IMG/VR virus record: IMGVR_UViG_3300034022_000539
Source of the DNA: a virus
Taxonomy: Duplodnaviria > Heunggongvirae > Uroviricota > Caudoviricetes
Length of the DNA stretch: 64,000 nt
Reading direction: 5' to 3' (one strand)
Shown here piece by piece: positions 1-64,000 of this stretch. The position numbers and the translations under genes are program-made. The notes beneath the pieces are model-generated. The model searched no databases and was not told where the DNA came from. It worked only from the letters and a program-made list of their open reading frames with translations. The number at the start of each line of letters is the position of its first letter. Positions within the stretch are counted from its first letter, which is position 1.

Positions 1-80
1 ACATATTCCTCTTTAGCTAAATCTCTGTATTGAAGCCTAGATTCAGTTGAGGTCCAATAATTTGTATTTTGTTCTTTCAT
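1..80 (-). CDS. possible 5'-partial gene start (ATG at 80-78, reading towards window edge; MKEQNTNYWTSTESRLQYRDLAKEEY...)
   Basis: Open frame runs from the ATG at 80 to the window edge. A TATAAT-containing AT-rich tract sits upstream at 95-115. Only 27 codons are visible. Confidence 0.25.
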   Translation of the reverse strand, partial: MKEQNTNYWTSTESRLQYRDLAKEEY

Positions 81-179
81 AATTCCTGTATTAATCATTA
101 TATGTTTCCTTTGCATTTAGTTTCATCTCTCATAGTTAGTTCAAGTCTCTGGGAAAATTAGATTTTGGGAAAATTTCAG

Positions 180-1000
180 CTAGGGAAAACCCCACCAAAC
201 GCTTCACACCATTAGGTACCCACATGGTCGTTCCGACCCAAATCTAGGCCCTGCTTAGTTTCTGGCACACTACTAATACACATGGATGTGGTATCCCAAT
301 TTCTATTCTGTACCAGTGATTGCTCTGGCCAACTCGCAGTTACTCTGATCCTCTTTAAATACCATTGGCGTGGACGTGTGACCATAGTAAGTCTTGGATA
401 GTCGCTGGGGTTTTTGGCATTCTGCAGGGTCAGTCTTGGTCTAGGTCACTGATTAGTTATATGGCTCAGATCAAGTGTGTAAGACACATCACTCTGTGTA
501 CTCTCTTTTTTTTCGCTGGTCCTTAAGGTATTCTGGTTCTTTAAGTACTAAGACATTTTAAGTGTCTAAGTGTCTAAGTTAATCCTCTATGGTTTATCTG
601 AGTACTCTGAATGCTCTGATACCTGGAAGTCATTTCTTGTCGCGCGCGCTTCATGTCGATCGGGCCCTTGGAGCTTAGTCCCCCGGGGACCCAATTTTTT
701 GGGAACCGGCGACATTGAACAAGTCGCGATTCTGTCGGGCCTGTCTGGCTCTTGAGTACTCTTTGTTTTGGGGGTATACAATCGAGGGTCTGATCCGAGT
801 CCTCTAAGTGGTTTGAGTTGTTTGGCGCCATGAATAGGCCCTGAAGCGCTGGCCCCGGGGCGAGATAGTTAACGCCCATAGTTGACAGTCGAAAATGCGC
901 TATAGCTAATATAGTAAGTGAAGGTCCATACCTTAAAATCGGCGTTTAATCGCGAGACATGCGCAATGCGCTTTTTAAAACCATGAATGGATCATGAGTG
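180..1000. repeat. GC-rich (~48% GC) noncoding island with multiple short palindromes (GCGCGCGC 642-649; GGGCCC 661-666; GTCCCCcGGGGAC 676-689; GCCCCGGGGC 852-861)
   Basis: No credible ORF is present. The three overlapping ORFs at 570-880 lie in different frames inside the GC tract. Composition contrasts sharply with the ~30% GC of the rest of the window. Palindromes are clustered. Confidence 0.6.
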
Positions 1001-1059
1001 CTTAGTGTCTTATATGCTCCATGTGTTATATTAGGCCTTTATATACTCTGAGGCTTATA

Positions 1060-1620
1060 GAGCTCTCATGTGTATATGCTATATGTGTATATGTTTATAC
1101 CCTATATGGTTAATTAGCTTTATTAGCTTTATTGCTCTATATGGCTTAATTAGCTTATTTGTCTTAATTGCGTACAGGCTAAGGCAGGTAAGCTCTGGCG
1201 TACTGTTGGTGCTCTAGGCTCTATAGAGCTCTGTAGCTCTCTGTCTCTCTACTGTTATTGGCTAATCAGCTGATACTGTTGGTGTGCTGGTGCTCTTGGT
1301 GTGTCTGTGCTCTCTGTAGTACCTATTAGCCTATTAGTCTATTGCTAATATTAGCTCTCTGGTGAATTATTAGTCCTCTGTAGATATTAGCGCTATATTT
1401 GCTTCCGGCGAGCGCTCTGGGAGCTTATTTGGACTTATTTAGCTCCTGGGAAGCTCCTGGTGACTATATTTAGCTCCCGGAGAGCTCCTGGGAAGCTTCC
1501 TGGGGCTTACTCTGGGGAAGCTCCTGGGGACTTACTCCTGGAAGCTTCCTGGGAGCGCTGCTGGCGCTAATCTTACCTCTGGCGTGAAATCCTACTTTAT
1601 ATGCTCCGGCGGGGCTTTTG
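1060..1620. repeat. degenerate tandem direct repeats (TATATGGYTAATTAGCTTWATT units 1095-1165; TACTGTTGGTG units 1200-1300; about 6 copies of GGGAAGCTCCTGG / GGAAGCTTCC 1400-1560)
   Basis: Short direct repeats and the palindromic cores GGAGCTCC / GGAAGCTTCC are visible by eye. The tract is noncoding. Confidence 0.6.
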
Positions 1621-1657
1621 TTTCAAAGTGATCTGGGTAGTCTGGGGTCCTTGCACG

Positions 1658-1673
1658 AAATGTTCGTAACTTT
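1658..1673 (+). promoter_or_regulatory. upstream box AAATGTTCGTAACTTT (TTGTTCGTAAC family), ~60 bp upstream of the -7 element
   Basis: This 11-mer occurs 9 times in the window, always at the head of a terminator/promoter module. Confidence 0.5.
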
Positions 1674-1716
1674 ACTAAAAATAAGTGCTTAAATATTTTT
1701 TTATTTGGATTATTAT

Positions 1717-1750
1717 GTGTATATTTACTCTATAATTAAAACACTAAACA
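1717..1750 (+). promoter_or_regulatory. conserved promoter cassette GTGTATATTTACTCTATAATTAAAACACTAAACA (TAnnTTTA -7-like element plus TATAAT), start codon 2 nt downstream
   Basis: A near-identical cassette is found upstream of 7 plus-strand genes and, reverse-complemented, upstream of several minus-strand genes. Confidence 0.7.
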
Positions 1751-1752
1751 AT

Positions 1753-2250
1753 ATGTCAAACATGATTTTTAACCAAGAGAAGATTAACCAAGTAGATTTT
1801 ATTAATGGCCGTACTGGTCAGTATAGAGCAGTAGTAAAAGTTAAAGCCGGTTTTATGACCGTAGTAGATGACTTAGGTATACAATGTAACTGGGCTTCAG
1901 GTGCCAGATGGAAGTCTGCCTTATCTGTATTCCAATCATTTAAACGTGGTGCTTTACAGACCATTGAATTTAAGGCTGATGGGTCTGACTCTTGGCTTAC
2001 TGTCTTTGCCCGTAAAGGTAATAAGATCATGTTAATGGACACTGATATGTTCTTAACTATGACTGTCGGTGATATTAACCAAGACTGGTCTACCACTAAC
2101 CTTTATAGTCAAGCTAACTATAAGATGGCTGGAGCTAAGACATGGGCTGATAAAGCCTTTGTTAGTAATACTGTTACTATAGAGGAGTTAAATCCTATTA
2201 TAGCTGGTGTTGACTTCTCTGAGTCTTTGGCTGCCTTAGCTGCTCTTTAA
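1753..2250 (+). CDS. hypothetical early protein (166 aa; MSNMIFNQEK...)
   Basis: The ORF lies immediately after the promoter cassette. The ORF-track start at 1705 runs into the promoter, so the MSN start at 1753 is preferred. The ATGTCAAA (MSK/MSN) start context is shared by sister genes. Confidence 0.65.
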   Translation: MSNMIFNQEKINQVDFINGRTGQYRAVVKVKAGFMTVVDDLGIQCNWASGARWKSALSVFQSFKRGALQTIEFKADGSDSWLTVFARKGNKIMLMDTDMFLTMTVGDINQDWSTTNLYSQANYKMAGAKTWADKAFVSNTVTIEELNPIIAGVDFSESLAALAAL

Positions 2251-2251
2251 G

Positions 2252-2268
2252 ATGTTCGTAACTTTTAT
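2252..2268 (+). promoter_or_regulatory. TTGTTCGTAAC-family upstream box (ATGTTCGTAACTTTTAT) directly after the stop codon
   Basis: Same conserved 11-mer as above. Confidence 0.5.
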
Positions 2269-2298
2269 CAGTTACCTATGTTCCATGTCATTTAAATT

Positions 2299-2333
2299 GT
2301 GTATATTTACTCTATAATTAAAACTTAAACAAT
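2299..2333 (+). promoter_or_regulatory. conserved promoter cassette (GTGTATATTTACTCTATAATTAAAACTTAAACAAT)
   Basis: The motif is identical to the cassette at 1717. Confidence 0.7.
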
Positions 2334-2729
2334 ATGTCAAAAATTAATCAATTCGATCGTCAGTCATTACGCGCACTTCGTGCAGATTTGGACTCAGCAA
2401 TGGCTGCCATTGCAACTAAGTATGGTATTCAGTTAAATGCTGGTAATATCTCATTCACATCAGATACTGCTACTATTAAAGTGGCTGCTGGTATTATCAA
2501 GAACGGTACAGCTGTTACTGCTGAAGCCAAAGCCTTTGATCAGTATAAGCGTATGGTAGGTCTGGGTCACTTAAGTGTTGGTGATAGCATTACTCTTCAA
2601 GGTAAAGCATATACCATCACTGGTTATAAGCCTCGCTCTAGTAAAGCGCCTGTATGTGTTGAACATCGTGGTCGTGGCTTTAAGGTGTCAGTTGACATGG
2701 TTAAGATGTACAACTCAGTGCCTGCCTAA
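2334..2729 (+). CDS. hypothetical early protein (131 aa; MSKINQFDRQ...)
   Basis: The ORF begins 0 nt after the cassette with the ATGTCAAA start. Confidence 0.65.
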   Translation: MSKINQFDRQSLRALRADLDSAMAAIATKYGIQLNAGNISFTSDTATIKVAAGIIKNGTAVTAEAKAFDQYKRMVGLGHLSVGDSITLQGKAYTITGYKPRSSKAPVCVEHRGRGFKVSVDMVKMYNSVPA

Positions 2730-2754
2730 CTGTTAATAACTTTTGTGAAAATAG

Positions 2755-2786
2755 GTTGACAATTGCTTTGGGTTGTCAACCTTTTC
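2755..2786 (+). terminator. hairpin GTTGACAA-ttgctttgg-TTGTCAAC followed by CTTTTC
   Basis: A perfect 8-bp inverted repeat with a 9-nt loop and T-rich tail lies 25 nt after the stop of the 2334-2729 gene. It overlaps the TTTGGGTTGTCA element of the next promoter. Confidence 0.5.
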
Positions 2787-2821
2787 ACGTATATTTACAT
2801 ATGAATTTAAAAATAAGACAC
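2787..2821 (+). promoter_or_regulatory. promoter cassette variant (CACGTATATTTACATATGAATTTAAAAATAAGACAC) driving small-RNA-like unit 1
   Basis: The TATATTTAC -7 element and spacing are conserved. Where the mRNA genes have a real ORF, this unit has the 2-codon mini-ORF ATG-AAG-TAG. Confidence 0.55.
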
Positions 2822-2945
2822 ATGAAGTAGATGCTTAAAAATCAAAAAAGAGGTAGCACCTCAACAAGGGTTCGCTTTTTTCTCGGAGCGCAGAGGGTAG
2901 ACTCCGACCTACGTGACACCCCCTCCCTCGATAGTGGTCCAAATG
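2822..2945 (+). ncRNA. candidate small RNA 1, paralogous to unit 2
   Basis: A 5' hairpin GAGGT-AGC-ACCTC (2852-2864) covaries with GGGAT-AAAA-TCCC in unit 2. The shared box GTAGACTCCGACCT is embedded in a CGGAG/CTCCG stem. The unit ends at the next TTGTTCGTAAC box. The apparent ORFs 2831-3022 and 3043-3237 share only nucleotide-level motifs and run into the next promoter. Confidence 0.4.
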
Positions 2946-2968
2946 TTCGTAACTTTTATGAAAATAAA
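2941..2968 (+). promoter_or_regulatory. TTGTTCGTAAC-family upstream box (AAATGTTCGTAACTTTTATGAAAATAAA)
   Basis: Conserved 11-mer plus the TTTTATGAAAATAA extension seen in other modules. Confidence 0.5.
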
Positions 2969-2998
2969 TGCGCAATTGTTTTGGGTTGTCATTTAAAT

Positions 2999-3030
2999 CA
3001 CGTATATTTACTATGTAATTAAAAATAAGC
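2999..3030 (+). promoter_or_regulatory. promoter cassette variant driving small-RNA-like unit 2
   Basis: Contains CACGTATATTTACTATGTAATTAAAAATAAGC, followed by the mini-ORF ATG-ACG-TAG. Confidence 0.55.
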
Positions 3031-3032
3031 TA

Positions 3033-3140
3033 TATGACGTAGATGACTAAAAATTCAAAAAGGGATAAAATCCCAACAGGGGCGGTCCTTTCAAAAGAAG
3101 GAGGAAGAGTAGACTCCGACCTGCTTTATATTTTTTTTAT
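3033..3140 (+). ncRNA. candidate small RNA 2 (contains AAGGAGG and a T8 run at 3131-3138)
   Basis: Same architecture as unit 1. The 5' hairpin GGGATAAAATCCC is at 3062-3074 and the conserved box TAGACTCCGACCT at 3109-3121. Confidence 0.4.
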
Positions 3141-3213
3141 AAAGGCTGTTCATAACTATGTTAATAACTTTATTGAATTATTTTTAGGGGCCTATGTCCG
3201 GTTAAAGAAATTT

Positions 3214-3250
3214 GTTGTATATTTACTGTATAATTAAAACACTAAAAGAT
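3214..3250 (+). promoter_or_regulatory. conserved promoter cassette (GTTGTATATTTACTGTATAATTAAAACACTAAAAGAT)
   Basis: Motif identity. Confidence 0.7.
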
Positions 3251-3568
3251 ATGTCAAACATCAAAGATCAAATTCAGTCATGGGTAGCTACCGAAGCTCA
3301 AGCTACTATTAATAACTACTATACTAAGGCATTGCCTAGTTTGCGTGTTCCAGAGCTTACCGTTAAATTTGGACAGAAATATGCCCAAGTCTGGAATGGT
3401 ACTACTATATGGGCTTTTATTGCTTTAACTGATGAGGTTGCCAAAGCACAACGTGTAGGTGACTTATTGAAGCCTGCTTCGTGGAGGGCTCCAGCTAAAC
3501 ATAGTCGTGGTAACATTATTGAAGGTACCGCTGCTTATGGTCCTTATGGTCCAGAGTACATAAAATAA
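3251..3568 (+). CDS. hypothetical early protein (105 aa; MSNIKDQIQS...)
   Basis: The start was moved from 3212, which lies inside the promoter, to the conserved ATGTCAAA context. It ends PYGPYGPEYIK. Confidence 0.65.
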   Translation: MSNIKDQIQSWVATEAQATINNYYTKALPSLRVPELTVKFGQKYAQVWNGTTIWAFIALTDEVAKAQRVGDLLKPASWRAPAKHSRGNIIEGTAAYGPYGPEYIK

Positions 3569-3612
3569 TTTGAAAATACTTGTCTAAATATTTTTTTATG
3601 TCGAGTATTATG

Positions 3613-3647
3613 TGTATATTAGCTTTATAATTAAAAACAAACAGATC
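3613..3647 (+). promoter_or_regulatory. conserved promoter cassette variant (GTGTATATTAGCTTTATAATTAAAAACAAACAGATC)
   Basis: Motif identity. Confidence 0.65.
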
Positions 3648-4025
3648 ATGCCTTATATTTCAAAAGAACAAGTTAAAGTAAAACGAGAAGCCCTTAAGAA
3701 AGCCTTACCTCAGTTTAAGATGTCTATTACTACTGATAACTATAGTGGTATTAAAGTGGCTATCATGAAAGGTCCAGTTGATTTCGGTATTGAGTATGCT
3801 CAGTTAAATGAGTATGCTGATTATCGCGAACCACGTTGGGACAGAGACACTGAACAATATGTGTCCAATCCAGCTATAGCTGACCTAATGGAGACTGTGA
3901 TGCCTATCTTAAATGATGGTATGCGTGAAGGTCATGATGATAGTGATTATGGTCATATACCTGATTACTATACTTGGGTTCATATTGGTCAATGGGATAA
4001 AGCCTACGAGGTGGTTAATGCGTAA
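3648..4025 (+). CDS. hypothetical early protein (125 aa; MPYISKEQVKVKREALKK...)
   Basis: The start was moved from 3612, in the promoter, to the first ATG after the cassette. Confidence 0.6.
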   Translation: MPYISKEQVKVKREALKKALPQFKMSITTDNYSGIKVAIMKGPVDFGIEYAQLNEYADYREPRWDRDTEQYVSNPAIADLMETVMPILNDGMREGHDDSDYGHIPDYYTWVHIGQWDKAYEVVNA

Positions 4026-4359
4026 ACTTAAAAAGTCTGATGTTAATGCTGATACACTGATGAGGTGGTCTAATCGTAAGTTAGGTCCCTCTAGGTGCAA
4101 ACGTATATTGATTGTAGATCGTAAAAGCCCTGATTACGGTTGGTATGATTGGCATGGTACAGTCTACATCAATATACGCAATATTAGTTCTATGACTTCA
4201 GTATACAGAACTATGGCGCACGAATGGACTCATGCTCAACAAACATATGGTCGGTATAATGCCTATCATAAGAAGCATGGCTATAAAAACAATCCATATG
4301 AGGTTGCTGCCCGCCGGAGAGAAAGAACTTGCTTTAGTGAATTGTTCGTAACTTTATAG
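4018..4359 (+). CDS. putative small HExxH zinc-metallopeptidase-like protein (113 aa; ...TMAHEWTHAQQ...)
   Basis: The ATG overlaps the stop of the previous gene (ATGCGTAA). It carries an HEWTH motif. The ORF-track version starting at 3913 is an N-terminal hydrophobic frame-extension. Confidence 0.45.
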   Translation: MRKLKKSDVNADTLMRWSNRKLGPSRCKRILIVDRKSPDYGWYDWHGTVYINIRNISSMTSVYRTMAHEWTHAQQTYGRYNAYHKKHGYKNNPYEVAARRRERTCFSELFVTL

Positions 4360-4366
4360 AAAATAA
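4341..4366 (+). promoter_or_regulatory. TTGTTCGTAAC-family upstream box (ATTGTTCGTAACTTTATAGAAAATAA), overlapping the end of the 4018-4359 gene
   Basis: Conserved 11-mer. Here it encodes the C-terminal LFVTL*. Confidence 0.5.
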
Positions 4367-4398
4367 TTCACAAAAAGCTTTGGGTTGTCGTTTATATC

Positions 4399-4434
4399 GT
4401 GTATATTTACTCTATAATTAAAACACTAACAGAT
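4399..4434 (+). promoter_or_regulatory. conserved promoter cassette (GTGTATATTTACTCTATAATTAAAACACTAACAGAT) with TTTGGGTTGTCG -33-like element 19 bp upstream
   Basis: Motif identity. Confidence 0.7.
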
Positions 4435-4737
4435 ATGTCAAAAGAAACAATTTTAGTCCACACTCAATTTTACGAAAACTACAACGTCGGTCCTGATGGA
4501 TTCGGTGAAACTCCATCTTGGAAAGCCAAAGGTGGTCATACCTTCTCAATTGAGATGGATGCTGATCTTTTAATGTACTCTGACTCTAAGGCTATTTTTA
4601 GCAAAATGTTAGAGATGCATAACACTATTGCAGAGCGTTTTGAATATATAGAGTATGAAATTCAATGGTCTAAACCAAGTCTTCTTGGGTATCAGGCTGA
4701 TTATATAGCAGCTAACGAGGCTTTACAAACAGCCTAA
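4435..4737 (+). CDS. hypothetical early protein (100 aa; MSKETILVHTQFYENYNVG...)
   Basis: The ORF follows the cassette. The start was moved from 4399. Confidence 0.65.
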   Translation: MSKETILVHTQFYENYNVGPDGFGETPSWKAKGGHTFSIEMDADLLMYSDSKAIFSKMLEMHNTIAERFEYIEYEIQWSKPSLLGYQADYIAANEALQTA

Positions 4738-4790
4738 TCTTTTTTTGAAACAATTCATAATTTAACCATATAAAAATAAAAACAAATCTT

Positions 4791-5942
4791 ATGTCAGCAA
4801 TCGCAACATTATCATCAGCAGTTCTTGAAAATCGTAGAGCTGAAACACGTAACTCTCAGTCAATTCGTAAAACTGTATCAGTACGTGATATTAACCTTGT
4901 TAACGATACAACTATCGAGTATCAAGGTAAACGTCTAGAGATTACATCAGACGCATTCAAGTCTCTTATGAAATTGATCGGTATGTCAGCAACCTTTGCT
5001 GCTAAGTTCGAATCTCTATTTAACCCTGAGACCAAAGCAAAATTCGTTAACCAAATGAAAAACGCTATGGCAGCTCAGTTGAATGAGATCACCATTATAT
5101 TGTCTCCACAGACTAAGAAGGTAGTTGGTTTCTCTAAGAATGCAACAGACCTTATTTCTCACGAACGTTTCATTTCATTGGCTGATCAAATTATCGATCA
5201 ACATGGCTTTGAAGTTACCAATTGGGGTGTAGATGCTACTAAAGGTTCAGTTATTATCAATGCTTTTAATCCTAAGGCACAATTTGACCTTGCAGGTCTT
5301 GGTTTAGCCAATGAGGTTTTCACCGCTGGTGTTACTCTTAAGAATTCACCTTTCGGAGGTATACAAGTTATGCCTTATGTTAACAGAATGTTCTGTACGA
5401 ATGGCTTAACTACAGGATTGGCTAGCGAATCTTATTCACTATCTAATTTAAATCCTGAATCGATGGAGAACTTTCACCAACATATGAGTCAATTGCGTAA
5501 GAATGGATTTGTACCTACTAATTTTGCTGAAACTGTGAAATTGGCTACTCAAACTCCAGCTTCTCTATGGGAAATGGAACGTGCATATAGTTCAATCAAA
5601 CCAATGGTTGGCGCACAAGCTGACTCTTGGATCCCTTTGAATGATAACTACTCAGCGTATACTAAAGCAGGTATGATGCCAGAAGGTTTCTCAGCTGCTC
5701 AAAAGAAAAACGCACGTACTGATCAATCAATCTGGTCATTGGTAAATGGTATGACTCACGTCGCTACACATGCACCAGAACAATTAGCATTTAACATGAC
5801 TGATAGAGAATCTACAGACTTGATGGTTAAAGCTGGTGGTATCTTCGGTAAGCAATTTGATTTAGGTAACACAATTCGTTCACCTTTCAAAGCAGATGCT
5901 CACTTAGAGGCTGAAATGCAAGTAGGAGCTTTATTAAACTAA
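4791..5942 (+). CDS. hypothetical protein (383 aa; MSAIATLSSAVLENRRAETR...)
   Basis: A long ORF, unusual in AT-rich DNA. Its own AT-rich promoter-like tract is at 4745-4790 and a strong terminator lies downstream. Confidence 0.7.
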   Translation: MSAIATLSSAVLENRRAETRNSQSIRKTVSVRDINLVNDTTIEYQGKRLEITSDAFKSLMKLIGMSATFAAKFESLFNPETKAKFVNQMKNAMAAQLNEITIILSPQTKKVVGFSKNATDLISHERFISLADQIIDQHGFEVTNWGVDATKGSVIINAFNPKAQFDLAGLGLANEVFTAGVTLKNSPFGGIQVMPYVNRMFCTNGLTTGLASESYSLSNLNPESMENFHQHMSQLRKNGFVPTNFAETVKLATQTPASLWEMERAYSSIKPMVGAQADSWIPLNDNYSAYTKAGMMPEGFSAAQKKNARTDQSIWSLVNGMTHVATHAPEQLAFNMTDRESTDLMVKAGGIFGKQFDLGNTIRSPFKADAHLEAEMQVGALLN

Positions 5943-5948
5943 AAACTC

Positions 5949-6011
5949 GTAACCTCATCCAGATCACAGACAATCGAAACTGTAAAATGGAGCTGTTGAA
6001 GATGAGGTTAC
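5949..6011 (+). other. long inverted repeat GTAACCTCATC...GATGAGGTTAC (11-bp arms, ~41-nt loop) in the 3' UTR
   Basis: The arms are perfectly complementary. Function is unknown (RNA structure or processing site). Confidence 0.4.
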
Positions 6012-6086
6012 TATGAAAACTGGGAGTATGGTTAGAGCAGCGTAAATTCTAGATAGCATTAAGACTCACGACCTAAGTCCCTTCCA

Positions 6087-6117
6087 AGCCGGTACTACAT
6101 GTACCGGCTTTCTTTTT
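6087..6117 (+). terminator. rho-independent terminator AGCCGGTAC-tacat-GTACCGGCT + TTCTTTTT
   Basis: A perfect 9-bp stem with a 5-nt loop is followed by a T-run. Confidence 0.8.
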
Positions 6118-6199
6118 GCTCCAAAGGCTGCCATTGGTGAATTATTTTCGCTTTTTTATGAAAATAAACGCAAATAAGCTTTGGGTTGTCATTTATTAT

Positions 6200-6235
6200 G
6201 TGTATATTTACCTTATAATTAAAACACTAACAGAT
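6200..6235 (+). promoter_or_regulatory. conserved promoter cassette (GTGTATATTTACCTTATAATTAAAACACTAACAGAT), TTTG 19 bp upstream of TATATTTA
   Basis: Motif identity. Confidence 0.7.
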
Positions 6236-6430
6236 ATGAAAGTCACAGTCAACATTTTACCATTTTTAGGAGCCTTAGTTATGGGTTTCATTAGTTACTC
6301 TATTATGCAAGGTACTGCTCAAGAAGTGGTTCATTTTGCGGGTGTATTAAACGAGATCTTCACATTGGTTATGGCCATGATGATGACCTTAGGTCTTTTG
6401 ATAATGTCAATCTCAAAGGCTGCCAAATAA
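6236..6430 (+). CDS. small membrane protein (64 aa, two predicted TM helices; MKVTVNILPFLGALVMGF...)
   Basis: The start was moved from 6116, in the promoter, to the first ATG after the cassette. The protein is hydrophobic. Confidence 0.55.
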   Translation: MKVTVNILPFLGALVMGFISYSIMQGTAQEVVHFAGVLNEIFTLVMAMMMTLGLLIMSISKAAK

Positions 6431-6449
6431 ATTGTTCGTAACTTTTACC
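6431..6449 (+). promoter_or_regulatory. TTGTTCGTAAC-family upstream box
   Basis: Conserved 11-mer directly after the stop codon. Confidence 0.5.
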
Positions 6450-6476
6450 TAATTTATTTTGGGTTGTCAAATAAAA

Positions 6477-6514
6477 GTTGTATATTAGCTCTATAATTAA
6501 AAGTCAAACACTAT
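6477..6514 (+). promoter_or_regulatory. conserved promoter cassette variant (GTTGTATATTAGCTCTATAATTAAAAGTCAAACACTAT)
   Basis: Same variant as the minus-strand modules at 36108, 58014 and 63722. Confidence 0.7.
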
Positions 6515-7657
6515 ATGTCAAAATCATCTTACACAATTCACAAATTAGAGGCTGTTCCTAATAAGAAGCCTAATTTCAATCTTAAAAATATTGCTGATTC
6601 CGAGGACCAAGTCCTGATCACAGCAGAAAATCCTAAGTATGCCTATGTAGCAGAAAATCAGGGTCGTATTATTAACATCAACGGAGTTATGGCTTCAGGT
6701 GTTTTAAAGATGACCTCATCAGCTGACTACTATGATGCTTATGGTCTTAAACAAAAAACCAAGGTTGAGGTAGCCGCACCTAAAGCAGCTCCACTTAAAA
6801 TCTCATTAACCAAGTTAGATGACCTTAATTTCTCTGACGAGTTATTTAACCCTCTAACTACTGGTTTGGCAATAGACCAATTCTTATCTAATGACGGTGG
6901 CTTTATGCCAGGTTCAAACATCATGGCTGCAGGTGCACCGGGTGTAGGTAAGACTACAGTTCTTTTAGAAACCTTATACGCAGTACAAAAGCAAGATCCT
7001 ACCAAGCGTGTGCTGTTCATCTCAGCTGAAATGAACCAATTGGACATGGCTAGATACCTAAAAAGATTCCCACATTGGGGTCAGTTACCAATCTTATTCT
7101 TAAGTGACTATGTTGACCAAGATCCTCAAGCCGTAATAGAGCAAACATTGCAACAAGGTTGGGACATAGTCTTAACAGATAGTTACACCGAGGTGAATGA
7201 CACAGTTAAAGAAGCTTGTAACATGACCAGAGGTAAAACTGAAAAGTGGTTCTTGGACATGATGATTGCCAATAACCAAGGTAAGAACCAAACCAAGAAG
7301 TATACTACCTTCATCACCATTTTACAGTTATCTAAGGGTGGTACATTCGTCGGGTCCAACAAACTAAAACACATGACCACAGCCATGCTAGAATTAAACT
7401 GGAAAGGCAATGAGAATTCAGCTGAGCGTTATATGGAATTCAGTAAGAACCGTTTAGGCCAAGTAGGTCATAAGTTATTCTTTGACTTTACAGACGGAGT
7501 TAGTTTTGACACCAAGAGATACAAGCGAGATCTACTTAACTTGGAATTAATTGAGGATGAGAGAGCTAAGCTGACATCAGAAGAGGATAGCTTTGACCGT
7601 CTTTTCGGTGCTATACCTAATGAAAGTGACTCCACCCCGGCGGTAGAAGTAAACTAA
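6515..7657 (+). CDS. RecA-superfamily P-loop ATPase (DnaB-helicase/RadA/Sak4-like), 380 aa
   Basis: Has a Walker A motif GAPGVGKTT followed by VLFISAEM, resembling the DnaB/RadA-type motif, and a Walker B-like IVLTDSY. Confidence 0.6.
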   Translation: MSKSSYTIHKLEAVPNKKPNFNLKNIADSEDQVLITAENPKYAYVAENQGRIININGVMASGVLKMTSSADYYDAYGLKQKTKVEVAAPKAAPLKISLTKLDDLNFSDELFNPLTTGLAIDQFLSNDGGFMPGSNIMAAGAPGVGKTTVLLETLYAVQKQDPTKRVLFISAEMNQLDMARYLKRFPHWGQLPILFLSDYVDQDPQAVIEQTLQQGWDIVLTDSYTEVNDTVKEACNMTRGKTEKWFLDMMIANNQGKNQTKKYTTFITILQLSKGGTFVGSNKLKHMTTAMLELNWKGNENSAERYMEFSKNRLGQVGHKLFFDFTDGVSFDTKRYKRDLLNLELIEDERAKLTSEEDSFDRLFGAIPNESDSTPAVEVN

Positions 7658-7659
7658 TT

Positions 7660-8375
7660 GCTCATTGGGCTCAGTGGAGCTCTTCAAATAATATCCGACC
7701 CGGCGGAGACATAGCACCGGGGCTTTTAATTATATCATGGGAGGCTTTGACACCTCCGTGCCCACACCAGACCTGACTAGTTTGGTGTTGTGGGATCCAG
7801 GGAGCTGACAGGGCTGTGGGAGCCTCTGGAGTGTGTATGTGTTAGCGTTCGCGTTTGACTCATCTCCTGGCGCACCGCAACACCAATGAACGATACTAAT
7901 AAGCGCTATATATCTGATCCCCTGGGGACCTTACTGGATACGAGTTCGTTTTAAATTGTGGGGTTTGGTATTCTTACCACTTTTTACCACTTTATACCAC
8001 TAAATACCATAACGGGGCTTAAAACCTTAAAAGGGCTTAAAAGAGACGCTAAGGCGCTCCATTGGTGGTGGGACCATTACCATTTTTGTCTATTGGTATA
8101 TCTGGTCTTTATTGCCCATACTATATAAGGGATTGCTAGAAGGATTACTATGTATATCATATTGGTTTATCTGGTATCTGGGTTAGGGTTTGAGTTTATC
8201 CTTATCCCTTTGGAATTATCTTATATCTATCTAGTCTATTAGGATATGGTGTTTATTGTGTTGGTAGCGCGCGTTTTGGTTATGCTGGTTTTGATGGAAA
8301 TAATTGGGTTGGGTTGCGTGCAAAAAAAAGACCTCTTAATTAGAGGCCTTCTGTGTGTGTATTGTGTGTGTTTGA
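7660..8375. repeat. second GC-enriched noncoding island with palindromes and iteron-like repeats. TCCCCtGGGGA at 7921-7931. Four phased ~11-bp repeats TACCACT at 7975-8020. GGGCTTAAAA x2 at 8024-8052. TATCTGG repeats at 8095-8185. GT-rich run at 8350-8372.
   Basis: No ORF. The short direct repeats sit at helical-repeat spacing. The tract lies between convergent plus-strand and minus-strand gene blocks. Confidence 0.6.
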
Positions 8376-9065
8376 TTATACGCTATAACCTTCACCTTTT
8401 AAATAGTCTGTAACATCGTTAAGTGCATCTTCAAATCCTTTAGAAGATTCAACACCAGCATTAGGTCCCCATTCTTGATCCATCCAATCTTCTAATGAAG
8501 ACCACATACTATCTTTCCAGTCTTTGTTTTTTGGAAATTCATCCATAAATTCATCTCCAATATTATAAGAGTCAATATCAGACCATTTTTTCTTTTCGTT
8601 TAATGTTTTAGAAAATTGTTCGAATAGTTTAATGTGTTTCATTCCGTGTTTGGTACTCGATGTGTTTGATTCATTAATATCGTATCCATCCCAGTCCCAT
8701 TTGTAACCTTTACCATCAGCAGCTGTACCTTGATAACCATACATTCCTTTTGTAAATCCATCAAAGAATATAGCAACTCCATTGTCTTCAAGCTCTTGAG
8801 CTTTTTCTCTTGCAGCATCTTCATCGATGGCTTCAACTGTAACATCACCATTGTATACTATGTATAAGATTCCTTTATCAAATGTTAATTCAGCTCCATG
8901 GAACCATTCTTCACCATCATTTTCTTCGTCATTCATTGGTTCTTCACCCATTTCGAAGTTAGGTATTTGTGAGAGTCCAAATTTTAGAGCCTCTTTTTCT
9001 GTTTTATAGAAATTTACTTGAGAATAATCAGGTGCATTTTCTGCTACGTAATATACTTTTGCCAT
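8376..9065 (-). CDS. leader-family protein, apparent fusion: a 141-aa leaderless N-part plus a C-part that begins with an internal MKHIKLFEQF leader (Met142, ATG at 8642)
   Basis: The conserved leader sits in the middle of a continuous ORF. This could be a lost stop codon or an internal start. Confidence 0.5.
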   Translation of the reverse strand: MAKVYYVAENAPDYSQVNFYKTEKEALKFGLSQIPNFEMGEEPMNDEENDGEEWFHGAELTFDKGILYIVYNGDVTVEAIDEDAAREKAQELEDNGVAIFFDGFTKGMYGYQGTAADGKGYKWDWDGYDINESNTSSTKHGMKHIKLFEQFSKTLNEKKKWSDIDSYNIGDEFMDEFPKNKDWKDSMWSSLEDWMDQEWGPNAGVESSKGFEDALNDVTDYLKGEGYSV

Positions 9066-9082
9066 TTTATTTTTATTTTATT

Positions 9083-9769
9083 TTATTTATCTAACATTGC
9101 ATTCTGCAATTCTTTAAGTTTTGCTTCAGCTTCTTTTTGTCCTTTTTCTGTTTTTTTATAGACCTCTTTTTTTTCTTTAACATTATCACAACCAATCTTA
9201 TAATCACTACAAGAATATTGTGCTCCTGTTAAAGAATGTGCTGCTTCACTAAATGCTGCCCCAGCATTTTTGTACTCAGTAATGTAATATGAAAGCCAAG
9301 CTTTAGTTTCTGCAGAAAAATCTTTGCTTATTTTTTGCATTTTATCTTCAAGTTTTTTTGCATTAACTTCATTTTCATCTTCGATAGCTTTGTCTCTTTT
9401 AGCAAGACCGTCCATCATTCTTTCTTCTTCAGCTGGACAATTGTTTTTCATATAAGACCATCTAAAAGATTGTCTACTATTTATGAGCGTGTTATATTTG
9501 TTTATAAATTTAGCAAGTTGACCATATTCCTCTTTGGCATCAGCTCCACCTTGTAGTTCTGCTAATTCACCTTCCATTTCAACTTTCTGTGCATCCAAGT
9601 CTGATAATTGAAGCTCAGCTTCATCTTCATCCATGTCTCCTTTTTCTACAGCAGACTGAATTTCTTCCATTCTATCATCAAGTTCAGTTAGATCATTTTG
9701 AAGATCTTTGATTTTTTTGTCATTACTAGCCTCACCAATAAATTGTTCAAATAGTTTAATATGTTTCAT
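9083..9769 (-). CDS. leader-family protein (228 aa; MKHIKLFEQFIGEAS...), acidic coiled-coil-rich
   Basis: N-terminal leader present. Codon use is synonymous relative to paralogs, so conservation is at the protein level. Confidence 0.65.
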   Translation of the reverse strand: MKHIKLFEQFIGEASNDKKIKDLQNDLTELDDRMEEIQSAVEKGDMDEDEAELQLSDLDAQKVEMEGELAELQGGADAKEEYGQLAKFINKYNTLINSRQSFRWSYMKNNCPAEEERMMDGLAKRDKAIEDENEVNAKKLEDKMQKISKDFSAETKAWLSYYITEYKNAGAAFSEAAHSLTGAQYSCSDYKIGCDNVKEKKEVYKKTEKGQKEAEAKLKELQNAMLDK

Positions 9770-9804
9770 GTTTGTATTTTGTTTTTATTTTTGTTTTTAT
9801 TTAA

Positions 9805-10548
9805 TTAGTCCCAAACTTCAGTGTATGTACCACCTACTAACATTACTCCTTGTTGCCAATCAAAATCTAAACGATCCTTTTTGAACATGTAATGTAATTT
9901 AATAATAGATTCAGTTTCTTCTTCTGATAAACCTAATGCAATATTAAGATCTTTTATTTTGTATGCTTTATCGTAAGATTTTGTGATGTGTACTGATGCT
10001 TGACTTCCGTAACCTTGATCTCTTGATCCAATTTGTTTATACTCTGCTTTATCTGCTTTCCAAAATGCAAGTATACGTTGGATCATATCGCTGGTTAGAG
10101 CTTCTTTTTGTGTAGATTTAATCCAATTTTTAATATCTTTAGCGAAATTAACTTTCTTTGGATTTGATACATCAATTGCTGTGTAATAATTTATGTAATC
10201 TTGTCCAGATACACCTATACTAGCTCTACCTGGTTTTGGTTGTGCTTTACTAATAACTTCAAAATACGTATAAGAAGCTTTAATATACATTGGACTTATA
10301 TTACAGTCTTGTAATATCTTTGCTCGTTTTTTGTCAATCCATGACCAATCAGGAGCCTCATATGAATTAGTTATTTGCACATATCCATTACTGTAGTCAT
10401 ATGTTTTAGAATCTTTACCACCTCTTTGGTAACCTACATCTGAAAGGTTTGATAATAAAGCTTTTTCGAAATCTTGTACTAATGCAACTTCTTCAGGATT
10501 TACTTCACCTTCATTAATGAATTGTTCAAATAATTTAATCTTCTTCAT
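9805..10548 (-). CDS. leader-family protein (247 aa; MKKIKLFEQFINEGE...)
   Basis: N-terminal leader. Confidence 0.65.
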   Translation of the reverse strand: MKKIKLFEQFINEGEVNPEEVALVQDFEKALLSNLSDVGYQRGGKDSKTYDYSNGYVQITNSYEAPDWSWIDKKRAKILQDCNISPMYIKASYTYFEVISKAQPKPGRASIGVSGQDYINYYTAIDVSNPKKVNFAKDIKNWIKSTQKEALTSDMIQRILAFWKADKAEYKQIGSRDQGYGSQASVHITKSYDKAYKIKDLNIALGLSEEETESIIKLHYMFKKDRLDFDWQQGVMLVGGTYTEVWD

Positions 10549-10558
10549 ATCTGTTTTA

Positions 10559-11107
10559 TTATTTTGCGTCTATTGATAAGAATAGGCTTTGTCTAATCTC
10601 TATGTTGTTTTGACCAACACTCGACATATATTCTCCTGCTATGATAGTTTCAATTCCAGATACTAATGCGTCGTTTTGCATTCCACTTAGTTTTCTTACA
10701 TATTTACCAGCATCTACATCATCTGCAAATCCAACGTTAATTACAAAATCACTAGGAATTCTAACGAATAACTCTGTACCATCTGGTCTATTAAGACCAT
10801 TAATTTGATCATCTACCCATTCTTGTTTGCTTAATGCAGCCATAATATAAACAATAGCTTCTTTATCTTTGACTTGTTTCATAACTTCGTCAGCAATAAT
10901 CTCAGCTCCTTCTTTATCAGCCCATTTTGACCAAACTTGATTAATTTCTTTAAGAGTATCTTGAACGTCTCCTTCAAATTTTATTTTTTCAACCTCTTTT
11001 TTAAATGCAAATAACACTTTTCCAGCGATACCTTTAGCACCATACATACCTGTCATTTGATATGCTTTTTCATTTACGAATTGTTCGAATAATTTAATGT
11101 GTTTCAT
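10559..11107 (-). CDS. leader-family protein (182 aa; MKHIKLFEQFVNEKA...)
   Basis: N-terminal leader. Confidence 0.65.
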   Translation of the reverse strand: MKHIKLFEQFVNEKAYQMTGMYGAKGIAGKVLFAFKKEVEKIKFEGDVQDTLKEINQVWSKWADKEGAEIIADEVMKQVKDKEAIVYIMAALSKQEWVDDQINGLNRPDGTELFVRIPSDFVINVGFADDVDAGKYVRKLSGMQNDALVSGIETIIAGEYMSSVGQNNIEIRQSLFLSIDAK

Positions 11108-11110
11108 GTT

Positions 11111-11428
11111 CTATTTAGATATTTTATTCTTGCTTTCAAATTCAGTTACTTTAGCATATGCCGAAGACTTCATATCGCCTTTTGCTTTTTTAACAAGTTC
11201 TGCGAACTCTTTAGCTGTTTTCATGTCTGGAAATGGAAGTGAAGTTGTATAATCTGGTCCACTATATACATCAAATGGTGCATATTGATCATATTCTTGT
11301 TCTGTATAAACTCCAAATTGATCACTTTCTATATCAATGATGTTTTCTTTTTTAATAGGAAGGAATACTATCCATTCTTGAGATTTTCCTTCTTTTACGA
11401 ATTCTTCATATAATTTTGCGTACTTCAT
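11111..11428 (-). CDS. leader-family protein (105 aa; MKYAKLYEEFVKEGK...)
   Basis: N-terminal leader. Overlaps the next gene by 1 nt. Confidence 0.65.
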   Translation of the reverse strand: MKYAKLYEEFVKEGKSQEWIVFLPIKKENIIDIESDQFGVYTEQEYDQYAPFDVYSGPDYTTSLPFPDMKTAKEFAELVKKAKGDMKSSAYAKVTEFESKNKISK

Positions 11429-12021
11429 TATGTCATTTTTGGGTATTTTTTCTTAATTTCTTTATAGAATTTCTTGTAGTTTGTACCAGACATGTGATCT
11501 TCAGCTGCTCTAAGCAAATCTTCTAAAGAAGTCCACATTGTATTTGCTAATTGGTCTTGTGTTGTTGAAACTTGAGCCATTCTGTCTAGAATAGAATCAA
11601 TTATTTCAGGATTTAAAACAGTTTCAGTGCTAGGTTTTTCTGGACCCGCTGCTCTTTTAAGTGTCCACCAATCAACTTTCTTAGGAATAGTGTATGAAAC
11701 AATTCCTTTTTGTTGGTCATTTGGACTAATTTGTCCAGGTTTTCCAATATTACTAGTGATTTTATCTAAATCTAAATTATCATCAAAACCTTTTAATGCT
11801 TTCTGAATATCTTTAGTTAGATCCACATCTGCCATATTTGGCTCGGTTCTAAGATATATCATTGAAGTCGATGACATGTTAAATTCAACGCCTTTTACTT
11901 TAGAAAGCTCTTTCTTAAATTGTTTTTGATACTCATCAACATCTAACCCATTATTATATCCTGGGAAAATATCCATCTTAGCTTCATTAATAAATTCTTC
12001 GTATAGTTTTATGTACTTCAT
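11428..12021 (-). CDS. leader-family protein (197 aa; MKYIKLYEEFINEAK...)
   Basis: N-terminal leader. Confidence 0.65.
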   Translation of the reverse strand: MKYIKLYEEFINEAKMDIFPGYNNGLDVDEYQKQFKKELSKVKGVEFNMSSTSMIYLRTEPNMADVDLTKDIQKALKGFDDNLDLDKITSNIGKPGQISPNDQQKGIVSYTIPKKVDWWTLKRAAGPEKPSTETVLNPEIIDSILDRMAQVSTTQDQLANTMWTSLEDLLRAAEDHMSGTNYKKFYKEIKKKYPKMT

Positions 12022-12305
12022 TATTTCTTTTTTATGTTTTTACCATTTGGTGTTAATTCTCCGTTATCATCCATCACCGTAAAATGTTCTCTCGAATTTC
12101 CTTGTGTTAATTCTATAGATAAACCTTTGTTCATACCACCTGATTCAGTTGAAGACCACAATCTAACTACAGTCCAAATACCTTTTTCACCTTCAACTTT
12201 AACCTTATCCCATGTCTTAACTTCAGTTTGATCAGTAAATGATTTTATTAATTTATCTTCATTAGACTCGTTAATAAAATCTTCGTATAGTTTTGCATAT
12301 TTCAT
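12021..12305 (-). CDS. leader-family protein (94 aa; MKYAKLYEDFINESN...)
   Basis: N-terminal leader. Confidence 0.65.
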   Translation of the reverse strand: MKYAKLYEDFINESNEDKLIKSFTDQTEVKTWDKVKVEGEKGIWTVVRLWSSTESGGMNKGLSIELTQGNSREHFTVMDDNGELTPNGKNIKKK

Positions 12306-12326
12306 TTGATTGTCTGTATTATTTTA

Positions 12327-13208
12327 TTATATATCATAATCTTCTATTGTTTCAGGACGAGTCCATCTTCTAAGATCACCTATCCAATCTTCTAATCTAT
12401 AAGGGTGTTCCCAATATGGTGGTTTAGGTATGGTTAGTTTAGGTACTTTTAATCTATCACCATCTCTGGCTTCTAACCATTTGGTTTTCTTTTTAAGCTT
12501 TTTTACTATTTGTAGTAGAGTTACTTTGTCTTCAGAGTGCAGCGCCCATTCACCATTAATAGGTAAAAGATCATGACGAGTACATGCTAATGCAATTGAT
12601 TCTACTCTTGTAAAGATTCTTATTTGAGTTCCAGGTTCAACGATAGTTATTGCTTGTTGATTCTTGATTTGATTTTCCCATATACCTAAGACAGTTGCGT
12701 ATGCACCTTCTGTAATTTGTCCAGGTCCATATGCATTAAAGAAATAAAATATGTGTGATTTAAGATTGCTCCATTTTTGGTGCTTTTTAATAAGATCTAC
12801 ATTTTGTTTTTTGTACCAACTATATGGTGAAAGATCTTGATCTTTTTGTCCAAAATGTGATGAAGATGCTGAATAAATTAGGATTGCATTTTGATTTATA
12901 GCTAATCTTATAATTTGACTAGTTCCTTCAACACATGAAGATTGCACCTTTTCTATTTCTTGATATGATTGATGTATACGAGAATATTCTCCAAAGTGGT
13001 AGATTTTATCAATCTCAAATCTTTCTAGTAATCGAAGAGCATCTTGAGTTCTACCTTCTATATACTGTACACCTTGAATATGATTAGATTTTAGGCCAGT
13101 AGAATAATCATCTAGTGAAACTATTTTTGTATGCGGTTTCTCAGTAAGCAATGACTTAATAAGATGTGTTCCGATGAATCCTGCTCCTCCTGTTACTAAT
13201 GTATACAT
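12327..13208 (-). CDS. NAD(P)-dependent sugar epimerase/dehydratase (SDR, Rossmann TGGAGFIGTHL), 293 aa
   Basis: Has the N-terminal GxxGxxG Rossmann motif typical of UDP/GDP-sugar epimerases/dehydratases. It is first in an operon of glycan genes. Confidence 0.75.
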   Translation of the reverse strand: MYTLVTGGAGFIGTHLIKSLLTEKPHTKIVSLDDYSTGLKSNHIQGVQYIEGRTQDALRLLERFEIDKIYHFGEYSRIHQSYQEIEKVQSSCVEGTSQIIRLAINQNAILIYSASSSHFGQKDQDLSPYSWYKKQNVDLIKKHQKWSNLKSHIFYFFNAYGPGQITEGAYATVLGIWENQIKNQQAITIVEPGTQIRIFTRVESIALACTRHDLLPINGEWALHSEDKVTLLQIVKKLKKKTKWLEARDGDRLKVPKLTIPKPPYWEHPYRLEDWIGDLRRWTRPETIEDYDI

Positions 13209-13215
13209 ATTTTAA

Positions 13216-13992
13216 TTATTTAGTTCCTAGCCAACTGTAATATTCTCTCCATCCATGCTTGACTAATGTAAATTGTTTAGGATCTCTTAAATATGTTAGA
13301 TCAAAAATCTTTTCATCGCTTCCAATAAAATTCCTATCTAAGCAAAAACCTATTGTCTTATTTATCTCATTCATGTACCAATCTATTTTCCATGCTGGAC
13401 AAACGAATGCTCCACCTTGTATATGTCTTTGTTGTGAAAGAGTGTGCCATTCTGGATCTGGTATTGCAAAATCTAAATTGTGTGTAAAATGCATTATAGT
13501 ATCCATTGATAGTTTTTCTATATTAGGCCAAGTTTCTGGATAATCCATATCTTCTCTAATACCACCTGCATCTACCCATATTAAATGAGTTGCGTCTTTA
13601 TGTAATTTAAGTGCTTCATTTAAAAAGAAGATCTTATTGAACATTACTATATTATATAAAGGATAATTCATTTCAGGTACATGATCCCAATGTCTTTTCT
13701 TTAAAAATTCATCATCATGCATAACTTGATCTATTTTAGTGAACCAAGTCTTGTATGCTTCTAAATCTTCTATTGAGTTTATTACGTATGTGGTCATTTC
13801 TCCAGTTGGATCTACTTCAGATCTCATCTGTCTAATTCTTTCTTCGAACTTAGATTCTGTAAAAACCACCATATTAGCCCTAAGACTAAGTGCTCTTTGC
13901 ATCCAATGTAAATATGTGTGATATGATTGTGCGAAATCTTTCCATTCAGATCTACCAATATCATAAAGTGCCGTAATAACTAATGGTTTCAT
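13216..13992 (-). CDS. hypothetical protein in glycan cluster (258 aa)
   Basis: A long ORF tightly packed in the operon. No motif was recognised. Confidence 0.55.
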   Translation of the reverse strand: MKPLVITALYDIGRSEWKDFAQSYHTYLHWMQRALSLRANMVVFTESKFEERIRQMRSEVDPTGEMTTYVINSIEDLEAYKTWFTKIDQVMHDDEFLKKRHWDHVPEMNYPLYNIVMFNKIFFLNEALKLHKDATHLIWVDAGGIREDMDYPETWPNIEKLSMDTIMHFTHNLDFAIPDPEWHTLSQQRHIQGGAFVCPAWKIDWYMNEINKTIGFCLDRNFIGSDEKIFDLTYLRDPKQFTLVKHGWREYYSWLGTK

Positions 13993-14005
13993 TGCTAAAT
14001 TTTAT

Positions 14006-14740
14006 TTATATCCAAGACCACTCTACTCTAATGCCCTTATGTTTAATATGTATCTTATCTACATCAAAATGATTTGATCTACTTTGATTATTAAAAATAG
14101 TGTCAAGTGTAAATCCGTCTTTATTTAATATAGTTGGCACAAATCCTTCAGAATATCCATGTACACCATTTAGTAATAAATCTGTTATGTGACGTAGACT
14201 TTTATTTGAGAATCTAACAATTGGAAAGAATGATCCAAATAATTCACCATTTTTATTGATTTGGTCACCATCACCTGGAAATCTATCAAACCATAATGTA
14301 TTACTGTATGTGTTAGCATCAATTTCGGGAATGTTAGGTTGACTAGTCACTCCTTTGTTCTTAAATATGTAATAAGAAATAAAATCAGTATTGTTATTTT
14401 CAAATGCTTTAAAGAATTCTGACCAATTATCACATACTAAGTCATCATCCATAAACCAATACCAATCTTCATTGGGATTAAGCATATAATAATATGCCAT
14501 TCTAAGATGTGCATAGAACCAAATAATATTTCTATTACCTTGTTGATTCCACCAATGTAATTTACTAACATCACTTCTAAAATTAAAAAGATCTCTTACT
14601 TTTTGTTCATCATATTCTATTCCAATAGGTGCTCTATCAGATAAAAATTCAAAGTCAAAATCTACAGTTTTCCAATACGATTCATATGATTTAAATGTAT
14701 TAGCACATGTACATACTATTGTTTTAGACATATTGTTCAA
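14006..14740 (-). CDS. hypothetical protein in glycan cluster (244 aa), possible glycosyltransferase
   Basis: Operon context only. Confidence 0.5.
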   Translation of the reverse strand: MNNMSKTIVCTCANTFKSYESYWKTVDFDFEFLSDRAPIGIEYDEQKVRDLFNFRSDVSKLHWWNQQGNRNIIWFYAHLRMAYYYMLNPNEDWYWFMDDDLVCDNWSEFFKAFENNNTDFISYYIFKNKGVTSQPNIPEIDANTYSNTLWFDRFPGDGDQINKNGELFGSFFPIVRFSNKSLRHITDLLLNGVHGYSEGFVPTILNKDGFTLDTIFNNQSRSNHFDVDKIHIKHKGIRVEWSWI

Positions 14741-15545
14741 TTATTTTTTCATTCCATTCAGGAATTCTATTATATTGATGTGCAATTTTGTACACTATGT
14801 TGTTTGAGTCAATCAAAACATTTTCTTGTAATTTAGGTAAACCATATTTTTTATCAATAGCTTTTCCTAAACCCCATTCTATATGTTGAAACGTAGGACC
14901 TGATAATGAACAGTGAACTACCCAACCTTCATTAGGTTTAAAGATTTTACAATTATCAATTAAGTTCTTATAAATTAAAATATTAAATGCAGCTTGATCC
15001 CTTATATCATGGCCTTTTAATGAACCATCTACTAAGTGTTGTTGCATTCTTAATGTTTTTACTAATGAATCTTTTTTACCACACATTACTCCACTACAAA
15101 CCACCTCATATTGTCTAATAAAATCTACATATTCTGGAAATGCTTTATTCATAACATCCATATTCCAAGGCTCTTCATTATGTAATACACCTTCTGATCC
15201 AGCAAAGAAATCATATTTGTCTAGTTCTAACATTTCAAATGGATCTGCTTGAAAGCAAACGTCAAATACATCGGTTACCATAAATAAATCATAAGGACTA
15301 TTCTCTATCCAATTTGCAGTATGAATTAATCTACTATCATTAATTGTTAATCCTGGATCTGATTCAATAGCATGGAATTTAATTCCATTTAGATTTAAAA
15401 CATTTCTATCTTGAGCATTCATATCAGCTCCAATAAGTACTACTTCACCGTCTTTTACATGTTTTTTAAAACTATTAGCCCAAACCCTAATTTTATCGAT
15501 ATTATTGGTTACATTGTTGCTAACTCCTGTTAATACTTTTTTCAT
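14724..15545 (-). CDS. hypothetical protein in glycan cluster (273 aa), possible GT-A glycosyltransferase (DVFD)
   Basis: Operon context. Has a DxD-like motif MVTDVFD. Confidence 0.5.
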   Translation of the reverse strand: MKKVLTGVSNNVTNNIDKIRVWANSFKKHVKDGEVVLIGADMNAQDRNVLNLNGIKFHAIESDPGLTINDSRLIHTANWIENSPYDLFMVTDVFDVCFQADPFEMLELDKYDFFAGSEGVLHNEEPWNMDVMNKAFPEYVDFIRQYEVVCSGVMCGKKDSLVKTLRMQQHLVDGSLKGHDIRDQAAFNILIYKNLIDNCKIFKPNEGWVVHCSLSGPTFQHIEWGLGKAIDKKYGLPKLQENVLIDSNNIVYKIAHQYNRIPEWNEKIIEQYV

Positions 15546-15546
15546 T

Positions 15547-16179
15547 TTAACAATTATGTAATTTATGTGTCAACATTTCATTTACACCAAATATTGTAGG
15601 CCAACTATACTCTAGTGCCCATATTTGTGGATCGTTTCCATGTGCTCCTCCAGAAAATGAAGAAGTTGATATATTTTTTGCTATACTTTCCATTAGTTTT
15701 ACGTAAAAATCTAATGATCTTTTCTTAATTTGATCTTTCTTTACAATACATTGCATACCACCTATAAACATAAATGGCAATTTATATTCAATTTCCATTT
15801 TTTCACAGTAATCAATAGCTTGCTTAATACAACCATCATTATCTCTGATATAAGTTGGTCCAATTGGATAAAATGGTTTTGTAAAATCACAATCATTGAT
15901 AAATTCTACACAAGTTTCACAATCATGTTCGAATGGATTTCCTTGTAAGAATATTGTGTAATCAGCTAAATTGTACCAATTTGTTACAATATGATGTAGG
16001 TGTGTATGCGCATCTTTACCATAATTTAACAGATTTCTTTCAAATAAATGATTATCTGCTGCATTTTTATTGTAAATAGTTACTTTATACTTAAGTTTTT
16101 TTGTCCAAGATACATCTTCATTGTATTTAGCAACAACTGCTTCTATTGTCATAAAACTCTTTCTATTTTTGTACACCAA
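15547..16179 (-). CDS. hypothetical protein in glycan cluster (210 aa)
   Basis: Operon context. Confidence 0.5.
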   Translation of the reverse strand: MVYKNRKSFMTIEAVVAKYNEDVSWTKKLKYKVTIYNKNAADNHLFERNLLNYGKDAHTHLHHIVTNWYNLADYTIFLQGNPFEHDCETCVEFINDCDFTKPFYPIGPTYIRDNDGCIKQAIDYCEKMEIEYKLPFMFIGGMQCIVKKDQIKKRSLDFYVKLMESIAKNISTSSFSGGAHGNDPQIWALEYSWPTIFGVNEMLTHKLHNC

Positions 16180-17396
16180 CCTTTTGATGCGCTATGTGGC
16201 CAAACAATCCACTTATATGGTTTTGGTCCTTGCAAGTCTACATGAATGTGTATCCAATCACCAGGTTGTTGTAATTTCTGAGAAATCTCATGGTCGTTTA
16301 AATCCTTTCTATAAACTGAAGTACCATCTTCTGATTCCATAATCACTGCACAAAAAGTGTAGTCTGTTTCAGTAAGCACAGATCTATGCACATCTATAAT
16401 GTGTTTGAATATATGATGAAAACTATTATCATAATCTTCTACATGAGGATTAGGTGCAAGTTTATTAGATGTGGTCCATTGTTGTACTGCACGATCTCTA
16501 AGTCTAATACCTGCGTATCTTTCCCAATCTGCAATAGTTCTAACTCTACCTAATCCATATTTACCATAAATATCTTCTTCTGAATCAAATGACTCTCCAT
16601 CAATTCCTAATAGTTTACGAGTTTTTTCATGAGTTCTTGTGTTTCTCTTACCCCATTCTGAATCATCATCCCATTGTTTAGTTCTACCTTTACGAGTATA
16701 TTCATGCCACGCAATAATTTTATGTGGATGGAATAAATCATATCCGTGTGTAAATGCTCTAACTGCAATAGTAATCTCTTCACCATGAAAATAGAATTCT
16801 GGATCATGTTGTACCTCTATTGCAAATTGACCTACTGTAAATGCGAAGTGTGCTGAATAAAATCTTGAAGGAATTGGTTCTGTCATATTTTCCCATCCTG
16901 GAATTGTAGCAGGTAAAAAGAATATTACACCTTCTGGAGTAAATCTATCAAAATTCATTAACCATGGTGCTTGAGTTCTGCCCTTTGGATCGATTTCTGG
17001 ATTATATGATGAAATATAGCTTGTAAGTAATGGTTTAGCATGACCTTTAGCTTGTAAACCCCTTAGCATATTAATCAATTCAGTGTCCCAGTTTCTAATA
17101 AACCTATGATGACTATCTAATTGAAATGTATAAGTTTCACCTTGATAAAGTTGTTGAATGCTATTTCGTGCCCAACATGCTCCAGTTGAATCTTTATAAT
17201 TTACATCTAAAATTCTAAATCGCGAATCGTTTTTATATTGATCTAATGTATCCCATGTATCTTCTTCGGAATGTTGCCAACATATACCAAATCTAAGACG
17301 ATCTGGAAATTCAGCGTTTAGTAAACAATCCTTAAGAGTATTCAATAACTCTGGATCTCTGTAACTTGCAATTTGAATAAATATGGTTTCTTCCAT
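16149..17396 (-). CDS. putative glycosyltransferase (415 aa; QIASYRDPELLNTL...FGICWQHSEED...)
   Basis: The N-terminal region is a GT-like fold. It is the first gene after the promoter at 17408-17432. Confidence 0.5.
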   Translation of the reverse strand: MEETIFIQIASYRDPELLNTLKDCLLNAEFPDRLRFGICWQHSEEDTWDTLDQYKNDSRFRILDVNYKDSTGACWARNSIQQLYQGETYTFQLDSHHRFIRNWDTELINMLRGLQAKGHAKPLLTSYISSYNPEIDPKGRTQAPWLMNFDRFTPEGVIFFLPATIPGWENMTEPIPSRFYSAHFAFTVGQFAIEVQHDPEFYFHGEEITIAVRAFTHGYDLFHPHKIIAWHEYTRKGRTKQWDDDSEWGKRNTRTHEKTRKLLGIDGESFDSEEDIYGKYGLGRVRTIADWERYAGIRLRDRAVQQWTTSNKLAPNPHVEDYDNSFHHIFKHIIDVHRSVLTETDYTFCAVIMESEDGTSVYRKDLNDHEISQKLQQPGDWIHIHVDLQGPKPYKWIVWPHSASKGWCTKIERVL

Positions 17397-17407
17397 ATGA
17401 TATAATA

Positions 17408-17432
17408 GTTTTAATTGTTATATTATATATCG
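17408..17432 (-). promoter_or_regulatory. promoter cassette variant (minus strand: CGATATATAATATAACAATTAAAACTATTATATCATG)
   Basis: Shares the ...AATTAAAAC element and spacing to the ATG with the plus-strand cassettes. Confidence 0.5.
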
Positions 17433-17448
17433 GGTTTTTGTTTATAGC

Positions 17449-17482
17449 AAAAAAAAAGGGTCGCTTTGCGTCCCTTTAATAT
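17449..17482. terminator. bidirectional terminator A9-GGGTCGC-ttt-GCGTCCC-TTTAATATTTT
   Basis: A 7-bp stem with one mismatch is flanked by an A-run and a T-run, between two minus-strand transcription units. Confidence 0.6.
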
Positions 17483-17499
17483 TTTATGTTAAACTATAA

Positions 17500-20220
17500 T
17501 TATGGTGCTATAGGATCTTCTTTTCTATTGTGTGTAATTATACCATTTGCTACGTATACATCATTAGACTCTACGTCTAATTTATAAACTTTAAATGATC
17601 CACTATTTTTTACAATAGAAGTAATTAGATGTTCATATCCATCTTGATTAATAAATGAATCGCCAACTAAAATATCATTAGCTTTCATTACAGACCATAC
17701 TGAATTTCTTTTTATAATATGCACGTGATCTTCACTTGAAGTTAATAAACCATCATTAAAACTTAACACGCTATTTACAATGTGTTCAGTATTTTGAGTA
17801 ACTGTAGCCGATGTATTAGATAAAGTTGGATTTGTTTGAGACCATTGTATTAAATTCTGATAATTATCTCCATCTGGCATATTACCTATTATCATTGAAG
17901 ATAATTCCATACCAATTGTTAACGATTCTATTGTAGCGTGAGTACCGTTTGATAATTTAACTAAAGTTCCTTCTAGTAAACATCCTCCTGGAGTTCCGGC
18001 ACATAATTCAAATATAGTATACTCAGGTGGTGTTGTATCAGGCTGAACTAATCTCCAACACGTTCCAGATGCATCGTCTACATATACTAATTGATCAAGA
18101 TTATATAAATCACTATATGGTCCCACATACGAATATACACCTCCATCATTTCTTTCTGCTAACCATGATCTATATACAGTTGGAGTAGGTTTATCTGGTG
18201 TTGCTGTAGGATTTGGAATATATTCGCTGTAACTACATCCAAATTCACTTGTACATCCAATAGTTTGGTCAATTACGAAAATATCATCTGAAATTATAAA
18301 TACCATTTCTGATGAGTCCCATGTACTTGGCACTGAACTACTACATACTGAATATACTGCTCCAGATCTTCCATTATAATAATAAGGTGAAGCTAGCATT
18401 TCATTAAATGTTCTTTGTATATAACTTCCAAAATTATAACCTAATCCATATCTAAATATGTCCACTGTATCAGCTACCCATACATGATAACATGTACCCG
18501 AAGGTGCATCAGTTGGTCTCGGAGTTGATGTCGGAGGAACTAAGGTCGGTTCTGGTATATATGTAGTTGGTGTTGGTGGAATCGGTGTTGCTGTTGGATA
18601 ACCTGCACCTGCACCCGAAGATGAATAACATTGAGATCCAATTTGTGTTATAATAATATTTTGATAATATGCAATTGCTTTTACACATAAAACAACAGGT
18701 TGAGAATATGGTGTTAAATACACTGTATCACTTCTACCATCACACATTGTATATTGTATGTAACCACTATTCCAACTATCTGTTAATTGAAAATTATAAG
18801 TATAACAAGGTACAGCTGTTGCTGTTGGTGGAATTGGCGTTGCCGTTGGTAGGTTTAACGAACTGTCAAGTATTCTTACATTAACTGTATCTAATACAAT
18901 ACTACTAGCATTAGTAAGTTTTACAATCAACCATTCATCACCTTCTGTTAAATTATCAGATTTTGTGGTTAATTCAAATACACCTTGACCATTTACACCC
19001 GAAGTAGTAGTAATTACTACATAACCATTGTTGATAGCTTCAACCAAATCACTTGCATTTGCATTATATGGTCCTAATTCCCACCAAAGTGTTGTTGGTG
19101 ATGCATTTAAATATTGTGTGTCAACTACAAATGTAATTTTTACATTTTCTTCATTGACTTGTGTTTTATTAGCAGAAATACTATAAGTAGGTGGAAACCA
19201 ATACTCATCAGTTACATAACCAAGTACACTATCGTAGTATACAGCATATGCTGATCCTGCTTCATAATACCATCCACTGGGCGCTGTTTCACACGTAGCT
19301 ATATAACTATTGTCACATAAAGTTTGTATGCCAGAGATTAAGCCTGTGTTGATCCAGTTACCGTTACTATCAAATGTAACTTGATCGTATCTTCCAACTG
19401 GAGTAGTTGCAGTAGATAAGCCATAATAATAATTACCAGGATATGTTGATGCTAATGAACTTTGTACCATTAATTGTGCATCGTATGAATTACAAATACC
19501 TAATAAATTATATTCAAAATAAGTTTGATCTGTTGAATTATTAACATCGTCATTTCCACCTGGAACATCATCAGTTATTAAAATAATAAGTTTAATTGCA
19601 TCAGATCTAAATGATCCTGCAATATTATTAGACAATATTTCATTGATCCCTAAACCACCGGGTTCTGGCGCACCTTGACCATATCCTAAAGGAAAACTAG
19701 GTGTAGCTAATAAATTAAGTTTTGTTTGAAAATCAGTAATTGAACCAACATTACCTAATGGTTGCATACATGTAATAAATTGAGTTCTATTATTAAATGT
19801 GTTTATCACAGCTTTTTGTGATGCTGGTAAATTTAAGTATATAGATGTCTGTCCATAGTTGTTTGACGGTGGAGATGTTAGATTACCGGCATATTCATCA
19901 AATATGCAAAGTCCTACTCTATAATTACCTAATGATTCACTATCGATAGTACTTAAAATATTAGCAATACCAGCTTTAACACCATTGATTGCACCGTCCA
20001 TAGATCCAGTATAGTCAACTAAAAATACTATATCTAACCCTGTAGTACATTGAGTTGGAATAGTTAATTTATTTTGGTTTATAGCTAGACCATTTGTAGA
20101 ATAAGTCTTAAAAACATTTGAATTGTTAATATTATTAGGACTTAATGGATCATAAGCTAAACTTACAAAACTAGTCGGTGGTACACAAGATTGCCCATAT
20201 GAGCTTACAGATAATGCCAT
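17500..20220 (-). CDS. large structural/surface protein: N-terminal vWA domain (DIVFLVDYTGSM, MIDAS-like), PT-rich linkers (PTATPIPPTATAVP), C-terminal Hint/BIL-type autoprocessing domain; 906 aa
   Basis: vWA motif at aa ~60-230. The Hint domain has blocks CLLEGTLVKL (Cys747), TSSEDHVH and VYKLDVESNDVYVANGIITHN, followed by an RKEDPIAP tail. Confidence 0.8.
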   Translation of the reverse strand: MALSVSSYGQSCVPPTSFVSLAYDPLSPNNINNSNVFKTYSTNGLAINQNKLTIPTQCTTGLDIVFLVDYTGSMDGAINGVKAGIANILSTIDSESLGNYRVGLCIFDEYAGNLTSPPSNNYGQTSIYLNLPASQKAVINTFNNRTQFITCMQPLGNVGSITDFQTKLNLLATPSFPLGYGQGAPEPGGLGINEILSNNIAGSFRSDAIKLIILITDDVPGGNDDVNNSTDQTYFEYNLLGICNSYDAQLMVQSSLASTYPGNYYYGLSTATTPVGRYDQVTFDSNGNWINTGLISGIQTLCDNSYIATCETAPSGWYYEAGSAYAVYYDSVLGYVTDEYWFPPTYSISANKTQVNEENVKITFVVDTQYLNASPTTLWWELGPYNANASDLVEAINNGYVVITTTSGVNGQGVFELTTKSDNLTEGDEWLIVKLTNASSIVLDTVNVRILDSSLNLPTATPIPPTATAVPCYTYNFQLTDSWNSGYIQYTMCDGRSDTVYLTPYSQPVVLCVKAIAYYQNIIITQIGSQCYSSSGAGAGYPTATPIPPTPTTYIPEPTLVPPTSTPRPTDAPSGTCYHVWVADTVDIFRYGLGYNFGSYIQRTFNEMLASPYYYNGRSGAVYSVCSSSVPSTWDSSEMVFIISDDIFVIDQTIGCTSEFGCSYSEYIPNPTATPDKPTPTVYRSWLAERNDGGVYSYVGPYSDLYNLDQLVYVDDASGTCWRLVQPDTTPPEYTIFELCAGTPGGCLLEGTLVKLSNGTHATIESLTIGMELSSMIIGNMPDGDNYQNLIQWSQTNPTLSNTSATVTQNTEHIVNSVLSFNDGLLTSSEDHVHIIKRNSVWSVMKANDILVGDSFINQDGYEHLITSIVKNSGSFKVYKLDVESNDVYVANGIITHNRKEDPIAP
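17527..17982 (-). other. Hint (Hedgehog/intein-like, BIL-type) domain at the C-terminus of the 906-aa protein
   Basis: Intein blocks A (C-L-L-E-G-T-x-V), B (T-x-x-H) and F/G (VANGIITHN) are all present. HN is followed by Arg, not Cys/Ser/Thr, and there is no C-extein. This points to autoprocessing rather than splicing. Confidence 0.7.
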
Positions 20221-20233
20221 TATTTATTTTATT

Positions 20234-23200
20234 TTATTTCGGTGTACAATTTGAGTTAGTAAATATTGCAGTTACTGTAAATCCAACTCCATCGTAGTCT
20301 GATTGATTACCAGTAACATATACATATTTATTATCCCATAATTGAGCAGCGACATTATTGTATATGCTTTCTGCAAATTTAGTATTACTTGCATGATCCC
20401 AAACTAATAATACTGATGCGGTTCCAGTTGCATCTACACCCCATAGAGTGTATCTAACTTCTTGTGTATTATCACTTACACCGTATGAAGACTCAATTCC
20501 AGTTAAAATCATACCTTCTAAAGCAAATGTATATGGTATTAATACAAATGATTTTTGAAGTGATTGATTTGTAATTTTTTCATCTCTTGGAGTTGCACAA
20601 ATTGATACATGTTCATAACATGATCCTATGCCCGCTTCTCCAGGTTGTCCAGGTTGTCCATTGATACCTGATGTACCATTTGTTCCTGAAGAACCATTTG
20701 TACCATTTGTTCCTGAAGAACCATTAGTTCCAGATGTACCATTTGTACCATGTGTTCCTGAAGTTCCATTAGTACCACTTGTACCATCTCTACCAGAAGA
20801 ACCGCTTGTACCATCTTTACCTGAAGTTCCATTAGTACCACTCGTACCATTTAAACCAGAAGTACCATTAGTTCCTGATGTTCCATTAGTTCCATTAATT
20901 CCTGAAGAACCATTAGTTCCAGATGTACCATTAGTACCACTTGTACCATTAGTTCCAGATGTACCATTAATACCGCTTGAACCGCTTGTACCATCTCTAC
21001 CTGAAGAACCATTTGTACCAGAAGTACCATTAGTTCCTGAAGAACCATTAGTTCCTGATGTTCCATTAGTTCCAGATGTACCATTAGTACCATGTGTTCC
21101 TGAAGTTCCATTAGTTCCAGAAGTTCCATTAGTACCGCTTGTACCATTAGAACCATTTATTCCTGAAGATCCATTAGTTCCTGAAGTTCCACGCTCACCG
21201 TTTGTACCACTAGTTCCATTTGTACCTGAAGAACCATTAGTTCCTGAAGTACCATTTGCGCCAGATGTACCATTAGTTCCTGAAGAACCATTAGTACCAC
21301 TTGTACCGTTAGTTCCATGTGTTCCTGAAGAACCATTAGTTCCTGATGTTCCATTAGTTCCTGATGTTCCATTAGTACCACTTGTTCCATTAGTTCCATT
21401 AGTTCCTGAAGTTCCACGCTCTCCGTTTGTACCACTAGTACCATTTAAACCAGATGTTCCATTAGTTCCTGAAGAACCATTAGTACCACTAGTACCATTA
21501 ATTCCAGAAGAACCACTAGTACCATTAATTCCAGAAGAACCATTTGCACCTGAAGTTCCATTTATACCATCTCTACCTGAAGAACCATCTGTACCTGAAG
21601 TTCCACGCTCTCCGTTTATACCATCAGTTCCACTTGTTCCATTTATACCACTAGTACCATTAGTTCCAGAAGTTCCGTTAGTTCCTGAAGTTCCGTTAGT
21701 TCCATGTGTACCTGAAGTACCATTAGTTCCAGAAGTTCCGTTAGTTCCACTTGTTCCATTTGCACCTGAAGTTCCGTTAGTACCATCTCTACCTGAAGAA
21801 CCATTTGTACCACTAGTACCATTAGTTCCTGAAGTTCCGTTAGTTCCACTTGTTCCATTTGCACCTGAAGTTCCGTTAGTTCCATGTGTACCTGAAGTTC
21901 CGTTAGTTCCAGAAGAACCATTAGTTCCTGAAGATCCATTTGTTCCAGAAGAACCATTAGTACCTGATGTACCACGTTCTCCATTTATACCACTTGAACC
22001 ATCAGTTCCAGAAGTTCCATCTAATCCATTACGACCATCAATACCACTAGTTCCATTAGTTCCAGAAGTTCCATTTATACCGCTTGTGCCATTTGAACCA
22101 TTAGTACCACTAGTTCCATTTGTTCCAGAAGAACCATTAGTTCCATTTGTTCCAGAAGAACCATTAGTACCAGATGTACCATTAGTTCCACTAGTTCCAT
22201 TTGTTCCAGAAGAACCATTAGTTCCTGAAGTTCCATTTGAACCATTAGTACCACTCGTACCGTTTGTTCCAGAAGAACCATTAGTTCCTGATGTACCATT
22301 AGCACCGCTTGTGCCATTTGAACCATTTAAACCCGATGTACCATTAGTTCCAGAAGAACCATTAGTTCCAGAAGTTCCAGTATCACCTTTAGCGCCTGAA
22401 GTTCCATTAGTACCAGATGTACCATTAGTTCCAGAAGAACCATTAGTTCCTGAAGAACCATCAGCACCATCAAATCCAGATGTACCATTATTACCATTAG
22501 TTCCTGAAGTTCCGTTAGTTCCTGAAGTTCCGTGTGATCCATCCATTCCACTAGTACCATTAATACCAGAAGATCCATCATTACCTCTTGAACCTGAAGT
22601 TCCATCAGTTCCATTTGAACCTGAAGTTCCATTAGTTCCTGAAGTTCCATTAGTTCCTGAAGAACCATTAGTTCCTGAAGTTCCATCAGATCCATTTGTA
22701 CCATTTGTTCCATTTGTTCCAGAAGATCCATCAGAACCATTAGTTCCATTAGTTCCATTTGTTCCAGAAGAACCATTAGTTCCATTTGTTCCAGAAGAAC
22801 CGCTTGTTCCAGGATTTCCAGTTACACCGCTTGTTCCATTTGTTCCATTTGTTCCAGAAGAACCATTTGTTCCAGAAGAACCATTAGTTCCTGAAGAACC
22901 ATTTGTTCCTGAAGAACCATTAGATCCATTTGTTCCAGATGTACCATTAGAACCCGCAGGTCCTTCAGTTGCACCTAAAGATGAAACTATATGTGAATAA
23001 TTTGAAACGCCTTCTGTATAAAATTTAATAGTTCTATTTTGATTATCATCGTTAATAGCATAAATTTGAACTAATACTTTATCAGTAGGACTTATATAAT
23101 GTTGTTCTAAAAATAAGTCTTGATATACATCCACTGGAATTGCAGTAGAAGTGTCCCATCCTATTAATGTAGGTGTAGTTGTTCCCCACACAGCAATTGG

Positions 23201-24118
23201 TATTCCACCTGCATCTGTACGAGTAACCTTAACATATACTTGAATAGCATGTGAATCTACTTCTTTAGTGAAGTGCATTAAAAATGATTGAATACCAGCA
23301 GATACTACTGCAACACCTAATCCAACTGGAGTTATAAATTGAGTAACTAATACATCTGATTGCAACGGAGTTAAATCAGTAGTTACTATTTGTTGTACAC
23401 TAGATACTGGGATTGGTGAAATTTCATTAAGATCATTTGCACCGCCACCATTATTAACTACAGTAACTGATTCATTCATATAGAATATTTGACCAGTGCT
23501 ATAACCTGCTTCTCCTTGTAAACCATTAACTCCACTTGAACCTGAAGTTCCATCAATTCCTGATGTACCATTAGTACCACTTGTTCCATCAATTCCAGAA
23601 GTACCATTAGTACCATCTAAACCGTTTAAACTAACTTCTACCCATGGATCATTACCATTAGTTGAAGATGGTGTATATAATTGTGGTAAAAATGTTGGAG
23701 GTCCACCTATAACATTTGTGTATATTTGTGTACTATTAGGTTTTAAAAGACCTGCGCGAACCCATTGTGGTAACGCTTGCCATTCAGTATCACCTAAAAC
23801 ACCATTATTGCCCCAATATCCTTTAGGTATTAAGACATAAAATTTATTTTCTTCAATGACATAAACTAGCATACCAACTGATCGAATACCCGTTGTATAT
23901 CCACCATCGTTTGAAACTGTAAAACCAATATGTGTAACTGGTGCAGGTGCTTCACCCCAAATAGGTAAGGCATTTCTTTCTTCAATTGTAAATACCTTTT
24001 GATACCCACCCTTTACATGTTGTGCATGTACAATTCCTTCATAAGGACTTAATGATGAACTTGGCGAAATAAAATTACCAAAGGCGTATTGTGTTGAAAC
24101 TGGTCTAGTAAATCCCAT
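20234..24118 (-). CDS. collagen-like repeat protein, 1294 aa (Gly-X-Y with X,Y = T/S/N/D; about 250 triplets) with N- and C-terminal globular domains
   Basis: A GTSGTNGSSGTNG tract (uninterrupted Gly every third residue) spans aa ~385-1140, with a shorter one at aa ~166-212. It ends GQPGQPGEAG before the C-terminal domain. The plus-strand 790-aa PLVPxVP ORF is its antisense artefact. Confidence 0.8.
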   Translation of the reverse strand: MGFTRPVSTQYAFGNFISPSSSLSPYEGIVHAQHVKGGYQKVFTIEERNALPIWGEAPAPVTHIGFTVSNDGGYTTGIRSVGMLVYVIEENKFYVLIPKGYWGNNGVLGDTEWQALPQWVRAGLLKPNSTQIYTNVIGGPPTFLPQLYTPSSTNGNDPWVEVSLNGLDGTNGTSGIDGTSGTNGTSGIDGTSGSSGVNGLQGEAGYSTGQIFYMNESVTVVNNGGGANDLNEISPIPVSSVQQIVTTDLTPLQSDVLVTQFITPVGLGVAVVSAGIQSFLMHFTKEVDSHAIQVYVKVTRTDAGGIPIAVWGTTTPTLIGWDTSTAIPVDVYQDLFLEQHYISPTDKVLVQIYAINDDNQNRTIKFYTEGVSNYSHIVSSLGATEGPAGSNGTSGTNGSNGSSGTNGSSGTNGSSGTNGSSGTNGTNGTSGVTGNPGTSGSSGTNGTNGSSGTNGTNGTNGSDGSSGTNGTNGTNGSDGTSGTNGSSGTNGTSGTNGTSGSNGTDGTSGSRGNDGSSGINGTSGMDGSHGTSGTNGTSGTNGNNGTSGFDGADGSSGTNGSSGTNGTSGTNGTSGAKGDTGTSGTNGSSGTNGTSGLNGSNGTSGANGTSGTNGSSGTNGTSGTNGSNGTSGTNGSSGTNGTSGTNGTSGTNGSSGTNGTNGSSGTNGTSGTNGSNGTSGINGTSGTNGTSGIDGRNGLDGTSGTDGSSGINGERGTSGTNGSSGTNGSSGTNGSSGTNGTSGTHGTNGTSGANGTSGTNGTSGTNGTSGTNGSSGRDGTNGTSGANGTSGTNGTSGTNGTSGTHGTNGTSGTNGTSGTNGTSGINGTSGTDGINGERGTSGTDGSSGRDGINGTSGANGSSGINGTSGSSGINGTSGTNGSSGTNGTSGLNGTSGTNGERGTSGTNGTNGTSGTNGTSGTNGTSGTNGSSGTHGTNGTSGTNGSSGTNGTSGANGTSGTNGSSGTNGTSGTNGERGTSGTNGSSGINGSNGTSGTNGTSGTNGTSGTHGTNGTSGTNGTSGTNGSSGTNGTSGTNGSSGRDGTSGSSGINGTSGTNGTSGTNGTSGTNGSSGINGTNGTSGTNGTSGLNGTSGTNGTSGKDGTSGSSGRDGTSGTNGTSGTHGTNGTSGTNGSSGTNGTNGSSGTNGTSGINGQPGQPGEAGIGSCYEHVSICATPRDEKITNQSLQKSFVLIPYTFALEGMILTGIESSYGVSDNTQEVRYTLWGVDATGTASVLLVWDHASNTKFAESIYNNVAAQLWDNKYVYVTGNQSDYDGVGFTVTAIFTNSNCTPK
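20700..22970 (-). repeat. collagen-like (Gly-X-Y) coding repeat tract, also low-complexity at nucleotide level
   Basis: Nonamer-scale repetition of GGWACWRSTGGWACHART units is visible in the sequence. Confidence 0.75.
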
Positions 24119-24138
24119 TTTATTTTATATTATTTTTA

Positions 24139-25491
24139 TTATACTACGTTTAGTGTTAATGCACCAGATAGAGGTTGGTCAAATACTTCATATAAAGTGT
24201 ATGCATTTCCTAAATGTGTGAAATCTAATTTAGATACAAATGTAAATGGAATTCCATTCGCAGCATCTGCGAATTTAGCTGTCGTTACATAGTCAGTTGT
24301 ACTAACTGATTTTGGAATTGCAATGTAATATCTTTGTGAAGAAGCCACATTAGCCGCAAAATACAATGTACCGTTAGGTATTTCAGTATTATTTATAGCA
24401 CTAAATGTATCAAAATAAATTTGTTCTACATTATTAGCAGTTCCTTCATTCGCTAACATATCGACAAATACTAAATCAAAATTAGTTGTAGTTGTATTAT
24501 CGTTTAAGTAATAATCAGAAGAAGGTGTAGTTAATGAATTAACTCCTGGATAACCTCCATTTCCGTTCCAGTGGAACCAGAATGTAGATGATCCTTCAGG
24601 AACTGGCGTTGCAGTCGGTTCTGGAATTGAAGTTGCAGTCGGTGCAGGAACTGGCGTTGCAGTCGGTTCTGGAATTGAAGTTGCAGTCGGTGCAGGAACT
24701 GGCGTTGCAGTCGGTTCTGGAATTGAAGTTGCAGTCGGTGCAGGAACTGGCGTTGCAGTCGGTGCAGGAATAGCTGTCGCTGTAGGTGCAGGAACTGGCG
24801 TTGCAGTCGGATCTGGAATTGCTGTCGCTGTAGGCGCAGGAACTTCAGTCGCTGTAGGATCTGGAACTGGCGTTGCAGTTGGGATCACTTCAGTCGCTGT
24901 AGGATCTGGAACTGGCGTTGCAGTCGGGATCACTTCAGTTGCTGTAGGTACAGGAACTTCAGTCGCTGTAGGATCTGGAACTGGCGTTGCAGTCGGGATC
25001 ACTTCAGTTGCTGTAGGATCTGGAACTGGCGTTGCAGTTGGATCTGGTATAGCTGTTGCTGTAGGTGCAGGAACTGGCGTTGCAGTCGGGATCACTTCAG
25101 TTGCTGTAGGATCTGGAACTGGTGTTGCAGTCGGAATAATCGCAGTCGCAGTTGGCAAAATTGTTGCCGTAGGAACAGGAACTGGTGTTGCAGTAGGTGG
25201 TATAGGTGTAATATCAGTAACAAATAAAGTATTTGAAACGGTTTCACATAAATTAGAGTCAATTATTTTAACTTTATATTGACCCGGTGCTAAACCACTA
25301 TTACCCGTATTATCGGTTGCATTACCAAATGTAAACGTATTGGATACAATGTTATTGACAGGATTTTGAAATGTCGGATATGCATTGTTAGGTATCGGTT
25401 GATTTGTACCTGCGTTCAGTAAAGTATATTGGTAAGGTCCGACTCCTCCAACTACTTGTACTGTAACTGTTCCATTATTAATGTTTGCCAT
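24139..25491 (-). CDS. Pro/Thr-repeat protein (450 aa): N-terminal ~95-aa domain, ~20 copies of PTATPVP(D/A)PTATE(V/A)I, C-terminal ~140-aa domain
   Basis: Tandem repeats of 21-42 nt are visible at 24564-25209. Flanking globular parts are conserved. Confidence 0.75.
   Translation of the reverse strand: MANINNGTVTVQVVGGVGPYQYTLLNAGTNQPIPNNAYPTFQNPVNNIVSNTFTFGNATDNTGNSGLAPGQYKVKIIDSNLCETVSNTLFVTDITPIPPTATPVPVPTATILPTATAIIPTATPVPDPTATEVIPTATPVPAPTATAIPDPTATPVPDPTATEVIPTATPVPDPTATEVPVPTATEVIPTATPVPDPTATEVIPTATPVPDPTATEVPAPTATAIPDPTATPVPAPTATAIPAPTATPVPAPTATSIPEPTATPVPAPTATSIPEPTATPVPAPTATSIPEPTATPVPEGSSTFWFHWNGNGGYPGVNSLTTPSSDYYLNDNTTTTNFDLVFVDMLANEGTANNVEQIYFDTFSAINNTEIPNGTLYFAANVASSQRYYIAIPKSVSTTDYVTTAKFADAANGIPFTFVSKLDFTHLGNAYTLYEVFDQPLSGALTLNVV
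24564..25209 (-). repeat. tandem coding repeats (PTATPVPDPTATEVI units)
   Basis: Near-identical 42-nt units (GGAACTGGCGTTGCAGTCGG...) are repeated. Confidence 0.75.
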
Positions 25492-25516
25492 TTGTTTATA
25501 TTTTTATTTTAATTTT

Positions 25517-27196
25517 TTATCTAAAAGGTTCGCCTTCATATCGACATTCAAAGTTTGATGCACATTCTCCGCCCATCGGTAATGCATATACGCCTTCTGG
25601 ATATGCCATTATAAAGTTATTTATGCTATCCCAATAATTAGGTTGCAATGTGCTACATATATTATATACAATACCTCGTGTTCCATTTATTTCAGCTGGT
25701 GCAGACATAAGTTCACTGAATAGTGTATTTTGTATTCCATTAAGATTATAATTTAAACCGAAACCTTCTGTTTGTTCAGTTTCTGGTACGAATATGAAAT
25801 GACAAAAACCTGTTTTACCTAAATCTTCAGGTGTTGGAGTAGGTCTTATAGCTTCTCCTCCACTACCACTATCTGGTGTAGATGTTGGTTCTATTGGTAT
25901 CTCAGTTGCAATTGGTGCAGGAATTAGCGTTGCAGTTGGTGCAGGAACTGGTGTTGCAGTTGGAATAACTGGTGTTGCAGTCGGTGCAGGAATAGCTGTT
26001 GCAGTCGGTGCAGGAACTGGCGTTGCAGTCGGTGCAGGAACTGGTGTTGCAGTTGGTCTTCCCTCAATTGGATCTGGATCTGGTGTTCTAACACCTTCGC
26101 ATCCAAATATATTATGTGTTAATATTCTCTCAAGACTTAAATCAGTACTCGGTGTTACACTTCTAAAAATGTAAACAGCACCTGTATTTAATTCACCTTC
26201 TATTGTAATTGTATCGTCAAGAGTTGGTGGTATAATAGTAAATCCAGCTTCAGTTAATGTTTCAGCTGTACATATATAATTAGGTTGTGCTTTTCCTTCA
26301 GGATTAAAGCAAACTATAAATTCATAATTTAATCGACCATCTATAATTGGTGTTGCGGTAGGTCTTATTGCTTCTGTTGCAGTAGGATCTGGAACTGGCG
26401 TTGCAGTTGGGATCACTTCAGTTGCAGTTGGATCTGGTAAAACTTCAACATCTGTTGGTGTTGGTGTAGGTCTAATAGATTCATCTAATGTTGCAGTCGG
26501 TGTAGGTCTAATAGATTCATCTAATGTTGCAGTAGGATCTGGTAAACCACTTCCTCCACTTCCTCCTCCACTACCACTATCTGGTGTAGATGTTGGTGTT
26601 ATACCAGCACCTCCATCACCTGAACCTCCACCTGAACTAATTGCAGTTGCAGTTGGTGGAATTGGTGTTGCAGTTGGTGGAATTGGTGTTGCAGTCGGTG
26701 TTATACCTGAACCTCCACCACTTCCACTTCCACTGCTATATACAGTAGTTGGTATTGGTGTTGGATCTGGAATTTGCGTTGCATTTGTAGTTGATGCTAA
26801 CGTAATAATAAATCCTCCACAATTATCGATTGCATCTGTTTTAGATGCAAAATTAACATAAAAATCATTACAATCATATTGAGGCGTAATCCAAATATAT
26901 TGACCTGAAGTATAACCAGCGGCTACATATCTGTCGTAATCAGTATCTAATGCACTAATTTTCCAAAATATTAATGATTTTTCTAATTCATTATCAGAAA
27001 GAGTTAAATTAGTATTCTGACCAAATATTCTCCAACCTGCCATAGTTTGTTGAGAATACAACAAATTATAGTCCATTTCAGAATGGGTTAGTGGTCTTCC
27101 TAAAGTATGCGGATGTAATGGAAACCATTTTCCATTAACCATGTTTCTATGAAGTCCGTGTATAAAACTATAATTTTCGATGTTACCGATATCCAT
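25517..27196 (-). CDS. Pro/Thr- and Gly/Ser-repeat protein (559 aa) with PTATP(I/V)P repeats and GSGSGGGSG tracts
   Basis: Repeat composition is like the neighbouring gene. An N-terminal globular domain is present. Confidence 0.75.
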   Translation of the reverse strand: MDIGNIENYSFIHGLHRNMVNGKWFPLHPHTLGRPLTHSEMDYNLLYSQQTMAGWRIFGQNTNLTLSDNELEKSLIFWKISALDTDYDRYVAAGYTSGQYIWITPQYDCNDFYVNFASKTDAIDNCGGFIITLASTTNATQIPDPTPIPTTVYSSGSGSGGGSGITPTATPIPPTATPIPPTATAISSGGGSGDGGAGITPTSTPDSGSGGGSGGSGLPDPTATLDESIRPTPTATLDESIRPTPTPTDVEVLPDPTATEVIPTATPVPDPTATEAIRPTATPIIDGRLNYEFIVCFNPEGKAQPNYICTAETLTEAGFTIIPPTLDDTITIEGELNTGAVYIFRSVTPSTDLSLERILTHNIFGCEGVRTPDPDPIEGRPTATPVPAPTATPVPAPTATAIPAPTATPVIPTATPVPAPTATLIPAPIATEIPIEPTSTPDSGSGGEAIRPTPTPEDLGKTGFCHFIFVPETEQTEGFGLNYNLNGIQNTLFSELMSAPAEINGTRGIVYNICSTLQPNYWDSINNFIMAYPEGVYALPMGGECASNFECRYEGEPFR

Positions 27197-27242
27197 TTGA
27201 TACTTTTCTTTTTTTTATATATTCAATTTTTATTACTTAGTA

Positions 27243-27797
27243 TCAAATATCATAGTTTTGTGTTAGATAATAATGATTAGCTATTAGTTCTTTATAAAAA
27301 TCATTGGAAACTATCTCTATATAGTCACATGGATTTACATAGTTACCTTGTCGTTGAATATAACTTTCACAGATATAATTCTCTTTAAGAAAATCTAATC
27401 TTAAGTTACCTTCAAAAACCTCTTGTACCTTTTTAACACTTAAATTATTTAATTGTAATTCTTTAATTGATTCAAAATCTCTTCTTAGATTATTAACAAA
27501 AATTGCATGTTTGGATTCTTTTTGAGTTTTTAAATCTTTTAAATACACATTAAATGATAGTAAACGTTGTATACTTTCTACTCCAGTACCGCAATCACAA
27601 TCAGGATCGAAATATTGATAAGGAAATTCATTTGTGATATATGCTTTTAACTCAGCTATGTCTTTAAATCTTAAACTGGTTTTTGTACCATAGAAAGCTT
27701 GTCTATTAAATAAAATTTCAGTGACTCTACCGTCATTGTCATTTACATATTTAAGAGCTTTGTAAGCAGATACTAAAGAGATTCTATCAAATATCAT
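27243..27797 (-). CDS. hypothetical protein (184 aa)
   Basis: Long ORF with 4-nt overlap coupling to the upstream gene. Confidence 0.6.
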   Translation of the reverse strand: MIFDRISLVSAYKALKYVNDNDGRVTEILFNRQAFYGTKTSLRFKDIAELKAYITNEFPYQYFDPDCDCGTGVESIQRLLSFNVYLKDLKTQKESKHAIFVNNLRRDFESIKELQLNNLSVKKVQEVFEGNLRLDFLKENYICESYIQRQGNYVNPCDYIEIVSNDFYKELIANHYYLTQNYDI

Positions 27798-28180
27798 TTT
27801 TTAAATGTATTAGTTATCATATAAGCTATTACACCTACAGTTGTTGTAAATATTGTCCAAAAGATTTTAACAAAGCCAGTTTTCCACTTCAAAAGATCTC
27901 TATGCTCTTCTTGAAGTTTTTCTAGTTCTTTTTGTTTTCTTTCCCATTCATGTCTAAACTCAGTATTCTTTCTGATCTCAACAATAACACCATCATAAGG
28001 ATTTAGTAATCTTTGTTTAAGATCACCAATATCATCTTTCATGCTATTTTGATTATCGATAAGTTGTTTAATGGATCCTTCTAATTGAACATAATTTGGA
28101 TCTTCCATTTTATGTTTAAGTGCAGAGAATGCTTCGAGTAATTCTCTAACTAATTCGCTATTTGATCTGTTGTCTGACAT
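27794..28180 (-). CDS. hypothetical protein with C-terminal TM anchor (128 aa)
   Basis: ORF with a hydrophobic C-terminus WTIFTTTVGVIAYMI. Confidence 0.6.
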   Translation of the reverse strand: MSDNRSNSELVRELLEAFSALKHKMEDPNYVQLEGSIKQLIDNQNSMKDDIGDLKQRLLNPYDGVIVEIRKNTEFRHEWERKQKELEKLQEEHRDLLKWKTGFVKIFWTIFTTTVGVIAYMITNTFKK

Positions 28181-28187
28181 TGCTATA

Positions 28188-28916
28188 TTATTGTTTTTTT
28201 GCTGCTAGTTGTTCTTGAATCCAACGTTTACCTAATGGATTTTGAACTGGTGTACCCAAGTTTCTGTTAATTTGCTTTTCGGCTTGATCTAATAGATCTT
28301 CACCATATGCTGAATTATCAACAATTAACATTTTATCAGATCCAAATAGTTTTTGAAAGTGACCTAAGTTATTTTGAACTTCTTTCCACATTTTTTCAAC
28401 CATTTTATCTTCTAACTTTCTTTCTCTCATTTGATTTCGCTCTAATGCAACTTCTAATGATGTATTAACGAAAACCATATATGTATCATAACCTAAGTTT
28501 TGATAAATATCTCTAGTTTTACTAATCTTATCAAAATCTTTACCAGTTCCATCAATTACTTGACCTAATCTAGAATTTAAATAGTTATTTTGAAGTCCTC
28601 TGGTCAAGTTTTTAGCTTTATCTCTAATAACCATAACTTCAGCCCATTTTTCAGGATCTTTTGCTAAATCTGCAAGATCTCCTGCATTATATCCAGCATC
28701 TTTTAAGCCTTTTTCGAATGCATTATCGTTATTAACTAATTTAAGTCCAGTTGCATAAGACACTGAACCTACTTTTCCTTTTGGAAAATCAAAAAGTTCT
28801 GTTGCAACATAAGATTTACCACTTCCTGGTCCACCTGCCATAAAGAATGCCTTAAGGATTCCTGGATCATATACGCCCTCGCTTACAAATTCTTCAAATA
28901 ATTTGATATATTTCAT
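28188..28916 (-). CDS. leader-family P-loop nucleotide kinase-like protein (242 aa; MKYIKLFEEFVSEG...MAGGPGSGKSYVA)
   Basis: N-terminal leader plus a Walker A motif GGPGSGKS 25 aa in. This is the adenylate/dNMP-kinase-like arrangement. Confidence 0.7.
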   Translation of the reverse strand: MKYIKLFEEFVSEGVYDPGILKAFFMAGGPGSGKSYVATELFDFPKGKVGSVSYATGLKLVNNDNAFEKGLKDAGYNAGDLADLAKDPEKWAEVMVIRDKAKNLTRGLQNNYLNSRLGQVIDGTGKDFDKISKTRDIYQNLGYDTYMVFVNTSLEVALERNQMRERKLEDKMVEKMWKEVQNNLGHFQKLFGSDKMLIVDNSAYGEDLLDQAEKQINRNLGTPVQNPLGKRWIQEQLAAKKQ

Positions 28917-28956
28917 GATTATAAATTTATTTATATACTATATATCAAAATAAAAA

Positions 28957-28982
28957 AGGAGGTAACTTTAAAAGTACCTCCT
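28957..28982. terminator. bidirectional terminator AGGAGGTA-actttaaaag-TACCTCCT flanked by A6 and T-runs
   Basis: A perfect 8-bp stem. The minus-strand sense is followed by TTTTTTATTTT. Confidence 0.7.
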
Positions 28983-29007
28983 TTGAAATATTATTTAATA
29001 TATCTAA

Positions 29008-29385
29008 CTATTTTGCTATAAAAGCCGAAGTTGTTTTTTCACCATTTCTTAAAAGATTAGCAACTCTAGAATATCCATCTAATAAAACACCATCAACGAC
29101 AACTATTTCTAATGAAAGATCTCTTGGACTTACATCGTCATCAGTGTAACGTTCTTCTCCTGAATCATAATATTCTTTAAAATCAGGATCGGTTTTTAAT
29201 AAAGACTTCATATCAAAATCATCTACGTTTGCAAATGTTCTACCAACAATATCTTTTTTAAATCCATTTGGAATATTTTCTTTTTCAGGTGTAATATCTT
29301 TAATATGTCTCCATACTTCTGATCCCTTTAAATCATTATATTCATTTAAATTGTTGTAGTCTTCATATGTTTTAACGTGTCTCAT
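29008..29385 (-). CDS. leader-related protein (125 aa; MRHVKTYEDYNNLNEY...), divergent leader
   Basis: The N-terminus keeps M-[KR]-H-[VI]-K-x-[FY]-E-[DE]-[FY]. Confidence 0.55.
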   Translation of the reverse strand: MRHVKTYEDYNNLNEYNDLKGSEVWRHIKDITPEKENIPNGFKKDIVGRTFANVDDFDMKSLLKTDPDFKEYYDSGEERYTDDDVSPRDLSLEIVVVDGVLLDGYSRVANLLRNGEKTTSAFIAK

Positions 29386-29405
29386 AATCTAATGTACTTT
29401 TGTTA

Positions 29406-31841
29406 TTATCTTGGCCAAAGCATTACTGTTCCTGGATCTGCAAATTGACCATACCATCCACACTTATCTAAAAATTTAGCAAGATCTTTGTGAATACCTT
29501 GTGGAAATTTAGATCCTCCATGGTAATAGTTAAACATTTCATCTTTCGCATTTGGCATTAATAAACCGTCGTTACCACCTAACCAAATACCACCTTCTTC
29601 ACCGTCAAACTCTTCCGAATTTTTTACGAAACTAAGACCATATTTAGTAACCATTACGTTTTTCATTTCTACTCTTGATAAAATCTTAGCTTCATTCAAG
29701 TACTTAGATTCCTGTAAAGAATGCTCGTTAACAATAGACTCATCAACCTTAATTCCTCTTTTCTTAAGAAGTTTTTCAATTTCTTGATATGCTTTCTTAT
29801 AATCTGCTTTTGGATATTCAAATCCTTTTAACCAATTAGCATATCCACTTAATGCGTCATCATACATTTTCTTTAGATCTTCATCAGATGTTGAATTACT
29901 AAAGAAAAATGGTCCTACAAATGCCTCGTCAATAGAACCTGACATTAATTTATATTTCCATGATTTTAGTTTCTTTTCTAATTCAGCTTTATCTTCTGCT
30001 TCAAAATCAAACTCATCATTGTAACCATAGTATCCTTTACCACGTTTTTCAATGTAAGTTAATCCATCTTCACCGTCGTAGATTGCAATTTCTCTATCGT
30101 TATTATAAGTACCTTCTAAGATCTTTACACGTACGATGTCTTTTTTGGCAATACTATCTCCGTTAAAAACTAAATCATTATACATTTTACCAACAGAACC
30201 TTTAATTCCTTTTTTGGACTTTGTATCGATTGATAATACTTTATTAGTTCTGCTAAAATAATCTAACATATCGTAATCAAGATCTTTAGCATCTACTGTT
30301 TCGCCAGGACCTGGAAAGTTTTCATCTAAAGATTCAGTTTGAAAATGATTTCTATTAATCTTATTCAAATAATTTAATTCTTCGTCATTTAATTTAGTTG
30401 CAACTAATGATCTAAATTTACCACGTTGTTGAGAAGGCGTAAGCTTCATAAATTCAACAATATCTTTGTCATCTTTAATTTTATCAATGATTGATTTTAC
30501 AGCTTTATCAGATTTTCTTTTTTGCCACCAATTTTTTAAATCTTCAATTGGAGTAGTACCACCACCTGCACTTATTTTATTACCTAATAATGCTAATTGT
30601 CCCATAACCATGGCAGATTGCATTAGTATTAAAAATGTGGTTGCAGCATCTTCATTAATTGTAGATTCTAACATTTCTTCTTGCTCTGGAAAGTTTAAAC
30701 TTTTACCAGCTGCAACTTGAATACCCGTAGCACCTCTTAATGAAACTCTTAAATTGAATTTATCTCCATTTTCATTTTCAGCTTCAAAATCTCTAGTTGC
30801 TCCAGTTTTTGAACCAAATCCAGTTATTGTGTAAGTTCCTTTTTGAGTTTTAATTTTGTTTCCAATTTTAAAACCATTTGCCATTTTAGGACTAATCATT
30901 CCTTCAACTAATTTCACCAATTTCGAATCGATCCATTCTTCACTAGAACCATCCCATCTAATTAGAGATTTATTAGCTCTAGTTTTTACTAACTCACCAG
31001 TTCCTTGTAATTCACCTTTAGTATCATAAACATGTACTAACTCAACTGCTTCATCGATTGATTCATCACCGAATCTATAACCACTAAACATGTTTTTAGC
31101 TTTTACAAGATCATCTTGTGTACCCGTTCCTTGATATAATATTTTACAACTATCAGAATAGTTTTTTGCGTCACTTAGAACTTCTCTTACATCTGCTGCT
31201 CCAATTGCAATATAACCCGCACTGGTTGAATTTCCAGGATTTGTATATAAAACAAATTTTTGTTTTTTAGCTTCATTAAGGGTTGATTCTAACAATATTA
31301 ATCCAGCTGCCTTTGCTTCATCTCGTAATTCATCAAATTCTTCTATATCACTTCCTTTGATATAATCTGTTAAACCTCTAAAATTTTTAAAGTTTAACTT
31401 CTGTATTATATTAGTATTGCTATTATAAATAGCTCTTAAAAAATCTTTAACACCAGCAGAACTTAAATGTAATTCATTTAAAGTTTCTTCAAGGCTAATT
31501 GATTCCAATACTTTAGAATTATCTTCAATAGCTTCTAATGTATCTGGCATTGTTCTAATTCCCACTCCGAATTTTTCATCCCATCTTTCAGATTTATATC
31601 CTGTACAATATTTGTCTTTAAGATCTTTATGATTTGCAAAAACACCACCTGGTAAATTAGTGATAATAGTACCCTTTGGTAAAACTACATTAATATAATT
31701 ACCAATCTTAGCATCTTTGACATCCTTCTTTAATTCGTATTTACGATTATCTAAAGTGGTGATAGTTCTACCGCTTGTTCCAGAAATCATTTGCTTTGAA
31801 ACTTCGCTTATGAATTCTTCAAATAATTTAACTTTCTTCAT
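29406..31841 (-). CDS. leader-family large protein (811 aa; MKKVKLFEEFISEVS...)
   Basis: N-terminal leader. The body was not recognised. Confidence 0.7.
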   Translation of the reverse strand: MKKVKLFEEFISEVSKQMISGTSGRTITTLDNRKYELKKDVKDAKIGNYINVVLPKGTIITNLPGGVFANHKDLKDKYCTGYKSERWDEKFGVGIRTMPDTLEAIEDNSKVLESISLEETLNELHLSSAGVKDFLRAIYNSNTNIIQKLNFKNFRGLTDYIKGSDIEEFDELRDEAKAAGLILLESTLNEAKKQKFVLYTNPGNSTSAGYIAIGAADVREVLSDAKNYSDSCKILYQGTGTQDDLVKAKNMFSGYRFGDESIDEAVELVHVYDTKGELQGTGELVKTRANKSLIRWDGSSEEWIDSKLVKLVEGMISPKMANGFKIGNKIKTQKGTYTITGFGSKTGATRDFEAENENGDKFNLRVSLRGATGIQVAAGKSLNFPEQEEMLESTINEDAATTFLILMQSAMVMGQLALLGNKISAGGGTTPIEDLKNWWQKRKSDKAVKSIIDKIKDDKDIVEFMKLTPSQQRGKFRSLVATKLNDEELNYLNKINRNHFQTESLDENFPGPGETVDAKDLDYDMLDYFSRTNKVLSIDTKSKKGIKGSVGKMYNDLVFNGDSIAKKDIVRVKILEGTYNNDREIAIYDGEDGLTYIEKRGKGYYGYNDEFDFEAEDKAELEKKLKSWKYKLMSGSIDEAFVGPFFFSNSTSDEDLKKMYDDALSGYANWLKGFEYPKADYKKAYQEIEKLLKKRGIKVDESIVNEHSLQESKYLNEAKILSRVEMKNVMVTKYGLSFVKNSEEFDGEEGGIWLGGNDGLLMPNAKDEMFNYYHGGSKFPQGIHKDLAKFLDKCGWYGQFADPGTVMLWPR

Positions 31842-32631
31842 TTGTTTTAAATGTTTTTATATGATTCTTTATTTCTTCTTCTTTTAATTCTTGATCCCAT
31901 TTTATAAAGAATATGGTTTCATATACATTATCTCCCATCATGTCATACATTGATTTGAGTTGTATTAATTCAAATTCTTCTTGATCTTTATCAGAATCTT
32001 TTAAATGGGATATTAATCCTCTGAAGTTATATATCTCGTTGTATTTAAGATCAGTCTCTTTGTAATTCATTATCTTGGAACCATAGTACTCCAAATGAAA
32101 TCCCAGCTCTTCTAAAGGCTTAATTAAATTTAACTTATGATTCTTAATGATACGCTTACTAGGCAGACCAGCGTTTCCATAAAAACAAATGGCTATCTGT
32201 TTAGACCATTTAGAAACCCAATCAGAACACACACCCACAACCTTATCGATGTTCGTGTCATTACATGAAATAGTATTAGAAGTGTATTGATTTGTGATAT
32301 TAGACCAAGGAATACCCTTAGAAGTTATTGTAATATTATCACTTTTGTTATAGAAGAAATTAAGAGATGGAGCATTCTCTAATAAAAAAGAAAACGTTTG
32401 AGTATCCATGCAATTAATCCATAGATATTCTAAACGTTTTATATTTGTAAGCCAATCCCAATCTATTTGGGTTTTTGGTCCATTTGCACCTAAAAAGAAT
32501 TTATTGTCTTGATACCAAAAATCTATTTTGACATTGTATCCTTGTTGAATTGCGAAATCTATATAATCTGGTGTATTTTCTAATAATACGTTAGGTCCTG
32601 TAATATTACCTTTGTTCGATATTAATAACAT
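31828..32631 (-). CDS. hypothetical protein (267 aa)
   Basis: Long ORF. Its start overlaps the end of the 811-aa gene. Confidence 0.6.
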   Translation of the reverse strand: MLLISNKGNITGPNVLLENTPDYIDFAIQQGYNVKIDFWYQDNKFFLGANGPKTQIDWDWLTNIKRLEYLWINCMDTQTFSFLLENAPSLNFFYNKSDNITITSKGIPWSNITNQYTSNTISCNDTNIDKVVGVCSDWVSKWSKQIAICFYGNAGLPSKRIIKNHKLNLIKPLEELGFHLEYYGSKIMNYKETDLKYNEIYNFRGLISHLKDSDKDQEEFELIQLKSMYDMMGDNVYETIFFIKWDQELKEEEIKNHIKTFKTNEES

Positions 32632-32644
32632 AAACGTTTATTAG

Positions 32645-32884
32645 TTATACATCTAAACTATCATGTGTTTCATTCTCTTTACGCTTTAATTGCCAGCGAA
32701 ATAATATGGATAGCCCAAAGAACGACGCCGCAATAAAATACATAACGAAATTGGCGCGCCAAAGACTTCCAGTCGTCTGGATCAACCAGTACTGAATTAC
32801 GTCGAACCCAAGCGGATTGAAAAATAGGGCTACCATCATGCTCCATGTTGATAGACGGCTTTTTAGTTTTTTCGTTATACTCAC
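32645..32884 (-). CDS. small membrane protein (79 aa), in a locally GC-richer segment
   Basis: Two overlapping candidate frames exist (32645-32884 and 32679-32900). The frame with TM-like hydrophobic helices was chosen. The segment 32690-32830 has atypical GC content. Confidence 0.35.
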   Translation of the reverse strand: MSITKKLKSRLSTWSMMVALFFNPLGFDVIQYWLIQTTGSLWRANFVMYFIAASFFGLSILFRWQLKRKENETHDSLDV

Positions 32885-32901
32885 GACTGTCTGCTTCCAT
32901 A

Positions 32902-33867
32902 TTAGTTAATATACATATTCAATTCAAATTTATCGTTTCCTCTATTATAAATTTGAACATGTAAAGATTTCTTTTGTTCCTTATCGTTTTTAAAAAGTGT
33001 TAAGGTATCTTTTTTGGTTTTACCATCATTTGGTTTAAAGAATGCATCTATATAAGCATCACCGTATTCTTTAGGATCTAATGTATATCCTTGAGAATTA
33101 GCATATATTTCAACTGCATTAATAGCTGAGGAATAGAGATTGTGATAAACTGGATAGTCATCTTTCTTCTCATTAACTACGCTTTCTTTTAAACCTAATT
33201 CTTTGTGTAATACTGACATGAATGGTCCAAAATTATGTGTACCGTATTCATCGATCAATACCTTAGCAACTGCTAATGCAAAATCAGTGTATGACAAAGA
33301 GTCATCAATTTTAATAATTGCTGAATCAATTCCTTTTGCTAATGCATCAGAATTTTTAGATTCACTAATATAAACGAATTTATCGCCTTTGAATGCTTTA
33401 TTTAAATCTTTAAGTAAATCTTCTGGTCCAGTGTGTTCTGCTGTTGAAAACCATTTACCTCTGTATTGAAAATCTCCATCATAATCAACTTTAACCATAC
33501 CATCATCTGAGAATATAAATGCATTTTCATCATCTTCCCAATCAACTGTGATTTTCTTTTCTTTAATACCATCAACACCATCCATTGCATCATGAACTGC
33601 GTTTAGATTGTCCACCGCTCCAGTGATTTGAGAAAACATCCAAGATTCTAATTTTTGACCGCCTTTCATGCGATCTCCGATCATTTCAGCATAATCTTCA
33701 ATTCTTTCTAATTGACCTAAAGTCATATTATTTAATTCAGTAAGAGTATCACCTTCTTCAGTAATTGATTTTTCTGACATATAAAATGCAGCATACTGTT
33801 CTCTTGACATATTCTGCTGAGAAGCAGCAATATTTAGATAATCGTCGAATAATTTAACTATTTTCAT
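32902..33867 (-). CDS. leader-family protein (321 aa; MKIVKLFDDYLNIAAS...)
   Basis: Divergent but recognisable leader. Confidence 0.65.
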   Translation of the reverse strand: MKIVKLFDDYLNIAASQQNMSREQYAAFYMSEKSITEEGDTLTELNNMTLGQLERIEDYAEMIGDRMKGGQKLESWMFSQITGAVDNLNAVHDAMDGVDGIKEKKITVDWEDDENAFIFSDDGMVKVDYDGDFQYRGKWFSTAEHTGPEDLLKDLNKAFKGDKFVYISESKNSDALAKGIDSAIIKIDDSLSYTDFALAVAKVLIDEYGTHNFGPFMSVLHKELGLKESVVNEKKDDYPVYHNLYSSAINAVEIYANSQGYTLDPKEYGDAYIDAFFKPNDGKTKKDTLTLFKNDKEQKKSLHVQIYNRGNDKFELNMYIN

Positions 33868-33881
33868 GATTTGTATTTTAT

Positions 33882-34220
33882 TTAATATTCAAATGGTGGT
33901 GTACCATAATCAGCACGTTTAACAGCATACCAAACTCGACCTACTCTGAAATACCAGAATGTTGGTGTGTCAATGATATAGTGTTGTCCTTTAATAGTTA
34001 CGTCTTTGTAACCACCTCTTGTAAAGTTCTTTGTTACAGGAACTCCGTCGTCCCATGTTTTATCAGTAGATTGTGCTTTGAAAGTTTTACCACTAAAGGT
34101 TGCTAAATAAATTTCTGCAGGTTTACCTTCTGATTTTTCGTCTTTAGTAAAAGCTTCTAAACCGATTGGCATTTCATTACCTTCGTTTACGAATTCTTCA
34201 AATAATTTAGTGTGTTTCAT
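33882..34220 (-). CDS. leader-family protein (112 aa; MKHTKLFEEFVNEGN...)
   Basis: N-terminal leader. Confidence 0.65.
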   Translation of the reverse strand: MKHTKLFEEFVNEGNEMPIGLEAFTKDEKSEGKPAEIYLATFSGKTFKAQSTDKTWDDGVPVTKNFTRGGYKDVTIKGQHYIIDTPTFWYFRVGRVWYAVKRADYGTPPFEY

Positions 34221-34408
34221 TTGTAATCTTGTTTTTCACGAGGTTGTCTCTTTCTTAAATTAATTTCGTCTCTTAATTCTTTGATCCTATCTTTGATAAT
34301 CATAATTCTATAATTATGCCATTTTCTAACTATAAAACATTTAGATTTATTTGCTTCTAAGTTTTCTAGTTCGGATTCAAAAAATTTAACCAATTTAAAG
34401 AGTGCCAC
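34217..34408 (-). CDS. small basic protein (63 aa)
   Basis: ORF with a 4-nt overlap to the downstream gene. Confidence 0.4.
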   Translation of the reverse strand: MALFKLVKFFESELENLEANKSKCFIVRKWHNYRIMIIKDRIKELRDEINLRKRQPREKQDYK

Positions 34409-34421
34409 CGTGTGTATTGTT

Positions 34422-34760
34422 TTATTGTTTTTCGTTAGCTCTGCACCAAACTACTGCATCTTTTGGAGTTTTTAACTCTTCATCATATCCACTTAAGTCA
34501 TAAATACCTAAGATAGTTTGACCATCGTCATTTAAATAGAATGAAAATTCTTCCATGTCACCTTCGTGTCTTGGAGCTTCAGATTCTAATCCATTTGCAA
34601 AGTGTACAATATGTGGAAATTCTTCTTGATCGTCATGTCCCCAAATAAGTTTTTCTACATTTTTGGCTTTAGCAAGTTCTTTAAATAATTTTACTAAAAT
34701 CTCTGGTTTAGGTGATTTAGCTTCATTTAAGAATTCTTCGAATAATTTAGTGTGTTTCAT
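34422..34760 (-). CDS. leader-family protein (112 aa; MKHTKLFEEFLNEAK...)
   Basis: N-terminal leader. Confidence 0.65.
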   Translation of the reverse strand: MKHTKLFEEFLNEAKSPKPEILVKLFKELAKAKNVEKLIWGHDDQEEFPHIVHFANGLESEAPRHEGDMEEFSFYLNDDGQTILGIYDLSGYDEELKTPKDAVVWCRANEKQ

Positions 34761-34766
34761 AATATC

Positions 34767-35096
34767 TTATTTATATTCTTTTTCGTATTTAGCTTTTAAT
34801 TCTTCCCAAGCTGCTTTGTATTTAGCAGGAATTTTAGAAGGTTCATAAATTCTTGAATTTGATCTTTTGCTTGATCCTACTTTATAGTTTGAACCAGTGT
34901 ATTGTTCCATGAATTCATCTCCAACTTTTTTATCACCATCAGCTTTAACATAAATACCATATGTGATAAATGTATCACCGTCTAAGTGACCTTCTAAAAT
35001 ATCACAACAAGGATTATGATCCTTGTTAGAATTAAATTTAAAGTCAATGAATTTACCTTCGTTGATAAATTGTTCAAATAGTTTAATGTGTTTCAT
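34767..35096 (-). CDS. leader-family protein (109 aa; MKHIKLFEQFINEGK...)
   Basis: N-terminal leader. Only 5 nt separate it from the upstream stop. Confidence 0.65.
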   Translation of the reverse strand: MKHIKLFEQFINEGKFIDFKFNSNKDHNPCCDILEGHLDGDTFITYGIYVKADGDKKVGDEFMEQYTGSNYKVGSSKRSNSRIYEPSKIPAKYKAAWEELKAKYEKEYK

Positions 35097-35101
35097 AATT
35101 A

Positions 35102-35371
35102 TTAAATTAATTTTGCTTTTGCTAATTTTGCTTTTAAAAGTTTACCAACTCTAGATTCAATTCCAGGAGATCTAAAAGAACCACCTATTTCGTTAGCTTC
35201 TTTTTTAATTAAAGTGATTAAGTCATCGATAGCAACTTCAACGTTAGCCATTAAATCTTCTTCTCTTGCTTCTTCGTCATCTGAAATAGTACCATCAGAT
35301 TTCTTTTCAGTAATCGTCTTAGGTAATTCAATTTTATTTGCGAAAGCTTCGAAAGGTTTTGCGTATTTCAT
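35102..35371 (-). CDS. leader-related protein (89 aa; MKYAKPFEAFANKIE...)
   Basis: Divergent leader. Confidence 0.55.
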   Translation of the reverse strand: MKYAKPFEAFANKIELPKTITEKKSDGTISDDEEAREEDLMANVEVAIDDLITLIKKEANEIGGSFRSPGIESRVGKLLKAKLAKAKLI

Positions 35372-35404
35372 ACTATAAATATTTTTTTAATTATATTATA
35401 TATC

Positions 35405-35992
35405 TTAATTAAAAAGCTCTTTTAGTTTTTCGTTTTTTATCATATTTGTTACAGCTAATTCATAATTACTAGCCTCTGCATAATTTGCACCCAAATAACT
35501 TAAATATTGTTCTTCTGTATTAAGGTCTCTAAGATAAGCTGATTGAAATATTGCATAATCTAAGATTGATTCTTTCCAATTATCGTAATAAGCATGACCT
35601 AAATTAGTTCCACGTGCAGTAGTAGTTCTTTGTTTAGCTTCTTTCATACCAAACAAATTATTATTAGATCTAAAGATATTACTTTGAAAATGGCCGCTTT
35701 CTATAAGAGCTTGAGCTAATACAATATGTGGGTATTTTACATTAAGTCGCTTAAGTTCTTCTACCACAGCTTCTTTTGAAAACTCATTCTTGGATATTTC
35801 ATTAACTATTAAGACTTTTTGTTCATATGACATGTTAGTCATGGATTTAGCGGAAGCTTTCTGTGTGGCCACATTGTATGTGGTATAATAAGTAATGCCT
35901 AAGAAGAGCAAAGATGCTCCTATGGCTTTAAGCATTTTTCGGGGATTAATTCGTTTAAAAGTTAACGAGTCTTTACAATAAGTGTATAACAT
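35405..35992 (-). CDS. membrane-anchored peptidoglycan hydrolase, mannosyl-glycoprotein endo-beta-N-acetylglucosaminidase (FlgJ-like glucosaminidase) domain; 195 aa
   Basis: An N-terminal TM/signal-anchor (LLFLGITYYTTY) is followed by LAQALIESGHFQSNIFRSNNNLFGMKE, the glucosaminidase signature. Confidence 0.7.
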   Translation of the reverse strand: MLYTYCKDSLTFKRINPRKMLKAIGASLLFLGITYYTTYNVATQKASAKSMTNMSYEQKVLIVNEISKNEFSKEAVVEELKRLNVKYPHIVLAQALIESGHFQSNIFRSNNNLFGMKEAKQRTTTARGTNLGHAYYDNWKESILDYAIFQSAYLRDLNTEEQYLSYLGANYAEASNYELAVTNMIKNEKLKELFN

Positions 35993-36107
35993 AGTTTTAA
36001 ATTTAATTGGTTAATATTGTTAATGTACACGAAAAAAACGACATAAAAAACTATTTATCGTTTATTTTCAATTTATTCATACTATTTATATGAAAGCTTC
36101 TAATTTT

Positions 36108-36131
36108 GTTTTAATTATAGAGCTAATATAC
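36108..36131 (-). promoter_or_regulatory. promoter cassette on minus strand (GTATATTAGCTCTATAATTAAAAC)
   Basis: Reverse complement matches the plus-strand cassette at 6477. Confidence 0.65.
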
Positions 36132-36139
36132 AAAAAAAA

Positions 36140-36161
36140 GCCCAAACTAAAAAATTTGGGC
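36140..36161 (-). terminator. rho-independent terminator GCCCAAA-ttttttag-TTTGGGC + T8
   Basis: A 7-bp stem followed by an 8-T run (minus-sense), downstream of the 1192-aa gene. Confidence 0.8.
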
Positions 36162-36170
36162 TTAATTATT

Positions 36171-36192
36171 TTCATAAAAGTTGCGAACAATT
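36171..36192 (-). promoter_or_regulatory. TTGTTCGCAAC upstream box (variant of TTGTTCGTAAC) + TTTTATGAA
   Basis: Same module order as on the plus strand. Confidence 0.45.
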
Positions 36193-39100
36193 TAGAATAC
36201 GAACTGGAATGTCTTTAATAAGTCTTTTCCTTTTGTTGAATTTGCTTCAACATTGAACTCATTGTATAGTTTTGTATACATTAAGTCCCATTCGTCTTTA
36301 TCAGCTAAAGTGTTTAATTCATTTGCATTGTCTTTGATAAATTTCTTAACATCAGATCTTAAATCTTCGTTAACCTTTACCTCAAACATTTCTACTAAAG
36401 CATCTAACGTTAATTTAGATTCTTCTACGAATTCCTTAGCATTTTTTTTATCGTCTGGTCCAGCGTCTTCTACTTTATAAGTTTCGCCTTCAAATTCAAA
36501 TTCTTTTGCACCATCTGCAATAGCTTTTGCTCTTGCTGCACCGAATGCATTTCCTTCTTCAATAACTGGAAAGGTTTTACCATTAAATTCAAATTCTTCA
36601 GCATCTTCTTCGATTGCTTTAGCTCTTGCAGCCAAGAATGCATTTCCTTCTTCTACGAATTCTTTTGCATTTTCTTTATCGTCTGCTCCAACATCTTCAA
36701 CTTTATAAGTTTCACCTTCAAATTCAAATTCTTTAGCACCATCTGCAATTGCTTTAGCTCTTGCGGCACCGAATGCATTTCCTTCAGATACTACTAATTC
36801 AAGATCTTTATCTTTACCAGCAACAGCTGCGTCTAATTCTGCTTCTAATTCTCTTTTCTTAGCTGTCAATGCTTTCATTTCATCCAACAATTCAGATTTT
36901 CTATCGCCTTCAGCTACTTTCCACTCACCTGCTTTTTGTTGCATTTTAGTAGTAGTTTCACTCCATTCTTTTTGGATTTTATTGATTGATCTACCTTCAT
37001 TAACAACAGATTCATCAATAGCATTTGGATATTTAGTATCTTTAGCTAAATCTAAAAGAGCTTTAATATCTTCTGCCTTATTTCTATTGTATTTGTCAGC
37101 ATTCTTTTTATCTTTGAATATCGCAGATACTTGTTTACCATTATCATCAATCATAATGATAATACCTTTTTTACCATAAACTCTCTCGTCTGTAACAGAT
37201 ATACCTTCAATAACTACTGATTCTTTAGTCAATTCATTAGGTGCGTGCTTGTGCATTTCTCCGTTTGGTAATTCTACATTATAGTATTTTTCATCCTCTG
37301 CGCCATCTTCTTTATCTAAAGAAACAATTACACCAGTTCCACCATGTGACATTTTTACTTTGTCGCCAACTTTAAAATGTGATTCAGTAACTTTAGATTC
37401 ATATTTATCAGCTTGATTATTTTTAATATCATCTGCTGACATTTGATCAACTAATCTTTTAAATAAAGTTATTGTAGCTGGACCATAAAAACCATCTTCT
37501 TCATATCCTCTAGTAGGTCTGCCCATTTCATAGTCTCCAATGTGTGAAGCAAGTTCCATTGCATTATCTAATAGATTTTGACCATTACCACCACCTTTGA
37601 AAGTTTTTTCAGATGCGGTTTCAACATATTTTATTAGATCAGCCGCAGATTCATTAACTTTAGATTCTGACATATTTGCATCTAATACTTTTTGGAATGA
37701 TTTAGCATCAGTAACTTCTTCGCCAAATAATTCAATTGTTTCGTCATTTAGATTAATATAAATTTCAGAACCTTGATGTTTCATGTCTAAAATTATAGTC
37801 ATATAATCTTTACCAATTGCAGTACCACCGCTAATATACTTACCAGCTTTTTCAGCCCATGTAGCAGCTTTCTTAACCAATGAAGTTGCATAACTTCCTT
37901 TTCTTTTAGCAAAATCTAAAACATTAGAAGGTACTCTTGCTGCTTCAGTAACTTTAGATTCATCATACTCTTCATAATCATCATCGTACTCTTCTTCTTG
38001 GTACCATGATTGATTTGGATCATGTTCTGCTTCTTGTGTAAAATCGTGCTTTTTGAAGTTGAAACGTTTTGGATCTTCAACTAAAGCTGGGAAAAGAACT
38101 TTTCCACTAACTTTCTTTTTATCAAATGCAATATCAATACCATCTTGTCTATTAGGATTTTCAATTCCATTCATTTGAGCTAATAATTCGTAGTAATCTT
38201 TACCACCGAATTCACCGTAACCGTCATATTTCTTTTCTTCCCATTTATTACCTTTGTCATCAAACATTGTAATAGTAATGGTATTTTGTTTTTCAGAACC
38301 AATTTGATTTCCAGTATCTTGAGCCATCCATGAGAATTGACCTTCGTTAACTACTGACTCGTCCATGTTTTCTTTAGCAGTATCGTAAATTGTTTGTAAC
38401 CATGCTTCAAATTGACCTGGTTCACCAGCACTAGATAAGTCATGATGTTCTTTTTTAAACTCTTTTACAAATGATTTAAAATCTTTTGCTTCTTGAGCCA
38501 TAATATCAATATCTGACATTGCACTCTCGTGTAATTTTGGATTTTTTATGTTTTTTACAATAGTATCAAGCTTATCATCAAAATAACCATATACCGGTGA
38601 TCCTGGAACTGCATGATTAACTACTTCTCCGTTATGATAAATATTGTAAGATCCACCTGCATATTCTTCGCCATCTACATCTAAATCAAATGAATCTTCT
38701 TCTAGTGATTTTTTATTAACAGTAGCTTTAACACCATCTGCTTTAGAAAGAGCGCTAGCATATAATTCTGCAACCTTTTTTGTATCGTCTAATGTAAGAC
38801 CTGCTGGTTTTTTAGAAGATTCTAAAAGTTCAGGATAGTATTCTTCAATAGTTTCTTGATCCATTTCATAGAAATCACTTTTAAGATATGCAAGAATGTC
38901 TTTTTTCTTACCAGTTACTTCGAAAGTTCCTTCTTGACGAATGTCCTGACTACCGCGACCCAGACTCATTGGTTCAACTTTGATCTTATATTTCTTGAAA
39001 GCTGCTTTAGCTGCTTTGTCTTCTTCTTTGTCTAAATCATCCCATGCCATATCAACCTCAACAGTGATGACTTCACTTTCACCTACAAAAGATTCAAATT

Positions 39101-39770
39101 TAAAATCTTGATTCTTTTGTGATTCAGCACTTACTACAGCTAATAAACCAACTTTAGATTTAGGTACCTTTAATTCGATGATTGCTTTTTGTTTAGCATC
39201 CCAAAGATCTTTACCTTCTACTTCGATTTTCTTGTTATTAAAGAATGCAAAGAATAAAGTTTCGTTAACCTTATTTGCTTCTAAAGACTCTTTAATACTT
39301 AAGTCTTTTAAACTTCTAACAGGTACACCTTTTGTTTCACCATCTTCTGGATTTGAAAATGCTAATAAACCTGCAGCAATTAATCTCTTATAAAGCTCGG
39401 TTTTAACTAATTCAAAATCAATAGAGTCTGATGAATTTTCCCAAGTATCTGCTACATATTCTGGATCAATCCAACCAATACCTCTCTTGATACTGGTTTC
39501 CATATCCTTGTAATCCGTTTCGAATTGCTTGATCTTTCCTTCATTGATCTCTGCATTTGCAAGAGATAATGATTTCATGGCTGATAATTTATCAGTAAAA
39601 AATACTAAAGCCTCATTTAAAGACAAAGGTTCTTTGATATTTTTTGTAAGCGTTTCAGCTTTTATAGAGCTTTTAGTCTCTGACTTTAATAAAGCTATTT
39701 TAACCGCTTCAGCAGTATAGCTTGCTCCAGTCGTAACTTCTTTATTATTGAAATTAATAAATGATGACAT
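36192..39770 (-). CDS. large acidic protein (1192 aa) with three near-identical internal repeats EGNAFGAARAKAIADGAKEFEFEGETYKVED (nt ~36470-36895)
   Basis: Long ORF. Nucleotide-level near-identity between repeat copies suggests recent duplication. Confidence 0.75.
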   Translation of the reverse strand: MSSFINFNNKEVTTGASYTAEAVKIALLKSETKSSIKAETLTKNIKEPLSLNEALVFFTDKLSAMKSLSLANAEINEGKIKQFETDYKDMETSIKRGIGWIDPEYVADTWENSSDSIDFELVKTELYKRLIAAGLLAFSNPEDGETKGVPVRSLKDLSIKESLEANKVNETLFFAFFNNKKIEVEGKDLWDAKQKAIIELKVPKSKVGLLAVVSAESQKNQDFKFESFVGESEVITVEVDMAWDDLDKEEDKAAKAAFKKYKIKVEPMSLGRGSQDIRQEGTFEVTGKKKDILAYLKSDFYEMDQETIEEYYPELLESSKKPAGLTLDDTKKVAELYASALSKADGVKATVNKKSLEEDSFDLDVDGEEYAGGSYNIYHNGEVVNHAVPGSPVYGYFDDKLDTIVKNIKNPKLHESAMSDIDIMAQEAKDFKSFVKEFKKEHHDLSSAGEPGQFEAWLQTIYDTAKENMDESVVNEGQFSWMAQDTGNQIGSEKQNTITITMFDDKGNKWEEKKYDGYGEFGGKDYYELLAQMNGIENPNRQDGIDIAFDKKKVSGKVLFPALVEDPKRFNFKKHDFTQEAEHDPNQSWYQEEEYDDDYEEYDESKVTEAARVPSNVLDFAKRKGSYATSLVKKAATWAEKAGKYISGGTAIGKDYMTIILDMKHQGSEIYINLNDETIELFGEEVTDAKSFQKVLDANMSESKVNESAADLIKYVETASEKTFKGGGNGQNLLDNAMELASHIGDYEMGRPTRGYEEDGFYGPATITLFKRLVDQMSADDIKNNQADKYESKVTESHFKVGDKVKMSHGGTGVIVSLDKEDGAEDEKYYNVELPNGEMHKHAPNELTKESVVIEGISVTDERVYGKKGIIIMIDDNGKQVSAIFKDKKNADKYNRNKAEDIKALLDLAKDTKYPNAIDESVVNEGRSINKIQKEWSETTTKMQQKAGEWKVAEGDRKSELLDEMKALTAKKRELEAELDAAVAGKDKDLELVVSEGNAFGAARAKAIADGAKEFEFEGETYKVEDVGADDKENAKEFVEEGNAFLAARAKAIEEDAEEFEFNGKTFPVIEEGNAFGAARAKAIADGAKEFEFEGETYKVEDAGPDDKKNAKEFVEESKLTLDALVEMFEVKVNEDLRSDVKKFIKDNANELNTLADKDEWDLMYTKLYNEFNVEANSTKGKDLLKTFQFVF

Positions 39771-39802
39771 ATGTTTGTTTGTATATTTTACTTTATATAT
39801 TC

Positions 39803-40234
39803 TTATTTTTTACCAGCACCGGAACCTTTACCGCTTCCGCTTCCAGAACCTGAACCACTTCCACTTCCAGAACCTGAACCTTTACCACTTGAACGGCCAG
39901 AACCTGTACCATAAGCATATCCTGTTCCACCTACATTTGATCCACTTCCAGAGCCTGATCCTGATCCAGAGCCTGAACCACTGGTAGCATTTTTACCTGT
40001 TTTTGGTTTTTTAGGTGTAAGTTTTTTAGCTTTTGCTTCTTTAGCAATTGGTGCTACTTCTTTTGCTGGTTTAGCAGCTTTAATTTTAGTAGGTTTTTTT
40101 ACTGTAGGTTCTACAATAGGATCAAGTACTGAACCTCTTTTAGAATCTTCTTTCTCTTTTTTTGCAATTGCTTTAAAAATAGTTATAATAACTACTAAAG
40201 AGACTAATGCTACTGCGATGATTGTTGTACTCAT
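39803..40234 (-). CDS. membrane-anchored basic protein (143 aa) with (GS)n low-complexity tracts
   Basis: An N-terminal TM helix is followed by a Lys-rich segment and GSGSGSGS repeats. Confidence 0.5.
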   Translation of the reverse strand: MSTTIIAVALVSLVVIITIFKAIAKKEKEDSKRGSVLDPIVEPTVKKPTKIKAAKPAKEVAPIAKEAKAKKLTPKKPKTGKNATSGSGSGSGSGSGSGSNVGGTGYAYGTGSGRSSGKGSGSGSGSGSGSGSGSGKGSGAGKK

Positions 40235-40305
40235 AATTTTGTTTTTTATTATTTTAGATTATATATTTATATTATTTATCTTCATTTTGTTTCATAAAAG
40301 AAAAA

Positions 40306-40324
40306 AGCAGCTAAAAAAGCTGCT
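40306..40324. terminator. bidirectional terminator AGCAGC-taaaaa-GCTGCT flanked by A6/T-runs
   Basis: A perfect 6-bp stem flanked by A/T runs. Confidence 0.55.
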
Positions 40325-40335
40325 CTTTGTTCTGT

Positions 40336-40539
40336 TTAAGCTGGACCACCGACTCCGAAATAGACCCAATTAGCGTAATCATCTGCTATGTCATAAAGAT
40401 CGTCCAATGTGATTTGGAACATGTAATCGTTTTTAACACTTGTAACTTCTACGGTCTTTGAATCATGCTCAGAAGCAGGAACAACTTCTGGGATAAATTC
40501 TGCCATTGTAAAACTAGATATTTTTAAAGGGTAAGGCAT
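40336..40539 (-). CDS. small hypothetical protein (67 aa)
   Basis: ORF between a terminator and kdsA. Confidence 0.4.
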   Translation of the reverse strand: MPYPLKISSFTMAEFIPEVVPASEHDSKTVEVTSVKNDYMFQITLDDLYDIADDYANWVYFGVGGPA

Positions 40540-40609
40540 ATTGCGCTCTGATTATATATCTGGGCAATTCATTTAGTTTTTTAAAAAAACACCTTTTTTA
40601 AAAAATAGT

Positions 40610-41356
40610 TTAAATGTTTTTTAGATTTTCTACCATCCAATCCAATTCTACTTGACTAGCTGCATCTGAGATGGCATTATCAGGATCTGGATGTGTTTCA
40701 ATAAATACTCCATCATACTCAAAAATACGTGCAGCTAAAGAATATTGCTTTGCAAGTTTTCTACTTCCACCTGTAATACCATCACCTGACATTTGAGTTG
40801 AGTGCGTACAATCAAAGATAACTTTATCTGCAAATTGTTTCATTACATCAACTCCTCTGAAATCTACAATTAACCTATCAAAACCAAATTGAGTACCACG
40901 TTCAGTAATCCATACTTGACATGTTGGATTTACTTCTTTAATCTTGGTAACAGCATGTTTCATTGCATCAGCAGATAACCACTGACCCTTCTTAACGTTG
41001 ATAATATTAAAGTGTTTTGCACATTCTATAAGAAGATCTGTTTGTCTACATAAGAATGCTGGAATTTGAATCACATCTACTACATCTGATAATGGTAATG
41101 CTTGATCTGCTGTGTGAATATCTGTAACGATTTTAAGACCTGGAAATTTAGCTTTGACATTTCGCATAATCTCGATACCTTCGTCTAAACCCGGACCTCG
41201 ATTAGAATGAATTGAAGTTCGATTGGCTTTATCAAAGCTACCTTTAAGATACCAATCTTTTCCTTGCATTATAGGATATAGTGCATTTGCTACTTCTGTG
41301 AAGTTGTCCTCGCTTTCAATGCTACAAGGACCTAAAATATATGTGTAATTTTCCAT
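40610..41356 (-). CDS. kdsA: 3-deoxy-D-manno-octulosonate 8-phosphate (KDO8P) synthase, 248 aa
   Basis: The whole length aligns by eye with bacterial KdsA: GPCSIES, KGSFDKANRTSIHSNRGPGLDEG, VVDVIQIPAFLCRQTDL, INVKKGQ, FDCTHSTQ, FIETHPDP. These are the DAHP/KDO8P-synthase family active-site blocks. Confidence 0.9.
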   Translation of the reverse strand: MENYTYILGPCSIESEDNFTEVANALYPIMQGKDWYLKGSFDKANRTSIHSNRGPGLDEGIEIMRNVKAKFPGLKIVTDIHTADQALPLSDVVDVIQIPAFLCRQTDLLIECAKHFNIINVKKGQWLSADAMKHAVTKIKEVNPTCQVWITERGTQFGFDRLIVDFRGVDVMKQFADKVIFDCTHSTQMSGDGITGGSRKLAKQYSLAARIFEYDGVFIETHPDPDNAISDAASQVELDWMVENLKNI

Positions 41357-41387
41357 TTATAATTTATATGAAAATGGTAGAAATAGT

Positions 41388-41555
41388 TTATTTTTTGCGT
41401 AACATCATTTCAATGATTGGTCCATGAGATTGGTAAACCGCTAAATGTTGACCATTTAGCCTTTCACCTTTCTTAAGAGATTCTACCATTGATTTGAAAA
41501 AATGCATTGGAACCTCACCTTTGTCTACATAATGTTGCCACTCTTGAGGATTCAT
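41388..41555 (-). CDS. small protein (55 aa; MNPQEWQHYVDKGEVPMHFF...) not in ORF track
   Basis: The open frame starts 3 nt after the upstream stop and fills the otherwise empty 200-bp gap before kdsA. Confidence 0.35.
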   Translation of the reverse strand: MNPQEWQHYVDKGEVPMHFFKSMVESLKKGERLNGQHLAVYQSHGPIIEMMLRKK

Positions 41556-41558
41556 CAA

Positions 41559-43100
41559 TTACTTAATTACTTTTATTCCCATATTAGCATTAAATGGGTT
41601 AGGCATACTTCCTTTTTGTTCAAATTGAAAGTTAGCTGATTTAAATGGTATTGTTTTAAATATAAGAGTTCCTTTGTTTACAGAAACATCTAAATATAAT
41701 TGTTTTACATCTGTTACCATTCTTCCAAATTTAGATAATTCATTAGAATACGTATTAGTTAATAATGTAGCTATTTCAACCATTAAAGCATAAAATACTA
41801 TTCCAATTTTGTTTTTACCCATTGTAGGATATGACTTTATCATCTCATTTAATTTAGCTTTATTCCATTGCATTTTACTCAAATCCCATAATTTAGATAT
41901 GAAATTGCTAAATTCATCTACATTAGAATCGTATAATATATCTAGAAAACTAACAACAGCATCTTGAGTTAGCATCGAGGGATCTAATTTAGATTCTGAA
42001 CAAAGAAGCCAATATCCTGAATTTGAATGATCTTTTATATTAACATTACACAAATTCATTATATTGTCATAAGTACCACTTCTAGCTAATTTAGGAGGAT
42101 TAACCCACTGCTCTACAACATTAGTAAGGAAATCTGATTCTAGTGCAGTTTCTGCTTGTATTAAAGAATCTTGTTTGGCTTGGTATATTTTTTGAATTAT
42201 AGTATCTCCACTCGGTGTTCCTCCTTTTCCGCCTTTTGAAGAAATAGAATATCCGCTAAAATAAAAATCTACTAATTTTTCATTAGATGATTTTGGATAA
42301 GATAATCCCACACCATATGATTGAAGTATATTAAAAAACATAAAGCCTCCTAATATTTCTCCGTAATCATTTTGGAAATGTTGGATTGAAATAGGATCAA
42401 TACCCTCAAATATATTATTGTCAACACTATAAGATATGTCATGTACTCCAGCTGCTAAATAAGCATCAAAATCTTTAAATTTATTTTTATTTGATGAATT
42501 ATTCATAATAGATTCAGTTACTGTAATAAAACATTTTTTATAGTTTTCTGGTAAACTGCTATTAGATATAGCCGGAGAGACAACTGCAAATAAACTTTCA
42601 GCTGATTGATATATGTTTTTTGTTATACCTAGATTATCAGGTGTAAGATCTTTTCTACCAACAACACCCTGCTCTCCTTTTTTATTAACTTTAAATCTAT
42701 TGGTAATTGTTATAAAGTCTCCTTTTTTATAATCTTTACCTAAAGCATCTGATACTTTAGTATTGAAAATTATTGTATATCCTGCGAAATCACTAGAAAC
42801 AATTCCTTGTTGTTTAAATTCTATACTATAAGACGATGGATCAATACCACCTACTTCTTTAAGAAATTCTATAATTTTAGTTTCTGCCGTTCCGTCATTT
42901 GCGCCGAAATTTGCTCTTAACACTTCACCTGTTCCACTTATTCTACTGGAAACACCAGCAAAATCTTTAGAATTCATAAACTTTTTAAAACCTTCTAGCC
43001 AAAACTCTTCAATTGCTTTTTTAGTTGGTTGTTTTGATTCATGAATAGCTTTATCCATTGCTATTTGAAAATTATTTCTAATGTCTTTAAATGTACTCAT
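41559..43100 (-). CDS. hypothetical protein (513 aa)
   Basis: Long ORF. No motif was recognised. Confidence 0.65.
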   Translation of the reverse strand: MSTFKDIRNNFQIAMDKAIHESKQPTKKAIEEFWLEGFKKFMNSKDFAGVSSRISGTGEVLRANFGANDGTAETKIIEFLKEVGGIDPSSYSIEFKQQGIVSSDFAGYTIIFNTKVSDALGKDYKKGDFITITNRFKVNKKGEQGVVGRKDLTPDNLGITKNIYQSAESLFAVVSPAISNSSLPENYKKCFITVTESIMNNSSNKNKFKDFDAYLAAGVHDISYSVDNNIFEGIDPISIQHFQNDYGEILGGFMFFNILQSYGVGLSYPKSSNEKLVDFYFSGYSISSKGGKGGTPSGDTIIQKIYQAKQDSLIQAETALESDFLTNVVEQWVNPPKLARSGTYDNIMNLCNVNIKDHSNSGYWLLCSESKLDPSMLTQDAVVSFLDILYDSNVDEFSNFISKLWDLSKMQWNKAKLNEMIKSYPTMGKNKIGIVFYALMVEIATLLTNTYSNELSKFGRMVTDVKQLYLDVSVNKGTLIFKTIPFKSANFQFEQKGSMPNPFNANMGIKVIK

Positions 43101-43102
43101 AT

Positions 43103-43702
43103 TTATTTGTATGCTCTAATTGTTGATATTTGTATTCCTTCATGTTCTTGTTCTAATGATTTTACTAATACTAAATTAGCCTCATCATCATCGTAAAATT
43201 GTAGGTCACTGTAACCCATATCGATCAATTCTCTAAACGCTTGTTTTTTACGATCCGATATACTACCTTTGAATTTATGTACTGAATCATTCACTGCAAA
43301 AATAAGATCTTTGTCGATTCTAAATCCAACATGTTCTCTTAACCATCTATAAATCATTTCTCTATCATCTCTTGCTGTAACAATTCCAACTGCGATGCGT
43401 GATTTATAAGCTTCTTTAAATATGTCTAAGTAATGTTCAATCATTTGACCAGCTTTCATAATCTCTAATGATTTAAATTCATCAAAGTTTAATTCATGAT
43501 CTGCATGTTTTTCATAACTATTAAATTCTTCTGGAGTCAGTGAATAACATTCTCCTGTTTTCTTATTGCAAACCTTTATTTTTGCTGATGAAATTACTAA
43601 AGTATCGTCAAGATCAAACACAAGAATCTTGGAACCATGATATGGTTTTCCAGCTCTGTTTACCTCATTTAGGTATTCTGTGTAATTTTTAACGTGTTTC
43701 AT
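43103..43702 (-). CDS. leader-family HAD-superfamily phosphatase (199 aa; MKHVKNYTEYLNEV...LVFDLDDTLV)
   Basis: A divergent leader is followed by HAD motif I DxDxT (FDLDDTL) and a later T-A-R-D motif. Confidence 0.7.
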   Translation of the reverse strand: MKHVKNYTEYLNEVNRAGKPYHGSKILVFDLDDTLVISSAKIKVCNKKTGECYSLTPEEFNSYEKHADHELNFDEFKSLEIMKAGQMIEHYLDIFKEAYKSRIAVGIVTARDDREMIYRWLREHVGFRIDKDLIFAVNDSVHKFKGSISDRKKQAFRELIDMGYSDLQFYDDDEANLVLVKSLEQEHEGIQISTIRAYK

Positions 43703-43732
43703 CTTAGCTTATACTTAAAAATCTAATAATGT

Positions 43733-43996
43733 TTATTTATTAGATTCTATTTTTATTTTCAATGCAGTAAGTTTTATATCAATTTTTGATATTTCTGCTT
43801 GCATGGAAAGTTTCTGTGCAGTTAATGCTAACATTTCAGATTTTAATGGATCCTCTTCGTTTCTCATTGCTTTTGCAGTTTCAGCAGCTTTAGTTTTAAT
43901 CTCGTTTCTTTTAGAATCTAATTCTCTAACTTTAAGATTTAGGTCAGCTACTTTTTGAGCATCCTCAAATAATTGGAAAGTTTTCAGGTGTTTCAT
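43733..43996 (-). CDS. leader-related coiled-coil protein (87 aa; MKHLKTFQLFEDAQ...)
   Basis: Divergent leader. Confidence 0.55.
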   Translation of the reverse strand: MKHLKTFQLFEDAQKVADLNLKVRELDSKRNEIKTKAAETAKAMRNEEDPLKSEMLALTAQKLSMQAEISKIDIKLTALKIKIESNK

Positions 43997-44288
43997 CTTT
44001 TGGTATTTCTTTTTCTATTTCTAGAGTCCATAGTCTATTATTAGGTACTACGAATTTTCTTTCATGTCCAAAAACATAAAAAGTTGTTTTGTATATATTT
44101 TGTCTAACTATTCTAGCTTTCTTTGCGCCTTTAATATAAACTATATCATCTACATTAAAATCATTGCCCCATAAAAACTGCATACCAATAACAAGATTAG
44201 CAATCATGTCTTTGAATGTAAATGAAATTATAGCTACTGCTGTCACCCAACCCCATTCTGATATGTATTGTCCTATTAACTCTTTCAT
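43965..44288 (-). CDS. small membrane protein (107 aa)
   Basis: ORF with an N-terminal hydrophobic helix. Its end overlaps the start of the next gene. Confidence 0.5.
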   Translation of the reverse strand: MKELIGQYISEWGWVTAVAIISFTFKDMIANLVIGMQFLWGNDFNVDDIVYIKGAKKARIVRQNIYKTTFYVFGHERKFVVPNNRLWTLEIEKEIPKDETPENFPII

Positions 44289-44773
44289 ATTAGTCCCATT
44301 GCACTTAAATTTTGTAGAACCACTTGTTGACTTAACATTATAACTTGTGAAGCTTCTATTTTGTCCATAAATTTGGCATTATCAATTTCTTCACGCTGTA
44401 ATTGCCCTTTAGGTACCACTAGATCTTTAAGTCCTATTTTAGACAGGTCATCTATTTCAACTATAAAATAATAAATAACTTTATTATACTTATACTTTCT
44501 AGAAGTTAAAACAAATGTACGTTCAATTTTACTTATTAAAGATTTAGGAACTTTAATACCGAACTCTTCATAAGTTTCTCTGATAGCAGCATCTAAATGT
44601 GATTCACCTTCTTCGATGCCACCTTTAGATATACCATAACCAGTTCCTTCTTTTCTACCTCTAGATTGACCTAACAAAATTTTACCATCAAACACAATCG
44701 CAAGACCAGCTGAATATCTAGTGTCTAGATATTTCTCGTTGATAAATTGATCATATTTTTTTAGGTGTTTCAT
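44285..44773 (-). CDS. leader-family NUDIX hydrolase (162 aa; MKHLKKYDQFINEKY...)
   Basis: Has an intact Nudix box GGIEEGESHLDAAIRETYEEFGI (Gx5Ex7REUxEExGU). Confidence 0.8.
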   Translation of the reverse strand: MKHLKKYDQFINEKYLDTRYSAGLAIVFDGKILLGQSRGRKEGTGYGISKGGIEEGESHLDAAIRETYEEFGIKVPKSLISKIERTFVLTSRKYKYNKVIYYFIVEIDDLSKIGLKDLVVPKGQLQREEIDNAKFMDKIEASQVIMLSQQVVLQNLSAMGLI

Positions 44774-45063
44774 TATGCCGCAGTTTCGTCATCTAATCTT
44801 TTAATCTCTTCTTGTATTTCAAATAATCTCCATTCGAAATCAAATAATTCTTGACGACTTAATTTATTTTGTTTAAATGACTTTTTAGCTCTGCTGTATT
44901 CTTCAGTCAATCGCTTAAGTACTTTCTTTAGTTCACTCTTTGTTTGATTAGCGCCAATCGAATGTTGAGTATTACTCTTGTCTATTTTTACCTCATTCGT
45001 TTTTTCAACAACGATCATCTCGAAGTCTGAAAATAGCATTAGAAATTTTTCTGTAGTGCTCAT
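44773..45063 (-). CDS. hypothetical coiled-coil protein (96 aa)
   Basis: ORF with a 1-nt overlap. Confidence 0.5.
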   Translation of the reverse strand: MSTTEKFLMLFSDFEMIVVEKTNEVKIDKSNTQHSIGANQTKSELKKVLKRLTEEYSRAKKSFKQNKLSRQELFDFEWRLFEIQEEIKRLDDETAA

Positions 45064-45136
45064 GATGTTTTTTATGTTTTTAATTTAAACACTTATAACT
45101 TATATATCGAGTTTATATTTTTCTTTAACTCTATCA

Positions 45137-45742
45137 CTAATTGATTTTATATTCAATCCAGTCATGTCCAGTTGAGTTAATGTTTGGAAAATAAAATTCA
45201 AATTTATTATTATTAACTCTAATTATTTTTGTAAATCCTATTGGTACTAATGCTCCAGTACTTAACCAATTTTGAGGTTTATCTAGAAAATGTACTCTAA
45301 TTTCTATAGTTACATTTGAAAATACTTTTGATAAATCCTTTTCAAAATGTTCTAGTTCTTTCCATGGTCCTCTATTTAATGATTCATGTTGTAATGCACA
45401 ATTTAAATAAGAGAATGTATTTCGTAAATTAGTTATATTACATGTAAATGCACCAGCAGGTGCCATATGACCTTTGTCCCATATATTATCAACATAGTCA
45501 TCATCGTCACTTGTTACAACACCTGTCCATTTCTTAAATGACATACCATCTCTTTCTTCATCACCAGTTGGGCATTGAACTTTATATTTAATAACCAAAG
45601 GTTGTTGAAATCTTTGAGAATATTCAATTTCAAATATACTCGTTTTGATTTTAACATTTGCAAGACCTGTTTGTGCATTTGCACTTGTAATTAACAATAA
45701 TGTTAGGAACGTTATTGCAATTATGTTTTTTATTTGTTTCAT
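45137..45742 (-). CDS. secreted DNA/RNA non-specific endonuclease (Serratia nuclease/EndoG family), 201 aa with Sec signal peptide
   Basis: Has an N-terminal signal MKQIKNIIAITFLTLLLITSANAQ and the active-site motif DKGHMAPAG (D-R/K-G-H-x-A-P). Confidence 0.7.
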   Translation of the reverse strand: MKQIKNIIAITFLTLLLITSANAQTGLANVKIKTSIFEIEYSQRFQQPLVIKYKVQCPTGDEERDGMSFKKWTGVVTSDDDDYVDNIWDKGHMAPAGAFTCNITNLRNTFSYLNCALQHESLNRGPWKELEHFEKDLSKVFSNVTIEIRVHFLDKPQNWLSTGALVPIGFTKIIRVNNNKFEFYFPNINSTGHDWIEYKIN

Positions 45743-46626
45743 TTAATTGATTTTATCCAGGATAATAGGTTTGTTTCTGGTTTCCAACCTAATTGCCTAG
45801 TGATTTTTGTAATATCTGCAGCGGAACGCATAGGTTCCTCTCTTTTTTCTACATGTTTGATTTCACCACCAAATGCCTCAGCCACTTCAATAACTTGAGT
45901 TTCTGTACCAGATCCAACATTATAAATTGGCATAGTGGTCTTAAATTCGGCCTGACTACTCATTATAATAGCATTTACCACATCTTTAACATAAATCCAA
46001 TCTCTAGTTTGTGTGCCATCACCAGTTACGGTAATAGGTTGATAAGATTCATATTGTTGTAAGAATATGGGCACTGCACTTCGGTATCCACCAGTAGCCC
46101 TTTGACCTTCACCAAAGACATTAAAAAATCTTAGAGCTGTACACTTAAACTGAGGTTTATTATAACTCATCATCATGTGTTCCATTTCCAATTTAAATTC
46201 GGCATAAGGACTCATCGGATTAGGTGTATCACTCTCTTTTAATGGCACTTGTTCTGAATCACCATAGACCGCAGCAGTGGATGCAGCTACCATTGAAGTA
46301 GCTCCCATTTCATAAGCCCAACTCATAACTCTTCTACTTGCAACACATATGCCATTCCAATATTTCATTGGTTGTTCTATGCTTTCAGGTACACTAATCG
46401 GTGCAGCTAAATGAAATAGAGTATCAAATTTATAAGTTGGCAATTTACTACTAATAATATCAGTAGCTTCAATAATTAAATTTGGATGTGGTTCTAAATT
46501 GTCCATGTCACCAGTACTAAAATTATCAAGTACAATTACTGACCATCCATTGTTTAGTAATTCTTTAACCAGATATGAACCAATAAAACCAGCTCCACCT
46601 GTAACTACAGCTTTTCTATTCTCCAT
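45739..46626 (-). CDS. NAD-dependent sugar epimerase/dehydratase (GalE/WcaG-like), 295 aa
   Basis: Has VVTGGAGFIGSYLV Rossmann motif and an SDR-type fold. Confidence 0.75.
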   Translation of the reverse strand: MENRKAVVTGGAGFIGSYLVKELLNNGWSVIVLDNFSTGDMDNLEPHPNLIIEATDIISSKLPTYKFDTLFHLAAPISVPESIEQPMKYWNGICVASRRVMSWAYEMGATSMVAASTAAVYGDSEQVPLKESDTPNPMSPYAEFKLEMEHMMMSYNKPQFKCTALRFFNVFGEGQRATGGYRSAVPIFLQQYESYQPITVTGDGTQTRDWIYVKDVVNAIIMSSQAEFKTTMPIYNVGSGTETQVIEVAEAFGGEIKHVEKREEPMRSAADITKITRQLGWKPETNLLSWIKSIK

Positions 46627-49600
46627 ATAATTCTTTATTTATGACAGCAATAACTCTGTCTGATCCAATGGTTTTAGTACACTCAAATTGACGATGTGTT
46701 CCTTTCCATAAAGGGCACCAATTCCAGTCACCTTTGTCAAATGTATCCCAACCCCAACAACCATGACATACTTTATGATTGTTAATATAGATAGCTGATT
46801 CAAATTCCACATAAGGATCTGTAAAGCCACTAATAACAATTACTTTGGCTCCAAGTGCCCATGCGAACCAAGATAAGCCAGAGGAAATTCCAATAAACAG
46901 TTCGGCTTCATTAATAGCTCCTGCTACTAATGCCAACTCTTCTGGCAATTGTTTAACTCCTTTTAATTGACTACCTTCTTTACTAGCATGGTACACACTA
47001 ATCTCTTTACTATTACACCAGTCAATTGTTTCTTGCCATCCAGTAGGATTATTCCAGTACTTAGCTTGCGCTGTACTTTGGGTAGCGATTACAATAGAGC
47101 GTTTTTTTGCAGTAGACTTGATCAAGAATTCGCGCGCTAGTTGAGGTCTTTGTTCTACGTACTCAGTACCTAAGCGATCTGAGGCGATTTTCCCCAGAGG
47201 TATAGTCCTCCAGTCGTATTTATGTTCTGAACGTTTCCATGGTTCTTCCATGGTGTAAAAGACTCCGATAGTGATTAGCGCACCCTTGTTAGGCACTGAC
47301 CAGTCAATGATGTCTATGCCCTTTGAGCTATACCATGCTTTGTCAAACAGCCAGGGTTTGTGTGTCTTCACATATAATCGTGATAGCTTATGTGTGTCTA
47401 TCACTGTGTGCAGCTGTCCCATGAAGCTCAATGTGTCTCCAAGTGATGAACTTGCCATTTCCACTGTAAGTTCCTGGCCTTCAAGGCTCAGACGTTCTGA
47501 ATGAACTAGTTGGTCATTACTGTAAACCTTAACAGTCCACTGAGTCCACCAATTTCTTGCGGGCTTGTACCAGTTTCCTGCCTGTAAGTCTGTTGCGTTC
47601 CATACTAGATCTTCATGATCGTAGAACTCGGCCCGTAATTGAGTGCCTCCAGTTTCCTTGATCGTTAATTTCGGACCATCTTGATATTCTAATGTCCATT
47701 CAGGTTGTTTGTATATCGGAGCTTTTTGAGGGCCTCGTGGGGTAGTTAAACATTGTTGGTACCATTGGATATGCTGATCAGTGAAACGTTTTAGATCATC
47801 AGCTGGGATATTTTTTCCTTGTGCCTCGGATGATTTGAGTGTTTTGATTAATTGGTCAACATTTTCATGGAGATCGTTTGTGAATGGGACAATGTAAGGT
47901 GTAAACATGTCTTTATATTGCTCTAAGTCCCTAGAGAATGTGATTAGACCATGACCGATTGCTTCACGTAGTGCGAGTGGACTACACTCCCATGTTGAGT
48001 TAAACATAAATGCGTCACATGCACTCATAAAGACGTCAACATCGTTTCTCTCACCCCATACAGTAACATTACTTGGCAACTTCTTCATAATTGGTCCCCA
48101 ATATTGTTCGAAGTTTTCTGCTTGATTACCTACGAAATGAAATTGATACTTTCCAGGAAATCTAGCTTCAACTATTCTGGCAATATCAACACCTTCTGCT
48201 TGATTCTTACCTTGTGTCCAAAGACCTACATTTAATATATGTGTCTTATCAATGGCTAAACCTAATTTAGCTCTTGATTTTGCTTTATCAAACGCTGAAG
48301 GTTTTTGATTTAATATAGGATATTCTACAACTGGTTTTAAACCATCTCTATTTCCGAAAGTTTCTAAATGATATGGAGTACACATCATGTACATATCTGG
48401 ATCATTAATCTTATCGTTTGGATCAAACCAAATATTGTGAGATGTTTCTACAATTTTCCATTGCTTATTGTAAAGCCATTCCATTGCACTTTGATCAATT
48501 TTATTAAATCCATCAAATGATTCTGGACATTCATCAATATGAATAATATCTGGGTTTATTTCTAAAATCTTTGCCTTTAATCTTTCACCTCGTTCGGTAA
48601 TGTCTATTGAATTTAAGAATCCTAATGAATGAAATCTAGCACCTAATTTTTCTATAAGTTGATCTCGTTGCACATTGTAAATATCACTATATTGTGTATA
48701 CTCTACTAAGTGAATTTCATATTCTTTTACATCTAACATAGCTTCGACTCTCTTTAAGACAAATTGAGGCATGCCTCCTGTACTTAAATGTGGTGCTAAG
48801 AATAGTAATTTAGTTTTGTTTGTCATTTCTTTGGTATTAGGTTTCATATAGACATTGTCTACTAATAAGTCATTATACAAATCTATAACTGCATCGAATG
48901 TTTTATCTACTGTAGGATGACACTCGAATGTTGGTTTATATTCTAAACAATATAATTGTGGCGGAACAGCTTGAATAGTTCCATGTTCAATAATATTGTA
49001 TTTCATATTACTGGAACAGAAAATATCGCAACTTCCACCAATATATTTGTATTTATAATCTTGTGAACCCTTTCTATAAGGTGCTCTTAATTTTGGATCT
49101 ATTGAACTACCTAATTGAATAATATTTACGTCAGTAGTTCCTGCAATGTGCAATAAACCAGAATCCATAGTTACTATAGCTCTAGCTTTATGATTCATCA
49201 TCCATCTTAATTCAGCTGGATCATTTGTTGCATCATTAAGTAAGTTAACTCCAAGCTTTATATTCAAATCCATTACGGGTTTGTCTATTGAGAATGTACC
49301 GAATTCATGAGAATCTCGGCCAACCGCAACCACTGGAATACCTCTATCATTTAATTTATCAACAAGTTCTTGCCATTTATCTTGATCCCATGTTCTAGTT
49401 GCCCAGGTATAAGTTGGGTGTATTATAACATAGTTTTCAAATCCAAGATTTCTTTCACGTTCAATATACAAATCCATTTCCATTTCATCTTGAGTTAAAC
49501 TAAACCCTAATGAAACTGCATGAAATTGTCTAATATCCATATTAGAAGATCTGAATTCTACTTGTTCACCTCTTAGATCATATGCTTTGCCAACGATTGG

Positions 49601-49822
49601 CATAAATGTACGATAAACCTTTATGTCGGAGTCATATCTAAGAGGGTCATCCAACTTTAATGCTTTTGACACAAGTGGATGACCCTCAAATAAGAAAGGT
49701 TTACTAGAAAATACTATAAGTTGTGACTCACACGCTTTAGCTAACTTCCTAAGTGTAGGAATTGCTGCTATCGTGTCACCTAATGCAGGTGTATCTATAC
49801 ATATCGCAACTTGTTTTGACAT
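46616..49822 (-). CDS. three-module glycosyltransferase, 1068 aa: GT9 (heptosyltransferase-like) / GT4-like (E-x7-E) / GT9
   Basis: The N-module has LGDTIAAIPTLRKL (GT9 N-motif). The middle has WECSPLALREAIGHGL (the GT4 retaining-GT E-x7-E motif). The C-module has SLGDTLSFMGQL and GISSGLSWFAWALGAKVIVISGFTDP (GT9 C-motif). Confidence 0.75.
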   Translation of the reverse strand: MSKQVAICIDTPALGDTIAAIPTLRKLAKACESQLIVFSSKPFLFEGHPLVSKALKLDDPLRYDSDIKVYRTFMPIVGKAYDLRGEQVEFRSSNMDIRQFHAVSLGFSLTQDEMEMDLYIERERNLGFENYVIIHPTYTWATRTWDQDKWQELVDKLNDRGIPVVAVGRDSHEFGTFSIDKPVMDLNIKLGVNLLNDATNDPAELRWMMNHKARAIVTMDSGLLHIAGTTDVNIIQLGSSIDPKLRAPYRKGSQDYKYKYIGGSCDIFCSSNMKYNIIEHGTIQAVPPQLYCLEYKPTFECHPTVDKTFDAVIDLYNDLLVDNVYMKPNTKEMTNKTKLLFLAPHLSTGGMPQFVLKRVEAMLDVKEYEIHLVEYTQYSDIYNVQRDQLIEKLGARFHSLGFLNSIDITERGERLKAKILEINPDIIHIDECPESFDGFNKIDQSAMEWLYNKQWKIVETSHNIWFDPNDKINDPDMYMMCTPYHLETFGNRDGLKPVVEYPILNQKPSAFDKAKSRAKLGLAIDKTHILNVGLWTQGKNQAEGVDIARIVEARFPGKYQFHFVGNQAENFEQYWGPIMKKLPSNVTVWGERNDVDVFMSACDAFMFNSTWECSPLALREAIGHGLITFSRDLEQYKDMFTPYIVPFTNDLHENVDQLIKTLKSSEAQGKNIPADDLKRFTDQHIQWYQQCLTTPRGPQKAPIYKQPEWTLEYQDGPKLTIKETGGTQLRAEFYDHEDLVWNATDLQAGNWYKPARNWWTQWTVKVYSNDQLVHSERLSLEGQELTVEMASSSLGDTLSFMGQLHTVIDTHKLSRLYVKTHKPWLFDKAWYSSKGIDIIDWSVPNKGALITIGVFYTMEEPWKRSEHKYDWRTIPLGKIASDRLGTEYVEQRPQLAREFLIKSTAKKRSIVIATQSTAQAKYWNNPTGWQETIDWCNSKEISVYHASKEGSQLKGVKQLPEELALVAGAINEAELFIGISSGLSWFAWALGAKVIVISGFTDPYVEFESAIYINNHKVCHGCWGWDTFDKGDWNWCPLWKGTHRQFECTKTIGSDRVIAVINKELYGE

Positions 49823-49825
49823 GTA

Positions 49826-50215
49826 TTAGTATGATTCATAGGATTTCTCTTCTACAAATAAAGATCCCGTTAACAAATTGATTTTTTTCTTGACATCAGA
49901 TCTGTCATCATTTGTGTAATACACTGATCTTGCCAATTCAACGAAGTCTTCACCAAATGATTCTCGACGTTCGCATTCACGAATCATATCTTCAATATTC
50001 CAAAGGGTTTTATTTACATTAAATAAATCTTTATGTAATACATCTAATTCGCGATAGTCATCAGCTTCATTGTAGATGTGATCTACGACAGATTTAAGTG
50101 AATCATACTCTTTTTGAATGTTTGCTAATTTTTCAGGATCAGAAATCTCTTTAAGTTTGATTTCTAAAATAGTAAATTTATCAATAATCTCTCCGTTTGA
50201 TACCTCGATTTTCAT
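49826..50215 (-). CDS. hypothetical protein (129 aa)
   Basis: ORF. Confidence 0.5.
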   Translation of the reverse strand: MKIEVSNGEIIDKFTILEIKLKEISDPEKLANIQKEYDSLKSVVDHIYNEADDYRELDVLHKDLFNVNKTLWNIEDMIRECERRESFGEDFVELARSVYYTNDDRSDVKKKINLLTGSLFVEEKSYESY

Positions 50216-50421
50216 TATTTAGCTTTTTTATCTGTGAAAGGTTTTGTTAACAATTCTGCTGCAGCTGCAACAAATACTGAATCTCGTACACTTAATACTC
50301 CTGCTCCTTGAGCTGCATTAGCTGCTTGAATTAAAATATTAAGAGCTTGTACATCGGTCATAGTTTTCACTTCTTCGAAAGGTGAAACCTGTGGTTTTTC
50401 TTGTGTTGTTTGTTCTGACAT
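50215..50421 (-). CDS. small hypothetical protein (68 aa)
   Basis: ORF with a 1-nt overlap. Confidence 0.4.
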   Translation of the reverse strand: MSEQTTQEKPQVSPFEEVKTMTDVQALNILIQAANAAQGAGVLSVRDSVFVAAAAELLTKPFTDKKAK

Positions 50422-50479
50422 TTTTAAATAGTTTAATACTTATACCAAATTTATACTAATAGTTTATATTGGGGATTAA

Positions 50480-51445
50480 TTATAAACCCAATAGCATTGT
50501 AATTAATTCTTGTTGTGGAAATACATCTGATTTATCTTTTCTAACTTGACCATGTGTTAATACACCTTTGATCTTTCCTAGATTTGCATCTTCGCTATAG
50601 TCAAAAGCATTAGCATTACCAGGAATTGGATAATATTGAGAAATACCTGGTTTTGTTGAACTAGTTAATTTTTCAACTATACCTGATTTTAAATTAATAC
50701 CATGTTTATCTGCTATTAATAACAATAATGCTTTAGTAGCTTTAATTTGTTCTGGTGAATATTTATGATAATATTTAAAACCTCTATATTCAGAATCTAA
50801 TCTTGCGACTTGTGATTCATGAACTTGAGCACCATACCATGTGTAATATTTACCATCTTTTTCTGTTAAACATCCTGCAGAACAGATTTCTATACTAATA
50901 GAACCCTTATGCATTTTTGAAGATTTGACAGCACCTAAATGATAACCCCAATATTCATCTTTAATGGCTTGTAAAATTTTACCATCCCATTCAGATTCTT
51001 TTTCTGTTAGTTTATTCATATCTACAGTTGATGGAATTCCACCAATAACATAATGTGTTCCTATTCTACCACGTTGATCCTTAGCCCATTGGTCAATTGT
51101 ATCTTTTGGATTATGTCTACCTGCGGTATGATGTAAAAATATCCATTCTTTGTGAGTTGTCTCTTTAAGGTATTCACCTTCTGGTAAAAGATGTTGTTGA
51201 ATCCATGTTGCACCAGTGGCAACATCAGTATCAGCATCTAATTCAAGTGGATTATATTTAAGAGTTTTCCAAGTTAATGGTCCTACTGTACCATCTGCTT
51301 TTAAACCATTAGCTTTTTGAAATTTAATTACAGCAGCATGCGTATCGTTACCAAATTCTCCATCTACTTTAAGATCTAATAGTTCTTGAAGAACTCTTAC
51401 TAGATCACCAGTTTGGCCTAATTTTAAAATGTATTTGCTTTGCAT
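50480..51445 (-). CDS. endolysin: N-terminal peptidoglycan-binding domain + N-acetylmuramoyl-L-alanine amidase (amidase_2/PGRP-like), 321 aa
   Basis: Has a PG_binding_1 signature (LQELLDLKVDGEFGNDTHAAVIKFQKANGLKADGTVGPLTW) and IFLHHTAG (amidase_2). Confidence 0.75.
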   Translation of the reverse strand: MQSKYILKLGQTGDLVRVLQELLDLKVDGEFGNDTHAAVIKFQKANGLKADGTVGPLTWKTLKYNPLELDADTDVATGATWIQQHLLPEGEYLKETTHKEWIFLHHTAGRHNPKDTIDQWAKDQRGRIGTHYVIGGIPSTVDMNKLTEKESEWDGKILQAIKDEYWGYHLGAVKSSKMHKGSISIEICSAGCLTEKDGKYYTWYGAQVHESQVARLDSEYRGFKYYHKYSPEQIKATKALLLLIADKHGINLKSGIVEKLTSSTKPGISQYYPIPGNANAFDYSEDANLGKIKGVLTHGQVRKDKSDVFPQQELITMLLGL

Positions 51446-51858
51446 AATTGTTCTGTTTTTTTGTGAAATTTATCTATTAACATATATATTTCCTTTTTAC
51501 TTGAACACACATGTCTAAAAGAAAAGACTTCCCTGACATTCTCTTTTAATATTATCTTATAAGAAATTGAAAATAGTGGTCTTTGTTTGTACTTATCGAT
51601 CATTGATTTAACAACACCTATTTGTTGTTTTGCTTTACCGCAATATCCATGTTGGACACTAATATATGCACTTACGTCATATAGCGGATGATCTTCTAAT
51701 GAAATGAAATAGTGCATAGCCTTCAATTCATTCGTTATTAAATATAACGAATGAATTGTGTTAGGATGCTCATTAATAACTTTGAGGAAAGTTTCTTTTT
51801 CTAATGGCTTTGAAATATAAAGATCTTCAATATTGATCTTAAGTCTATTTGTTAGCAT
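51424..51858 (-). CDS. hypothetical protein (144 aa)
   Basis: ORF. Confidence 0.5.
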   Translation of the reverse strand: MLTNRLKINIEDLYISKPLEKETFLKVINEHPNTIHSLYLITNELKAMHYFISLEDHPLYDVSAYISVQHGYCGKAKQQIGVVKSMIDKYKQRPLFSISYKIILKENVREVFSFRHVCSSKKEIYMLIDKFHKKTEQLCKANTF

Positions 51859-52894
51859 TTTTATTGTTTATAAAAGCTTCCATTTCTTCTTTGGCTTTTT
51901 TAGCCATGGCTTCATTCCAAAGTTGGTCTTCGCTTTTAGGTTGATCTTCATTTGTTGGTAAATGCGGTGTAGATATTTTTTGTACTATTGAACCCACTGA
52001 TGTTGGATTTACATTTGTATTCTCATCATCAATTTCCAATTCAAGTATGTCTAACATATCGTTTTCACGTACTTCAACTTCTTCTAATGTTGAATCATCT
52101 GGGCCTTCTGTACCTTTAATACCTATTGGTCCTTCCCACCATGGTTTTTCTTGTAATTCTTCTGGAGTTGCAAATGGTTCTGGTACAGTTTCATTAATAA
52201 GATCTTCAATTAATTTTTCATCGTAATCTTCATCTTCTAATCCATCCATTAAAGTCTGATCCCATATTTCATCATATAATCCAAGCTCTTGATCATTTTT
52301 CATCATCTCAGCAAGAATTTCTGCTCTTTCTTCTTTAGTAGGTTCTTTTACAAATTGCTCAATATCTTCAAAATATTCTTCTGATGGTGCTTTATCAAAT
52401 CCATGGGGCATTTCCATATTTTCACCTAATATACCATCTGTTAATGCTTCTTGTTCATCTTCTTCTGGTTTAATATAATCGACTAGTGATTTAATAAATC
52501 CTAATGCAATTAATGGTAAAATAGCTCCAGAAACAAATGCTAAAATTCTTTTTTGGTAAAGTGGATCTTCTTCTATTAAATTAAATAATTGTGACCAATT
52601 TGTGTAATCTTTTAAATTAACAAACGCATAATACATGTTACCTTGCATCTGCATTAAAGTAATTGTAATGAATAATGCCCACACTAGAGTTTTATTCATT
52701 TTCTTTAATATAACTAATGATGCTAATGATGCTGCTGCACCCACCTCAAATCCGACTGCTAAAGTCACTGCTAACCAATATGGATTTGACAATTCAAAGA
52801 AGTCAATAACGTGAATTGTTGAAATCACAGAAACCAATAAGTATAAAGATACAAAGGTTCCTACTACAAAATTTCTTACTAATTTATCTTTCAT
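51845..52894 (-). CDS. membrane protein with acidic C-terminal region (349 aa)
   Basis: Has 4-5 N-terminal TM helices followed by a long acidic tail. Confidence 0.6.
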   Translation of the reverse strand: MKDKLVRNFVVGTFVSLYLLVSVISTIHVIDFFELSNPYWLAVTLAVGFEVGAAASLASLVILKKMNKTLVWALFITITLMQMQGNMYYAFVNLKDYTNWSQLFNLIEEDPLYQKRILAFVSGAILPLIALGFIKSLVDYIKPEEDEQEALTDGILGENMEMPHGFDKAPSEEYFEDIEQFVKEPTKEERAEILAEMMKNDQELGLYDEIWDQTLMDGLEDEDYDEKLIEDLINETVPEPFATPEELQEKPWWEGPIGIKGTEGPDDSTLEEVEVRENDMLDILELEIDDENTNVNPTSVGSIVQKISTPHLPTNEDQPKSEDQLWNEAMAKKAKEEMEAFINNKNANK

Positions 52895-52905
52895 AATTTT
52901 TGTTT

Positions 52906-53268
52906 TTATTTATCCCATTTACCTAATGGACATATAGAATGTGGTGACATAGATTTTGCAGATATATTACATCCGCATCCTTTTACTATTTCGCCAGTTA
53001 CATTATTTTTCATTTGCTTCCTTGGATCACATGAATTACCAGTTCTCATATAACATGAATTACAGTGTATTAAACGCAAGCGACTAATCTCTTTAGTCTC
53101 TGCATCTAGTAAACCAAACACATCTTTAAACCTATTGCCCCATCCAGAAAGGATTTGACTAATTTGAGATGTTTCCTCTTGTGGTGTCTCAATACTAGAT
53201 GGTGGTGGAGTATTGTTTATCTTATTAAGATCTTCGTTAAAATTCTGTGTTTTATCTTCGGATGCCAT
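52906..53268 (-). CDS. Cys-rich small protein (120 aa; CxxC pairs)
   Basis: ORF containing CNSCYMRTGNSC and CGCNISAKSMSPHSIC. Confidence 0.5.
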   Translation of the reverse strand: MASEDKTQNFNEDLNKINNTPPPSSIETPQEETSQISQILSGWGNRFKDVFGLLDAETKEISRLRLIHCNSCYMRTGNSCDPRKQMKNNVTGEIVKGCGCNISAKSMSPHSICPLGKWDK

Positions 53269-53273
53269 GATTA

Positions 53274-53558
53274 TTATTTGCTAAGTTTTTCTATTTCTTT
53301 TTCGATTACATTTTGACGTTGAACATCTAACATTTTACGATCAGTTGCTTGAATCATTCTTTTTTCAACCTTTAAACCTTCGATTTGTAATTGCTTCGAG
53401 GTTGGTAAAGTATTGATAATTTCTTGATTTGCCTTAGCTTCTTTTTTTAATTTGCTGACTTCAGAATCAATGCTACATGATTTCATGTAAGTTAACAATA
53501 GTAATACTAATACAATCTTTGTACCGTGATTTTCCAGGAATTGATTAAATTTGTTCAT
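53274..53558 (-). CDS. small exported/lipoprotein-like coiled-coil protein (94 aa)
   Basis: Has an N-terminal signal-like segment LVLLLLTYMKSCS. Confidence 0.5.
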   Translation of the reverse strand: MNKFNQFLENHGTKIVLVLLLLTYMKSCSIDSEVSKLKKEAKANQEIINTLPTSKQLQIEGLKVEKRMIQATDRKMLDVQRQNVIEKEIEKLSK

Positions 53559-53573
53559 GACTTTGTGTTTTAT

Positions 53574-54335
53574 TTATATATTAAATTTTTCTTTAAACAT
53601 TTTTCTTCTTCTCATGAATTCTTTTGAATAGAATTCTAAATCTTGTTGTGTTAATGAGAAACATTGTGGTAAATTATCTTCTTCGTTTGCGATCCAAATT
53701 TCTGCTCCATCTGCCTTAATACCAGTTCTATCCCAATATGCTATAAAATAAGCACCTGTTTGAATGAAATAATCTTGAATCCAATGTTCTTGTTTTGGTT
53801 TACGTGAATTTTTGTAGTCAATGATCTTAATCAAATTATCTGTCATTTCAGATATGTTATCTACTGTACCTGCCCAACCTCCAGCTTTTGTAGTCCATAA
53901 GAATGTTTCAGCTTCTAATACTTTTTTAATTCTGTCAAAATAATCTGAACTATTAAAGTAGAATTTGTAAAAGAATTTCCAAGCTTCTGCTAAGTACAAA
54001 GCTCCGTTCTCATCATCACTGAATTGGTTGCACTCATCATCTTCTTTTGCCAAATCTTTAAGAATAATAAGCCTTTCGTTAGCTTCGCCAGAAGTGCCCT
54101 TATATAGTTCTATAAGTCTGTGCATAATAGTACCTCTATTCATAGATAGCGTTGAAATTCGATCAGCTTCTGCTTCACCGACTTTTTGACGCCATTTGTC
54201 CAATCCAGATTGATCTTTAGTTTGACCTAAAACTGTGGTAACAGATGGTAATTTAGCTATTACTGTATCGCCTTCGGTAACTTGATAAAATCTAAGACCA
54301 TCTTCATGAACTCGTACTATTTTATACTGATCCAA
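53574..54335 (-). CDS. YqaJ/lambda-exonuclease-like PD-(D/E)xK recombination exonuclease (253 aa)
   Basis: Has LPSVTTVLG...GLDKWRQ...GTIMHRLIE and IIDYK (E/D-x-K), typical of the YqaJ viral recombinase family. Confidence 0.6.
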   Translation of the reverse strand: MDQYKIVRVHEDGLRFYQVTEGDTVIAKLPSVTTVLGQTKDQSGLDKWRQKVGEAEADRISTLSMNRGTIMHRLIELYKGTSGEANERLIILKDLAKEDDECNQFSDDENGALYLAEAWKFFYKFYFNSSDYFDRIKKVLEAETFLWTTKAGGWAGTVDNISEMTDNLIKIIDYKNSRKPKQEHWIQDYFIQTGAYFIAYWDRTGIKADGAEIWIANEEDNLPQCFSLTQQDLEFYSKEFMRRRKMFKEKFNI

Positions 54336-54824
54336 TTAGTTTAAGATTACGTGTGTAAATTTATCCCATAATGCAACCCAAAGATCTAGATTAACAAAGA
54401 TAAATTTATAAATGAAGAATAATAAAGTTCCAACAATTGCTGATTTTAAAATATTACCAAGAATAGGCAATATTGCAAGTTCGTCAAAAACTGGCCATAA
54501 TATAACCAAGTATGATGCTGATTGTGGTAGCTTTTGAATTTGTGGATATACCATATCTGCTAAACCAATTTGTAACATATAGTTACCATAAGTTGAGATC
54601 TTATTAAGAACATACGCTTGTTGAATTTCACCTGAAGCTGTTTGTACTTCTTCTGGTAAATTAACTACACCATAAATTCTTCCTAACCAGTCAACTCTCA
54701 ATTGAAAATCTTTATTCAATTGATCTTTATATTGATTTGCAGTTCTACGAAAGATCCACCATATTCTGACATCTTTGGAGAGTTCTCGCCAAAAACTAAA
54801 TGTACTTAAAAATGATTTCCACAT
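54336..54824 (-). CDS. hypothetical membrane protein (162 aa)
   Basis: ORF with a C-terminal hydrophobic segment. Confidence 0.5.
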   Translation of the reverse strand: MWKSFLSTFSFWRELSKDVRIWWIFRRTANQYKDQLNKDFQLRVDWLGRIYGVVNLPEEVQTASGEIQQAYVLNKISTYGNYMLQIGLADMVYPQIQKLPQSASYLVILWPVFDELAILPILGNILKSAIVGTLLFFIYKFIFVNLDLWVALWDKFTHVILN

Positions 54825-54825
54825 A

Positions 54826-55110
54826 TTAATTAATTTTAGTAAATTCTTTTAATTGGTCCATGCTTTTTGTACCTGTAGTTCTGTCAATTAATTGACCATC
54901 TTCCATGTACAATAATGCTGGTATTGATCTAACACCATATTCTGCTGATAAATCTTGGTGTTCATCAACGTTTACTTTAACTACTTTTACATCAGTAATT
55001 TCAGTTTCATATTTCTCTAGAGTTTTACCTAAGACTCTGCATGGTCCACACCAATCTGCGTAAAAATCTACAAGTACTCTTCCTGTTTTAATTTGTTCTT
55101 TAATTTCCAT
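54826..55110 (-). CDS. thioredoxin (94 aa; WCGPC)
   Basis: Has the canonical VDFYADWCGPCR active site. Confidence 0.85.
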   Translation of the reverse strand: MEIKEQIKTGRVLVDFYADWCGPCRVLGKTLEKYETEITDVKVVKVNVDEHQDLSAEYGVRSIPALLYMEDGQLIDRTTGTKSMDQLKEFTKIN

Positions 55111-55113
55111 GTT

Positions 55114-55332
55114 CTAATATTGTAATGTCCATTCTGTTAATAATTCATTGTCTGTTAATCTAATAAACGTGTCCAATGACATATTAATAGCAACCTGACC
55201 TTCCATTGTTAATACCTTAGTATATTCTACTGAATCTTCAAAAGCTTGCTCAGCATCACCTTGATATTTTTCAGAGCTAATTTTAATAAGGTTCTCAATA
55301 GCTTCTTCTTGTATCCAAATTTGTATATTCAT
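55114..55332 (-). CDS. small hypothetical protein (72 aa)
   Basis: ORF. Confidence 0.45.
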   Translation of the reverse strand: MNIQIWIQEEAIENLIKISSEKYQGDAEQAFEDSVEYTKVLTMEGQVAINMSLDTFIRLTDNELLTEWTLQY

Positions 55333-55372
55333 AACTAATGTTTAGTTTTATATGAGGTAATATTGAAATGTT

Positions 55373-56074
55373 TCAAAATATTCGTTTATTCTGTATTTTG
55401 TAAAAAGTGTCATCATCCATAGATAAAAATTCTTTATAGTGTAAATGATGAATAAATTTACTTGATTCATCAAACTTCAATATCTTTTGTGCTATTTTAT
55501 TATTATGAGGAGTGTCTTTGACATTAATTCTATAAAGATAATTTTCTGTAAGAGGTTGTTTTCTTTCATTATATGTTAAATCAGTTTCTTGTGATATTTC
55601 ACCGACTTGTTTTTTAATGTAACCTATTTTTACAAATACTGAACTTTCTATTGGACCTCTTTGACATTCATATTCTGATTCATCTTTTCCTTTATTATAT
55701 TCTCTTAGTTCACTTTTAGATGGAAATTGAAATGAATGATCAATTTTATCAAACATAGTAAGATCTACTAATATGTGGTGTTTGTTTAAAGCAGCATCAT
55801 GTAAAGTATTCAAATCTTGTTCAATTGTATTCCAATTTGTAAATTCATTCCAGTTATGAATTAAGATTAAATCAATATCCCATGTATTAAAATCCCATAA
55901 ACATCCTCCAGTAAGGTGTACATTATATTTTTCAAGTAAATGAGAAATTGATTCATCTTGAAAAAATCTTGCTATCTTTTCAAAAGATGGTCTACTCCAT
56001 GGAATTGTTGTAGTAACAGAACCTACTTGATAAAAAAACTTTTGACCAGATTGTGAAGTTAGATCGAATGCCAT
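55373..56074 (-). CDS. hypothetical protein (233 aa)
   Basis: ORF. Confidence 0.55.
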   Translation of the reverse strand: MAFDLTSQSGQKFFYQVGSVTTTIPWSRPSFEKIARFFQDESISHLLEKYNVHLTGGCLWDFNTWDIDLILIHNWNEFTNWNTIEQDLNTLHDAALNKHHILVDLTMFDKIDHSFQFPSKSELREYNKGKDESEYECQRGPIESSVFVKIGYIKKQVGEISQETDLTYNERKQPLTENYLYRINVKDTPHNNKIAQKILKFDESSKFIHHLHYKEFLSMDDDTFYKIQNKRIF

Positions 56075-56111
56075 GTTTAAGATTATTTTAAATATTTATC
56101 TAACTAAAAAA

Positions 56112-56130
56112 GGGCACTAAATTAGTGCCC
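56112..56130 (-). terminator. rho-independent terminator GGGCACTA-aat-TAGTGCCC + T6 (minus sense)
   Basis: A perfect 8-bp stem. A6 precedes it on the plus strand and T6 follows on the minus strand. Confidence 0.75.
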
Positions 56131-56152
56131 TTAAGTTTATTGTTTGTTTGGT

Positions 56153-57076
56153 TTATTTAATACCGATCATAGCATTGGTTTTGTCACCTAGCATAGTTTC
56201 TGGTAATTTACCATTCCATTTGTTAATCCATTCTAATTGAAGTAACATTGGTGTAATAGTTTGTTGTTTTAATCTATTTGCTTCAGCTTCAGCTTTTGCA
56301 GATGCTAACATTGCAGAGGCATTACCATTTGCAGTTGCAACTTTAATTTTAGCTTGTGCTTCTGCTGTTTTAACTTCATTTTCTGCTCTTAACGCTGATT
56401 GTACTGCATTATTCTTAGCTTCAATTGATCTCTTAAATGTTTCAGGATAGATTAAGTTAGATGTGAATTGATTAATAATAAATCCTTCTTGTAATAATTG
56501 TCCTTCTAATAGTCTTCGTACTTCTACTTCAAAAACTGCACGATTTGAAATTAACTCGTCTGCTGTATATTTATTAGTTGCCAATCGGAATGCATCATAA
56601 ACCGCGGTCTTTAAGAAACCTTCTTCGATTTCTGGTAATGATCTACGATACTTTGCAAAGATAGCTGGTACTTTTTCACGTTGAACTGAATAGTTCATGA
56701 TTGGTGAAACTTGAAACTCTGAACCATCTTTAGAGTTTACAATAAACGAATTATCAATATCTTCGGTTTTCTTGTACTCTTTGTGTTGGATATAAGTAGG
56801 GAATTCATAAATCTTTGTAGTAATAGGATTATAGAATACCATACCTGTACATTCTGTTACATCATCTACACCTTTACCACTTCCATATAAATTAACTTTT
56901 ACTCCTACGTGTCCTGCGTCAATACGCTCACATGATTGAAATACTACTACTAAAGCGATAAACGCTACTACTCCGATTAAAATTTTCTTTACCATTTTTT
57001 TAATTTTTAATTGTTTGTTTAATTTTTCTTGTTCTCTTTGTTCTTGCTGGATTTCCCAGTAGCTTTTTTCTGACAT
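56153..57076 (-). CDS. SPFH/band-7 (prohibitin/HflK-like) membrane protein, 307 aa
   Basis: An N-terminal TM helix is followed by an SPFH-like core and a C-terminal Ala/Glu coiled coil. Confidence 0.6.
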   Translation of the reverse strand: MSEKSYWEIQQEQREQEKLNKQLKIKKMVKKILIGVVAFIALVVVFQSCERIDAGHVGVKVNLYGSGKGVDDVTECTGMVFYNPITTKIYEFPTYIQHKEYKKTEDIDNSFIVNSKDGSEFQVSPIMNYSVQREKVPAIFAKYRRSLPEIEEGFLKTAVYDAFRLATNKYTADELISNRAVFEVEVRRLLEGQLLQEGFIINQFTSNLIYPETFKRSIEAKNNAVQSALRAENEVKTAEAQAKIKVATANGNASAMLASAKAEAEANRLKQQTITPMLLQLEWINKWNGKLPETMLGDKTNAMIGIK

Positions 57077-57291
57077 TCTTCAGATTGTTTATAATTGTGA
57101 ATAATTGATTTGCATCTCTCATAGATTAATAATCCAGCAGCAAATCCTACGCTGAATAATAAGATTGGACCTAAATATGCAAAATCTGATTTTGCACTCA
57201 TAAGATTAAAAATCTGATCTCCCACTGGCAATAACGCAATAGTGATTGTCAAGATAATTAAAATGTCCCTAAATAGATTTTTGTAGTTCAT
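57019..57291 (-). CDS. small membrane protein (90 aa), possibly an SPFH partner (NfeD-like role)
   Basis: Has two TM helices and overlaps the start of the SPFH gene. Confidence 0.4.
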   Translation of the reverse strand: MNYKNLFRDILIILTITIALLPVGDQIFNLMSAKSDFAYLGPILLFSVGFAAGLLIYERCKSIIHNYKQSEECQKKATGKSSKNKENKKN

Positions 57292-57320
57292 GTGTATTGT
57301 ACTTGTTAATTGTAAAAAGT

Positions 57321-57527
57321 TTATTTAACGTATTTTCTAATGATTTTGGTTTCCTTCTTGTTTATAACTAAAATGTACTTTTTGTCATATTTAGTTTTAT
57401 ACAATTGATACCTTTGACCATCTTTAAAATACCATTCTTTGGTATAACTATACGCTTTGATTCTTTCCTCTGCGGGTTTACATGAAAACGAGAGGATCGT
57501 CATTAAAAGTATAAGTAAGTATCTCAT
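57321..57527 (-). CDS. small lipoprotein-like protein (68 aa; LSFSC lipobox)
   Basis: Signal peptide plus Cys. Confidence 0.45.
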   Translation of the reverse strand: MRYLLILLMTILSFSCKPAEERIKAYSYTKEWYFKDGQRYQLYKTKYDKKYILVINKKETKIIRKYVK

Positions 57528-57787
57528 TATTTTTCGTTAATGATTACTTGTCCTTCCATTACTCCAAAACCAGATTTCTCAGTAAAGTAATAAGTAGATG
57601 CTTCAGTGGTATCTTTTTTAGTCAAGATCCAAAGACTTGCATCTTTACCTTTCCAGGTAACATTTACTACTCGTGTTCCAGCTTCTAGGTTAATAACCTC
57701 AGTTCCACCAAATGATCTAGCTCTTTGATTTTCTGTACAAGATGCTAGTGAAATAGCTGCGATAGCTATAATGAATAATTTTTTCAT
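57527..57787 (-). CDS. lipoprotein (86 aa; MKKLFIIAIAAISLASC)
   Basis: Classic lipoprotein signal with an LASC lipobox. Its own promoter cassette lies upstream. Confidence 0.6.
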   Translation of the reverse strand: MKKLFIIAIAAISLASCTENQRARSFGGTEVINLEAGTRVVNVTWKGKDASLWILTKKDTTEASTYYFTEKSGFGVMEGQVIINEK

Positions 57788-57800
57788 TTTTAATTGTTTT

Positions 57801-57830
57801 TAATTGTTATAGGGTAAATATACATATAAT
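57801..57830 (-). promoter_or_regulatory. promoter cassette on minus strand (ATTATATGTATATTTACCCTATAACAATTA...AAAAC)
   Basis: Reverse complement nearly identical to the plus-strand cassette GTATATTTACCTTATAATTAAAAC. Confidence 0.65.
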
Positions 57831-57853
57831 TTTCGACATAAAAAAATATATTT

Positions 57854-57873
57854 TAATAAAGTTACGAACAATC
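57854..57873 (-). promoter_or_regulatory. TTGTTCGTAAC upstream box; its TAA is the stop codon of the 47-aa ORF
   Basis: Conserved 11-mer. Confidence 0.5.
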
Positions 57874-58005
57874 TTTCTTTTTATGTTTGTCTTTACGAAA
57901 ATACTTCTTTTTATTACGATAAGGCGCAGGCACTTTAAGAGCATCAAACCATTCCTGTAATGTTATGTTAATTTTTTCTAATTTGATTTTTTTAGTCTCT
58001 TTCAT
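57862..58005 (-). CDS. small very basic protein (47 aa; MKETKKIKLEKINITLQEWFDALKVPAPYRNKKKYFRKDKHKKKDCS), not in ORF track
   Basis: Placed behind the promoter cassette at 58014-58037 with exactly the spacing of the plus-strand genes (TAATTAAAACAGTAGATC-ATG). It ends in the conserved TTGTTCGTAA box. Confidence 0.45.
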   Translation of the reverse strand: MKETKKIKLEKINITLQEWFDALKVPAPYRNKKKYFRKDKHKKKDCS

Positions 58006-58013
58006 GATCTACT

Positions 58014-58037
58014 GTTTTAATTATAAGGCTAATATAC
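58014..58037 (-). promoter_or_regulatory. promoter cassette on minus strand (GTATATTAGCCTTATAATTAAAAC)
   Basis: Motif identity. Confidence 0.65.
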
Positions 58038-58045
58038 TAAAAAAA

Positions 58046-58067
58046 GCCCAAACTAAAAAATCTGGGC
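58046..58067 (-). terminator. rho-independent terminator GCCCAGA-ttttttag-TTTGGGC + T7
   Basis: Hairpin plus T-run. It is paralogous to the terminator at 36140. Confidence 0.8.
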
Positions 58068-58077
58068 TTAACTATTT

Positions 58078-58098
58078 TTAAAAAAGTTACGAACAATT
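58078..58098 (-). promoter_or_regulatory. TTGTTCGTAAC upstream box
   Basis: Conserved 11-mer. Confidence 0.5.
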
Positions 58099-58114
58099 GC
58101 ATATTAAACCAAAA

Positions 58115-58136
58115 AGACCCATCGAATGATGAGTCT
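58115..58136 (-). terminator. hairpin AGACtCATC-attc-GATGgGTCT + TTTTTGG directly 3' of the tRNA
   Basis: A ~9-bp stem followed by a T-run (minus sense). Confidence 0.55.
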
Positions 58137-58143
58137 TCTTTAG

Positions 58144-58217
58144 TGGAGGTGACAGGAATCGAACCTGCGACCCTCTGCGTGCAAGGCAGATGCTCTAGCC
58201 AACTGAGCTACACCCCC
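58144..58217 (-). tRNA. tRNA-Ala (anticodon UGC)
   Basis: The sequence folds into a cloverleaf by hand. The acceptor arm is GGGGGTG/CACCTCC with the G3:U70 Ala identity pair. The D-arm is GCTC/GAGC. The anticodon arm is TCTGC-CTTGCAC-GCAGA. The T-arm is GCAGG-TTCGATT-CCTGT. The discriminator is A and no CCA is encoded. Confidence 0.85.
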
Positions 58218-58440
58218 GCGATACTTATATATCGTATTAATTTTAGCGATGTGAGAAACTAGCCTATTCCATTTAAAACTCATATCACTTCGGGATCTAA
58301 CCGCTCTAATCTCAAGTTCAGTATCAGAACCATTCTGGTATGTGTTGATTAGTAACCTTTATCGTATATATGGTGTCCACCACTTTAGCATCAGAGTGAA
58401 TAAGTCTTAATGCCTACTCGAACAGTTTTTTAAGGTTTAA

Positions 58441-58614
58441 TTAGGCGTTGTTTTTCTCAGATACTTCTGTTCTAACAACTTGCGCTAAGTTTTTGATCTC
58501 TTGCATAGCTTTACGAACTCTTGTTCCAGCTGCTTTGTTTCCGTTTTCAAAGAATTTTGTTGCGTCAGCTTGAACTGCGTTTAATACTTCTTGAATTTGT
58601 GCTAATGTTTCCAT
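58441..58614 (-). CDS. small histone-H1-like / Bacteroidetes-type DNA-binding protein (57 aa; METLAQIQEVLNAVQADATKFFENGNKAAGTRVRKAMQEIKNLAQVVRTEVSEKNNA), not in ORF track
   Basis: The ORF has an AT-rich TATATAAT-type tract upstream. The NKAAGTR(V/A)RKA...IK.LAQ block recalls small proteins annotated as histone H1-like in Bacteroidetes genomes (from memory, not verified). Confidence 0.45.
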   Translation of the reverse strand: METLAQIQEVLNAVQADATKFFENGNKAAGTRVRKAMQEIKNLAQVVRTEVSEKNNA

Positions 58615-58684
58615 GTTTTATATTTGTTTTATTTATTATATATGTTATACTGGGCTGTTCTGGTTTGTTTCAATAGTGTATGAA

Positions 58685-58846
58685 TTAATCTTCTTCTAAT
58701 AGTCCTATCCACAATGCAACATATATCCAGAAGGTATATGGTATAAGTAGGAATATTAATCGCCATGCTATAGCTGATGTTCCGGTCGCTTTAGCAATAC
58801 CACCGCAGACACCTCCAAGGTAACTGTTTGTTTTACTTCTTCTCAA
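58685..58846 (-). CDS. PspC-domain small membrane protein (about 53 aa from a TTG start; ...YLGGVCGGIAKATGTSAIAWRLIFLLIPYTFWIYVALWIGLLEED)
   Basis: A GGVCGG-IA-x5-x-W-R-L-I-F core followed by a TM helix matches the PspC N-terminal domain. There is no ATG. The start is either TTG or a +1 continuation from the overlapping 49-aa ORF. Confidence 0.35.
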   Translation of the reverse strand: MRRSKTNSYLGGVCGGIAKATGTSAIAWRLIFLLIPYTFWIYVALWIGLLEED

Positions 58847-58982
58847 TTTTATCTTTTTTTATTATGTTACCGTTTTCGTCCACTTCTGGTGCCTTATACA
58901 TATGATATGCAATAAAGCATCCTGTTATCAATAAGTAACCAATGATTACTTCTACTGTATTGTTTTGTATTAATCCCACCAT
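58833..58982 (-). CDS. small TM protein (49 aa; MVGLIQNNTVEVIIGYLLITGCFIAYHMYK...), start overlaps the stop of the upstream gene
   Basis: ATGGTGGGATTAA start/stop overlap with the 58970-59605 gene. Confidence 0.35.
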   Translation of the reverse strand: MVGLIQNNTVEVIIGYLLITGCFIAYHMYKAPEVDENGNIIKKDKIEKK

Positions 58983-59605
58983 CTTTGAATATTTTCTTCC
59001 ATTAACTTAAATAACAATTTGCTTGCTCTATTATGGTTGATGTGCCCAATATTCATTGCAATAACTTGTTTGTCATCTTCACGACCATCACGACCAAATG
59101 GACCTTCACCTGCTAAAACTCTTTTATAGATCAATGGATATTTCTTAAAGAAATCATCAAAATTCTCTTCTAATAAACGAGATTCCCATGAGCTATAACC
59201 TTCTTTTCCTGGCACGTCTTCAAACCAATGTTTTGTTTTATGATAATCAGAGTATTCTGAGCTGTAAAAATCATCATCAATTAGTTTCATTAATCGAACG
59301 CATGTCATCATAATTTCAGCATCTCTTTGAGCTCTTGTGTGAATATCGCGGGCTCCAATATATTTTGATTGAGCTTTGATTTTGTGCATCATGATTTCAA
59401 AGATATAGTGAGAATCCCAATTACGATCTTTCCAAATGATAGGAAACCAATAAATTATATTCTTAACTCCGGTTTTGAACATCTTAGGGTAATACTTACC
59501 TTCATGATCCCACCAAAGTGGTATAAACCTAAGCTTTCTCACTATCCATGGTTTTTTGGATCTCTCTTCTTCCCATTGGTCGAATACGTCTAATTCTGGT
59601 TCCAT
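58970..59605 (-). CDS. hypothetical protein (211 aa)
   Basis: ORF. Confidence 0.6.
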   Translation of the reverse strand: MEPELDVFDQWEEERSKKPWIVRKLRFIPLWWDHEGKYYPKMFKTGVKNIIYWFPIIWKDRNWDSHYIFEIMMHKIKAQSKYIGARDIHTRAQRDAEIMMTCVRLMKLIDDDFYSSEYSDYHKTKHWFEDVPGKEGYSSWESRLLEENFDDFFKKYPLIYKRVLAGEGPFGRDGREDDKQVIAMNIGHINHNRASKLLFKLMEENIQRWWD

Positions 59606-59623
59606 CTTATTTATATTTAAATT

Positions 59624-60355
59624 TTAATTAATGTTTATGATAAAATCAAAGTCTTTTGAATATTTCTTTTTAAGTTCATTCAAGATTATCTGAGTATATA
59701 TTTTAGCACCTTCTGGTGTAGTATGTGACTTATCAGTTGGTGAATAAAAGTCTTTTGCTTTATCTTGTCCAATCTCTTCTAAAAACACTGACAGTATTTC
59801 ATTTGTATCTAGAAAACCAACTTTAGTTTCATTTGCAATGTCTTCCATAATTCTAGCATATTCTATTGAATAAGTTCTTTTATGGTGACCATCTTCCCAT
59901 GTATTTCTTGGTATTTGACTTAAAAAATATAGTTTTGCGCCTTTGTCTTTTACCATTTGAGCTAGTCTTCTTAGATATTCGCCAAATGTATATACCGTAT
60001 ACTCAACTTTATAATGTTCATCATAGACTATTTCAAATCTATCATCTTTTCCGGGTAATGATCCTCTTGCACCAAATCCACCAAAATCTGTTCTTGATAA
60101 TGGTGATCTTTCTAATGTACCAAAAGATGCTAACAATATATCGTTTTCTTTAAGATTAGATACTATCAAATCTAAGATCTTAGCCTTGCGATTAAAGAAA
60201 TCACGAATACCCCAACCAATCATACATTTATTTTCACTAATACATTTAGTGGTATCTAGATATTCATTGACATATTCTGCCCAACCTATCGTATCATCAC
60301 TGCAATCTTTTAGTCTGGCACCAGATGTTGAATCTCCTATAACTACCAGTTTCAT
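59624..60355 (-). CDS. SGNH/GDSL-family hydrolase (esterase/acylhydrolase), 243 aa
   Basis: Has the N-terminal block-I motif VVIGDSTS. Confidence 0.65.
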   Translation of the reverse strand: MKLVVIGDSTSGARLKDCSDDTIGWAEYVNEYLDTTKCISENKCMIGWGIRDFFNRKAKILDLIVSNLKENDILLASFGTLERSPLSRTDFGGFGARGSLPGKDDRFEIVYDEHYKVEYTVYTFGEYLRRLAQMVKDKGAKLYFLSQIPRNTWEDGHHKRTYSIEYARIMEDIANETKVGFLDTNEILSVFLEEIGQDKAKDFYSPTDKSHTTPEGAKIYTQIILNELKKKYSKDFDFIININ

Positions 60356-60360
60356 ATTGA

Positions 60361-60735
60361 TTATTTTGTTTTATGATTTTCTTCTAAATATTCATATAAT
60401 GATTCAAATGAATAACATATTGGATTACCTTCTTTGTCGTGTGCTCCGAATCTAACTTCACCGCTTTTGTGTTCAAGTTCCATGTTACCCTCTTCGTTTA
60501 TTTTATATGAATCAGATGTTGACCAATCTTTTTGACCATATTCACTGTCATGACAAAACCAACTAAACCAATCGTAACCCTCTTCGCCATATATTTCTTT
60601 GATCAATTCTGAAATAATCTCATGATATGGATCAACAAAATTAATTAGATCTACACCATTCGTATATAATGCGTTAATGGTTCTGTCTTCTTTTTGAAGG
60701 CTTAGAATTACTTTTAAAAATCTTTCGTATGTCAT
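60361..60735 (-). CDS. hypothetical protein (124 aa)
   Basis: ORF. Confidence 0.55.
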   Translation of the reverse strand: MTYERFLKVILSLQKEDRTINALYTNGVDLINFVDPYHEIISELIKEIYGEEGYDWFSWFCHDSEYGQKDWSTSDSYKINEEGNMELEHKSGEVRFGAHDKEGNPICYSFESLYEYLEENHKTK

Positions 60736-60947
60736 TTGTTGTCAAATTTTTCATGGTCAATTTTACCAGTTAATTGATATGCTTGCCATAAACTAGATAC
60801 TGCATCATCTATATGTTTGCCAATCTCAGATTCTATTTTTGCGACTGGATGTTGCTGTAAATGATCGTCAGCCATACACATTATAACATGTAATCTGTCT
60901 AACATTTCGTGATAATGAAACTTATCTAATTTAGGTTTGGTACTCAT
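60732..60947 (-). CDS. hypothetical protein (71 aa)
   Basis: ORF with a 4-nt overlap. Confidence 0.5.
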   Translation of the reverse strand: MSTKPKLDKFHYHEMLDRLHVIMCMADDHLQQHPVAKIESEIGKHIDDAVSSLWQAYQLTGKIDHEKFDNK

Positions 60948-60950
60948 TAA

Positions 60951-61151
60951 TTATATATTTCTAGACAAAATACTAACCTCTTCCTCTTTTACTAGTTCCT
61001 CAATATCACTCCAACATAATTGAATTTCATGTGATTCTGGACTGCCTTCTTCGATTTCATCAATACATAACTGAACTAATGATTTTACCTCTTCTTTAAG
61101 TTGAGGATATTTGGTCATAACCAAATTTGCGAATTCTATTAAATTTGTCAT
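60951..61151 (-). CDS. hypothetical acidic protein (66 aa)
   Basis: ORF. Confidence 0.45.
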   Translation of the reverse strand: MTNLIEFANLVMTKYPQLKEEVKSLVQLCIDEIEEGSPESHEIQLCWSDIEELVKEEEVSILSRNI

Positions 61152-61576
61152 TTTTTTGTTTTTAAATTAATGTTTGCAATAATATTATCTAGTGAATGTG
61201 TAACGTTTTCCATGATCTCATCTTCCATTTCTAACCTTATTCCATTTAATTTTAAATCGAAAAAGTTTTTTAATTTAATATTGTGTGAGCCATAAAATGA
61301 TATATCGTAACTATAAACATGATTTACAATTTTAAGACTTGATTCGTCTATAATTATAAAGTAATCACCGTTTTTAACATATCTTCTGTCTAAATATGGA
61401 CCTGAATATAATAATTCTGAATCCGGATCATTTAAGAGTCTCATACAAATTGTTCTTGCCTTTTGTTGAGTAGGATCTAATTTTCTACTAGAATATGCAA
61501 CAGGATCAAAAGTTTTCTTAACTTTGATTTTTGCTTTTACAAAAGCTCTTTTGAAATAATGGAGTATACGTTTCAT
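61148..61576 (-). CDS. hypothetical protein (142 aa)
   Basis: ORF with a 4-nt overlap. Confidence 0.55.
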   Translation of the reverse strand: MKRILHYFKRAFVKAKIKVKKTFDPVAYSSRKLDPTQQKARTICMRLLNDPDSELLYSGPYLDRRYVKNGDYFIIIDESSLKIVNHVYSYDISFYGSHNIKLKNFFDLKLNGIRLEMEDEIMENVTHSLDNIIANINLKTKK

Positions 61577-61582
61577 TTTTTC

Positions 61583-61843
61583 TTAGTTTAGTTCCTCAAT
61601 AATAAGTTCACTTTCGTGAGCACTTTGTATACTTAAACCATATTCATTAAAGATGGCTTCAAACTGACTAGGATTCATTGCTATTTGAATAGCAGCATCT
61701 GAATGATCAGTACCAAGTTCAATTGCATCTTGTGGATCTATATTAATAAATCCTAAATAATTTTCATGGTTCTTATCGAATTGATAATCCTTTGAAATCA
61801 TCTCGATGTATGCCCTTGTTGTAATTTTTGCTTGTTTAGCCAT
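61583..61843 (-). CDS. hypothetical protein (86 aa)
   Basis: ORF. Confidence 0.5.
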   Translation of the reverse strand: MAKQAKITTRAYIEMISKDYQFDKNHENYLGFINIDPQDAIELGTDHSDAAIQIAMNPSQFEAIFNEYGLSIQSAHESELIIEELN

Positions 61844-61872
61844 CTTATTTTTTAGTTATACTGTTAAATTAA

Positions 61873-62505
61873 TTATTGTTTATCTTGTAATTTCTCTAAT
61901 TCTTTCTCTAATCTTGAAATGCTACCCCAAATTGGATTTGCAGTTGGATCTATTGCTATGATTTGATCTCTCAATTCAGTTTGTCTACCTCGACTATAAA
62001 ATCTTTCTTCGATTGCAGATGCCAATTCTTGTAAATGATCTGGTGCCCAAATACTAATTCTTAAATCATAATTAGACCATTTGGTTTTCCAATCAACAAA
62101 CATAATACCACCTGTAAGTTTCTTTGATAGATTGTGTAGTCTGCGATTTCTAACTCTAACAATTGAATTATCACTACCAAATAAGTGCAAGAATCTTAAG
62201 AACCATCTTGGACACCATTTTGGTTTGGCTTCATAATCTAATGCAAGTACTAATGGAAATAATGCTTTATAATATACACTATCTTCTCGCCAAACACTAG
62301 TTCCTAAGTATCGATATTTCTCACCGAAATTCTTTGGAAAGAAAACAGCCCAAACATCTTTGAATCTAATGTTCATTGTGCCAATCATTCCTTTAGAACG
62401 ACCTTTCCAAAATATCACGCAATACAATAACATTGTAGCAAAGTCTTTTGCTTTTTTGCTAAATGGTCTATTGTCTTTAAATTCAAATTTGCTTTTCTGT
62501 TTCAT
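61873..62505 (-). CDS. hypothetical protein (210 aa)
   Basis: ORF. Confidence 0.55.
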   Translation of the reverse strand: MKQKSKFEFKDNRPFSKKAKDFATMLLYCVIFWKGRSKGMIGTMNIRFKDVWAVFFPKNFGEKYRYLGTSVWREDSVYYKALFPLVLALDYEAKPKWCPRWFLRFLHLFGSDNSIVRVRNRRLHNLSKKLTGGIMFVDWKTKWSNYDLRISIWAPDHLQELASAIEERFYSRGRQTELRDQIIAIDPTANPIWGSISRLEKELEKLQDKQ

Positions 62506-62510
62506 GTTAA

Positions 62511-63218
62511 TTATATAAAAGTTATTTCATTAGTTTCAGGATCCCAATCAAACGTTACTGGCTTGTTTACATATTCATATCTTTCGTTTAAGATTGATGC
62601 GTTAAAGAAGTGAGTACCATTATGGAATTTGTAACCATATCCACCATGAATGTGTCCAAATACATGAATCTTAGGTGGTTGCTCGTCTACTTTTTCTCTA
62701 AGCAATTCACATCCTAAATGAGGCTCATTATATGGAGGTCCACTCATATCTAAATGATCTTGTGGTGGTCCATGTGTGATAAGAATATCTGTGTCTTTTG
62801 GAATTGCTTCCCATTTTGACATCAAACCTGGACCGCATCTTGGTAAATTAAATGCCCAACTATAAAATTCAGGTTGCCAAGGCGTACCATAAATAACAAT
62901 TTGTTGGTCATTTTCATCCCATAGATCTAATCGATTATCTTGAAGATAATCAATGTTCTTATAAGAAGTATAAATCTCACTTGCCATTTCTGGGTCAGTT
63001 TCAAAGATTCTATCGTGGTTTCCTGCAATAAAAACTTTATTGCTATATTGCTCTAATCCTTCAAACCATTTACAAAATTGGTTAATATCCACTGGATTTC
63101 TACCAGAATTCATAATGTCTCCTGCGTGGATTAATAAGTCTCCACCTGGGAGATCTTTAGGATCGTAAGATAACTCATCATGCTTTGTGTGAGTATCTGA
63201 AATTAATGTTATTCTCAT
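62511..63218 (-). CDS. calcineurin-like metallophosphoesterase (235 aa)
   Basis: The motif series is present: ISDTH (DxH), GDIMNSG (GDxx), AGNHD (GNH[DE]), ITHGPP, FGHIHGG. Confidence 0.75.
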   Translation of the reverse strand: MRITLISDTHTKHDELSYDPKDLPGGDLLIHAGDIMNSGRNPVDINQFCKWFEGLEQYSNKVFIAGNHDRIFETDPEMASEIYTSYKNIDYLQDNRLDLWDENDQQIVIYGTPWQPEFYSWAFNLPRCGPGLMSKWEAIPKDTDILITHGPPQDHLDMSGPPYNEPHLGCELLREKVDEQPPKIHVFGHIHGGYGYKFHNGTHFFNASILNERYEYVNKPVTFDWDPETNEITFI

Positions 63219-63387
63219 ATGTTATTGTTCTAATCTTTCTTTGATTTGTTCTATACAATCCTCTATACTACTACCACATCCCATTGTTTCATCGCAATCT
63301 TCAGTATTATTAAACACATACTTAGATTCAGGGTGTGATGGCCAATAGTTTTCGTTTTCTTCGATAAGATAGTTCTTGTAGTTCATA

Positions 63388-63711
63388 TTATGATACTTTA
63401 GATTTTAATGTAGATTCAACATGTGATATGAATTCTGTAGCACGAGACTTACTACCAACGTTCCATCTAGTTAATTGATTCATGGTATATTCTTGGTCAT
63501 ATGTTTTCCAATCATAAACCGTATAGATTTCTCCATTAAATTCAAAGATCCATTCAAAATTAACTTTACCGTCACCAGAATCTTCAGGTGTACATGTAGG
63601 CTCTCCGAAGGCTTCACATAAATTACCGTAAGTTACATTGTCTAAATAACCACTTAATGATGTTCCTGAAGCATCAGCTTCTGATCTTGAAAGTTTTTTA
63701 AAATTTGTCAT
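63388..63711 (-). CDS. hypothetical protein (107 aa; MTNFKKLSRSEADASG...)
   Basis: The ORF sits behind the promoter cassette at 63722-63745 with the conserved spacing (TAATTAAAACACTAATCAAT-ATG). Confidence 0.6.
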   Translation of the reverse strand: MTNFKKLSRSEADASGTSLSGYLDNVTYGNLCEAFGEPTCTPEDSGDGKVNFEWIFEFNGEIYTVYDWKTYDQEYTMNQLTRWNVGSKSRATEFISHVESTLKSKVS

Positions 63712-63721
63712 ATTGATTAGT

Positions 63722-63745
63722 GTTTTAATTATAAGGCTAATATAC
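63722..63745 (-). promoter_or_regulatory. promoter cassette on minus strand (GTATATTAGCCTTATAATTAAAAC)
   Basis: Motif identity. Confidence 0.65.
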
Positions 63746-63754
63746 TAAAAAAAA

Positions 63755-63776
63755 GCCAAACAAAAAAATGTTTGGC
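63755..63776 (-). terminator. rho-independent terminator GCCAAACA-ttttttt-GTTTGGC + T8
   Basis: A 7-8-bp stem plus a T-run (minus sense). Confidence 0.8.
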
Positions 63777-63788
63777 TGATTATTTTTT

Positions 63789-63807
63789 AAAAAGTTACGA
63801 ACATTTG
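63789..63807 (-). promoter_or_regulatory. TTGTTCGTAAC upstream box (CAAATGTTCGTAACTTTTT), containing the stop codon of the partial gene
   Basis: Conserved 11-mer. Confidence 0.5.
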
Positions 63808-64000
63808 CAGATTTTGATGTTAATATCTTTAAGGAATTCATGTATTTTAAAAAGTGATGGTTTTGCGTTCTCGTGTTCTAATGTAAACCACCAACCTTTA
63901 CCTTCACTATCAGTGATACTTATAGTACCCGATATGAATTCATATACCCTTTCTACTGTAATATTCTGCATTACAGTTTGACCATATTGATCTTTAACAT
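63795..64000 (-). CDS. 3' end of a gene continuing beyond the window (ends ...DINIKICKCS*)
   Basis: 68 codons are open in this frame up to the window edge, followed by a stop inside the TTGTTCGTAA box. AT-rich DNA rarely stays open this long by chance. Confidence 0.45.
   Translation of the reverse strand, partial: VKDQYGQTVMQNITVERVYEFISGTISITDSEGKGWWFTLEHENAKPSLFKIHEFLKDINIKICKCS

What the first reader, a model, noticed from the sequence alone, without database searches (positions are those of the whole stretch)
1658..6514. Highly stereotyped ~100-bp transcription module repeated at least 12 times on both strands
Each module has the same order: TTGTTCGTAAC box, TTTTATGAAAATAA, an optional GC hairpin plus T-run, TTTG(-33-like), GTGTATATT(T/A)(A/G)C(T/C)(C/T)TATAATTAAAAC, and the ATG 2-4 nt downstream. 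The 11-mer TTGTTCGTAAC occurs 9 times in 64 kb, against a chance expectation of about 0.03. It sits at a nearly fixed ~60 bp (occasionally ~50) upstream of the TATATTTA element, even when a terminator hairpin is inserted between them. That makes it look like an activator or sigma-appropriator binding site rather than part of the terminator. In several cases it overlaps the stop codon (...C-S-stop). The TTTG plus 19 bp plus TAnnTTT(A/G) arrangement matches the Bacteroidetes sigma-A consensus (by established knowledge -33 TTTG and -7 TAnnTTTG). There is no Shine-Dalgarno sequence. Leaders are about 10-20 nt.
Basis: partly seen in the sequence, partly recalled or inferred. Interest (0 to 1): 0.6.

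Follow-up and report, generated by a model that had tools for sequence, protein, structure and literature searches.

The report
Stereotyped promoter cassettes of a jumbo phage
A large uncultured marine phage that probably infects Bacteroidota puts an almost identical ~90-bp control cassette (upstream palindromic box, optional terminator hairpin, Bacteroidetes-type promoter, short A-rich leader) in front of its small accessory genes and two small RNAs; this looks like the Bacteroidota counterpart of the promoter-terminator cassettes known from T4-type phages.

Summary
The repeat is real. A profile search finds 13 modules plus 1 degenerate copy in the window: 9 on the + strand at 1660-6514 and 4 on the - strand. 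The composite pattern (box A, 36-50 nt, TATATTWR) occurs 11 times against 0 expected.

Each module fills one intergenic gap, in this order:
- Box A, TGTT(CG/AA)TAAC, an imperfect palindrome at or inside the upstream stop codon.
- A T/A-rich block.
- A hairpin, strong in about a third of family copies, whose T-rich loop lies at -33.
- TATATTTA or TATATTAG, a 7/8 match to the Bacteroidetes -7 element TAHHTTTG.
- A Y-R step 5 nt further on, which is the predicted start site.
- A 19-23 nt A-rich leader containing TAAAA and no Shine-Dalgarno sequence.

Three details in the finding are wrong. The ATG lies 9-13 nt (not 2-4) after AAAA. The start site is probably the A of TATAAT, not AAAAC. The exact 11-mer occurs 4 times, not 9.

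Box A lies 38, 48, 59 or 69 bp from the -7 box, which is helical phasing. Box-A promoters almost never carry the consensus TTTG. The same architecture recurs in a widespread family of ~240-kb marine phages, where gene-content differences abut the modules and neutral positions are homogenised within each genome.

Best reading: host sigma-A early promoter/terminator cassettes that depend on a factor binding box A, analogous to PeSLs. A phage-specific RNA polymerase or sigma factor is not excluded.

The parts
1660..1752 (+). Module 1. Box A at 1661-1670, T-run/-33 at 1697-1700, -7 box TATATTTA at 1720-1727, predicted TSS at 1732, ATG at 1753 (165-aa ORFan). It is the first gene after the 1.5-kb non-coding region.
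2252..2333 (+). Module 2. Box A at 2253-2262 (49-bp class), -7 box at 2302-2309, predicted TSS at 2314, ATG at 2334 (131 aa).
2730..2801 (+). Module 3. Box A variant TGTTAATAAC at 2731-2740, strong hairpin at 2754-2781 (-22 kcal/mol), TTTG at 2767-2770, -7 box at 2790-2797, predicted TSS at 2802. It drives a non-coding RNA (about 2802-2941).
2943..3014 (+). Module 4. Box A at 2944-2953, TTTG at 2980-2983, -7 box at 3003-3010, predicted TSS at 3015. It drives the second, paralogous non-coding RNA (about 3015-3150, ending in an AT hairpin plus T-run).
3147..3250 (+). Module 5. Tandem box A copies TGTTCATAAC at 3147-3156 and TGTTAATAAC at 3159-3168, -7 box at 3218-3225, predicted TSS at 3230, ATG at 3251 (105 aa, DUF7717-like).
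3569..3647 (+). Module 6, without box A. T-run at 3592-3595, -7 box TATATTAG at 3615-3622, predicted TSS at 3627, ATG at 3648 (125 aa, LPD29-like).
4342..4434 (+). Module 7. Box A at 4343-4352, TTTG at 4379-4382, -7 box at 4402-4409, predicted TSS at 4414, ATG at 4435. It drives the conserved 100-aa and 383-aa gene pair.
6140..6235 (+). Module 8. Box A is degenerate (TTATTTTCGCTTTT). TTTG at 6180-6183, -7 box at 6203-6210, predicted TSS at 6215, ATG at 6236 (64-aa membrane protein). A separate terminator lies upstream at 6086-6110.
6432..6514 (+). Module 9. Box A at 6433-6442 (48-bp class), TTTG at 6458-6461, -7 box TATATTAG at 6481-6488, predicted TSS at 6493, ATG at 6515 (380-aa DnaB/RecA-like ATPase).
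63712..63804 (-). Module 10. Box A at 63803-63794, which supplies the stop codon of ORF 63795-63971 (..KCS*). Terminator hairpin GCCAAACA/TGTTTGGC plus T8, -7 box at 63744-63737, predicted TSS at 63732, ATG at 63711. It heads a ~5-kb operon of small genes.
58006..58096 (-). Module 11. Box A at 58095-58086, terminator hairpin AGCCCAGA/TTTGGGCT plus T7 (-15.6 kcal/mol), -7 box at 58036-58029, predicted TSS at 58024, ATG at 58005 (47-aa basic protein). It lies just downstream of the tRNA-Ala gene. It is also an indel breakpoint relative to the 92%-identical relatives L015 and L054.
57788..57871 (-). Module 12. Box A at 57870-57861, which supplies the stop codon of the 47-aa gene (KKDCS*); 48-bp class. 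-7 box at 57822-57815, predicted TSS at 57810, ATG at 57787 (86-aa lipoprotein-like).
36081..36190 (-). Module 13. Box A variant TGTTCGCAAC at 36189-36180, directly after the stop codon of the 1192-aa gene. Terminator hairpin (-16.7 kcal/mol), -7 box at 36130-36123, predicted TSS at 36118.
35993..36056 (-). Degenerate 14th promoter copy (T-run, ATGTCG, GTACATTAAC), directly upstream of the 195-aa gene that starts at 35992.
   Evidence: E=0.0036

Best explanation
Each module is a compact, self-contained expression cassette of a ~240-kb phage that infects Bacteroidota. [quoted passage not shown]

Parts of a module, 5' to 3':
1. Box A, consensus AAnTGTT(CG/AA)TAACnTT, an imperfect palindrome.
2. 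A T/A-tract block.
3. A stem-loop. In about a third of copies it is a real intrinsic terminator for the upstream gene. Its T-rich loop and 3' arm double as the -33 region.
4. A -7 element, TATATTTA or TATATTAG.
5. A Y(-1)R(+1) start site 5 nt downstream.
6. A leader of about 20 nt, (A/G)UAAUUAAAAC..., that carries the Flavobacterium-type TAAAA(A) ribosome-binding signal instead of a Shine-Dalgarno sequence.

How it most likely works: the host RNA polymerase with the Bacteroidetes primary sigma factor initiates at these sites. The -7 element is deliberately one base short of consensus, so full activity depends on a dimeric DNA-binding factor bound to box A. That factor sits on the same face of the helix, one to four turns upstream of the -33 region (class-I-activator geometry).

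A second role: because the cassettes are near-identical, they also serve as homologous-recombination sites. Single-gene cassettes (ORFans, anti-defence-type genes, small RNAs) are gained, lost and reordered at them, and the cassettes are homogenised within each genome.

Shown here: the anatomy, copy number, phasing, family-wide conservation, and indels that abut modules.

Inferred: the identity of the polymerase, the start site, the role of box A, and the timing of expression (early).
For: Match to the host promoter type:
- The -7 box matches 7 of 8 positions of TAHHTTTG. The F. johnsoniae rule is a start site 4-5 nt downstream, a weak -33 element, and AT-rich blocks (PMC6847099). T-rich or TTTG sequence lies at -35..-32 in 11 of 13 modules.
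- The position predicted as +1 is a purine preceded by T. It switches A<->G between lineages while the flanks stay fixed: TATAAT in the window and L150, TGTAAT in L147 and L143-146.

Match to Bacteroidota translation signals:
- 2 of 79 genes have a Shine-Dalgarno-like motif. A makes up 63-70% of bases at -10..-14 and 65% at -3.
- The leader contains TAAAA (PMC6028130).
- Relatives encode a protein with a T9SS sorting domain, and the window encodes an SprB repeat. Both point to a Bacteroidota host.

The core works with host machinery:
- The same 22-mer, but with consensus TTTG, occurs in unrelated phage contigs. It also occurs in about 10 Bacteroidota chromosomes, always 0-12 nt before an ATG.

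Box A is tied to the promoter:
- 11 of 12 window copies of box A lie in modules.
- Distances from box A to the -7 box fall at 38, 48-49, 57-59 and 69 bp in 60 unique family modules. A Rayleigh statistic over 33 sequence-distinct spacers peaks at a period of 10.3-10.5 bp, R=0.92.
- Box-A promoters carry TTAG (33) or TTTA (31) and almost never TTTG (2). Promoters with the same core but no box A mostly carry TTTG: 40 of 43 TTTG copies lack box A.

Terminator function:
- Hairpins of -13 to -22 kcal/mol followed by T7-8 occur in modules 2790, 63744, 58036 and 36130, and in about a third of 58 family modules.

Cassette behaviour:
- Nearly every gene in 1660-6514 has its own module.
- Relatives L147 and L150 have the same layout but a different set and order of genes between modules.
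- An indel against the 92%-identical relatives starts exactly at module 58036.
- The three unconstrained bases between the -7 box and TRTAAT, and the centre of box A, are uniform within a genome and differ between genomes.

No phage polymerase found:
- No RNA polymerase or sigma domain was detected in 64 window ORFs or in 47 large ORFs from family loci.
Against: - No promoter in the box-A family has the TTTG that is 'nearly invariant' in F. johnsoniae promoters.
- Conservation extends from -13 to about +6 (TRTAAT). That extension is not seen in a small sample of 13 putative host promoters.
- Only one perfect TAHHTTTG sits in a sense-strand intergenic position elsewhere in the window, so this phage makes little use of textbook host promoters.
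- The genome is jumbo-sized, and only about a quarter of it was inspected for polymerase genes. Divergent phage polymerases often escape Pfam.
- The 10-bp quantisation could partly reflect modules being assembled from ~10-nt blocks (the AAAATAA block, the 5' hairpin arm) rather than selection for helical phase.
- No binding protein for box A was identified.
- There are no expression data of any kind.
Confidence: 0.55

Rival explanations
1. The conserved core, GTATATT(AG/TA)-N3-TRTAAT, is the promoter of a phage-encoded transcription machine rather than of unmodified host sigma-A holoenzyme. Candidates are a virion or non-virion multisubunit RNA polymerase, a single-subunit polymerase, or a phage sigma-like factor that redirects the host core enzyme. 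On this reading the resemblance to TAnnTTTG is partial or coincidental.
For: - Jumbo phages that encode RNA polymerases characteristically show a bioinformatically obvious AT-rich motif of about 10 nt, centred near -10, upstream of early operons (PMC7598289).
- The family genome is about 240 kb.
- The motif is conserved over about 20 bp, which is typical of promoters read by phage polymerases.
- The consensus TTTG is absent from 64 of 66 box-A promoters.
- Perfect host-type promoters are nearly absent elsewhere in the window.
- A second, different promoter-like motif (GATATATAAT) precedes genes on the - strand. This suggests more than one promoter specificity.
Against: - No RNA polymerase or sigma domain was found in the window or in about 0.4 Mb of related loci. 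This is weak evidence, because coverage is partial.
- The same 22-mer with perfect TTTG is used by unrelated small phage contigs and by Bacteroidota chromosomes just upstream of ATGs.
- The -33 T-run at 19 bp and the C at -4 fit host promoters.
- Both core variants coexist within one genome, so there is no strict co-evolution between a polymerase and its promoter.
Confidence: 0.22
2. The promoter is read by host RNA polymerase, but box A is not a transcription-factor site. Instead it is one of the following: the 5' boundary or recombination signal of the mobile cassette; an RNA element in the 3' UTR of the upstream message (processing, stability or antitermination signal ahead of the hairpin); or an UP-element-like contact for the alpha subunit.
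For: - Box A always sits at or inside the upstream stop codon, that is, at the cassette edge and within the upstream transcript.
- In hairpin-bearing modules it lies about 15-25 nt before the terminator stem.
- It is followed by T/A tracts at the position of an UP element.
- Two modules work, or at least are conserved, without it (3615, 6203).
- Its central dinucleotide changes genome-wide, as expected under gene conversion.
Against: - The distance to the -7 box is quantised with a period of about 10.4 bp across spacers of unrelated sequence. This is expected for a DNA-level interaction with the polymerase and is not needed for an RNA element or a recombination site.
- The sequence is G/C-containing and palindromic, unlike UP elements.
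- Its presence is associated with a sub-consensus -7 element.
Confidence: 0.15
3. The modules are selfish repeats (MITE-like or other dispersed elements) with no regulatory role.
For: - There are many near-identical copies.
- Concerted evolution occurs within genomes.
Against: - All 13 copies are co-oriented with the downstream gene.
- All end 19-23 nt before a start codon or at the 5' end of a conserved small RNA.
- They have no terminal inverted repeats or target-site duplications.
- They contain recognisable promoter, terminator and ribosome-binding signals.
- They are conserved across lineages diverged to about 50-70% protein identity.
Confidence: 0.03

Closest known systems
PeSLs (promoter-early stem-loops) of T4-type phages (Arbiol et al. 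2010, PMC2839356; Comeau et al. 2014, PMC4122927)
   Same: [quoted passage not shown]
- Both combine a strong host-type early promoter, an AT-rich upstream block, a stem-loop terminator/attenuator and the ribosome-binding signal.
- Both are clustered in a region of small ORFan genes, each with its own cassette.
- In both, differences between related genomes map to the cassettes.
   Different: - The host system differs: a Bacteroidetes -33/-7 promoter and a TAAAA leader, instead of a sigma-70 -35/-10 promoter and a Shine-Dalgarno sequence.
- The phage lineage is unrelated.
- The stem-loop overlaps the -33 region.
- The promoter element is systematically one base off consensus.
- There is an extra conserved palindromic box A at helically phased positions, which PeSLs lack.
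- Mini-circle formation was not testable here.
Bacteroidetes primary-sigma (sigma-ABfr) promoters: -33 TTTG / -7 TAnnTTTG, refined to TAHHTTTG in F. johnsoniae (Baez et al. 2019, PMC6847099)
   Same: - T-12, A-11, T-8 and T-7 are present in all copies.
- A T-rich or TTTG element lies 19 bp upstream.
- The spacer is AT-rich.
- A purine lies at the predicted +1.
- The mRNA has a leader, lacks a Shine-Dalgarno sequence, and has A at -3 and from -10 to -14.
   Different: - T-6 or G-5 is substituted in every copy (TTAG or TTTA).
- Additional conserved blocks are not part of the host consensus: G-13, TGTCAA at -28..-23, and TRTAAT at -1..+5.
Class I activator-dependent promoters (e.g. CRP sites centred at -61.5, -71.5, -82.5); established knowledge
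   Same: - A short inverted repeat is centred at about -45, -56, -66 or -77.
- These positions are spaced by whole helical turns upstream of a sub-consensus core promoter.
   Different: - No binding protein is known.
- The half-sites are very short (GTT-N3-AAC, extended to AAnTGTT..TAACnTT).
- Nothing comparable has been described for the Bacteroidetes transcription apparatus.
T4 MotA/AsiA sigma appropriation (MotA box at -30); established knowledge
   Same: A phage-specific box upstream of a host-type -10-like element.
   Different: Box A is 25-45 bp further upstream, and the -33 T-run is kept, so the geometry does not fit.
Early promoters of jumbo phages read by the virion RNA polymerase (review: PMC7598289)
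   Same: A highly conserved AT-rich motif in front of early operons of a jumbo phage.
   Different: - No phage polymerase was detected.
- The motif matches the host -7 element and is embedded in host-type -33 and leader signals.

Membership tests
Bacteroidetes sigma-A (-33/-7) promoter | -7 element TAHHTTTG, with T-12, A-11, T-8, T-7, T-6 and G-5 nearly invariant | tested here: inconclusive
   All 13 copies match 7 of 8 positions (TATATTTA in 8 copies, TATATTAG in 5). None has TTTG. In the family the counts are 33 TTAG, 31 TTTA and 2 TTTG.
Bacteroidetes sigma-A (-33/-7) promoter | -33 element TTTG about 19 bp upstream (weak in F. johnsoniae) | tested here: met
   Positions -35..-32 read TTTG in 5 copies, TTTT in 6 and something else in 2. 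The family consensus is aTTTTtt at -37..-31.
Bacteroidetes sigma-A (-33/-7) promoter | Transcription starts 4-5 nt after the -7 element and depends on host holoenzyme | not testable with these tools
   Only indirect evidence is available: a conserved T(-1)R(+1) step at that position, with A/G variation between lineages.
Bacteroidetes-type translation initiation region | No Shine-Dalgarno sequence; A-rich leader with A at -3; TAAAA(A) about 7 nt from the start codon in Flavobacterium | tested here: met
   2 of 79 genes have a Shine-Dalgarno-like motif. A is 65% at -3 and 63-70% at -10..-14. 46 of 79 genes have TAAAA or AAAAA at -20..-4. In the modules TAAAA ends 9-13 nt before the ATG.
PeSL-type composite promoter-terminator cassette | Occupies the whole intergenic gap from stop codon to start codon and contains promoter, stem-loop and ribosome-binding signal | tested here: met
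   Strong hairpins occur in 4 of 13 window copies and in about a third of 58 family copies; the rest are weak or decayed.
PeSL-type composite promoter-terminator cassette | Clustered with small ORFan genes in a plastic region; indels and replacements between related genomes are bounded by the cassettes | tested here: met
   Nine modules lie within 4.9 kb. Gene sets and orders differ between the window, L147 and L150, while the modules cross-align. The indel against L015/L054 starts at the core of module 58036.
PeSL-type composite promoter-terminator cassette | Member of the T4-like phages, with a sigma-70 consensus promoter; forms mini-circles | tested here: not met
   Sigma-70-type promoter matches are not above chance: 23 found against 25.2 expected. 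No T4-like genes were detected. Mini-circles are not testable. The modules are therefore an analogue of PeSLs, not a member.
Jumbo-phage virion-RNAP early promoter | The phage encodes multisubunit RNA polymerase subunits | tested here: inconclusive
   No RNAP or sigma Pfam/PHROG hits were found in the window or in 47 large ORFs of relatives. Only about 64 kb of about 240 kb was seen, and such subunits are highly divergent.
MotA-type sigma appropriation | Activator box centred at -30 that replaces the -35 element | tested here: not met
   Box A spans -71..-62 or -60..-51, and the -33 T-run is retained.
Class I activator site | Inverted repeat on a fixed helical face upstream of the core promoter | tested here: met
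   Distances fall at 38, 48-49, 57-59 and 69 bp. Periodicity is maximal at 10.3-10.5 bp, R=0.92 over 33 distinct spacers. The palindrome is AAnTGTTnnTAACnTT. Binding itself is not testable.

The most novel reading that the evidence does not exclude
Box A together with the never-consensus -7 element defines a phage-private promoter class in an abundant family of marine Bacteroidota jumbo phages. Either of two mechanisms could apply. A dedicated factor, virion-delivered or host-derived, bound at helically phased box A sites could be required to switch on all accessory-gene cassettes. Alternatively, a so-far undetected phage sigma factor or RNA polymerase could read the 20-bp core. In both cases the phage would have a transcription programme insulated from host promoters, in a phylum whose transcription apparatus is poorly studied. 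The same cassettes would act as the vehicle for gene shuffling.
Probability: 0.3. Interest if true: 0.65.

Novelty: new variant of a known kind. Interest (0 to 1): 0.45.

Why it matters
- Little is known about how phages of Bacteroidota, a dominant marine and gut phylum with an unusual sigma factor and no Shine-Dalgarno usage, organise transcription.
- These cassettes offer a ready-made, compact and apparently strong promoter/leader/terminator unit for Flavobacteriia genetics.
- They define a testable candidate operator (box A) for an unknown regulator.
- They extend the PeSL idea, that regulatory cassettes double as recombination modules for accessory and anti-defence genes, to an unrelated and globally distributed family of ~240-kb phages.
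- They also mark the 5' ends of a conserved phage small-RNA family.

Tried and rejected
- Rfam at gathering threshold on the whole window, and at E<=1 on 1-8400: only the tRNA-Ala was found. Nothing matched the modules or the small RNAs.
- Megablast of 1500-8000 against GenBank phages: no match.
- tblastn with early and structural proteins: the only hit was a distant 484-kb uncultured phage, LR756508. Its homologous region has no box A and no module, so it was dropped.
- Treating the TATAAT inside the core as a sigma-70 -10 hexamer, with a start site at AAAAC: rejected. The hexamer is TGTAAT or TATAAC in relatives. It has no -35 partner at 16-18 bp. Sigma-70-type matches are at chance level.
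- TTGTCA at -29..-24 as a -35 element: rejected, because it lies only 11-12 bp from TATATT.
- Searches for RNA polymerase or sigma genes: Pfam and PHROG on 83 window ORFs and 47 large ORFs from relatives, and phmmer against the PDB for the 1192-aa, 811-aa and 383-aa proteins. Nothing was found.
- AlphaFold model of the conserved 383-aa early protein (pLDDT 74), searched against the PDB with Foldseek: no match at E<0.05. No function was assigned and no link to box A emerged.
- Literature searches for the motif, or for promoters of Flavobacterium jumbo phages: nothing relevant.
- Consensus fold of the five small-RNA homologues: only two short helices, too few sequences for covariation.

Full report

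Yes. The core TATATTWRCYYTATAATTAAAA occurs 11 times with <=3 mismatches, against 0.11 expected. GTATATTWRC occurs 15 times against 1.08 expected. TGTTMRTAAC occurs 12 times against 1.1 expected, and 11 of those copies lie in modules. The composite pattern, box A followed after 36-50 nt by TATATTWR, occurs 11 times against 0.00 expected.

A profile built from family modules finds 13 copies in the window at E<=2e-4, plus one degenerate copy. Nine are on the + strand between 1660 and 6514. Four are on the - strand, with -7 boxes at 63744, 58036, 57822 and 36130.

Corrections to the finding:
- The ATG lies 9-13 nt after AAAA, not 2-4 nt.
- The exact 11-mer occurs 4 times. The 10-mer TGTTCGTAAC occurs 8 times, with 3 further variants.
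- TTTG is present at -33 in 5 of 13 modules and TTTT in 6.
- Two modules lack box A.
- Modules 2790 and 3003 drive no ORF. They drive two paralogous non-coding RNAs.

**2. Context**

The window is phage DNA. It encodes a collagen-like tail fibre, an endolysin, a portal-like protein and many auxiliary genes.

Genes at 1753-7657 are on the + strand. They follow a ~1.5-kb GC-rich, repeat-laden non-coding region at 100-1650. Everything from 8376 onward is on the - strand.

Translation signals are of the Bacteroidota type. Only 2 of 79 genes have a Shine-Dalgarno-like motif. A makes up 63-70% of bases at -10..-14 and 65% at -3. This matches Baez et al. 2019 and the Flavobacterium TAAAAA motif reported with GeneMarkS-2. 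An SprB repeat in the window and a T9SS sorting domain in a relative point the same way.

The conserved 383-aa early protein has 481 homologues in marine and other metagenomes. Three ENA contigs of 239.7-240.9 kb carry it at different offsets. The genome is therefore about 240 kb, and the family is widespread and uncultured. The only relative in GenBank phages is distant and lacks the modules.

**3. Anatomy**

Numbering is relative to the predicted start site.

- *Box A.* AAnTGTT(CG/AA)TAACnTT lies at -71..-62, or at -60..-51. It sits directly after the upstream stop codon or supplies it, as in ..KDCS* and ..KCS*.
- *T/A block.* TTTTATGAAAATAA is present in the 59-bp class.
- *Stem-loop.* Its loop is the T-run at -37..-31. 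Its 3' arm is TGTCAA or TTTGGC at -28..-23. Modules 63744, 58036, 36130 and 2790 have stems of -13 to -22 kcal/mol followed by T7-8. About a third of 58 family modules have strong stems, and the rest look like decayed versions of them.
- *-7 box.* G-13 is followed by TATATTTA or TATATTAG at -12..-5.
- *Spacer.* Three variable bases.
- *Start region.* T(-1), R(+1), then TAAT.
- *Leader.* ...TAAAAC plus about 10 nt, then the ATG. Leaders are 19-23 nt long.
- *First codons.* These are often stereotyped as ATG TCA AA.

**4. What reads it?**

In F. johnsoniae the -7 element TAHHTTTG occupies -12..-5. The start site lies 4-5 nt further on, the -33 element is weak, and the spacer has AT-rich blocks. 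The modules match 7 of 8 positions at the right distance from a T-rich or TTTG -33 region.

The predicted +1 is a purine preceded by T. That position varies A/G between lineages while its flanks are fixed: TATAAT in the window and L150, TGTAAT in L147 and L143-146. This fits a start site and argues against a sigma-70 -10 hexamer. Sigma-70-type matches are at chance level.

The 22-mer with a perfect TTTG occurs in other, unrelated phage contigs. It also occurs in about 10 Bacteroidota chromosomes, each time 0-12 nt before an ATG. The core is therefore compatible with host machinery.

No RNA polymerase or sigma gene was detected in the window or in about 0.4 Mb of relatives. This is only weak negative evidence.

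Three points count against a plain host promoter:
- The consensus TTTG is essentially never used in box-A promoters: 33 TTAG, 31 TTTA and 2 TTTG.
- Conservation runs from -13 to +6, and TRTAAT is not seen in a small sample of host promoters.
- Perfect host-type promoters are almost absent elsewhere in the window.

I therefore favour host sigma-A holoenzyme (confidence 0.55 for the whole best explanation). I keep a phage-specific polymerase or sigma factor as a serious rival (0.22), in line with what is known for jumbo phages.

**5. Box A**

Box A is confined to the modules and is an imperfect palindrome. It lies at quantised distances from the -7 box: 38, 48-49, 57-59 and 69 bp in 60 unique family modules. 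Periodicity is maximal at 10.3-10.5 bp, with R=0.92 over 33 spacers of distinct sequence.

Its presence goes with a sub-consensus -7 element. Promoters that share the downstream core but lack box A mostly carry TTTG.

This is the geometry of a class I activator site. It is not sigma appropriation, because a MotA box sits at -30.

Caveats:
- The modules are homologous, so the distance classes are not fully independent.
- The ~10-nt steps coincide with the presence or absence of discrete blocks.
- No binding protein was found.
- An RNA-level role or a recombination role is not excluded.

**6. Cassette behaviour**

In the + strand region almost every gene has its own module. Several of these genes carry domains typical of early injected or anti-defence 'polyvalent' proteins: LPD29, DUF7717 and a DUF6782-like metallopeptidase.

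Relatives L147 (212-kb contig) and L150 (240 kb) show the same layout: a GC-rich non-coding region followed by module-flanked small genes. The gene sets and orders differ, however, and the small-RNA unit sits in a different place. The modules cross-align with one another, while coding regions align only with their orthologues.

Against the 92%-identical relatives, an extra gene begins exactly at the core of module 58036, and that module's hairpin has been replaced.

Positions under no obvious constraint are uniform within a genome and differ between genomes. These are the three bases between the -7 box and TRTAAT (CTC, TAG or TAC) and the centre of box A (CG or AA). This indicates homogenisation by recombination.

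These are the defining behaviours of PeSLs in T4-type phages, here in an unrelated phage with a different promoter grammar.

**7. Verdict**

The box A idea is plausible as an activator site, not as sigma appropriation.

The feature is a new variant of a known kind: a composite early promoter/terminator cassette. It has an additional phased operator-like box and a systematically sub-consensus -7 element. Interest is moderate.

Noticed in passing
window 2802-2941 and 3015-3153 (+); L147 8433-8535; L049 7466-7605; L010 2234-2134 (-); L150 ~8750: Two tandem paralogous non-coding RNAs of about 130 nt, each driven by a module. They share an invariant 3' motif, GTAGACTCCGACCT. One hairpin shows a compensatory change (GAGGtagcaCCTC against GGGAtaaaaTCCC). 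Homologues follow module promoters in at least four relatives. There is no Rfam match. This is a candidate new family of phage small RNAs.
   Followed up: partly
window 100-1650; L147 6300-7640; L150 6186-7740: A non-coding region of about 1.5 kb lies between divergent transcription units. It is GC-rich (42% against about 31%) and dense in short repeats (GCTCCTGGG, CTCTG, TATTAGC). Its position is conserved in relatives. It may be a replication origin, a genome terminus or a regulatory hub.
   Followed up: no
window - strand: 12326, 17422, 35395, 40551 (exact); 28937, 45099 (1 mismatch): A second promoter-like motif, GATATATAAT, lies 20-40 nt upstream of - strand genes, often right after a terminator hairpin. 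It has no -33/-7 resemblance. It is a candidate middle or late promoter class. The overall count with 1 mismatch is not above chance, but all exact copies lie just upstream of genes.
   Followed up: partly
window 7658-8375: A 718-bp convergent intergenic gap between the + and - strand blocks. It has an odd C/A-rich composition and several hairpins. Relative to L150, the window carries about 4 kb of extra genes next to this junction.
   Followed up: no
window 1753, 2334, 3251, 4435, 6515 (start codons): The first codons after the modules are stereotyped (ATG TCA AAx, giving M-S-K/N). The heptamer ATGTCAA also recurs at -29..-23 inside many modules. On the opposite strand it creates a fortuitous TTGACA-N16-AATTAT pattern.
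   Followed up: no
IMG/VR loci such as L005, L008, L009, L011, L025, L031, L040, L048: A different and very common family of small phage contigs carries a single copy of the same 22-mer with a perfect TATATTTG. It lies behind its own hairpin plus T-run and lacks box A. Composite terminator-promoter units therefore seem to be general in Flavobacteriia phages.
   Followed up: partly
window 3648-4359; 3251-3568: The early genes carry LPD29, DUF7717 and DUF6782-like metallopeptidase signatures. These domains come from 'polyvalent' proteins of mobile elements and suggest anti-defence cargo. All three genes are absent from relative L147.
   Followed up: partly
window 4791-5942: The 383-aa early protein is the most conserved gene of the region. 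It has 481 homologues and 66-99% identity among the top 120. It has no Pfam, PDB-sequence or Foldseek match, although the model is usable (pLDDT 74).
   Followed up: yes
window 39803-40234, 40610-41356, 12327-13208, 16149-17396, 46616-49822: Auxiliary genes are present: a probable Hc1 histone-H1-like protein with an N-terminal membrane helix, sugar epimerases, and large glycosyltransferases. A KdsA-like DAHP_synth_1 hit was also found in the window, tentatively placed at 40610-41356. The 415-aa glycosyltransferase is 42-47% identical to those of Xanthomonas and Stenotrophomonas jumbo phages.
   Followed up: no

Follow-up and report, generated by a model that had tools for sequence, protein, structure and literature searches.

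The window, i.e. the whole 64-kb stretch of DNA analysed here, is a piece of a 261-kb metagenomic phage contig. Across the window, 18 minus-strand open reading frames (ORFs) open with one short leader, described by the pattern MK[HYK][IV]K[LT][FY]E[EQ]F[IVL]NE; 12 copies are strict and six are degenerate, e.g. MRHVKTYEDYNNLNE and MKYAKPFEAFANK. Seven leader-bearing frames follow one another at 8376-12305 (leader ATGs at 8642, 9769, 10548, 11107, 11428, 12021 and 12305), and the remaining 11 copies lie in 28188-35371 and 43103-44773 (Table 1). In a six-frame translation of the window, the core K[LIM][FY]E[EQD][FY] occurs 12 times, compared with 0.04-0.05 times in shuffled sequence. All occurrences are on the minus strand just after a methionine; 11 of them open an ORF, and the twelfth lies within the 229-aa ORF at 8376-9065. 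A sequence-only reading of this DNA had described seven consecutive minus-strand genes with a common leader and unrelated bodies, and had claimed at least 18 members for the window. The ORFs bear out both counts, and an all-vs-all BLASTP of the leader-protein bodies gave no significant similarity (best E 0.03), which together with distinct Pfam folds shows the bodies to be unrelated; the homologous bodies that would have refuted that reading were looked for and not found. The gene sizes of 88-247 aa given in that reading hold only in part: all seven leaders are present, but the ATG of the 88-aa gene lies inside the 229-aa ORF. The two-module layout and internal leader of this ORF are kept in other phages, in 265-aa ORFs that adjoin the portal gene (L198, L201, L202 and L208; 37% identity, E 7e-28), and for this reason the 229-aa ORF, rather than the 88-aa gene, probably represents the true protein.

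Table 1. Leader-bearing and multi-module ORFs of the window. A slash marks the end of the leader and precedes the residue or residues that follow it.
Feature	Coordinates	Strand	Length (aa)	Leader	Remarks
Two-module ORF	8376-9065	-	229		N-terminal module begins MAKVYYVAEN, then DINES, then internal full leader
m01	8376-8642	-	88	MKHIKLFEQFSKT (8604-8642)	Second module of the 229-aa ORF
m02	9083-9769	-	228	MKHIKLFEQFIGE/A (9731-9769)	Body acidic, coiled-coil-rich in appearance; no known family
m03	9805-10548	-	247	MKKIKLFEQFINE/G	No known family
m04	10559-11107	-	182	MKHIKLFEQFVNE/K	Homologs at seven leader loci, identity up to 64%
m05	11111-11428	-	105	MKYAKLYEEFVKE/G	
m06	11428-12021	-	197	MKYIKLYEEFINE/A	
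m07	12021-12305	-	94	MKYAKLYEDFINE/S	
m08	28188-28916	-	242	MKYIKLFEEFVSE/GVYDPGIL	P-loop kinase (Zeta_toxin/AAA_33)
m09	29008-29385	-	125	MRHVKTYEDYNNLNE/Y	Degenerate leader
m10	29406-31841	-	811	MKKVKLFEEFISE	Several modules with leader-like linkers
m11	32902-33867	-	321	MKIVKLFDDYLN	Three modules
m12	33882-34220	-	89-112 class		Small leader protein
m13	34422-34760	-	89-112 class		Small leader protein
m14	34767-35096	-	89-112 class		Small leader protein
m15	35102-35371	-	89-112 class		Small leader protein
Multi-module ORF	36192-39770	-	1192		N-terminal leader absent; at least seven internal ES[VK]V[NT]E-type linkers
m16	43103-43702	-	199	MKHVKNYTEYLNE/V	Weak HAD-phosphatase-like body with DLDDT
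m17	43733-43996	-	87	MKHLKTFQLFEDA	Degenerate leader; coiled-coil-like body
m18	44285-44773	-	162	MKHLKKYDQFINE/K	NUDIX hydrolase (E 1e-12)

The 39-nt leader DNA is 76% identical among the 12 strict copies, with different codons in 35% of same-amino-acid codon pairs and a median exact shared run of 9 nt (up to 23 nt in some pairs). Identity is 40% in the 39 nt upstream and 32% in codons 14-26. Because codons vary synonymously and the flanking DNA has low identity, the leader is conserved as a peptide rather than as DNA, as had been claimed. Relative to the genome, leader codons favour C-ending synonyms (CAC 9/10, TAC 8/14; CTA 8/20).

Several bodies can be followed into other phages. Homologs of m08 number more than 8000, and among the best 120 all but one carry a leader ending in E directly before G[VI]YDPGI. 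Orthologs in T4-like pelagiphages have different short leaders with an L-x-E ending and the junction at the same place (Melnitz, MKTFAELQE/GVYDP; HTVC008M, MIPFILKE/GLYDP). By this comparison the leader is separable from the m08 body, whose orthologs have leaders that end in h-x-E, different ones in the pelagiphages. An AlphaFold model of m08 renders the leader as a helix of low confidence only. A homolog of m14 with 81% identity is found in the 234-kb contig 3300042563_003307 (locus L055).

Three proteins of the window, m10, m11 and the 1192-aa ORF, consist by module-by-module homology of independent modules that stand alone elsewhere and are joined here by predicted protease-site linkers. 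The linkers of m10 read ETLNE, ESTLNE, ESIDE, ESTINE, ESLDE, GSIDE, ESIVNE and KYLNE; the linker motif is observed four times against 0.31 expected, and none of 300 shuffles had as many. Modules of m10 occur elsewhere as stand-alone leader proteins, including portal-adjoining genes of loci L077 and L160, and its architecture is polyprotein-like. Within m11, an internal LKESVVNE/KKDD aligns to the N-terminal leaders of stand-alone homologs. The 1192-aa ORF has seven linker motifs against 0.84 expected, homologs of its modules are found in 26 leader loci, and its C-terminus carries three 'EGNAFGAARAKAI..FEFxGxTYKVED' repeats that are also present within protease-scaffold proteins. Linker-motif enrichment was found solely in these three proteins, and neither an embedded protease nor recognisable effector domains were found in the multi-module proteins of the window. 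Modules are shuffled among genomes with breakpoints at leaders and linkers. The first half of the leader is missing from the linkers, which retain just the second (ESxVNE); this fits a division of the leader into a targeting half and a protease-site half.

The leader tag is virus-specific, with at least 120 IMG/VR loci versus one match in 596 Gb of prokaryotic genomes (185,579 species genomes). It was found in no cultured relative; the phage is an uncultured marine jumbo phage of an abundant clade without a cultured member, and its host is probably a member of the Bacteroidota. Leader anatomy was described from 330 unique leader proteins of 199 IMG/VR loci and the window, which fall into 140 body clusters without cross-similarity. 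Conservation exceeds 90% at K2, K5, E8 and F10 and ends sharply after position 13; E13 is conserved in 78% of the set and in at least 90% of the 140 cluster representatives. Positions 11-13 read [IVL]-[NSAGT]-E in at least 78% of the 330 proteins, variants with an FIAE ending exist, and A, S, K and G predominate at P1'. Known folds among the tagged bodies include P-loop kinase, NUDIX, HAD, ATP-grasp, cytidylyltransferase and Tad3, the last in a homolog of the Tad3 anti-Thoeris protein (E 9e-22); PNK-like, RNA-ligase-like and weakly Acb1-like (2H phosphoesterase) bodies are also found alongside NUDIX. Tagged bodies are mostly acidic (median pI 5.6; 63% below 6.5). Several look like ordinary cytoplasmic enzymes.

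The clade to which the window belongs has a T4-type head module. T4 gp20, gp21 and gp23 have phmmer matches in the leader loci, and the protease is encoded by 404 IMG/VR contigs, including contigs of 234-236 kb that have genes in common with the window. In related contigs the gene order is portal, leader-tagged gene, gp21-like protease fused to scaffold, and capsid protein, the last being related to capsid proteins of LR756500, PAU and the Lak and PTm1 jumbo phages. A leader-tagged gene lies between the portal and protease-scaffold genes in approximately 75 of 80 loci, in the slot that core proteins gp67 and gp68 fill in T4. At L160 the slot has a homolog of the first m10 module and one of m06; the m06 homolog is 72% identical and forms the second module of a portal-adjoining gene, with the leader internal, two genes upstream of the protease-scaffold gene. 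At L077-type loci the gene in this slot is homologous to the last m10 module. The h-[IV]-N-E ending of the leader recurs at the capsid N-terminus (MANLINE/[SA]E, comparable to MAKINELLRE/S of T4 gp24), at the end of the protease domain (RVNE/[SA], with a scaffold rich in [LIV]AE) and in the multi-module linkers. The prohead protease that the sequence-only reading had proposed to look for is thus present as a gp21-like enzyme in related contigs, but protease, scaffold and capsid genes were not found in the 81 of 261 kb examined of the window's own contig; they are expected there because related contigs have them.

A direct comparison with T4 was made with a scoring matrix derived from residues 5-13 of the leader, for which 51.5 kb of T4 sequence supplied 425 Met starts. 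IPII and IPIII (MKTYQEFIAE) ranked first at 16.8 bits, and the other 423 Met starts scored at most 8.7 bits, which upholds the resemblance to the T4 capsid-targeting sequence (CTS) that had been noted. Together with the head module of the clade, the synteny and the repeated motif, the matrix result supports the proposed capsid-targeting function at the level of sequence. The leader is therefore likely to be a cleavable prohead-targeting propeptide of the T4 CTS type, in a larger-scale variant. Scaffold binding, cleavage, packaging and ejection of tagged proteins would proceed as follows. The leader would form an amphipathic helix, with I4, F7, F10 and I11 as its hydrophobic face, and would dock the newly made protein on the scaffold or core assembling at the portal. 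Its second half reads E-x-[FY]-[IVL]-[NSAG]-E and closes with [L/I/V]-x-E, a predicted site of the gp21-family prohead protease. Upon shell closure the protease would cut the tag away after Glu13, would also cut the ESxVNE linkers inside the 811-aa, 321-aa and 1192-aa proteins, and would leave many small mature proteins within the head. At least some tagged proteins may then be ejected into the host along with the DNA, as effectors ready for use, in analogy to T4 IPI*, Alt and the ejection proteins of phiKZ/SPN3US. Counted against the propeptide are the acidic bodies, the cytoplasmic-type enzymes and a number of cargo species (at least 18 in 64 kb) far beyond that of T4, as well as the lack of a T4 match for MKHIK, the low-confidence AlphaFold helix and the head genes unseen in 81 kb.

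It is unlikely that the leader instead stays uncleaved and is a tag for docking to, or recognition by, some partner that is not the prohead, e.g. a degron or adaptor signal for a phage ClpB/ClpA-like AAA+ protein, or a signal that gathers proteins in a cytoplasmic complex and times their activity or turnover. The contig does encode a 671-aa ClpB-like AAA+ protein approximately 7 kb upstream of the window (L127), many bodies are enzymes expected to act in the cytoplasm, and leader residues 1-5 are without a T4 counterpart. However, such a tag leaves unexplained the h-I-N-E ending at the capsid N-terminus and the protease/scaffold junction, the fixed portal-protease position of a leader-tagged gene, the linkers made of the second half only, and the selection of the T4 CTS by the leader matrix.

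The frequency of synonymous codon differences and the short median exact run also make it quite improbable that the conserved 5' end is a nucleic-acid device, either a recombination handle for cassette swapping or a translation-initiation enhancer, with the peptide as a by-product. Tandem gene arrays, module shuffling between genomes with breaks at leaders and linkers, the C-ending codon bias and the longest exact runs would suit a device of this kind, but upstream DNA is unconserved, the linkers are conserved as peptide, and the tag is absent from most other genes of this phage, including the capsid gene of related phages. Because the leader is nearly absent from the prokaryotic genomes searched, it is not a translation feature common with prokaryotic genes. 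Descent of all members from a single paralogous family, in which an N-terminal domain was kept and the remainder diverged past recognition, has almost no probability left: tandem arrays are typical of paralog expansion, but the bodies include unrelated known folds, the 140 body clusters are without cross-similarity and conservation halts at residue 13. This candidate is effectively refuted by the distinct Pfam folds among the bodies.

A cleavable prohead-targeting propeptide would allow a wider, more tentative reading, in which the tag possibly marks the largest known repertoire of virion-packaged, host-injected phage proteins, comprising well over 100 families in an abundant marine jumbo-phage clade, with polyproteins diced by the prohead protease into effectors. 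This repertoire may include counter-defence and RNA/nucleotide-repair enzymes, i.e. a Tad3-like Thoeris inhibitor and NUDIX, PNK-like, RNA-ligase-like and Acb1-like proteins. Phage proteins that accompany DNA are normally known only through virion proteomics of cultured phages. If the wider reading is true, the injected proteome of uncultured phages could be read from metagenomes through a 13-residue string. A near-invariant tag linked by synteny and motif to a T4-type prohead protease would predict cargo from sequence alone in a clade that lacks a cultured member. The leader would also offer capsid engineering beyond T4 a compact candidate tag for packaging together with a protease site, as well as a natural catalogue of candidate anti-defence effectors, and would illustrate how one peptide may be divided into two halves, one for targeting and one that can be reused as a cleavage linker.

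In T-even phages the internal proteins are diverse defence proteins with the CTS as the only shared part (PMC3012670), and gp21 cuts propeptides off the IPs, Alt, gp23 and gp24 and breaks gp22, gp67 and gp68 into fragments (PMC5694885). The T4 CTS (IPI, IPII, IPIII and Alt) and the leader are both short N-terminal tags with an [I/L]-x-E end on unrelated, fast-evolving bodies, and KTYQEFIAE of T4 is similar to KLFEQFINE of the leader. The clade has portal, protease, scaffold and capsid genes of T4 type, and a tagged gene occupies the prohead-core slot. The leader differs in its 13-residue length, which includes an additional N-terminal MKHI(K), and in P2, which is usually Asn whereas T4 has Ala. 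The first five residues, MKHIK, lack a T4 counterpart and might have another purpose. T4 IPII and IPIII are basic, DNA-binding proteins, whereas the tagged bodies here are mostly acidic and include enzymes. Tagged genes number at least 18 in 64 kb, and body families at least 140 across the clade, versus a handful in T-even phages. Unlike T4, the clade reuses the cleavage half as linkers in multi-module proteins and has its protease fused to the scaffold; it is also uncultured, with a probable Bacteroidota host.

In phiKZ, 201phi2-1 and SPN3US, propeptides of head and ejection proteins are processed by gp175/gp245 (PMC5694885). These are likewise giant phages with many head-internal proteins and a gp21-family protease that cuts after Glu in substrates that can have several sites, and their paralogs gp53 and gp54 have an identical 15-residue N-terminus. 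However, most of their propeptides exceed 100 residues, the propeptides do not form one common tag, the cleavage motif is [A/S/G]-x-E, and the phages belong to a different lineage, which forms a nucleus and has a virion RNA polymerase. Encapsulin cargo-loading peptides and P22 scaffold-based targeting illustrate that a short terminal peptide suffices to load unrelated cargo into an HK97-fold shell. Those peptides are C-terminal and uncleaved, bind either to the shell or to the C-terminal domain of the scaffold, and have no sequence similarity to the leader. Polyvalent proteins of phages and conjugative elements are thought to be delivered with DNA and to act in host-defence conflicts (Iyer et al. 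2017, cited in PMC7824862). Like these large, multi-module proteins, m10 and the 1192-aa ORF have a beads-on-a-string layout, but the modules here are mostly of unknown fold and are separated by one repeated, leader-derived linker motif.

Seven back-to-back minus-strand reading frames in the window bear the leader MK[HYK][IA]KL[FY]E[EQD]F[IV].E, which stands at the start of the frame except in one case, where it lies at an internal restart. Eleven further leader ORFs bring the total to 18, comprising 12 strict and 6 degenerate copies. The core K[LIM][FY]E[EQD][FY] occurs 12 times in the six-frame translation of the window as against 0.04-0.05 times in shuffled sequence, and all 12 occurrences lie on the minus strand directly after Met (11 at an ORF start, one inside a 229-aa ORF). 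The sequence-only reading was therefore right to propose a real shared leader. Its run of seven consecutive leader genes holds for the leaders themselves, but the start of its “88-aa” first gene lies within the 229-aa ORF. The layout of this ORF is kept in other phages at 37% identity, and the fusion is conserved adjoining the portal gene in four related loci (L198, L201, L202 and L208). The features are collected in the table below.

Features of the window and of related loci (window positions unless a locus is named)
Feature	Location	Strand	Description
Gene-free gap	98-1752		1.65 kb at divergent strand switch; GC 42% vs ~31% elsewhere
Inverted repeat in gap	1436-1570		34 nt
Leader frames	8376-12305	-	seven, back-to-back
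Two-module ORF	8376-9065	-	229 aa; N-terminal module MAKVYYVAEN..., then internal full leader, then second module
m06	11428-12021		leader-tagged gene
Sugar-gene clusters	12327-17396 and 45739-49822	-	NAD-dependent epimerases, glycosyltransferases
Sugar-gene cluster	L127 (just upstream of window) 1-6105		as above
906-aa ORF	17500-20220	-	weak VWA and intein-splicing-domain matches
450-aa ORF	24139-25491	-	SprB repeat, proline-rich cornifin-like stretch
Further leader ORFs	28188-35371 and 43103-44773		11
m08	28188-28916		P-loop kinase
m10	29406-31841		811 aa, module string
m11	32902-33867		321 aa, module string
1192-aa ORF	36192-39770	-	~10 modules, ES[VK]V[NT]E linkers, without N-terminal leader
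tRNA-Ala (TGC)	58143-58217	-	single gene
Tad3 homolog	L083 (IMGVR_UViG_3300043392_000054) 4618-5370	+	leader-tagged
Prokaryotic leader match	L216 (JACPMZ010000011.1) 3640-3678	+	36-aa ORF MKIVKLFEEFINEG...

The leader could be the conserved start of a single paralogous family, or its conservation could reside in a DNA element. An all-vs-all comparison of the leader-protein bodies found no similarity among window genes, by which the paralogous-family reading was rejected and the earlier claim of unrelated bodies stands. At the DNA level the 39-nt leaders of the 12 strict copies share 76% identity, codons differ in 35% of same-amino-acid codon pairs, and the flanking 39-nt stretches are merely 32-40% identical. 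Because the leader DNA varies synonymously and its flanks are poorly conserved, selection is on the peptide, as had been claimed, and the DNA-element reading was rejected. The T4 late-promoter motif TATAAATA is not enriched (12 observed, 13.5 expected). The leaders of the 18 genes (e.g. 9731-9769) use C-ending synonymous codons more often than the genome does as a whole (CAC 9/10, TTC 13/27, TAC 8/14 and CTA 8/20; genome-wide 26%, 28%, 23% and 11%, respectively), which could reflect early-translation selection or common ancestry of the leaders.

Searched as a degenerate DNA pattern, the leader matches at least 120 IMG/VR loci as against one site in 596 Gb of prokaryotic genomes, which marks the peptide as a viral signal and not a motif shared with prokaryotes. 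Leader proteins are abundant in marine samples of the Tara type. The sole prokaryotic match lies on a contig of 40 kb assigned to a Woesearchaeota MAG from groundwater; this contig may be viral and mis-binned. The loci retrieved yield 330 unique leader proteins (median length 137 aa) in 140 body clusters, 98 of them singletons. K2, K5, E8 and F10 are each more than 90% conserved in these leaders; for E13, the last leader residue, conservation is 78% over the full set of 330 and at least 90% when only the 140 cluster representatives are counted. No conservation was found beyond position 13 in the 330 proteins.

Most leader-protein bodies match no known family. Assignable bodies in the window comprise a P-loop kinase (m08, PNK-like), a NUDIX protein (m18) and a weak HAD match (m16); elsewhere they include ATP-grasp, cytidylyltransferase, HD, RNA-ligase-like, DUF5661 and DUF5824 proteins and a weak match to Acb1-like 2H phosphoesterases. 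The bodies are mostly acidic; T4 IPII and IPIII are basic. One leader-tagged protein, encoded in a 6.8-kb locus with at least eight leader genes, is clearly homologous to Tad3, an anti-Thoeris protein (Pfam E 9e-22), and has a second ...SINE/G site just ahead of its domain (slashes mark the junction here and below). Tad3 inhibits the TIR protein ThsB (PMC13402655). As judged from these homologies, the cargo set is compatible with pre-packaged counter-defence effectors.

Portal, protease and capsid protein in the leader loci were detected with T4 gp20, gp21 and gp23. The protease-domain profile recovered 404 IMG/VR contigs, including three of 234-236 kb that have genes in common with the window; in L077 the protease domain lies at 3834-4340. 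About 75 of 80 loci have the order portal, leader-tagged gene, protease-scaffold fusion (640-720 aa; gp21-like protease plus coiled-coil scaffold) and capsid protein, the last starting MANLINE[SA]E...PIIESATG. The slot held here by the leader-tagged gene is occupied in T4 by the core proteins gp67 and gp68. It contains an m06 homolog (72% identical) and a homolog of the first m10 module in L160, a homolog of the last m10 module in L077-type loci and a homolog of the 229-aa ORF in L201-type loci.

The last four leader residues are F-[IV]-N-E. Similar endings occur at the capsid-protein N-terminus (L-I-N-E/S; compare T4 gp24, MAKINELLRE/S), at the end of the protease domain (R-V-N-E/S) and, in many copies, in the scaffold ([LIV]-A-E). 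At sites of gp21-family proteases the cut follows Glu and P3 is hydrophobic (PMC5694885), and all four sets of motifs are compatible with such cleavage. m10, m11 and the 1192-aa ORF consist of modules strung together by linkers of the form ESxLNE or ES[VK]V[NT]E, which are enriched only in these three proteins (4, 2 and 7 linkers vs 0.31, 0.08 and 0.84 expected; observed counts matched in 0/300, 1/300 and 0/300 shuffles, respectively). Their modules are found elsewhere as stand-alone leader proteins; in alignments, it is the second half of the stand-alone leaders that corresponds to the internal linkers. The 1192-aa ORF also has three C-terminal “EGNAFGAARAKAI...FEFxGxTYKVED” repeats, which in some relatives recur within protease-scaffold proteins. 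These findings are most simply read as a tag of two parts, in which the whole leader would be a targeting signal required once per polypeptide and its second half a cut site reusable inside polypeptides.

Exact sequence matching locates the window at ~175.8-239.8 kb of the metagenomic contig ena:ERZ27272104:k141_203066 (260,917 bp), which also encodes a collagen-like tail fibre, lysins, a ClpB-like AAA+ protein and other phage-type genes and is therefore assigned to a jumbo phage. No match was obtained when 18 kb of the window were compared by megablast with 50,697 phage records. A tblastn search with 16 leader proteins, concatenated, found these bodies in no cultured phage save for weak matches in Melnitz; weak matches also occurred in uncultured huge phages. 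Full-text search found no leader strings in the literature. A Bacteroidota host is suggested by a SprB repeat on the contig and by capsid-protein relatives among phages of Prevotella (Lak) and Tenacibaculum (PTm1). Lak and PTm1 belong to jumbo group 2.2, with a gp23-type capsid protein (Iyer et al., PMC7824862); among named phages PTm1 and LR756500 are closest by capsid protein, and the strong leader is missing in both. Elsewhere in the window, the 906-aa and 450-aa ORFs both adjoin the 1294-aa collagen-like tail fibre. The gene-free gap holds an array of GGGAAGCTCCTGG / GGAAGCTTCCTGGG repeats, has no Rfam match and could be an origin or regulatory region. The sugar-gene clusters include a 1068-aa GT9+GT1 fusion, and two thymidylate-synthase homologs and CMP-sugar-type genes lie just upstream of the window; together all these genes hint that the DNA may be hypermodified or the virion glycosylated.

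The leader had been likened to the capsid-targeting sequence (CTS) of T4 internal proteins. Using a matrix of leader positions 5-13 built from the 140 cluster representatives, the N-termini of IPII and IPIII (MKTYQEFIAE) score 16.8 bits at offset 1 and rank first among the 425 Met starts scored over 51.5 kb of T4; the next best scores 8.7 bits. The kinase m08 has more than 8000 homologs, the best 120 of which have, with one exception, a leader whose final E immediately precedes G[VI]YDPGI; in T4-like pelagiphages the junction reads MKTFAELQE/ (Melnitz) and MIPFILKE/ (HTVC008M). Since the junction is constant and the leaders differ, the leader is a separable, lineage-specific add-on ending in a gp21-type site. 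The AlphaFold2 model of m08 has a mean pLDDT of just 64.8, and a profile search of the PDB with m08 gave no match. Pelagiphage HAD-type nucleotidase genes (in L132 and L122) have short N-terminal extensions ending h-x-E (MKSIVEVTSINE/E in Melnitz, MKYSAFKAETLNLHLVQE/Q in HTVC008M), so CTS-like enzyme tagging may be common among marine T4-like phages. All sequence tests that could be run support the proposal of a capsid-targeting propeptide, and the protease is known from related contigs. T4 internal proteins are diverse defence proteins with the CTS alone in common (PMC3012670). What would be new here is the much larger scale of a known mechanism, not a new kind of system.

Follow-up and report, generated by a model that had tools for sequence, protein, structure and literature searches.

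The nearest described relatives of the element analysed here are the bacterial intein-like (BIL) domains. A-type BIL domains (Amitai et al. 2003; Dassa et al. 2004) and the pretoxin-HINT (PT-HINT) domains of polymorphic toxins combine the Hint fold with Cys1, a T/SxxH motif and a C-terminal His-Asn, and both are internal, freeing a large C-terminal domain (a toxin or a variable region). The A-type domains have neither a +1 nucleophile nor a homing endonuclease, lie in variable regions of non-conserved surface-type proteins, and are expected to carry out N- and C-cleavage with occasional ligation to amines. BIL domains give predominantly cleaved products from cleavage at both ends, and ligation without a nucleophilic side chain occurs in some of them (PMC7664689 and its references 11 and 16; PMC5874633); for the A-type, reviews disagree about ligation (PMC7765530 versus PMC5874633). 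BIL2 of Tetrahymena thermophila BUBL, a domain located between two ubiquitin-like domains in a eukaryote, forms an isopeptide bond that links a Lys ε-amine to the C-terminus (PMC8616854); the accepting Lys belongs to a folded C-extein or to a different protein.

Other systems are comparable in part. Hedgehog/Hog proteins carry a C-terminal Hint on a secreted or surface-type protein and release the N-terminal part from a Gly-Cys scissile bond through a thioester; they have a sterol-recognition region and transfer to cholesterol, and are without the terminal His-Asn. The mini- and split inteins of phages from marine metagenomes (gp41-1) reside in conserved enzymes (helicase, RNR, polymerase) and are followed by a long C-extein that starts with Ser or Cys. 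Peptidase S74 of tail spikes and fibres is a self-cleaving C-terminal domain that is absent from the mature protein, and the eukaryotic vWA-Vint proteins (PF14623/Vwaint) combine vWA and Hint in one polypeptide.

The locus was studied within a window of 64,000 nucleotides, the whole stretch of DNA that was analysed. A single ORF in the window's ORF list encodes a 906-aa precursor with the following features.

17500..20220, minus strand: precursor gene, stop codon included, encoding a vWA domain, Ig-like and Cys-containing modules with PT-rich linkers between them, poly-Gly, the Hint domain and an 8-aa tail
19315..20049, minus strand: integrin βI-like vWA domain, approximately residues 58-302 (Pfam, AF2, Foldseek)
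20002..20016, minus strand: MIDAS motif D69-Y-T71-G-S73, a DxTxS variant (family alignment)
18808..18852, minus strand: PT-rich linker 1, residues 457-471 (sequence reading)
18502..18600, minus strand: PT-rich linker 2, residues 541-573 (sequence reading)
18178..18219, minus strand: PT-rich linker 3, residues 668-681 (sequence reading)
17983..18009, minus strand: end of the N-extein, ELCAGTPGG, residues 738-746; Gly-rich -1 region, with the predicted scissile bond between Gly746 and Cys747
17527..17982, minus strand: Hint domain, 152 aa, Cys747 to Asn898 (profiles, AF2 model, Foldseek, alignments)
17980..17982, minus strand: Cys747 (Cys1), predicted nucleophile of the N-S acyl shift, invariant in alignments A1, A2 and A4
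Residues 747-756, minus strand: block A, CLLEGTLVKL (sequence)
17719..17742, minus strand: block B, TSSEDHVH, residues 827-834, in which S829-x-x-H832 is the T/SxxH motif (alignments)
17527..17589, minus strand: blocks F/G, VYKLDVESNDVYVANGIITHN, residues 878-898, with E884, D887, H897 and N898 (A1, TIGR01443)
17503..17526, minus strand: C-extein tail RKEDPIAP, 8 aa (A1 and subfamily counts)
17521-17523, minus strand: Lys900, the conserved +2 Lys (K184 of A1, invariant)

The N-terminus is confirmed as an integrin βI-like vWA domain with a MIDAS motif. The Pfam VWA model scores 18.6 bits on the query, below the gathering score of 23.8; six of nine homologues pass at 26.4-33 bits, two reach 18.8-20.1 and one is without a VWA match. 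D69, T71 and S73, together with D217 of LITD, are invariant in a 17-sequence family alignment, and the AF2 model of residues 1-345 (pLDDT 84.5) retrieves integrin βI domains in Foldseek (E ~ 3e-9). The MIDAS-like DxTGS motif and PT-rich middle that the preliminary description had read from the letters are thus both borne out, the latter as the three linkers listed above. Homologues of the protein number 105 and have the MALSV... N-terminus in common, and the gene order around its gene is kept in L001, L003 and L004.

The C-terminus is a genuine Hint domain, nearest to BIL domains by sequence profile and by fold. The blocks A, B and F/G quoted in the preliminary description are present, and the interval it gave coincides exactly with the codons of Cys747 to Asn898. 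When compared with the PDB, a profile of the C-terminal region matches solved BIL and intein chains, with 6y75 at the top (E = 3.5e-7). TIGR01443 (intein_Cterm) scores 17.5 bits on residues 877-898 against a cutoff of 15.6, and was the only model matched in the NCBIfam scan at E ≤ 1, in which the N-terminal splicing-region model was not found. For the AF2 model of the Hint domain (pLDDT 83.7, pTM 0.77), the best Foldseek matches are BIL2 of BUBL (6y75 and 6tmm, E = 4e-10); the C. thermocellum BIL (2lwy) is found at E = 9e-9, and many inteins and Hedgehog 1at0 fall below both BILs at ~1e-7 to 1e-5. There are 56 PDB matches at E ≤ 1e-3, and the best 50 of the 56 are all BIL domains, inteins or Hedgehog.

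The catalytic residues are complete and strictly kept. An alignment of 31 diverse relatives, 22-47% identical, leaves no column invariant except Cys1, the block-B His and the terminal His-Asn, and the first residue is Cys in 196 of the 197 complete domains of the subfamily. In the 20 aligned homologues of A1, S828, H832 and H834 are invariant, as are E168, D171, H181 and N182, which correspond to E884, D887, H897 and N898 of the query. Given the profile, TIGR01443, Foldseek and invariant-column results, the matches are far beyond chance. H834 is invariant within the vWA family too. The Pfam Hint-family models all remain under their gathering thresholds, with Intein_splicing at 21.5 versus 35.8 (C-terminal half only) and PT-HINT at 14.1 versus 27.7, or 19.0 bits on homologue P0013 against the same cutoff of 27.7; the BIL type named here is therefore given by features and not by a curated model.

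Those features place the domain as follows. The Hint β-fold, Cys747 and S829-x-x-H832 are those of the HINT superfamily. It has the His-Asn of class 1 inteins, without their +1 nucleophile, conserved insertion site or scores above the thresholds of curated models. The His-Asn with a non-nucleophilic flank, the variable region and the sporadic presence are those of A-type BILs, with PT-HINT below its profile threshold. The preliminary description had offered a BIL or Hedgehog-type arrangement. Its BIL half stands; the Hedgehog half is ruled out by the terminal Asn in an invariant His-Asn pair, by the mere 8 aa after the Hint and by the lack of any PF01079 match in the query at E ≤ 1. The invariant His-Asn likewise rules out a B-type BIL, and a Vint protein is rejected in that neither PF14623 nor Vwaint matches the query at E ≤ 1.

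Compared with the systems introduced above, the phage domain shares the A-type BIL traits of fold, residues, setting and expected chemistry, but is terminal with a median tail of 7 aa rather than internal; the nearly universal Lys at +1/+2 and hosts from the tail-fibre region are features of the phage subfamily. BIL2 of BUBL is its best match in structure and profile, has Gly at -1, and has a reported resolution by a Lys ε-amine, although identity is only ~17%, the phage N-extein is a vWA adhesin-like protein, and the phage Lys lies in a tail of 1-11 aa. Hedgehog resembles it in the C-terminal position, the Gly-Cys bond and the thioester release, yet is a weaker match (1at0, E = 1e-5). With gp41-1-type inteins it has in common a block F/G of the form ...F/Y-x-A-N-x-I-L-T-H-N, small size and marine phage origin, but none of their conserved enzyme hosts, +1 Ser/Cys or long C-extein. 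Likeness to S74 is one of function only: S74 uses a Ser-Lys dyad instead of a Cys thioester and an Asn lyase, has another fold, and showed no detectable homology.

According to the preliminary description there was no C-extein, His-Asn being followed by Arg. Arg899 does follow, and the absence of a +1 nucleophile is upheld, but an 8-aa tail exists and its Lys at +2 is invariant across the 20 homologues of A1. In the 197 complete domains of the subfamily Lys occurs at +1 in 43 and at +2 in 142 (185/197, 94%), while the +1 residue is A, K, V, R, I, L and others, with Ser in 10 and Cys or Thr never. In thirty proteins the chain stops no more than 2 aa after the Asn (for example at THNK or THNIK), the shortest C-extein being one Lys. 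The whole subfamily is marked by a short tail in which the Lys at +1/+2 is conserved. Of 48 family tails, 46 have a Pro within their last 3 residues. On the other side of the domain, GGG lies at most 12 residues before Cys1 in 31 of the 48 Hint-bearing family members, the -1 residue is Gly in 71 of the 197 domains, and poly-Gly precedes Cys1 also in phage NCTB and in L007/L014.

In the AF2 model the tail is disordered (residues 187-190, pLDDT <50) and the last strand stops at the His, so folding does not account for the conservation of the Lys. If the strand were extended, it would point the +2 Lys away from the junction, which counts against Lys900 as acceptor. Selection also acts on the chemistry of the C-terminal junction, since the terminal His-Asn is invariant, unlike in Hedgehog or B-type BILs. 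If removal by hydrolysis were the sole purpose, there would be no explanation for why His-Asn and Lys are so strictly conserved.

The vWA-family homologues comprise 48 Hint-bearing and 57 Hint-less proteins, and the Hint-less orthologues occupy the same syntenic locus as the Hint-bearing ones. Hint-less P0012 reads ...GGGGG-N-LETPI... and Hint-bearing P0007 reads ...GGGGG-[C..HN-RKDEF]-LEPPI. Their flanking DNA is homologous, with TTA GAA (A/C)CA CCG ATT in both and a conserved downstream intergenic region. For this pair the distal part of the Hint-bearing tail is homologous to the C-terminus of the Hint-less allele; elsewhere the likeness between the tails of Hint-bearing and Hint-less relatives is largely compositional. 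Judged from this pair, the Hint-less allele shows the cassette to be inserted between the poly-Gly run and the homologous tail.

Comparisons across the family also show that the cassette moves among host genes. P0107, P0109 and P0110 have N-exteins unrelated to that of the query and Hints 72-83% identical to its own; P0009 and P0010 have N-exteins 64-72% identical and Hints only 50-52%. Between the window and L001, the vWA region has a Ks of 0.36 and the Hint one of 0.02. In the related phage L006 the cassette is on a different gene. Some of the unrelated N-exteins that carry the cassette are very small. The window itself holds one Hint only, that of the 906-aa protein. Tandem arrays also occur in which xK-linkers alone separate the copies, as in P0154 (...THN-IKPPP-CFVKG...THN-IKFEGFE, at the C-terminus). 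Such arrays fit a self-removing element able to accumulate harmlessly. Some members look split (IntC-X-IntN). The Hint is dispensable for the core function of the vWA protein, because syntenic orthologues do without it and the cassette also occurs on unrelated proteins. As it is a swappable cassette absent from many orthologues, its pairing with vWA is coincidental and not a conserved architecture like that of Vint proteins.

The subfamily is large, mostly unannotated and missed by standard annotation. At E ≤ 1e-10 a Hint profile search returned 886 cluster representatives; almost all of the best 150 are C-terminal and Lys-tailed. Members lie on IMG/VR phage contigs, and the relatives that come next, in cellular genomes, are helicase inteins of the classical kind, with Ser at +1. 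A PHROG match for the 906-aa protein was not found, and the neighbouring upstream gene matches 'tail fiber' PHROGs through collagen-like repeats. The Hint-bearing gene of phage NCTB adjoins an annotated tail-fibre gene, the domain is also present in an Erwinia jumbo-phage protein with a tail-fibre annotation, and in a Flavobacterium genome the Hint-bearing gene comes after tail-fibre and fibre-assembly genes. The adhesin-like character ascribed to the protein earlier agrees with its vWA/MIDAS and PT-linker composition and with the collagen-like fibre gene that adjoins it in the window. It is the neighbouring genes that suggest a location in the virion, where the protein would have the structural role proposed in the preliminary description.

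We lean towards the reading that the last 160 residues are a self-excising, A-type BIL-like Hint cassette situated in the flexible tail of an adhesin- or fibre-like vWA protein. The predicted autoprocessing is likely to detach the Hint from the N-extein. After folding, Cys747 would attack the Gly746 carbonyl in an N-S acyl shift assisted by S829 and H832 of block B, so that the 746-aa N-extein would end in a thioester, and Asn898, helped by His897, would form a succinimide with rupture of the Asn898-Arg899 bond. The thioester could be hydrolysed to give a mature 746-aa protein ending in ...TPGG, or it could undergo aminolysis by the Lys900 ε-amine or by the Arg899 α-amine freed by Asn cyclisation, which would join tail and N-extein again, much as splicing does, but without a +1 nucleophile. 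By either route the 152-aa Hint would depart, and the product would resemble the Hint-less orthologues with their poly-Gly, Lys or Arg, acidic and Pro tail. Assuming detachment, hydrolysis alone may well be what resolves the thioester; ligation to the tail is a reasonable though more tentative candidate, and transfer to another molecule is improbable. The Hint and its xK would be swapped as a cassette by recombination among genes of the tail-fibre region, where it may be neutral or serve as a transient cap or chaperone. More speculative, and in our view unlikely, is that Lys-tailed C-terminal Hints constitute a distinct mechanistic class, in which the +1/+2 Lys is a dedicated thioester acceptor and an isopeptide (branched) bond forms before Asn cyclisation frees the Hint ('isopeptide splicing').

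Alternatives to the self-excising cassette differ chiefly in the fate assigned to the Hint. Covalent attachment to a capsid, a glycan or the host envelope, as the preliminary description envisaged, would follow if the Gly746 thioester were attacked in trans, in the manner of Hedgehog or BUBL, by some other molecule, such as a capsid or tail protein (through a Lys), a glycan (through a hydroxyl) or a component of the host envelope, so that the adhesin became covalently anchored. The nearest solved structure, BIL2 of BUBL, reportedly couples its N-extein, independently of ATP, to lysines on other proteins (PMC8616854); Gly-Gly at -1/-2 recalls a ubiquitin-like C-terminus, and in phages assembled in the cytoplasm without a sortase-like system a Hint thioester could be a simple covalent linker. 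Conjugation of this kind is nonetheless quite improbable: the Hint-less orthologues at the same locus show that the vWA protein works without a Hint, the many unrelated, sometimes very small N-exteins and the tandem arrays are hard to fit with one acceptor, transfer in trans has no need of the invariant Asn or of the tail Lys, which would itself be a competitor of any external acceptor, and the 8 aa after the Hint contain no sterol-recognition-like or other adaptor region. Because the Hint is dispensable, a cassette that removes itself is a better fit than an attachment device that the protein must have. Dispensability also weighs on the proposal, doubtful in our opinion, that only N-terminal cleavage takes place and that the Hint is a transient intramolecular chaperone or cap, aiding folding or oligomerisation or masking a sticky fibre, and is then hydrolysed off while His-Asn and Lys merely tune the active site. 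The mostly cleaved products of BIL domains are a precedent for this (PMC7664689), phage fibres and spikes are known to have self-cleaving C-terminal chaperones (S74; PMC7824862), and the Hint recurs with tail-fibre modules. A domain that close orthologues lack and that is swapped among unrelated proteins is, however, unlike a co-evolved chaperone; in inteins it is the C-terminal reaction, and not N-cleavage, that uses the penultimate His and the terminal Asn, and Hedgehog and B-type BILs N-cleave without them (PMC7765530). Tandem Hints have no obvious chaperone rationale.

That the Hint is catalytically silent and stays on the mature protein, forming a distal tip for structure or receptor binding, is very unlikely. 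Hint folds are compact β domains and this one lies at the distal end of a fibre-like protein, but all catalytic residues are invariant while the domain diverges to 22% identity, which points to selection on catalysis and not on a binding surface, and presence or absence among orthologues speaks against receptor binding. We give least credence to a selfish class 1 mini-intein with canonical four-step splicing. Cys1, T/SxxH and His-Asn are all there, phage mini-inteins such as gp41-1 are nearest in sequence, an empty-site allele exists and the cellular relatives noted above are helicase inteins with +1 Ser; yet +1 is Arg here and a non-nucleophile in ~95% of the subfamily, the insertion lies in a variable, unstructured Gly-rich tail 8 aa from the C-terminus and not in a conserved active-site motif, the domain has only 152 aa and no homing endonuclease, and C-exteins shrink to a single Lys.

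For annotation, the self-excising cassette would mean that many proteins of phage fibre regions are, once mature, probably ~17 kDa shorter than annotated. For mechanism, the invariant His-Asn with Lys at +1/+2 and C-exteins down to one residue are unexplained by the textbook intein, Hedgehog and BIL schemes. A compact 152-aa, thioester-generating C-terminal domain with a built-in acceptor could also serve protein ligation. If 'isopeptide splicing' were true, the C-terminus of fibre proteins would be capped or functionalised without ATP or other enzymes, split-looking (IntC-X-IntN) or tandem members could stitch modules together, and the phages would possess a counterpart of the ubiquitin-like conjugation chemistry of BUBL and offer a new protein-ligation tool. 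For phage biology, autoprocessing, if true, would represent a second, unrelated self-cleaving C-terminal maturation of fibre and adhesin proteins beside S74, carried by a cassette that spreads between genes.

The 906-residue vWA protein is encoded at the following position:

17500..20220, minus strand: precursor gene, 906 aa (ORF list)

Its C-terminal Hint domain extends from Cys747 to Asn898, and the codons from the first to the last of these residues match the window coordinates assigned in the preliminary description (17527-17982) exactly. Block A (CLLEGTLVKL, residues 747-756), block B (TSSEDHVH, residues 827-834) and blocks F/G (VYKLDVESNDVYVANGIITHN, residues 878-898) are all present as reported there. 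The terminal His-Asn is indeed followed by Arg, but the protein does not lack a C-extein as had been stated: eight residues, RKEDPIAP, precede the stop codon.

Searches with the full-length sequence are weak or empty. All Pfam matches of the query in a single-sequence scan fall below gathering, with Intein_splicing at 21.5 bits (cutoff 35.8) and PT-HINT at 14.1 bits (cutoff 27.7). There is no PHROGs family for the protein, and the sole phmmer match among PDB sequences is a spurious one to MarR (E = 0.95). The NCBIfam model of the intein C-terminal region, TIGR01443, passes in the query with 17.5 against a cutoff of 15.6. The evidence therefore had to rest on profiles and structure prediction. 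A large protein collection yielded 105 homologues, 48 of which possess a Hint domain of 151-153 aa, and a profile of the C-terminal region matches solved Hint chains, the best being 6y75/6tmm (E = 3.5e-7). AlphaFold2, run on the C-terminal alignment, produces a confident all-β model (pLDDT 83.7, pTM 0.77). Foldseek against the PDB ranks this model closest to BIL2 of the Tetrahymena BUBL locus (6y75, E = 4e-10), followed by the Clostridium thermocellum BIL domain (2lwy, 9e-9) and then by dozens of inteins and Hedgehog (1at0, 1e-5). Finally, when 31 diverse relatives with 22-47% identity to the query are aligned, no columns are invariant other than Cys1, the block-B His and the terminal His-Asn, which is the pattern expected of a catalytically active domain. 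The profiles and the predicted structure are decisive evidence that the region represents a real Hint domain.

The query contains a complete class-1-like catalytic set, consisting of Cys1, S/TxxH, the block-F Asp and His-Asn. Its flanks provide no nucleophile at +1, the first position after Asn; the region before Cys1 is Gly-rich and a conserved Lys lies nearby. By these sequence features the domain is an A-type-BIL-like Hint that fails the curated PT-HINT and Intein_splicing thresholds. The BIL-like assignment of the preliminary description is upheld, the resemblance to A-type BILs lying in His-Asn, the missing +1 nucleophile and the variable host proteins. A canonical intein was rejected because the query has no +1 nucleophile, and Hedgehog/Hog domain, B-type BIL and Vint protein were each rejected as its identity, the first two in view of the terminal His-Asn and the last because the Pfam Vint model gave no match at E<=1.

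The tail following the domain is short and patterned. Within the vWA family the +1 residue varies (R, Y, K, A, G, L, S, V or N), while +2 is Lys in 20/20 aligned sequences, and 46/48 tails of Hint-bearing members have Pro within the last three residues. In the AlphaFold2 model the last strand stops at the penultimate His and the tail is of low confidence, so the Lys is not conserved for reasons of fold. The other 57 of the 105 homologues have no Hint domain, and their C-termini consist of a Gly-run, then Lys/Arg, acidic residues and Pro. Such Hint-less members occupy the same syntenic locus as the window gene on two related contigs (P0011 in L004, P0062 in L003). The clearest pair consists of the Hint-less P0012 and the Hint-bearing P0007, between which the downstream intergenic DNA is also conserved:

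P0012: ...GGC GGA GGA GGT GGA / AAT / TTA GAA ACA CCG ATT ...
P0007: ...GGT GGA GGC GGA GGA / [TGT ... Hint ... CAT AAT AGA AAG GAT GAA TTT] / TTA GAA CCA CCG ATT TAA

This comparison identifies the unit that is present or absent as the Hint plus xK(D/E).., flanked on one side by a poly-Gly linker and on the other by a short ancestral tail. At the sequence level, the presence or absence of the Hint domain reflects an insertion or deletion within the tail, and the C-extein is genuine though tiny.

When 1.84 billion cluster representatives were searched exhaustively with the profile, 3997 matched at E<=1e-3, 886 at E<=1e-10 and 79 at E<=1e-30. In nearly all of the best 150, no more than a few residues lie between the end of the match and the protein end, in hosts of 138 to 3399 aa; a word-matching-limited profile search gave short proteins only, and the large hosts became visible only in the exhaustive one. 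The following counts refer to 197 complete domains among the best matches, rather than to all 3997, with protein ends that rest on metagenomic gene calls. Cys1 is found in 196 of the 197. Lys occupies +1 in 43 and +2 in 142 (together 94%), Ser occupies +1 in 10, and Cys or Thr never does. The tail has a median length of 7 aa and is <=12 aa in 160 domains; in 30 proteins the stop falls within two residues of Asn, as in THNK, THNIK and THNAK. Gly directly precedes Cys1 in 36%, and 66 have a GGG run shortly before it. Sampled members carry no above-threshold Hint annotation in Pfam, and their N-exteins are mostly without annotation apart from an occasional FN3 or DUF5977. One sub-group (P0052, P0129, P0131-P0133, P0135, P0137 and P0141-P0145; contigs L009-L013) has a Cys-rich tail of 20-45 aa after HN-xK, for example KKDALCSPEDYCTRGHPCEDPMRPC, on proteins of ~1100-1200 aa that are rich in S/T repeats and encoded on viral contigs. 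This C-extein is longer and possibly folded.

The Hint plus its xK, hereafter the cassette, terminates proteins of ~290-1200 aa on ten IMG/VR viral contigs (21-165 kb). The best structural matches in BFVD are to "Hint domain containing protein", "Fibronectin type III" and "PASTA" proteins of uncultured Caudovirales, and to three proteins of phage NCTB. The 1304-aa "large intein domain protein" of phage NCTB adjoins a tail-fibre gene and ends ...YSGGGGGG / CVALDTP...VLVHN / APVDQKH, and the "putative tail fiber protein" of Erwinia jumbo phage pEa_SNUABM_5 ends ...RG / CIVFG...ILVHN / TDIVAQAEKT. A first contig scan of cellular genomes with close-subfamily patterns gave no relative; cellular relatives were found with a broader alignment. 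The closest are ~29 chromosomal Flavobacterium loci (L020-L048; 29-34% identity, xK included), which encode proteins of ~290-420 aa with the layout [FN3-like or poly-Gly N-extein] / CFVEGT...ANGILTHN-[VIFY]K plus 3-6 aa. These genomes often have two copies of the Lys-tailed Hint gene, 8-11 kb apart. In Flavobacterium sp. ACN2 the Hint gene comes immediately after genes for tail fibre and tail-fibre assembly, pointing to a prophage or tail-like module; at L021 2332-3477 the genes so placed are recognized by PHROG matches. The Flavobacterium loci are probably prophage or tailocin-like modules. The next-best cellular matches are classical helicase inteins with Ser at +1 and long C-exteins, and these mark the boundary of the subfamily.

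P0107, P0109 and P0110 have Hints that share 72-83% identity with that of the query, on unrelated N-exteins of 128 aa; in P0009 and P0010, conversely, identity to the query is 64-72% for the N-exteins and only 50-52% for the Hints. Between the window gene (17500-20220) and its closest relative (L001 10001-12775), Ks drops from 0.36 for the vWA region through 0.105 for the middle to 0.021 for the Hint, and this strong gradient along the gene indicates that the 3' segment was recently exchanged. The L001 Hint Ks serves only as evidence of mosaic recombination; with one amino-acid difference and Ks 0.02, the Hint dN/dS is uninformative. By these sequence comparisons the vWA gene is a recombination mosaic. 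C-terminal modules are swapped among vWA family members, and P0011 has a different last domain. On the related phage contig L006 (IMGVR_UViG_3300042888_002167), a 289-aa Tyr/Cys/Gly-rich protein (5614-6483) with a Hint ~76% identical to the window's lies beside a 211-aa ORF that is 88% identical to window 58970-59605. The matching site in the window, 57077-58969, has small ORFs and a tRNA-Ala, and the cassette gene is absent there. At the level of sequence, then, the Hint domain is demonstrably dispensable and the cassette mobile.

Two to six or more Hints are arranged in tandem in P0154, P0248, P0249, P0233, P0220, P0157, P0247 and P0262. Some are separated by only 2-5 residues, Lys included, in linkers of the xK type, as in P0154 (...THN-IKPPP-CFVKG...THN-IKFEGFE, then stop) and in another array (...LVHN-KF-CFLPEQ...). 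Hint arrays of this back-to-back kind are not known to have a described function. In P0146, P0147 and P0149, the last encoded on a 165-kb contig, the final ~38 aa of a Hint (...ANGIxTHNK) precede a middle domain of ~130 aa and the first ~105 aa of a Hint from Cys1. This is the IntC-extein-IntN layout of split-intein "fractured genes", with Lys instead of a nucleophile at +1. The layout may stem from trans-ligation of modules, or from erroneous gene calls in tandem arrays.

The remainder of the precursor conforms to the preliminary description. The N-terminal vWA domain is recognized in 6/9 homologues scanned, which pass the Pfam VWA gathering score with 26-33 bits, and the MIDAS residues of DxTxS (D69, T71, S73) together with D217 are invariant in the family alignment. 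A model of residues 1-345 (pLDDT 84.5) matches integrin β-subunit I-like domains in Foldseek (E~3e-9). The middle described as PT-rich contains β-rich and Cys-containing modules joined by three PT-rich linkers. The gene is flanked by the following features:

20234-24118, minus strand: collagen-like protein, 1294 aa, upstream of the vWA gene; tail-fibre PHROGs matched via collagen-like repeats
8376-17396 and 45739-49822, minus strand: glycosyltransferase and sugar-nucleotide gene run, immediately downstream of the vWA gene
17397-17460, minus strand: conserved intergenic element GC(T/G/A)(A)TAAA(A)CAAAAACCCGATATATA(A/G)TATAACAATTAAAA, upstream of the GlcNAc-transferase gene

A 790-aa ORF at 20628-23000 (plus strand) runs antisense to the collagen-like gene and most likely reflects the composition of the Gly-X-Y repeats instead of a real gene. 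Further upstream lies a protein with a SprB repeat and a PT-rich region. The sugar gene run includes PF11397 GlcNAc-transferase-like, DUF3431, HtrL_YibB, NAD-epimerase and GT9/GT1 fusion genes; its GlcNAc-type transferase shares 42-47% identity with genes of jumbo phages of Xanthomonas and Stenotrophomonas. Gene order around the vWA gene is kept on related contigs, and every syntenic contig retains the sugar gene run. This run, taken with the three PT-rich linkers of the vWA protein and the neighbouring PT-rich protein with the SprB repeat, suggests O-glycosylation by the phage of its own fibre proteins. The intergenic element is conserved across divergent relatives, including downstream regions in contigs L018 and L019, and contains one sigma-70-like match. 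Its motif AAAACCCGATATATA is not a repeated promoter, the core recurring only once in the window, with two mismatches. No terminator was detected downstream of the vWA gene by the criteria of the scan.

An endolysin-type amidase and one tRNA in the window fit a phage. Neither megablast of 19 kb of the window nor tblastn of the neighbouring 513-aa and 811-aa proteins found a match in cultured phages. With no close cultured phage, we can only infer that the vWA protein is a virion structural protein. A Flavobacteriia or Bacteroidota host is only suggested, by ~31% GC, the SprB repeat and the Flavobacterium relatives.

All functional statements on the Hint protein derive from its sequence and predicted structure. 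By the chemistry established for Hint domains, a thioester is expected between Cys747 and Gly746, as is cyclisation of Asn898. The best reading of the sequence and model is that the Hint would remove itself from the precursor. The thioester would be resolved by water or by a tail amine, either the Lys900 ε-amine or the Arg899 α-amine once Asn has cyclised, and the product would be like the Hint-less orthologues. BIL domains are reported to give mainly N- and C-cleavage products (PMC7664689), and some of them to ligate although a nucleophilic side chain is missing (PMC5874633; ref 16 of PMC7664689).

The Hedgehog-type arrangement proposed in the preliminary description agrees less well with these data. 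His-Asn and Lys are strictly conserved even when the C-extein is a single Lys, which argues for participation of the C-terminal junction in the reaction, and a purely Hedgehog-type reading was for this reason not accepted. The accompanying model, in which the N-terminal part is transferred to another molecule, has a precedent in BIL2, the closest solved structure, whose N-extein is reported to be joined to a Lys ε-amine (PMC8616854). We nevertheless disfavour it, given the Hint-less orthologues at the same locus and the occurrence of the cassette on many unrelated proteins and in tandem; moreover, the built-in Lys would compete with an external acceptor. An inactive, structural Hint was rejected because only catalytic columns are invariant across the 31 relatives.

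The automated UniProt name "Hint domain containing protein" indicates that the domain had already been noticed in uncultured phages. Our literature search found no description of this family of Hint domains on phage tail fibres or virion proteins, and no paper on the subfamily, on the Lys that marks it or on how its members are processed. Three features set the domain apart from described BILs: it is terminal, its C-extein is minimal and bears a Lys, and it is associated with phage tail-fibre modules. A Hint autoprocessing domain as such is ordinary; what is unusual, as judged from the sequences, is the architecture, the abundance and a testable hint of Lys-directed chemistry. The Flavobacterium loci offer culturable systems in which Hint processing may be studied.
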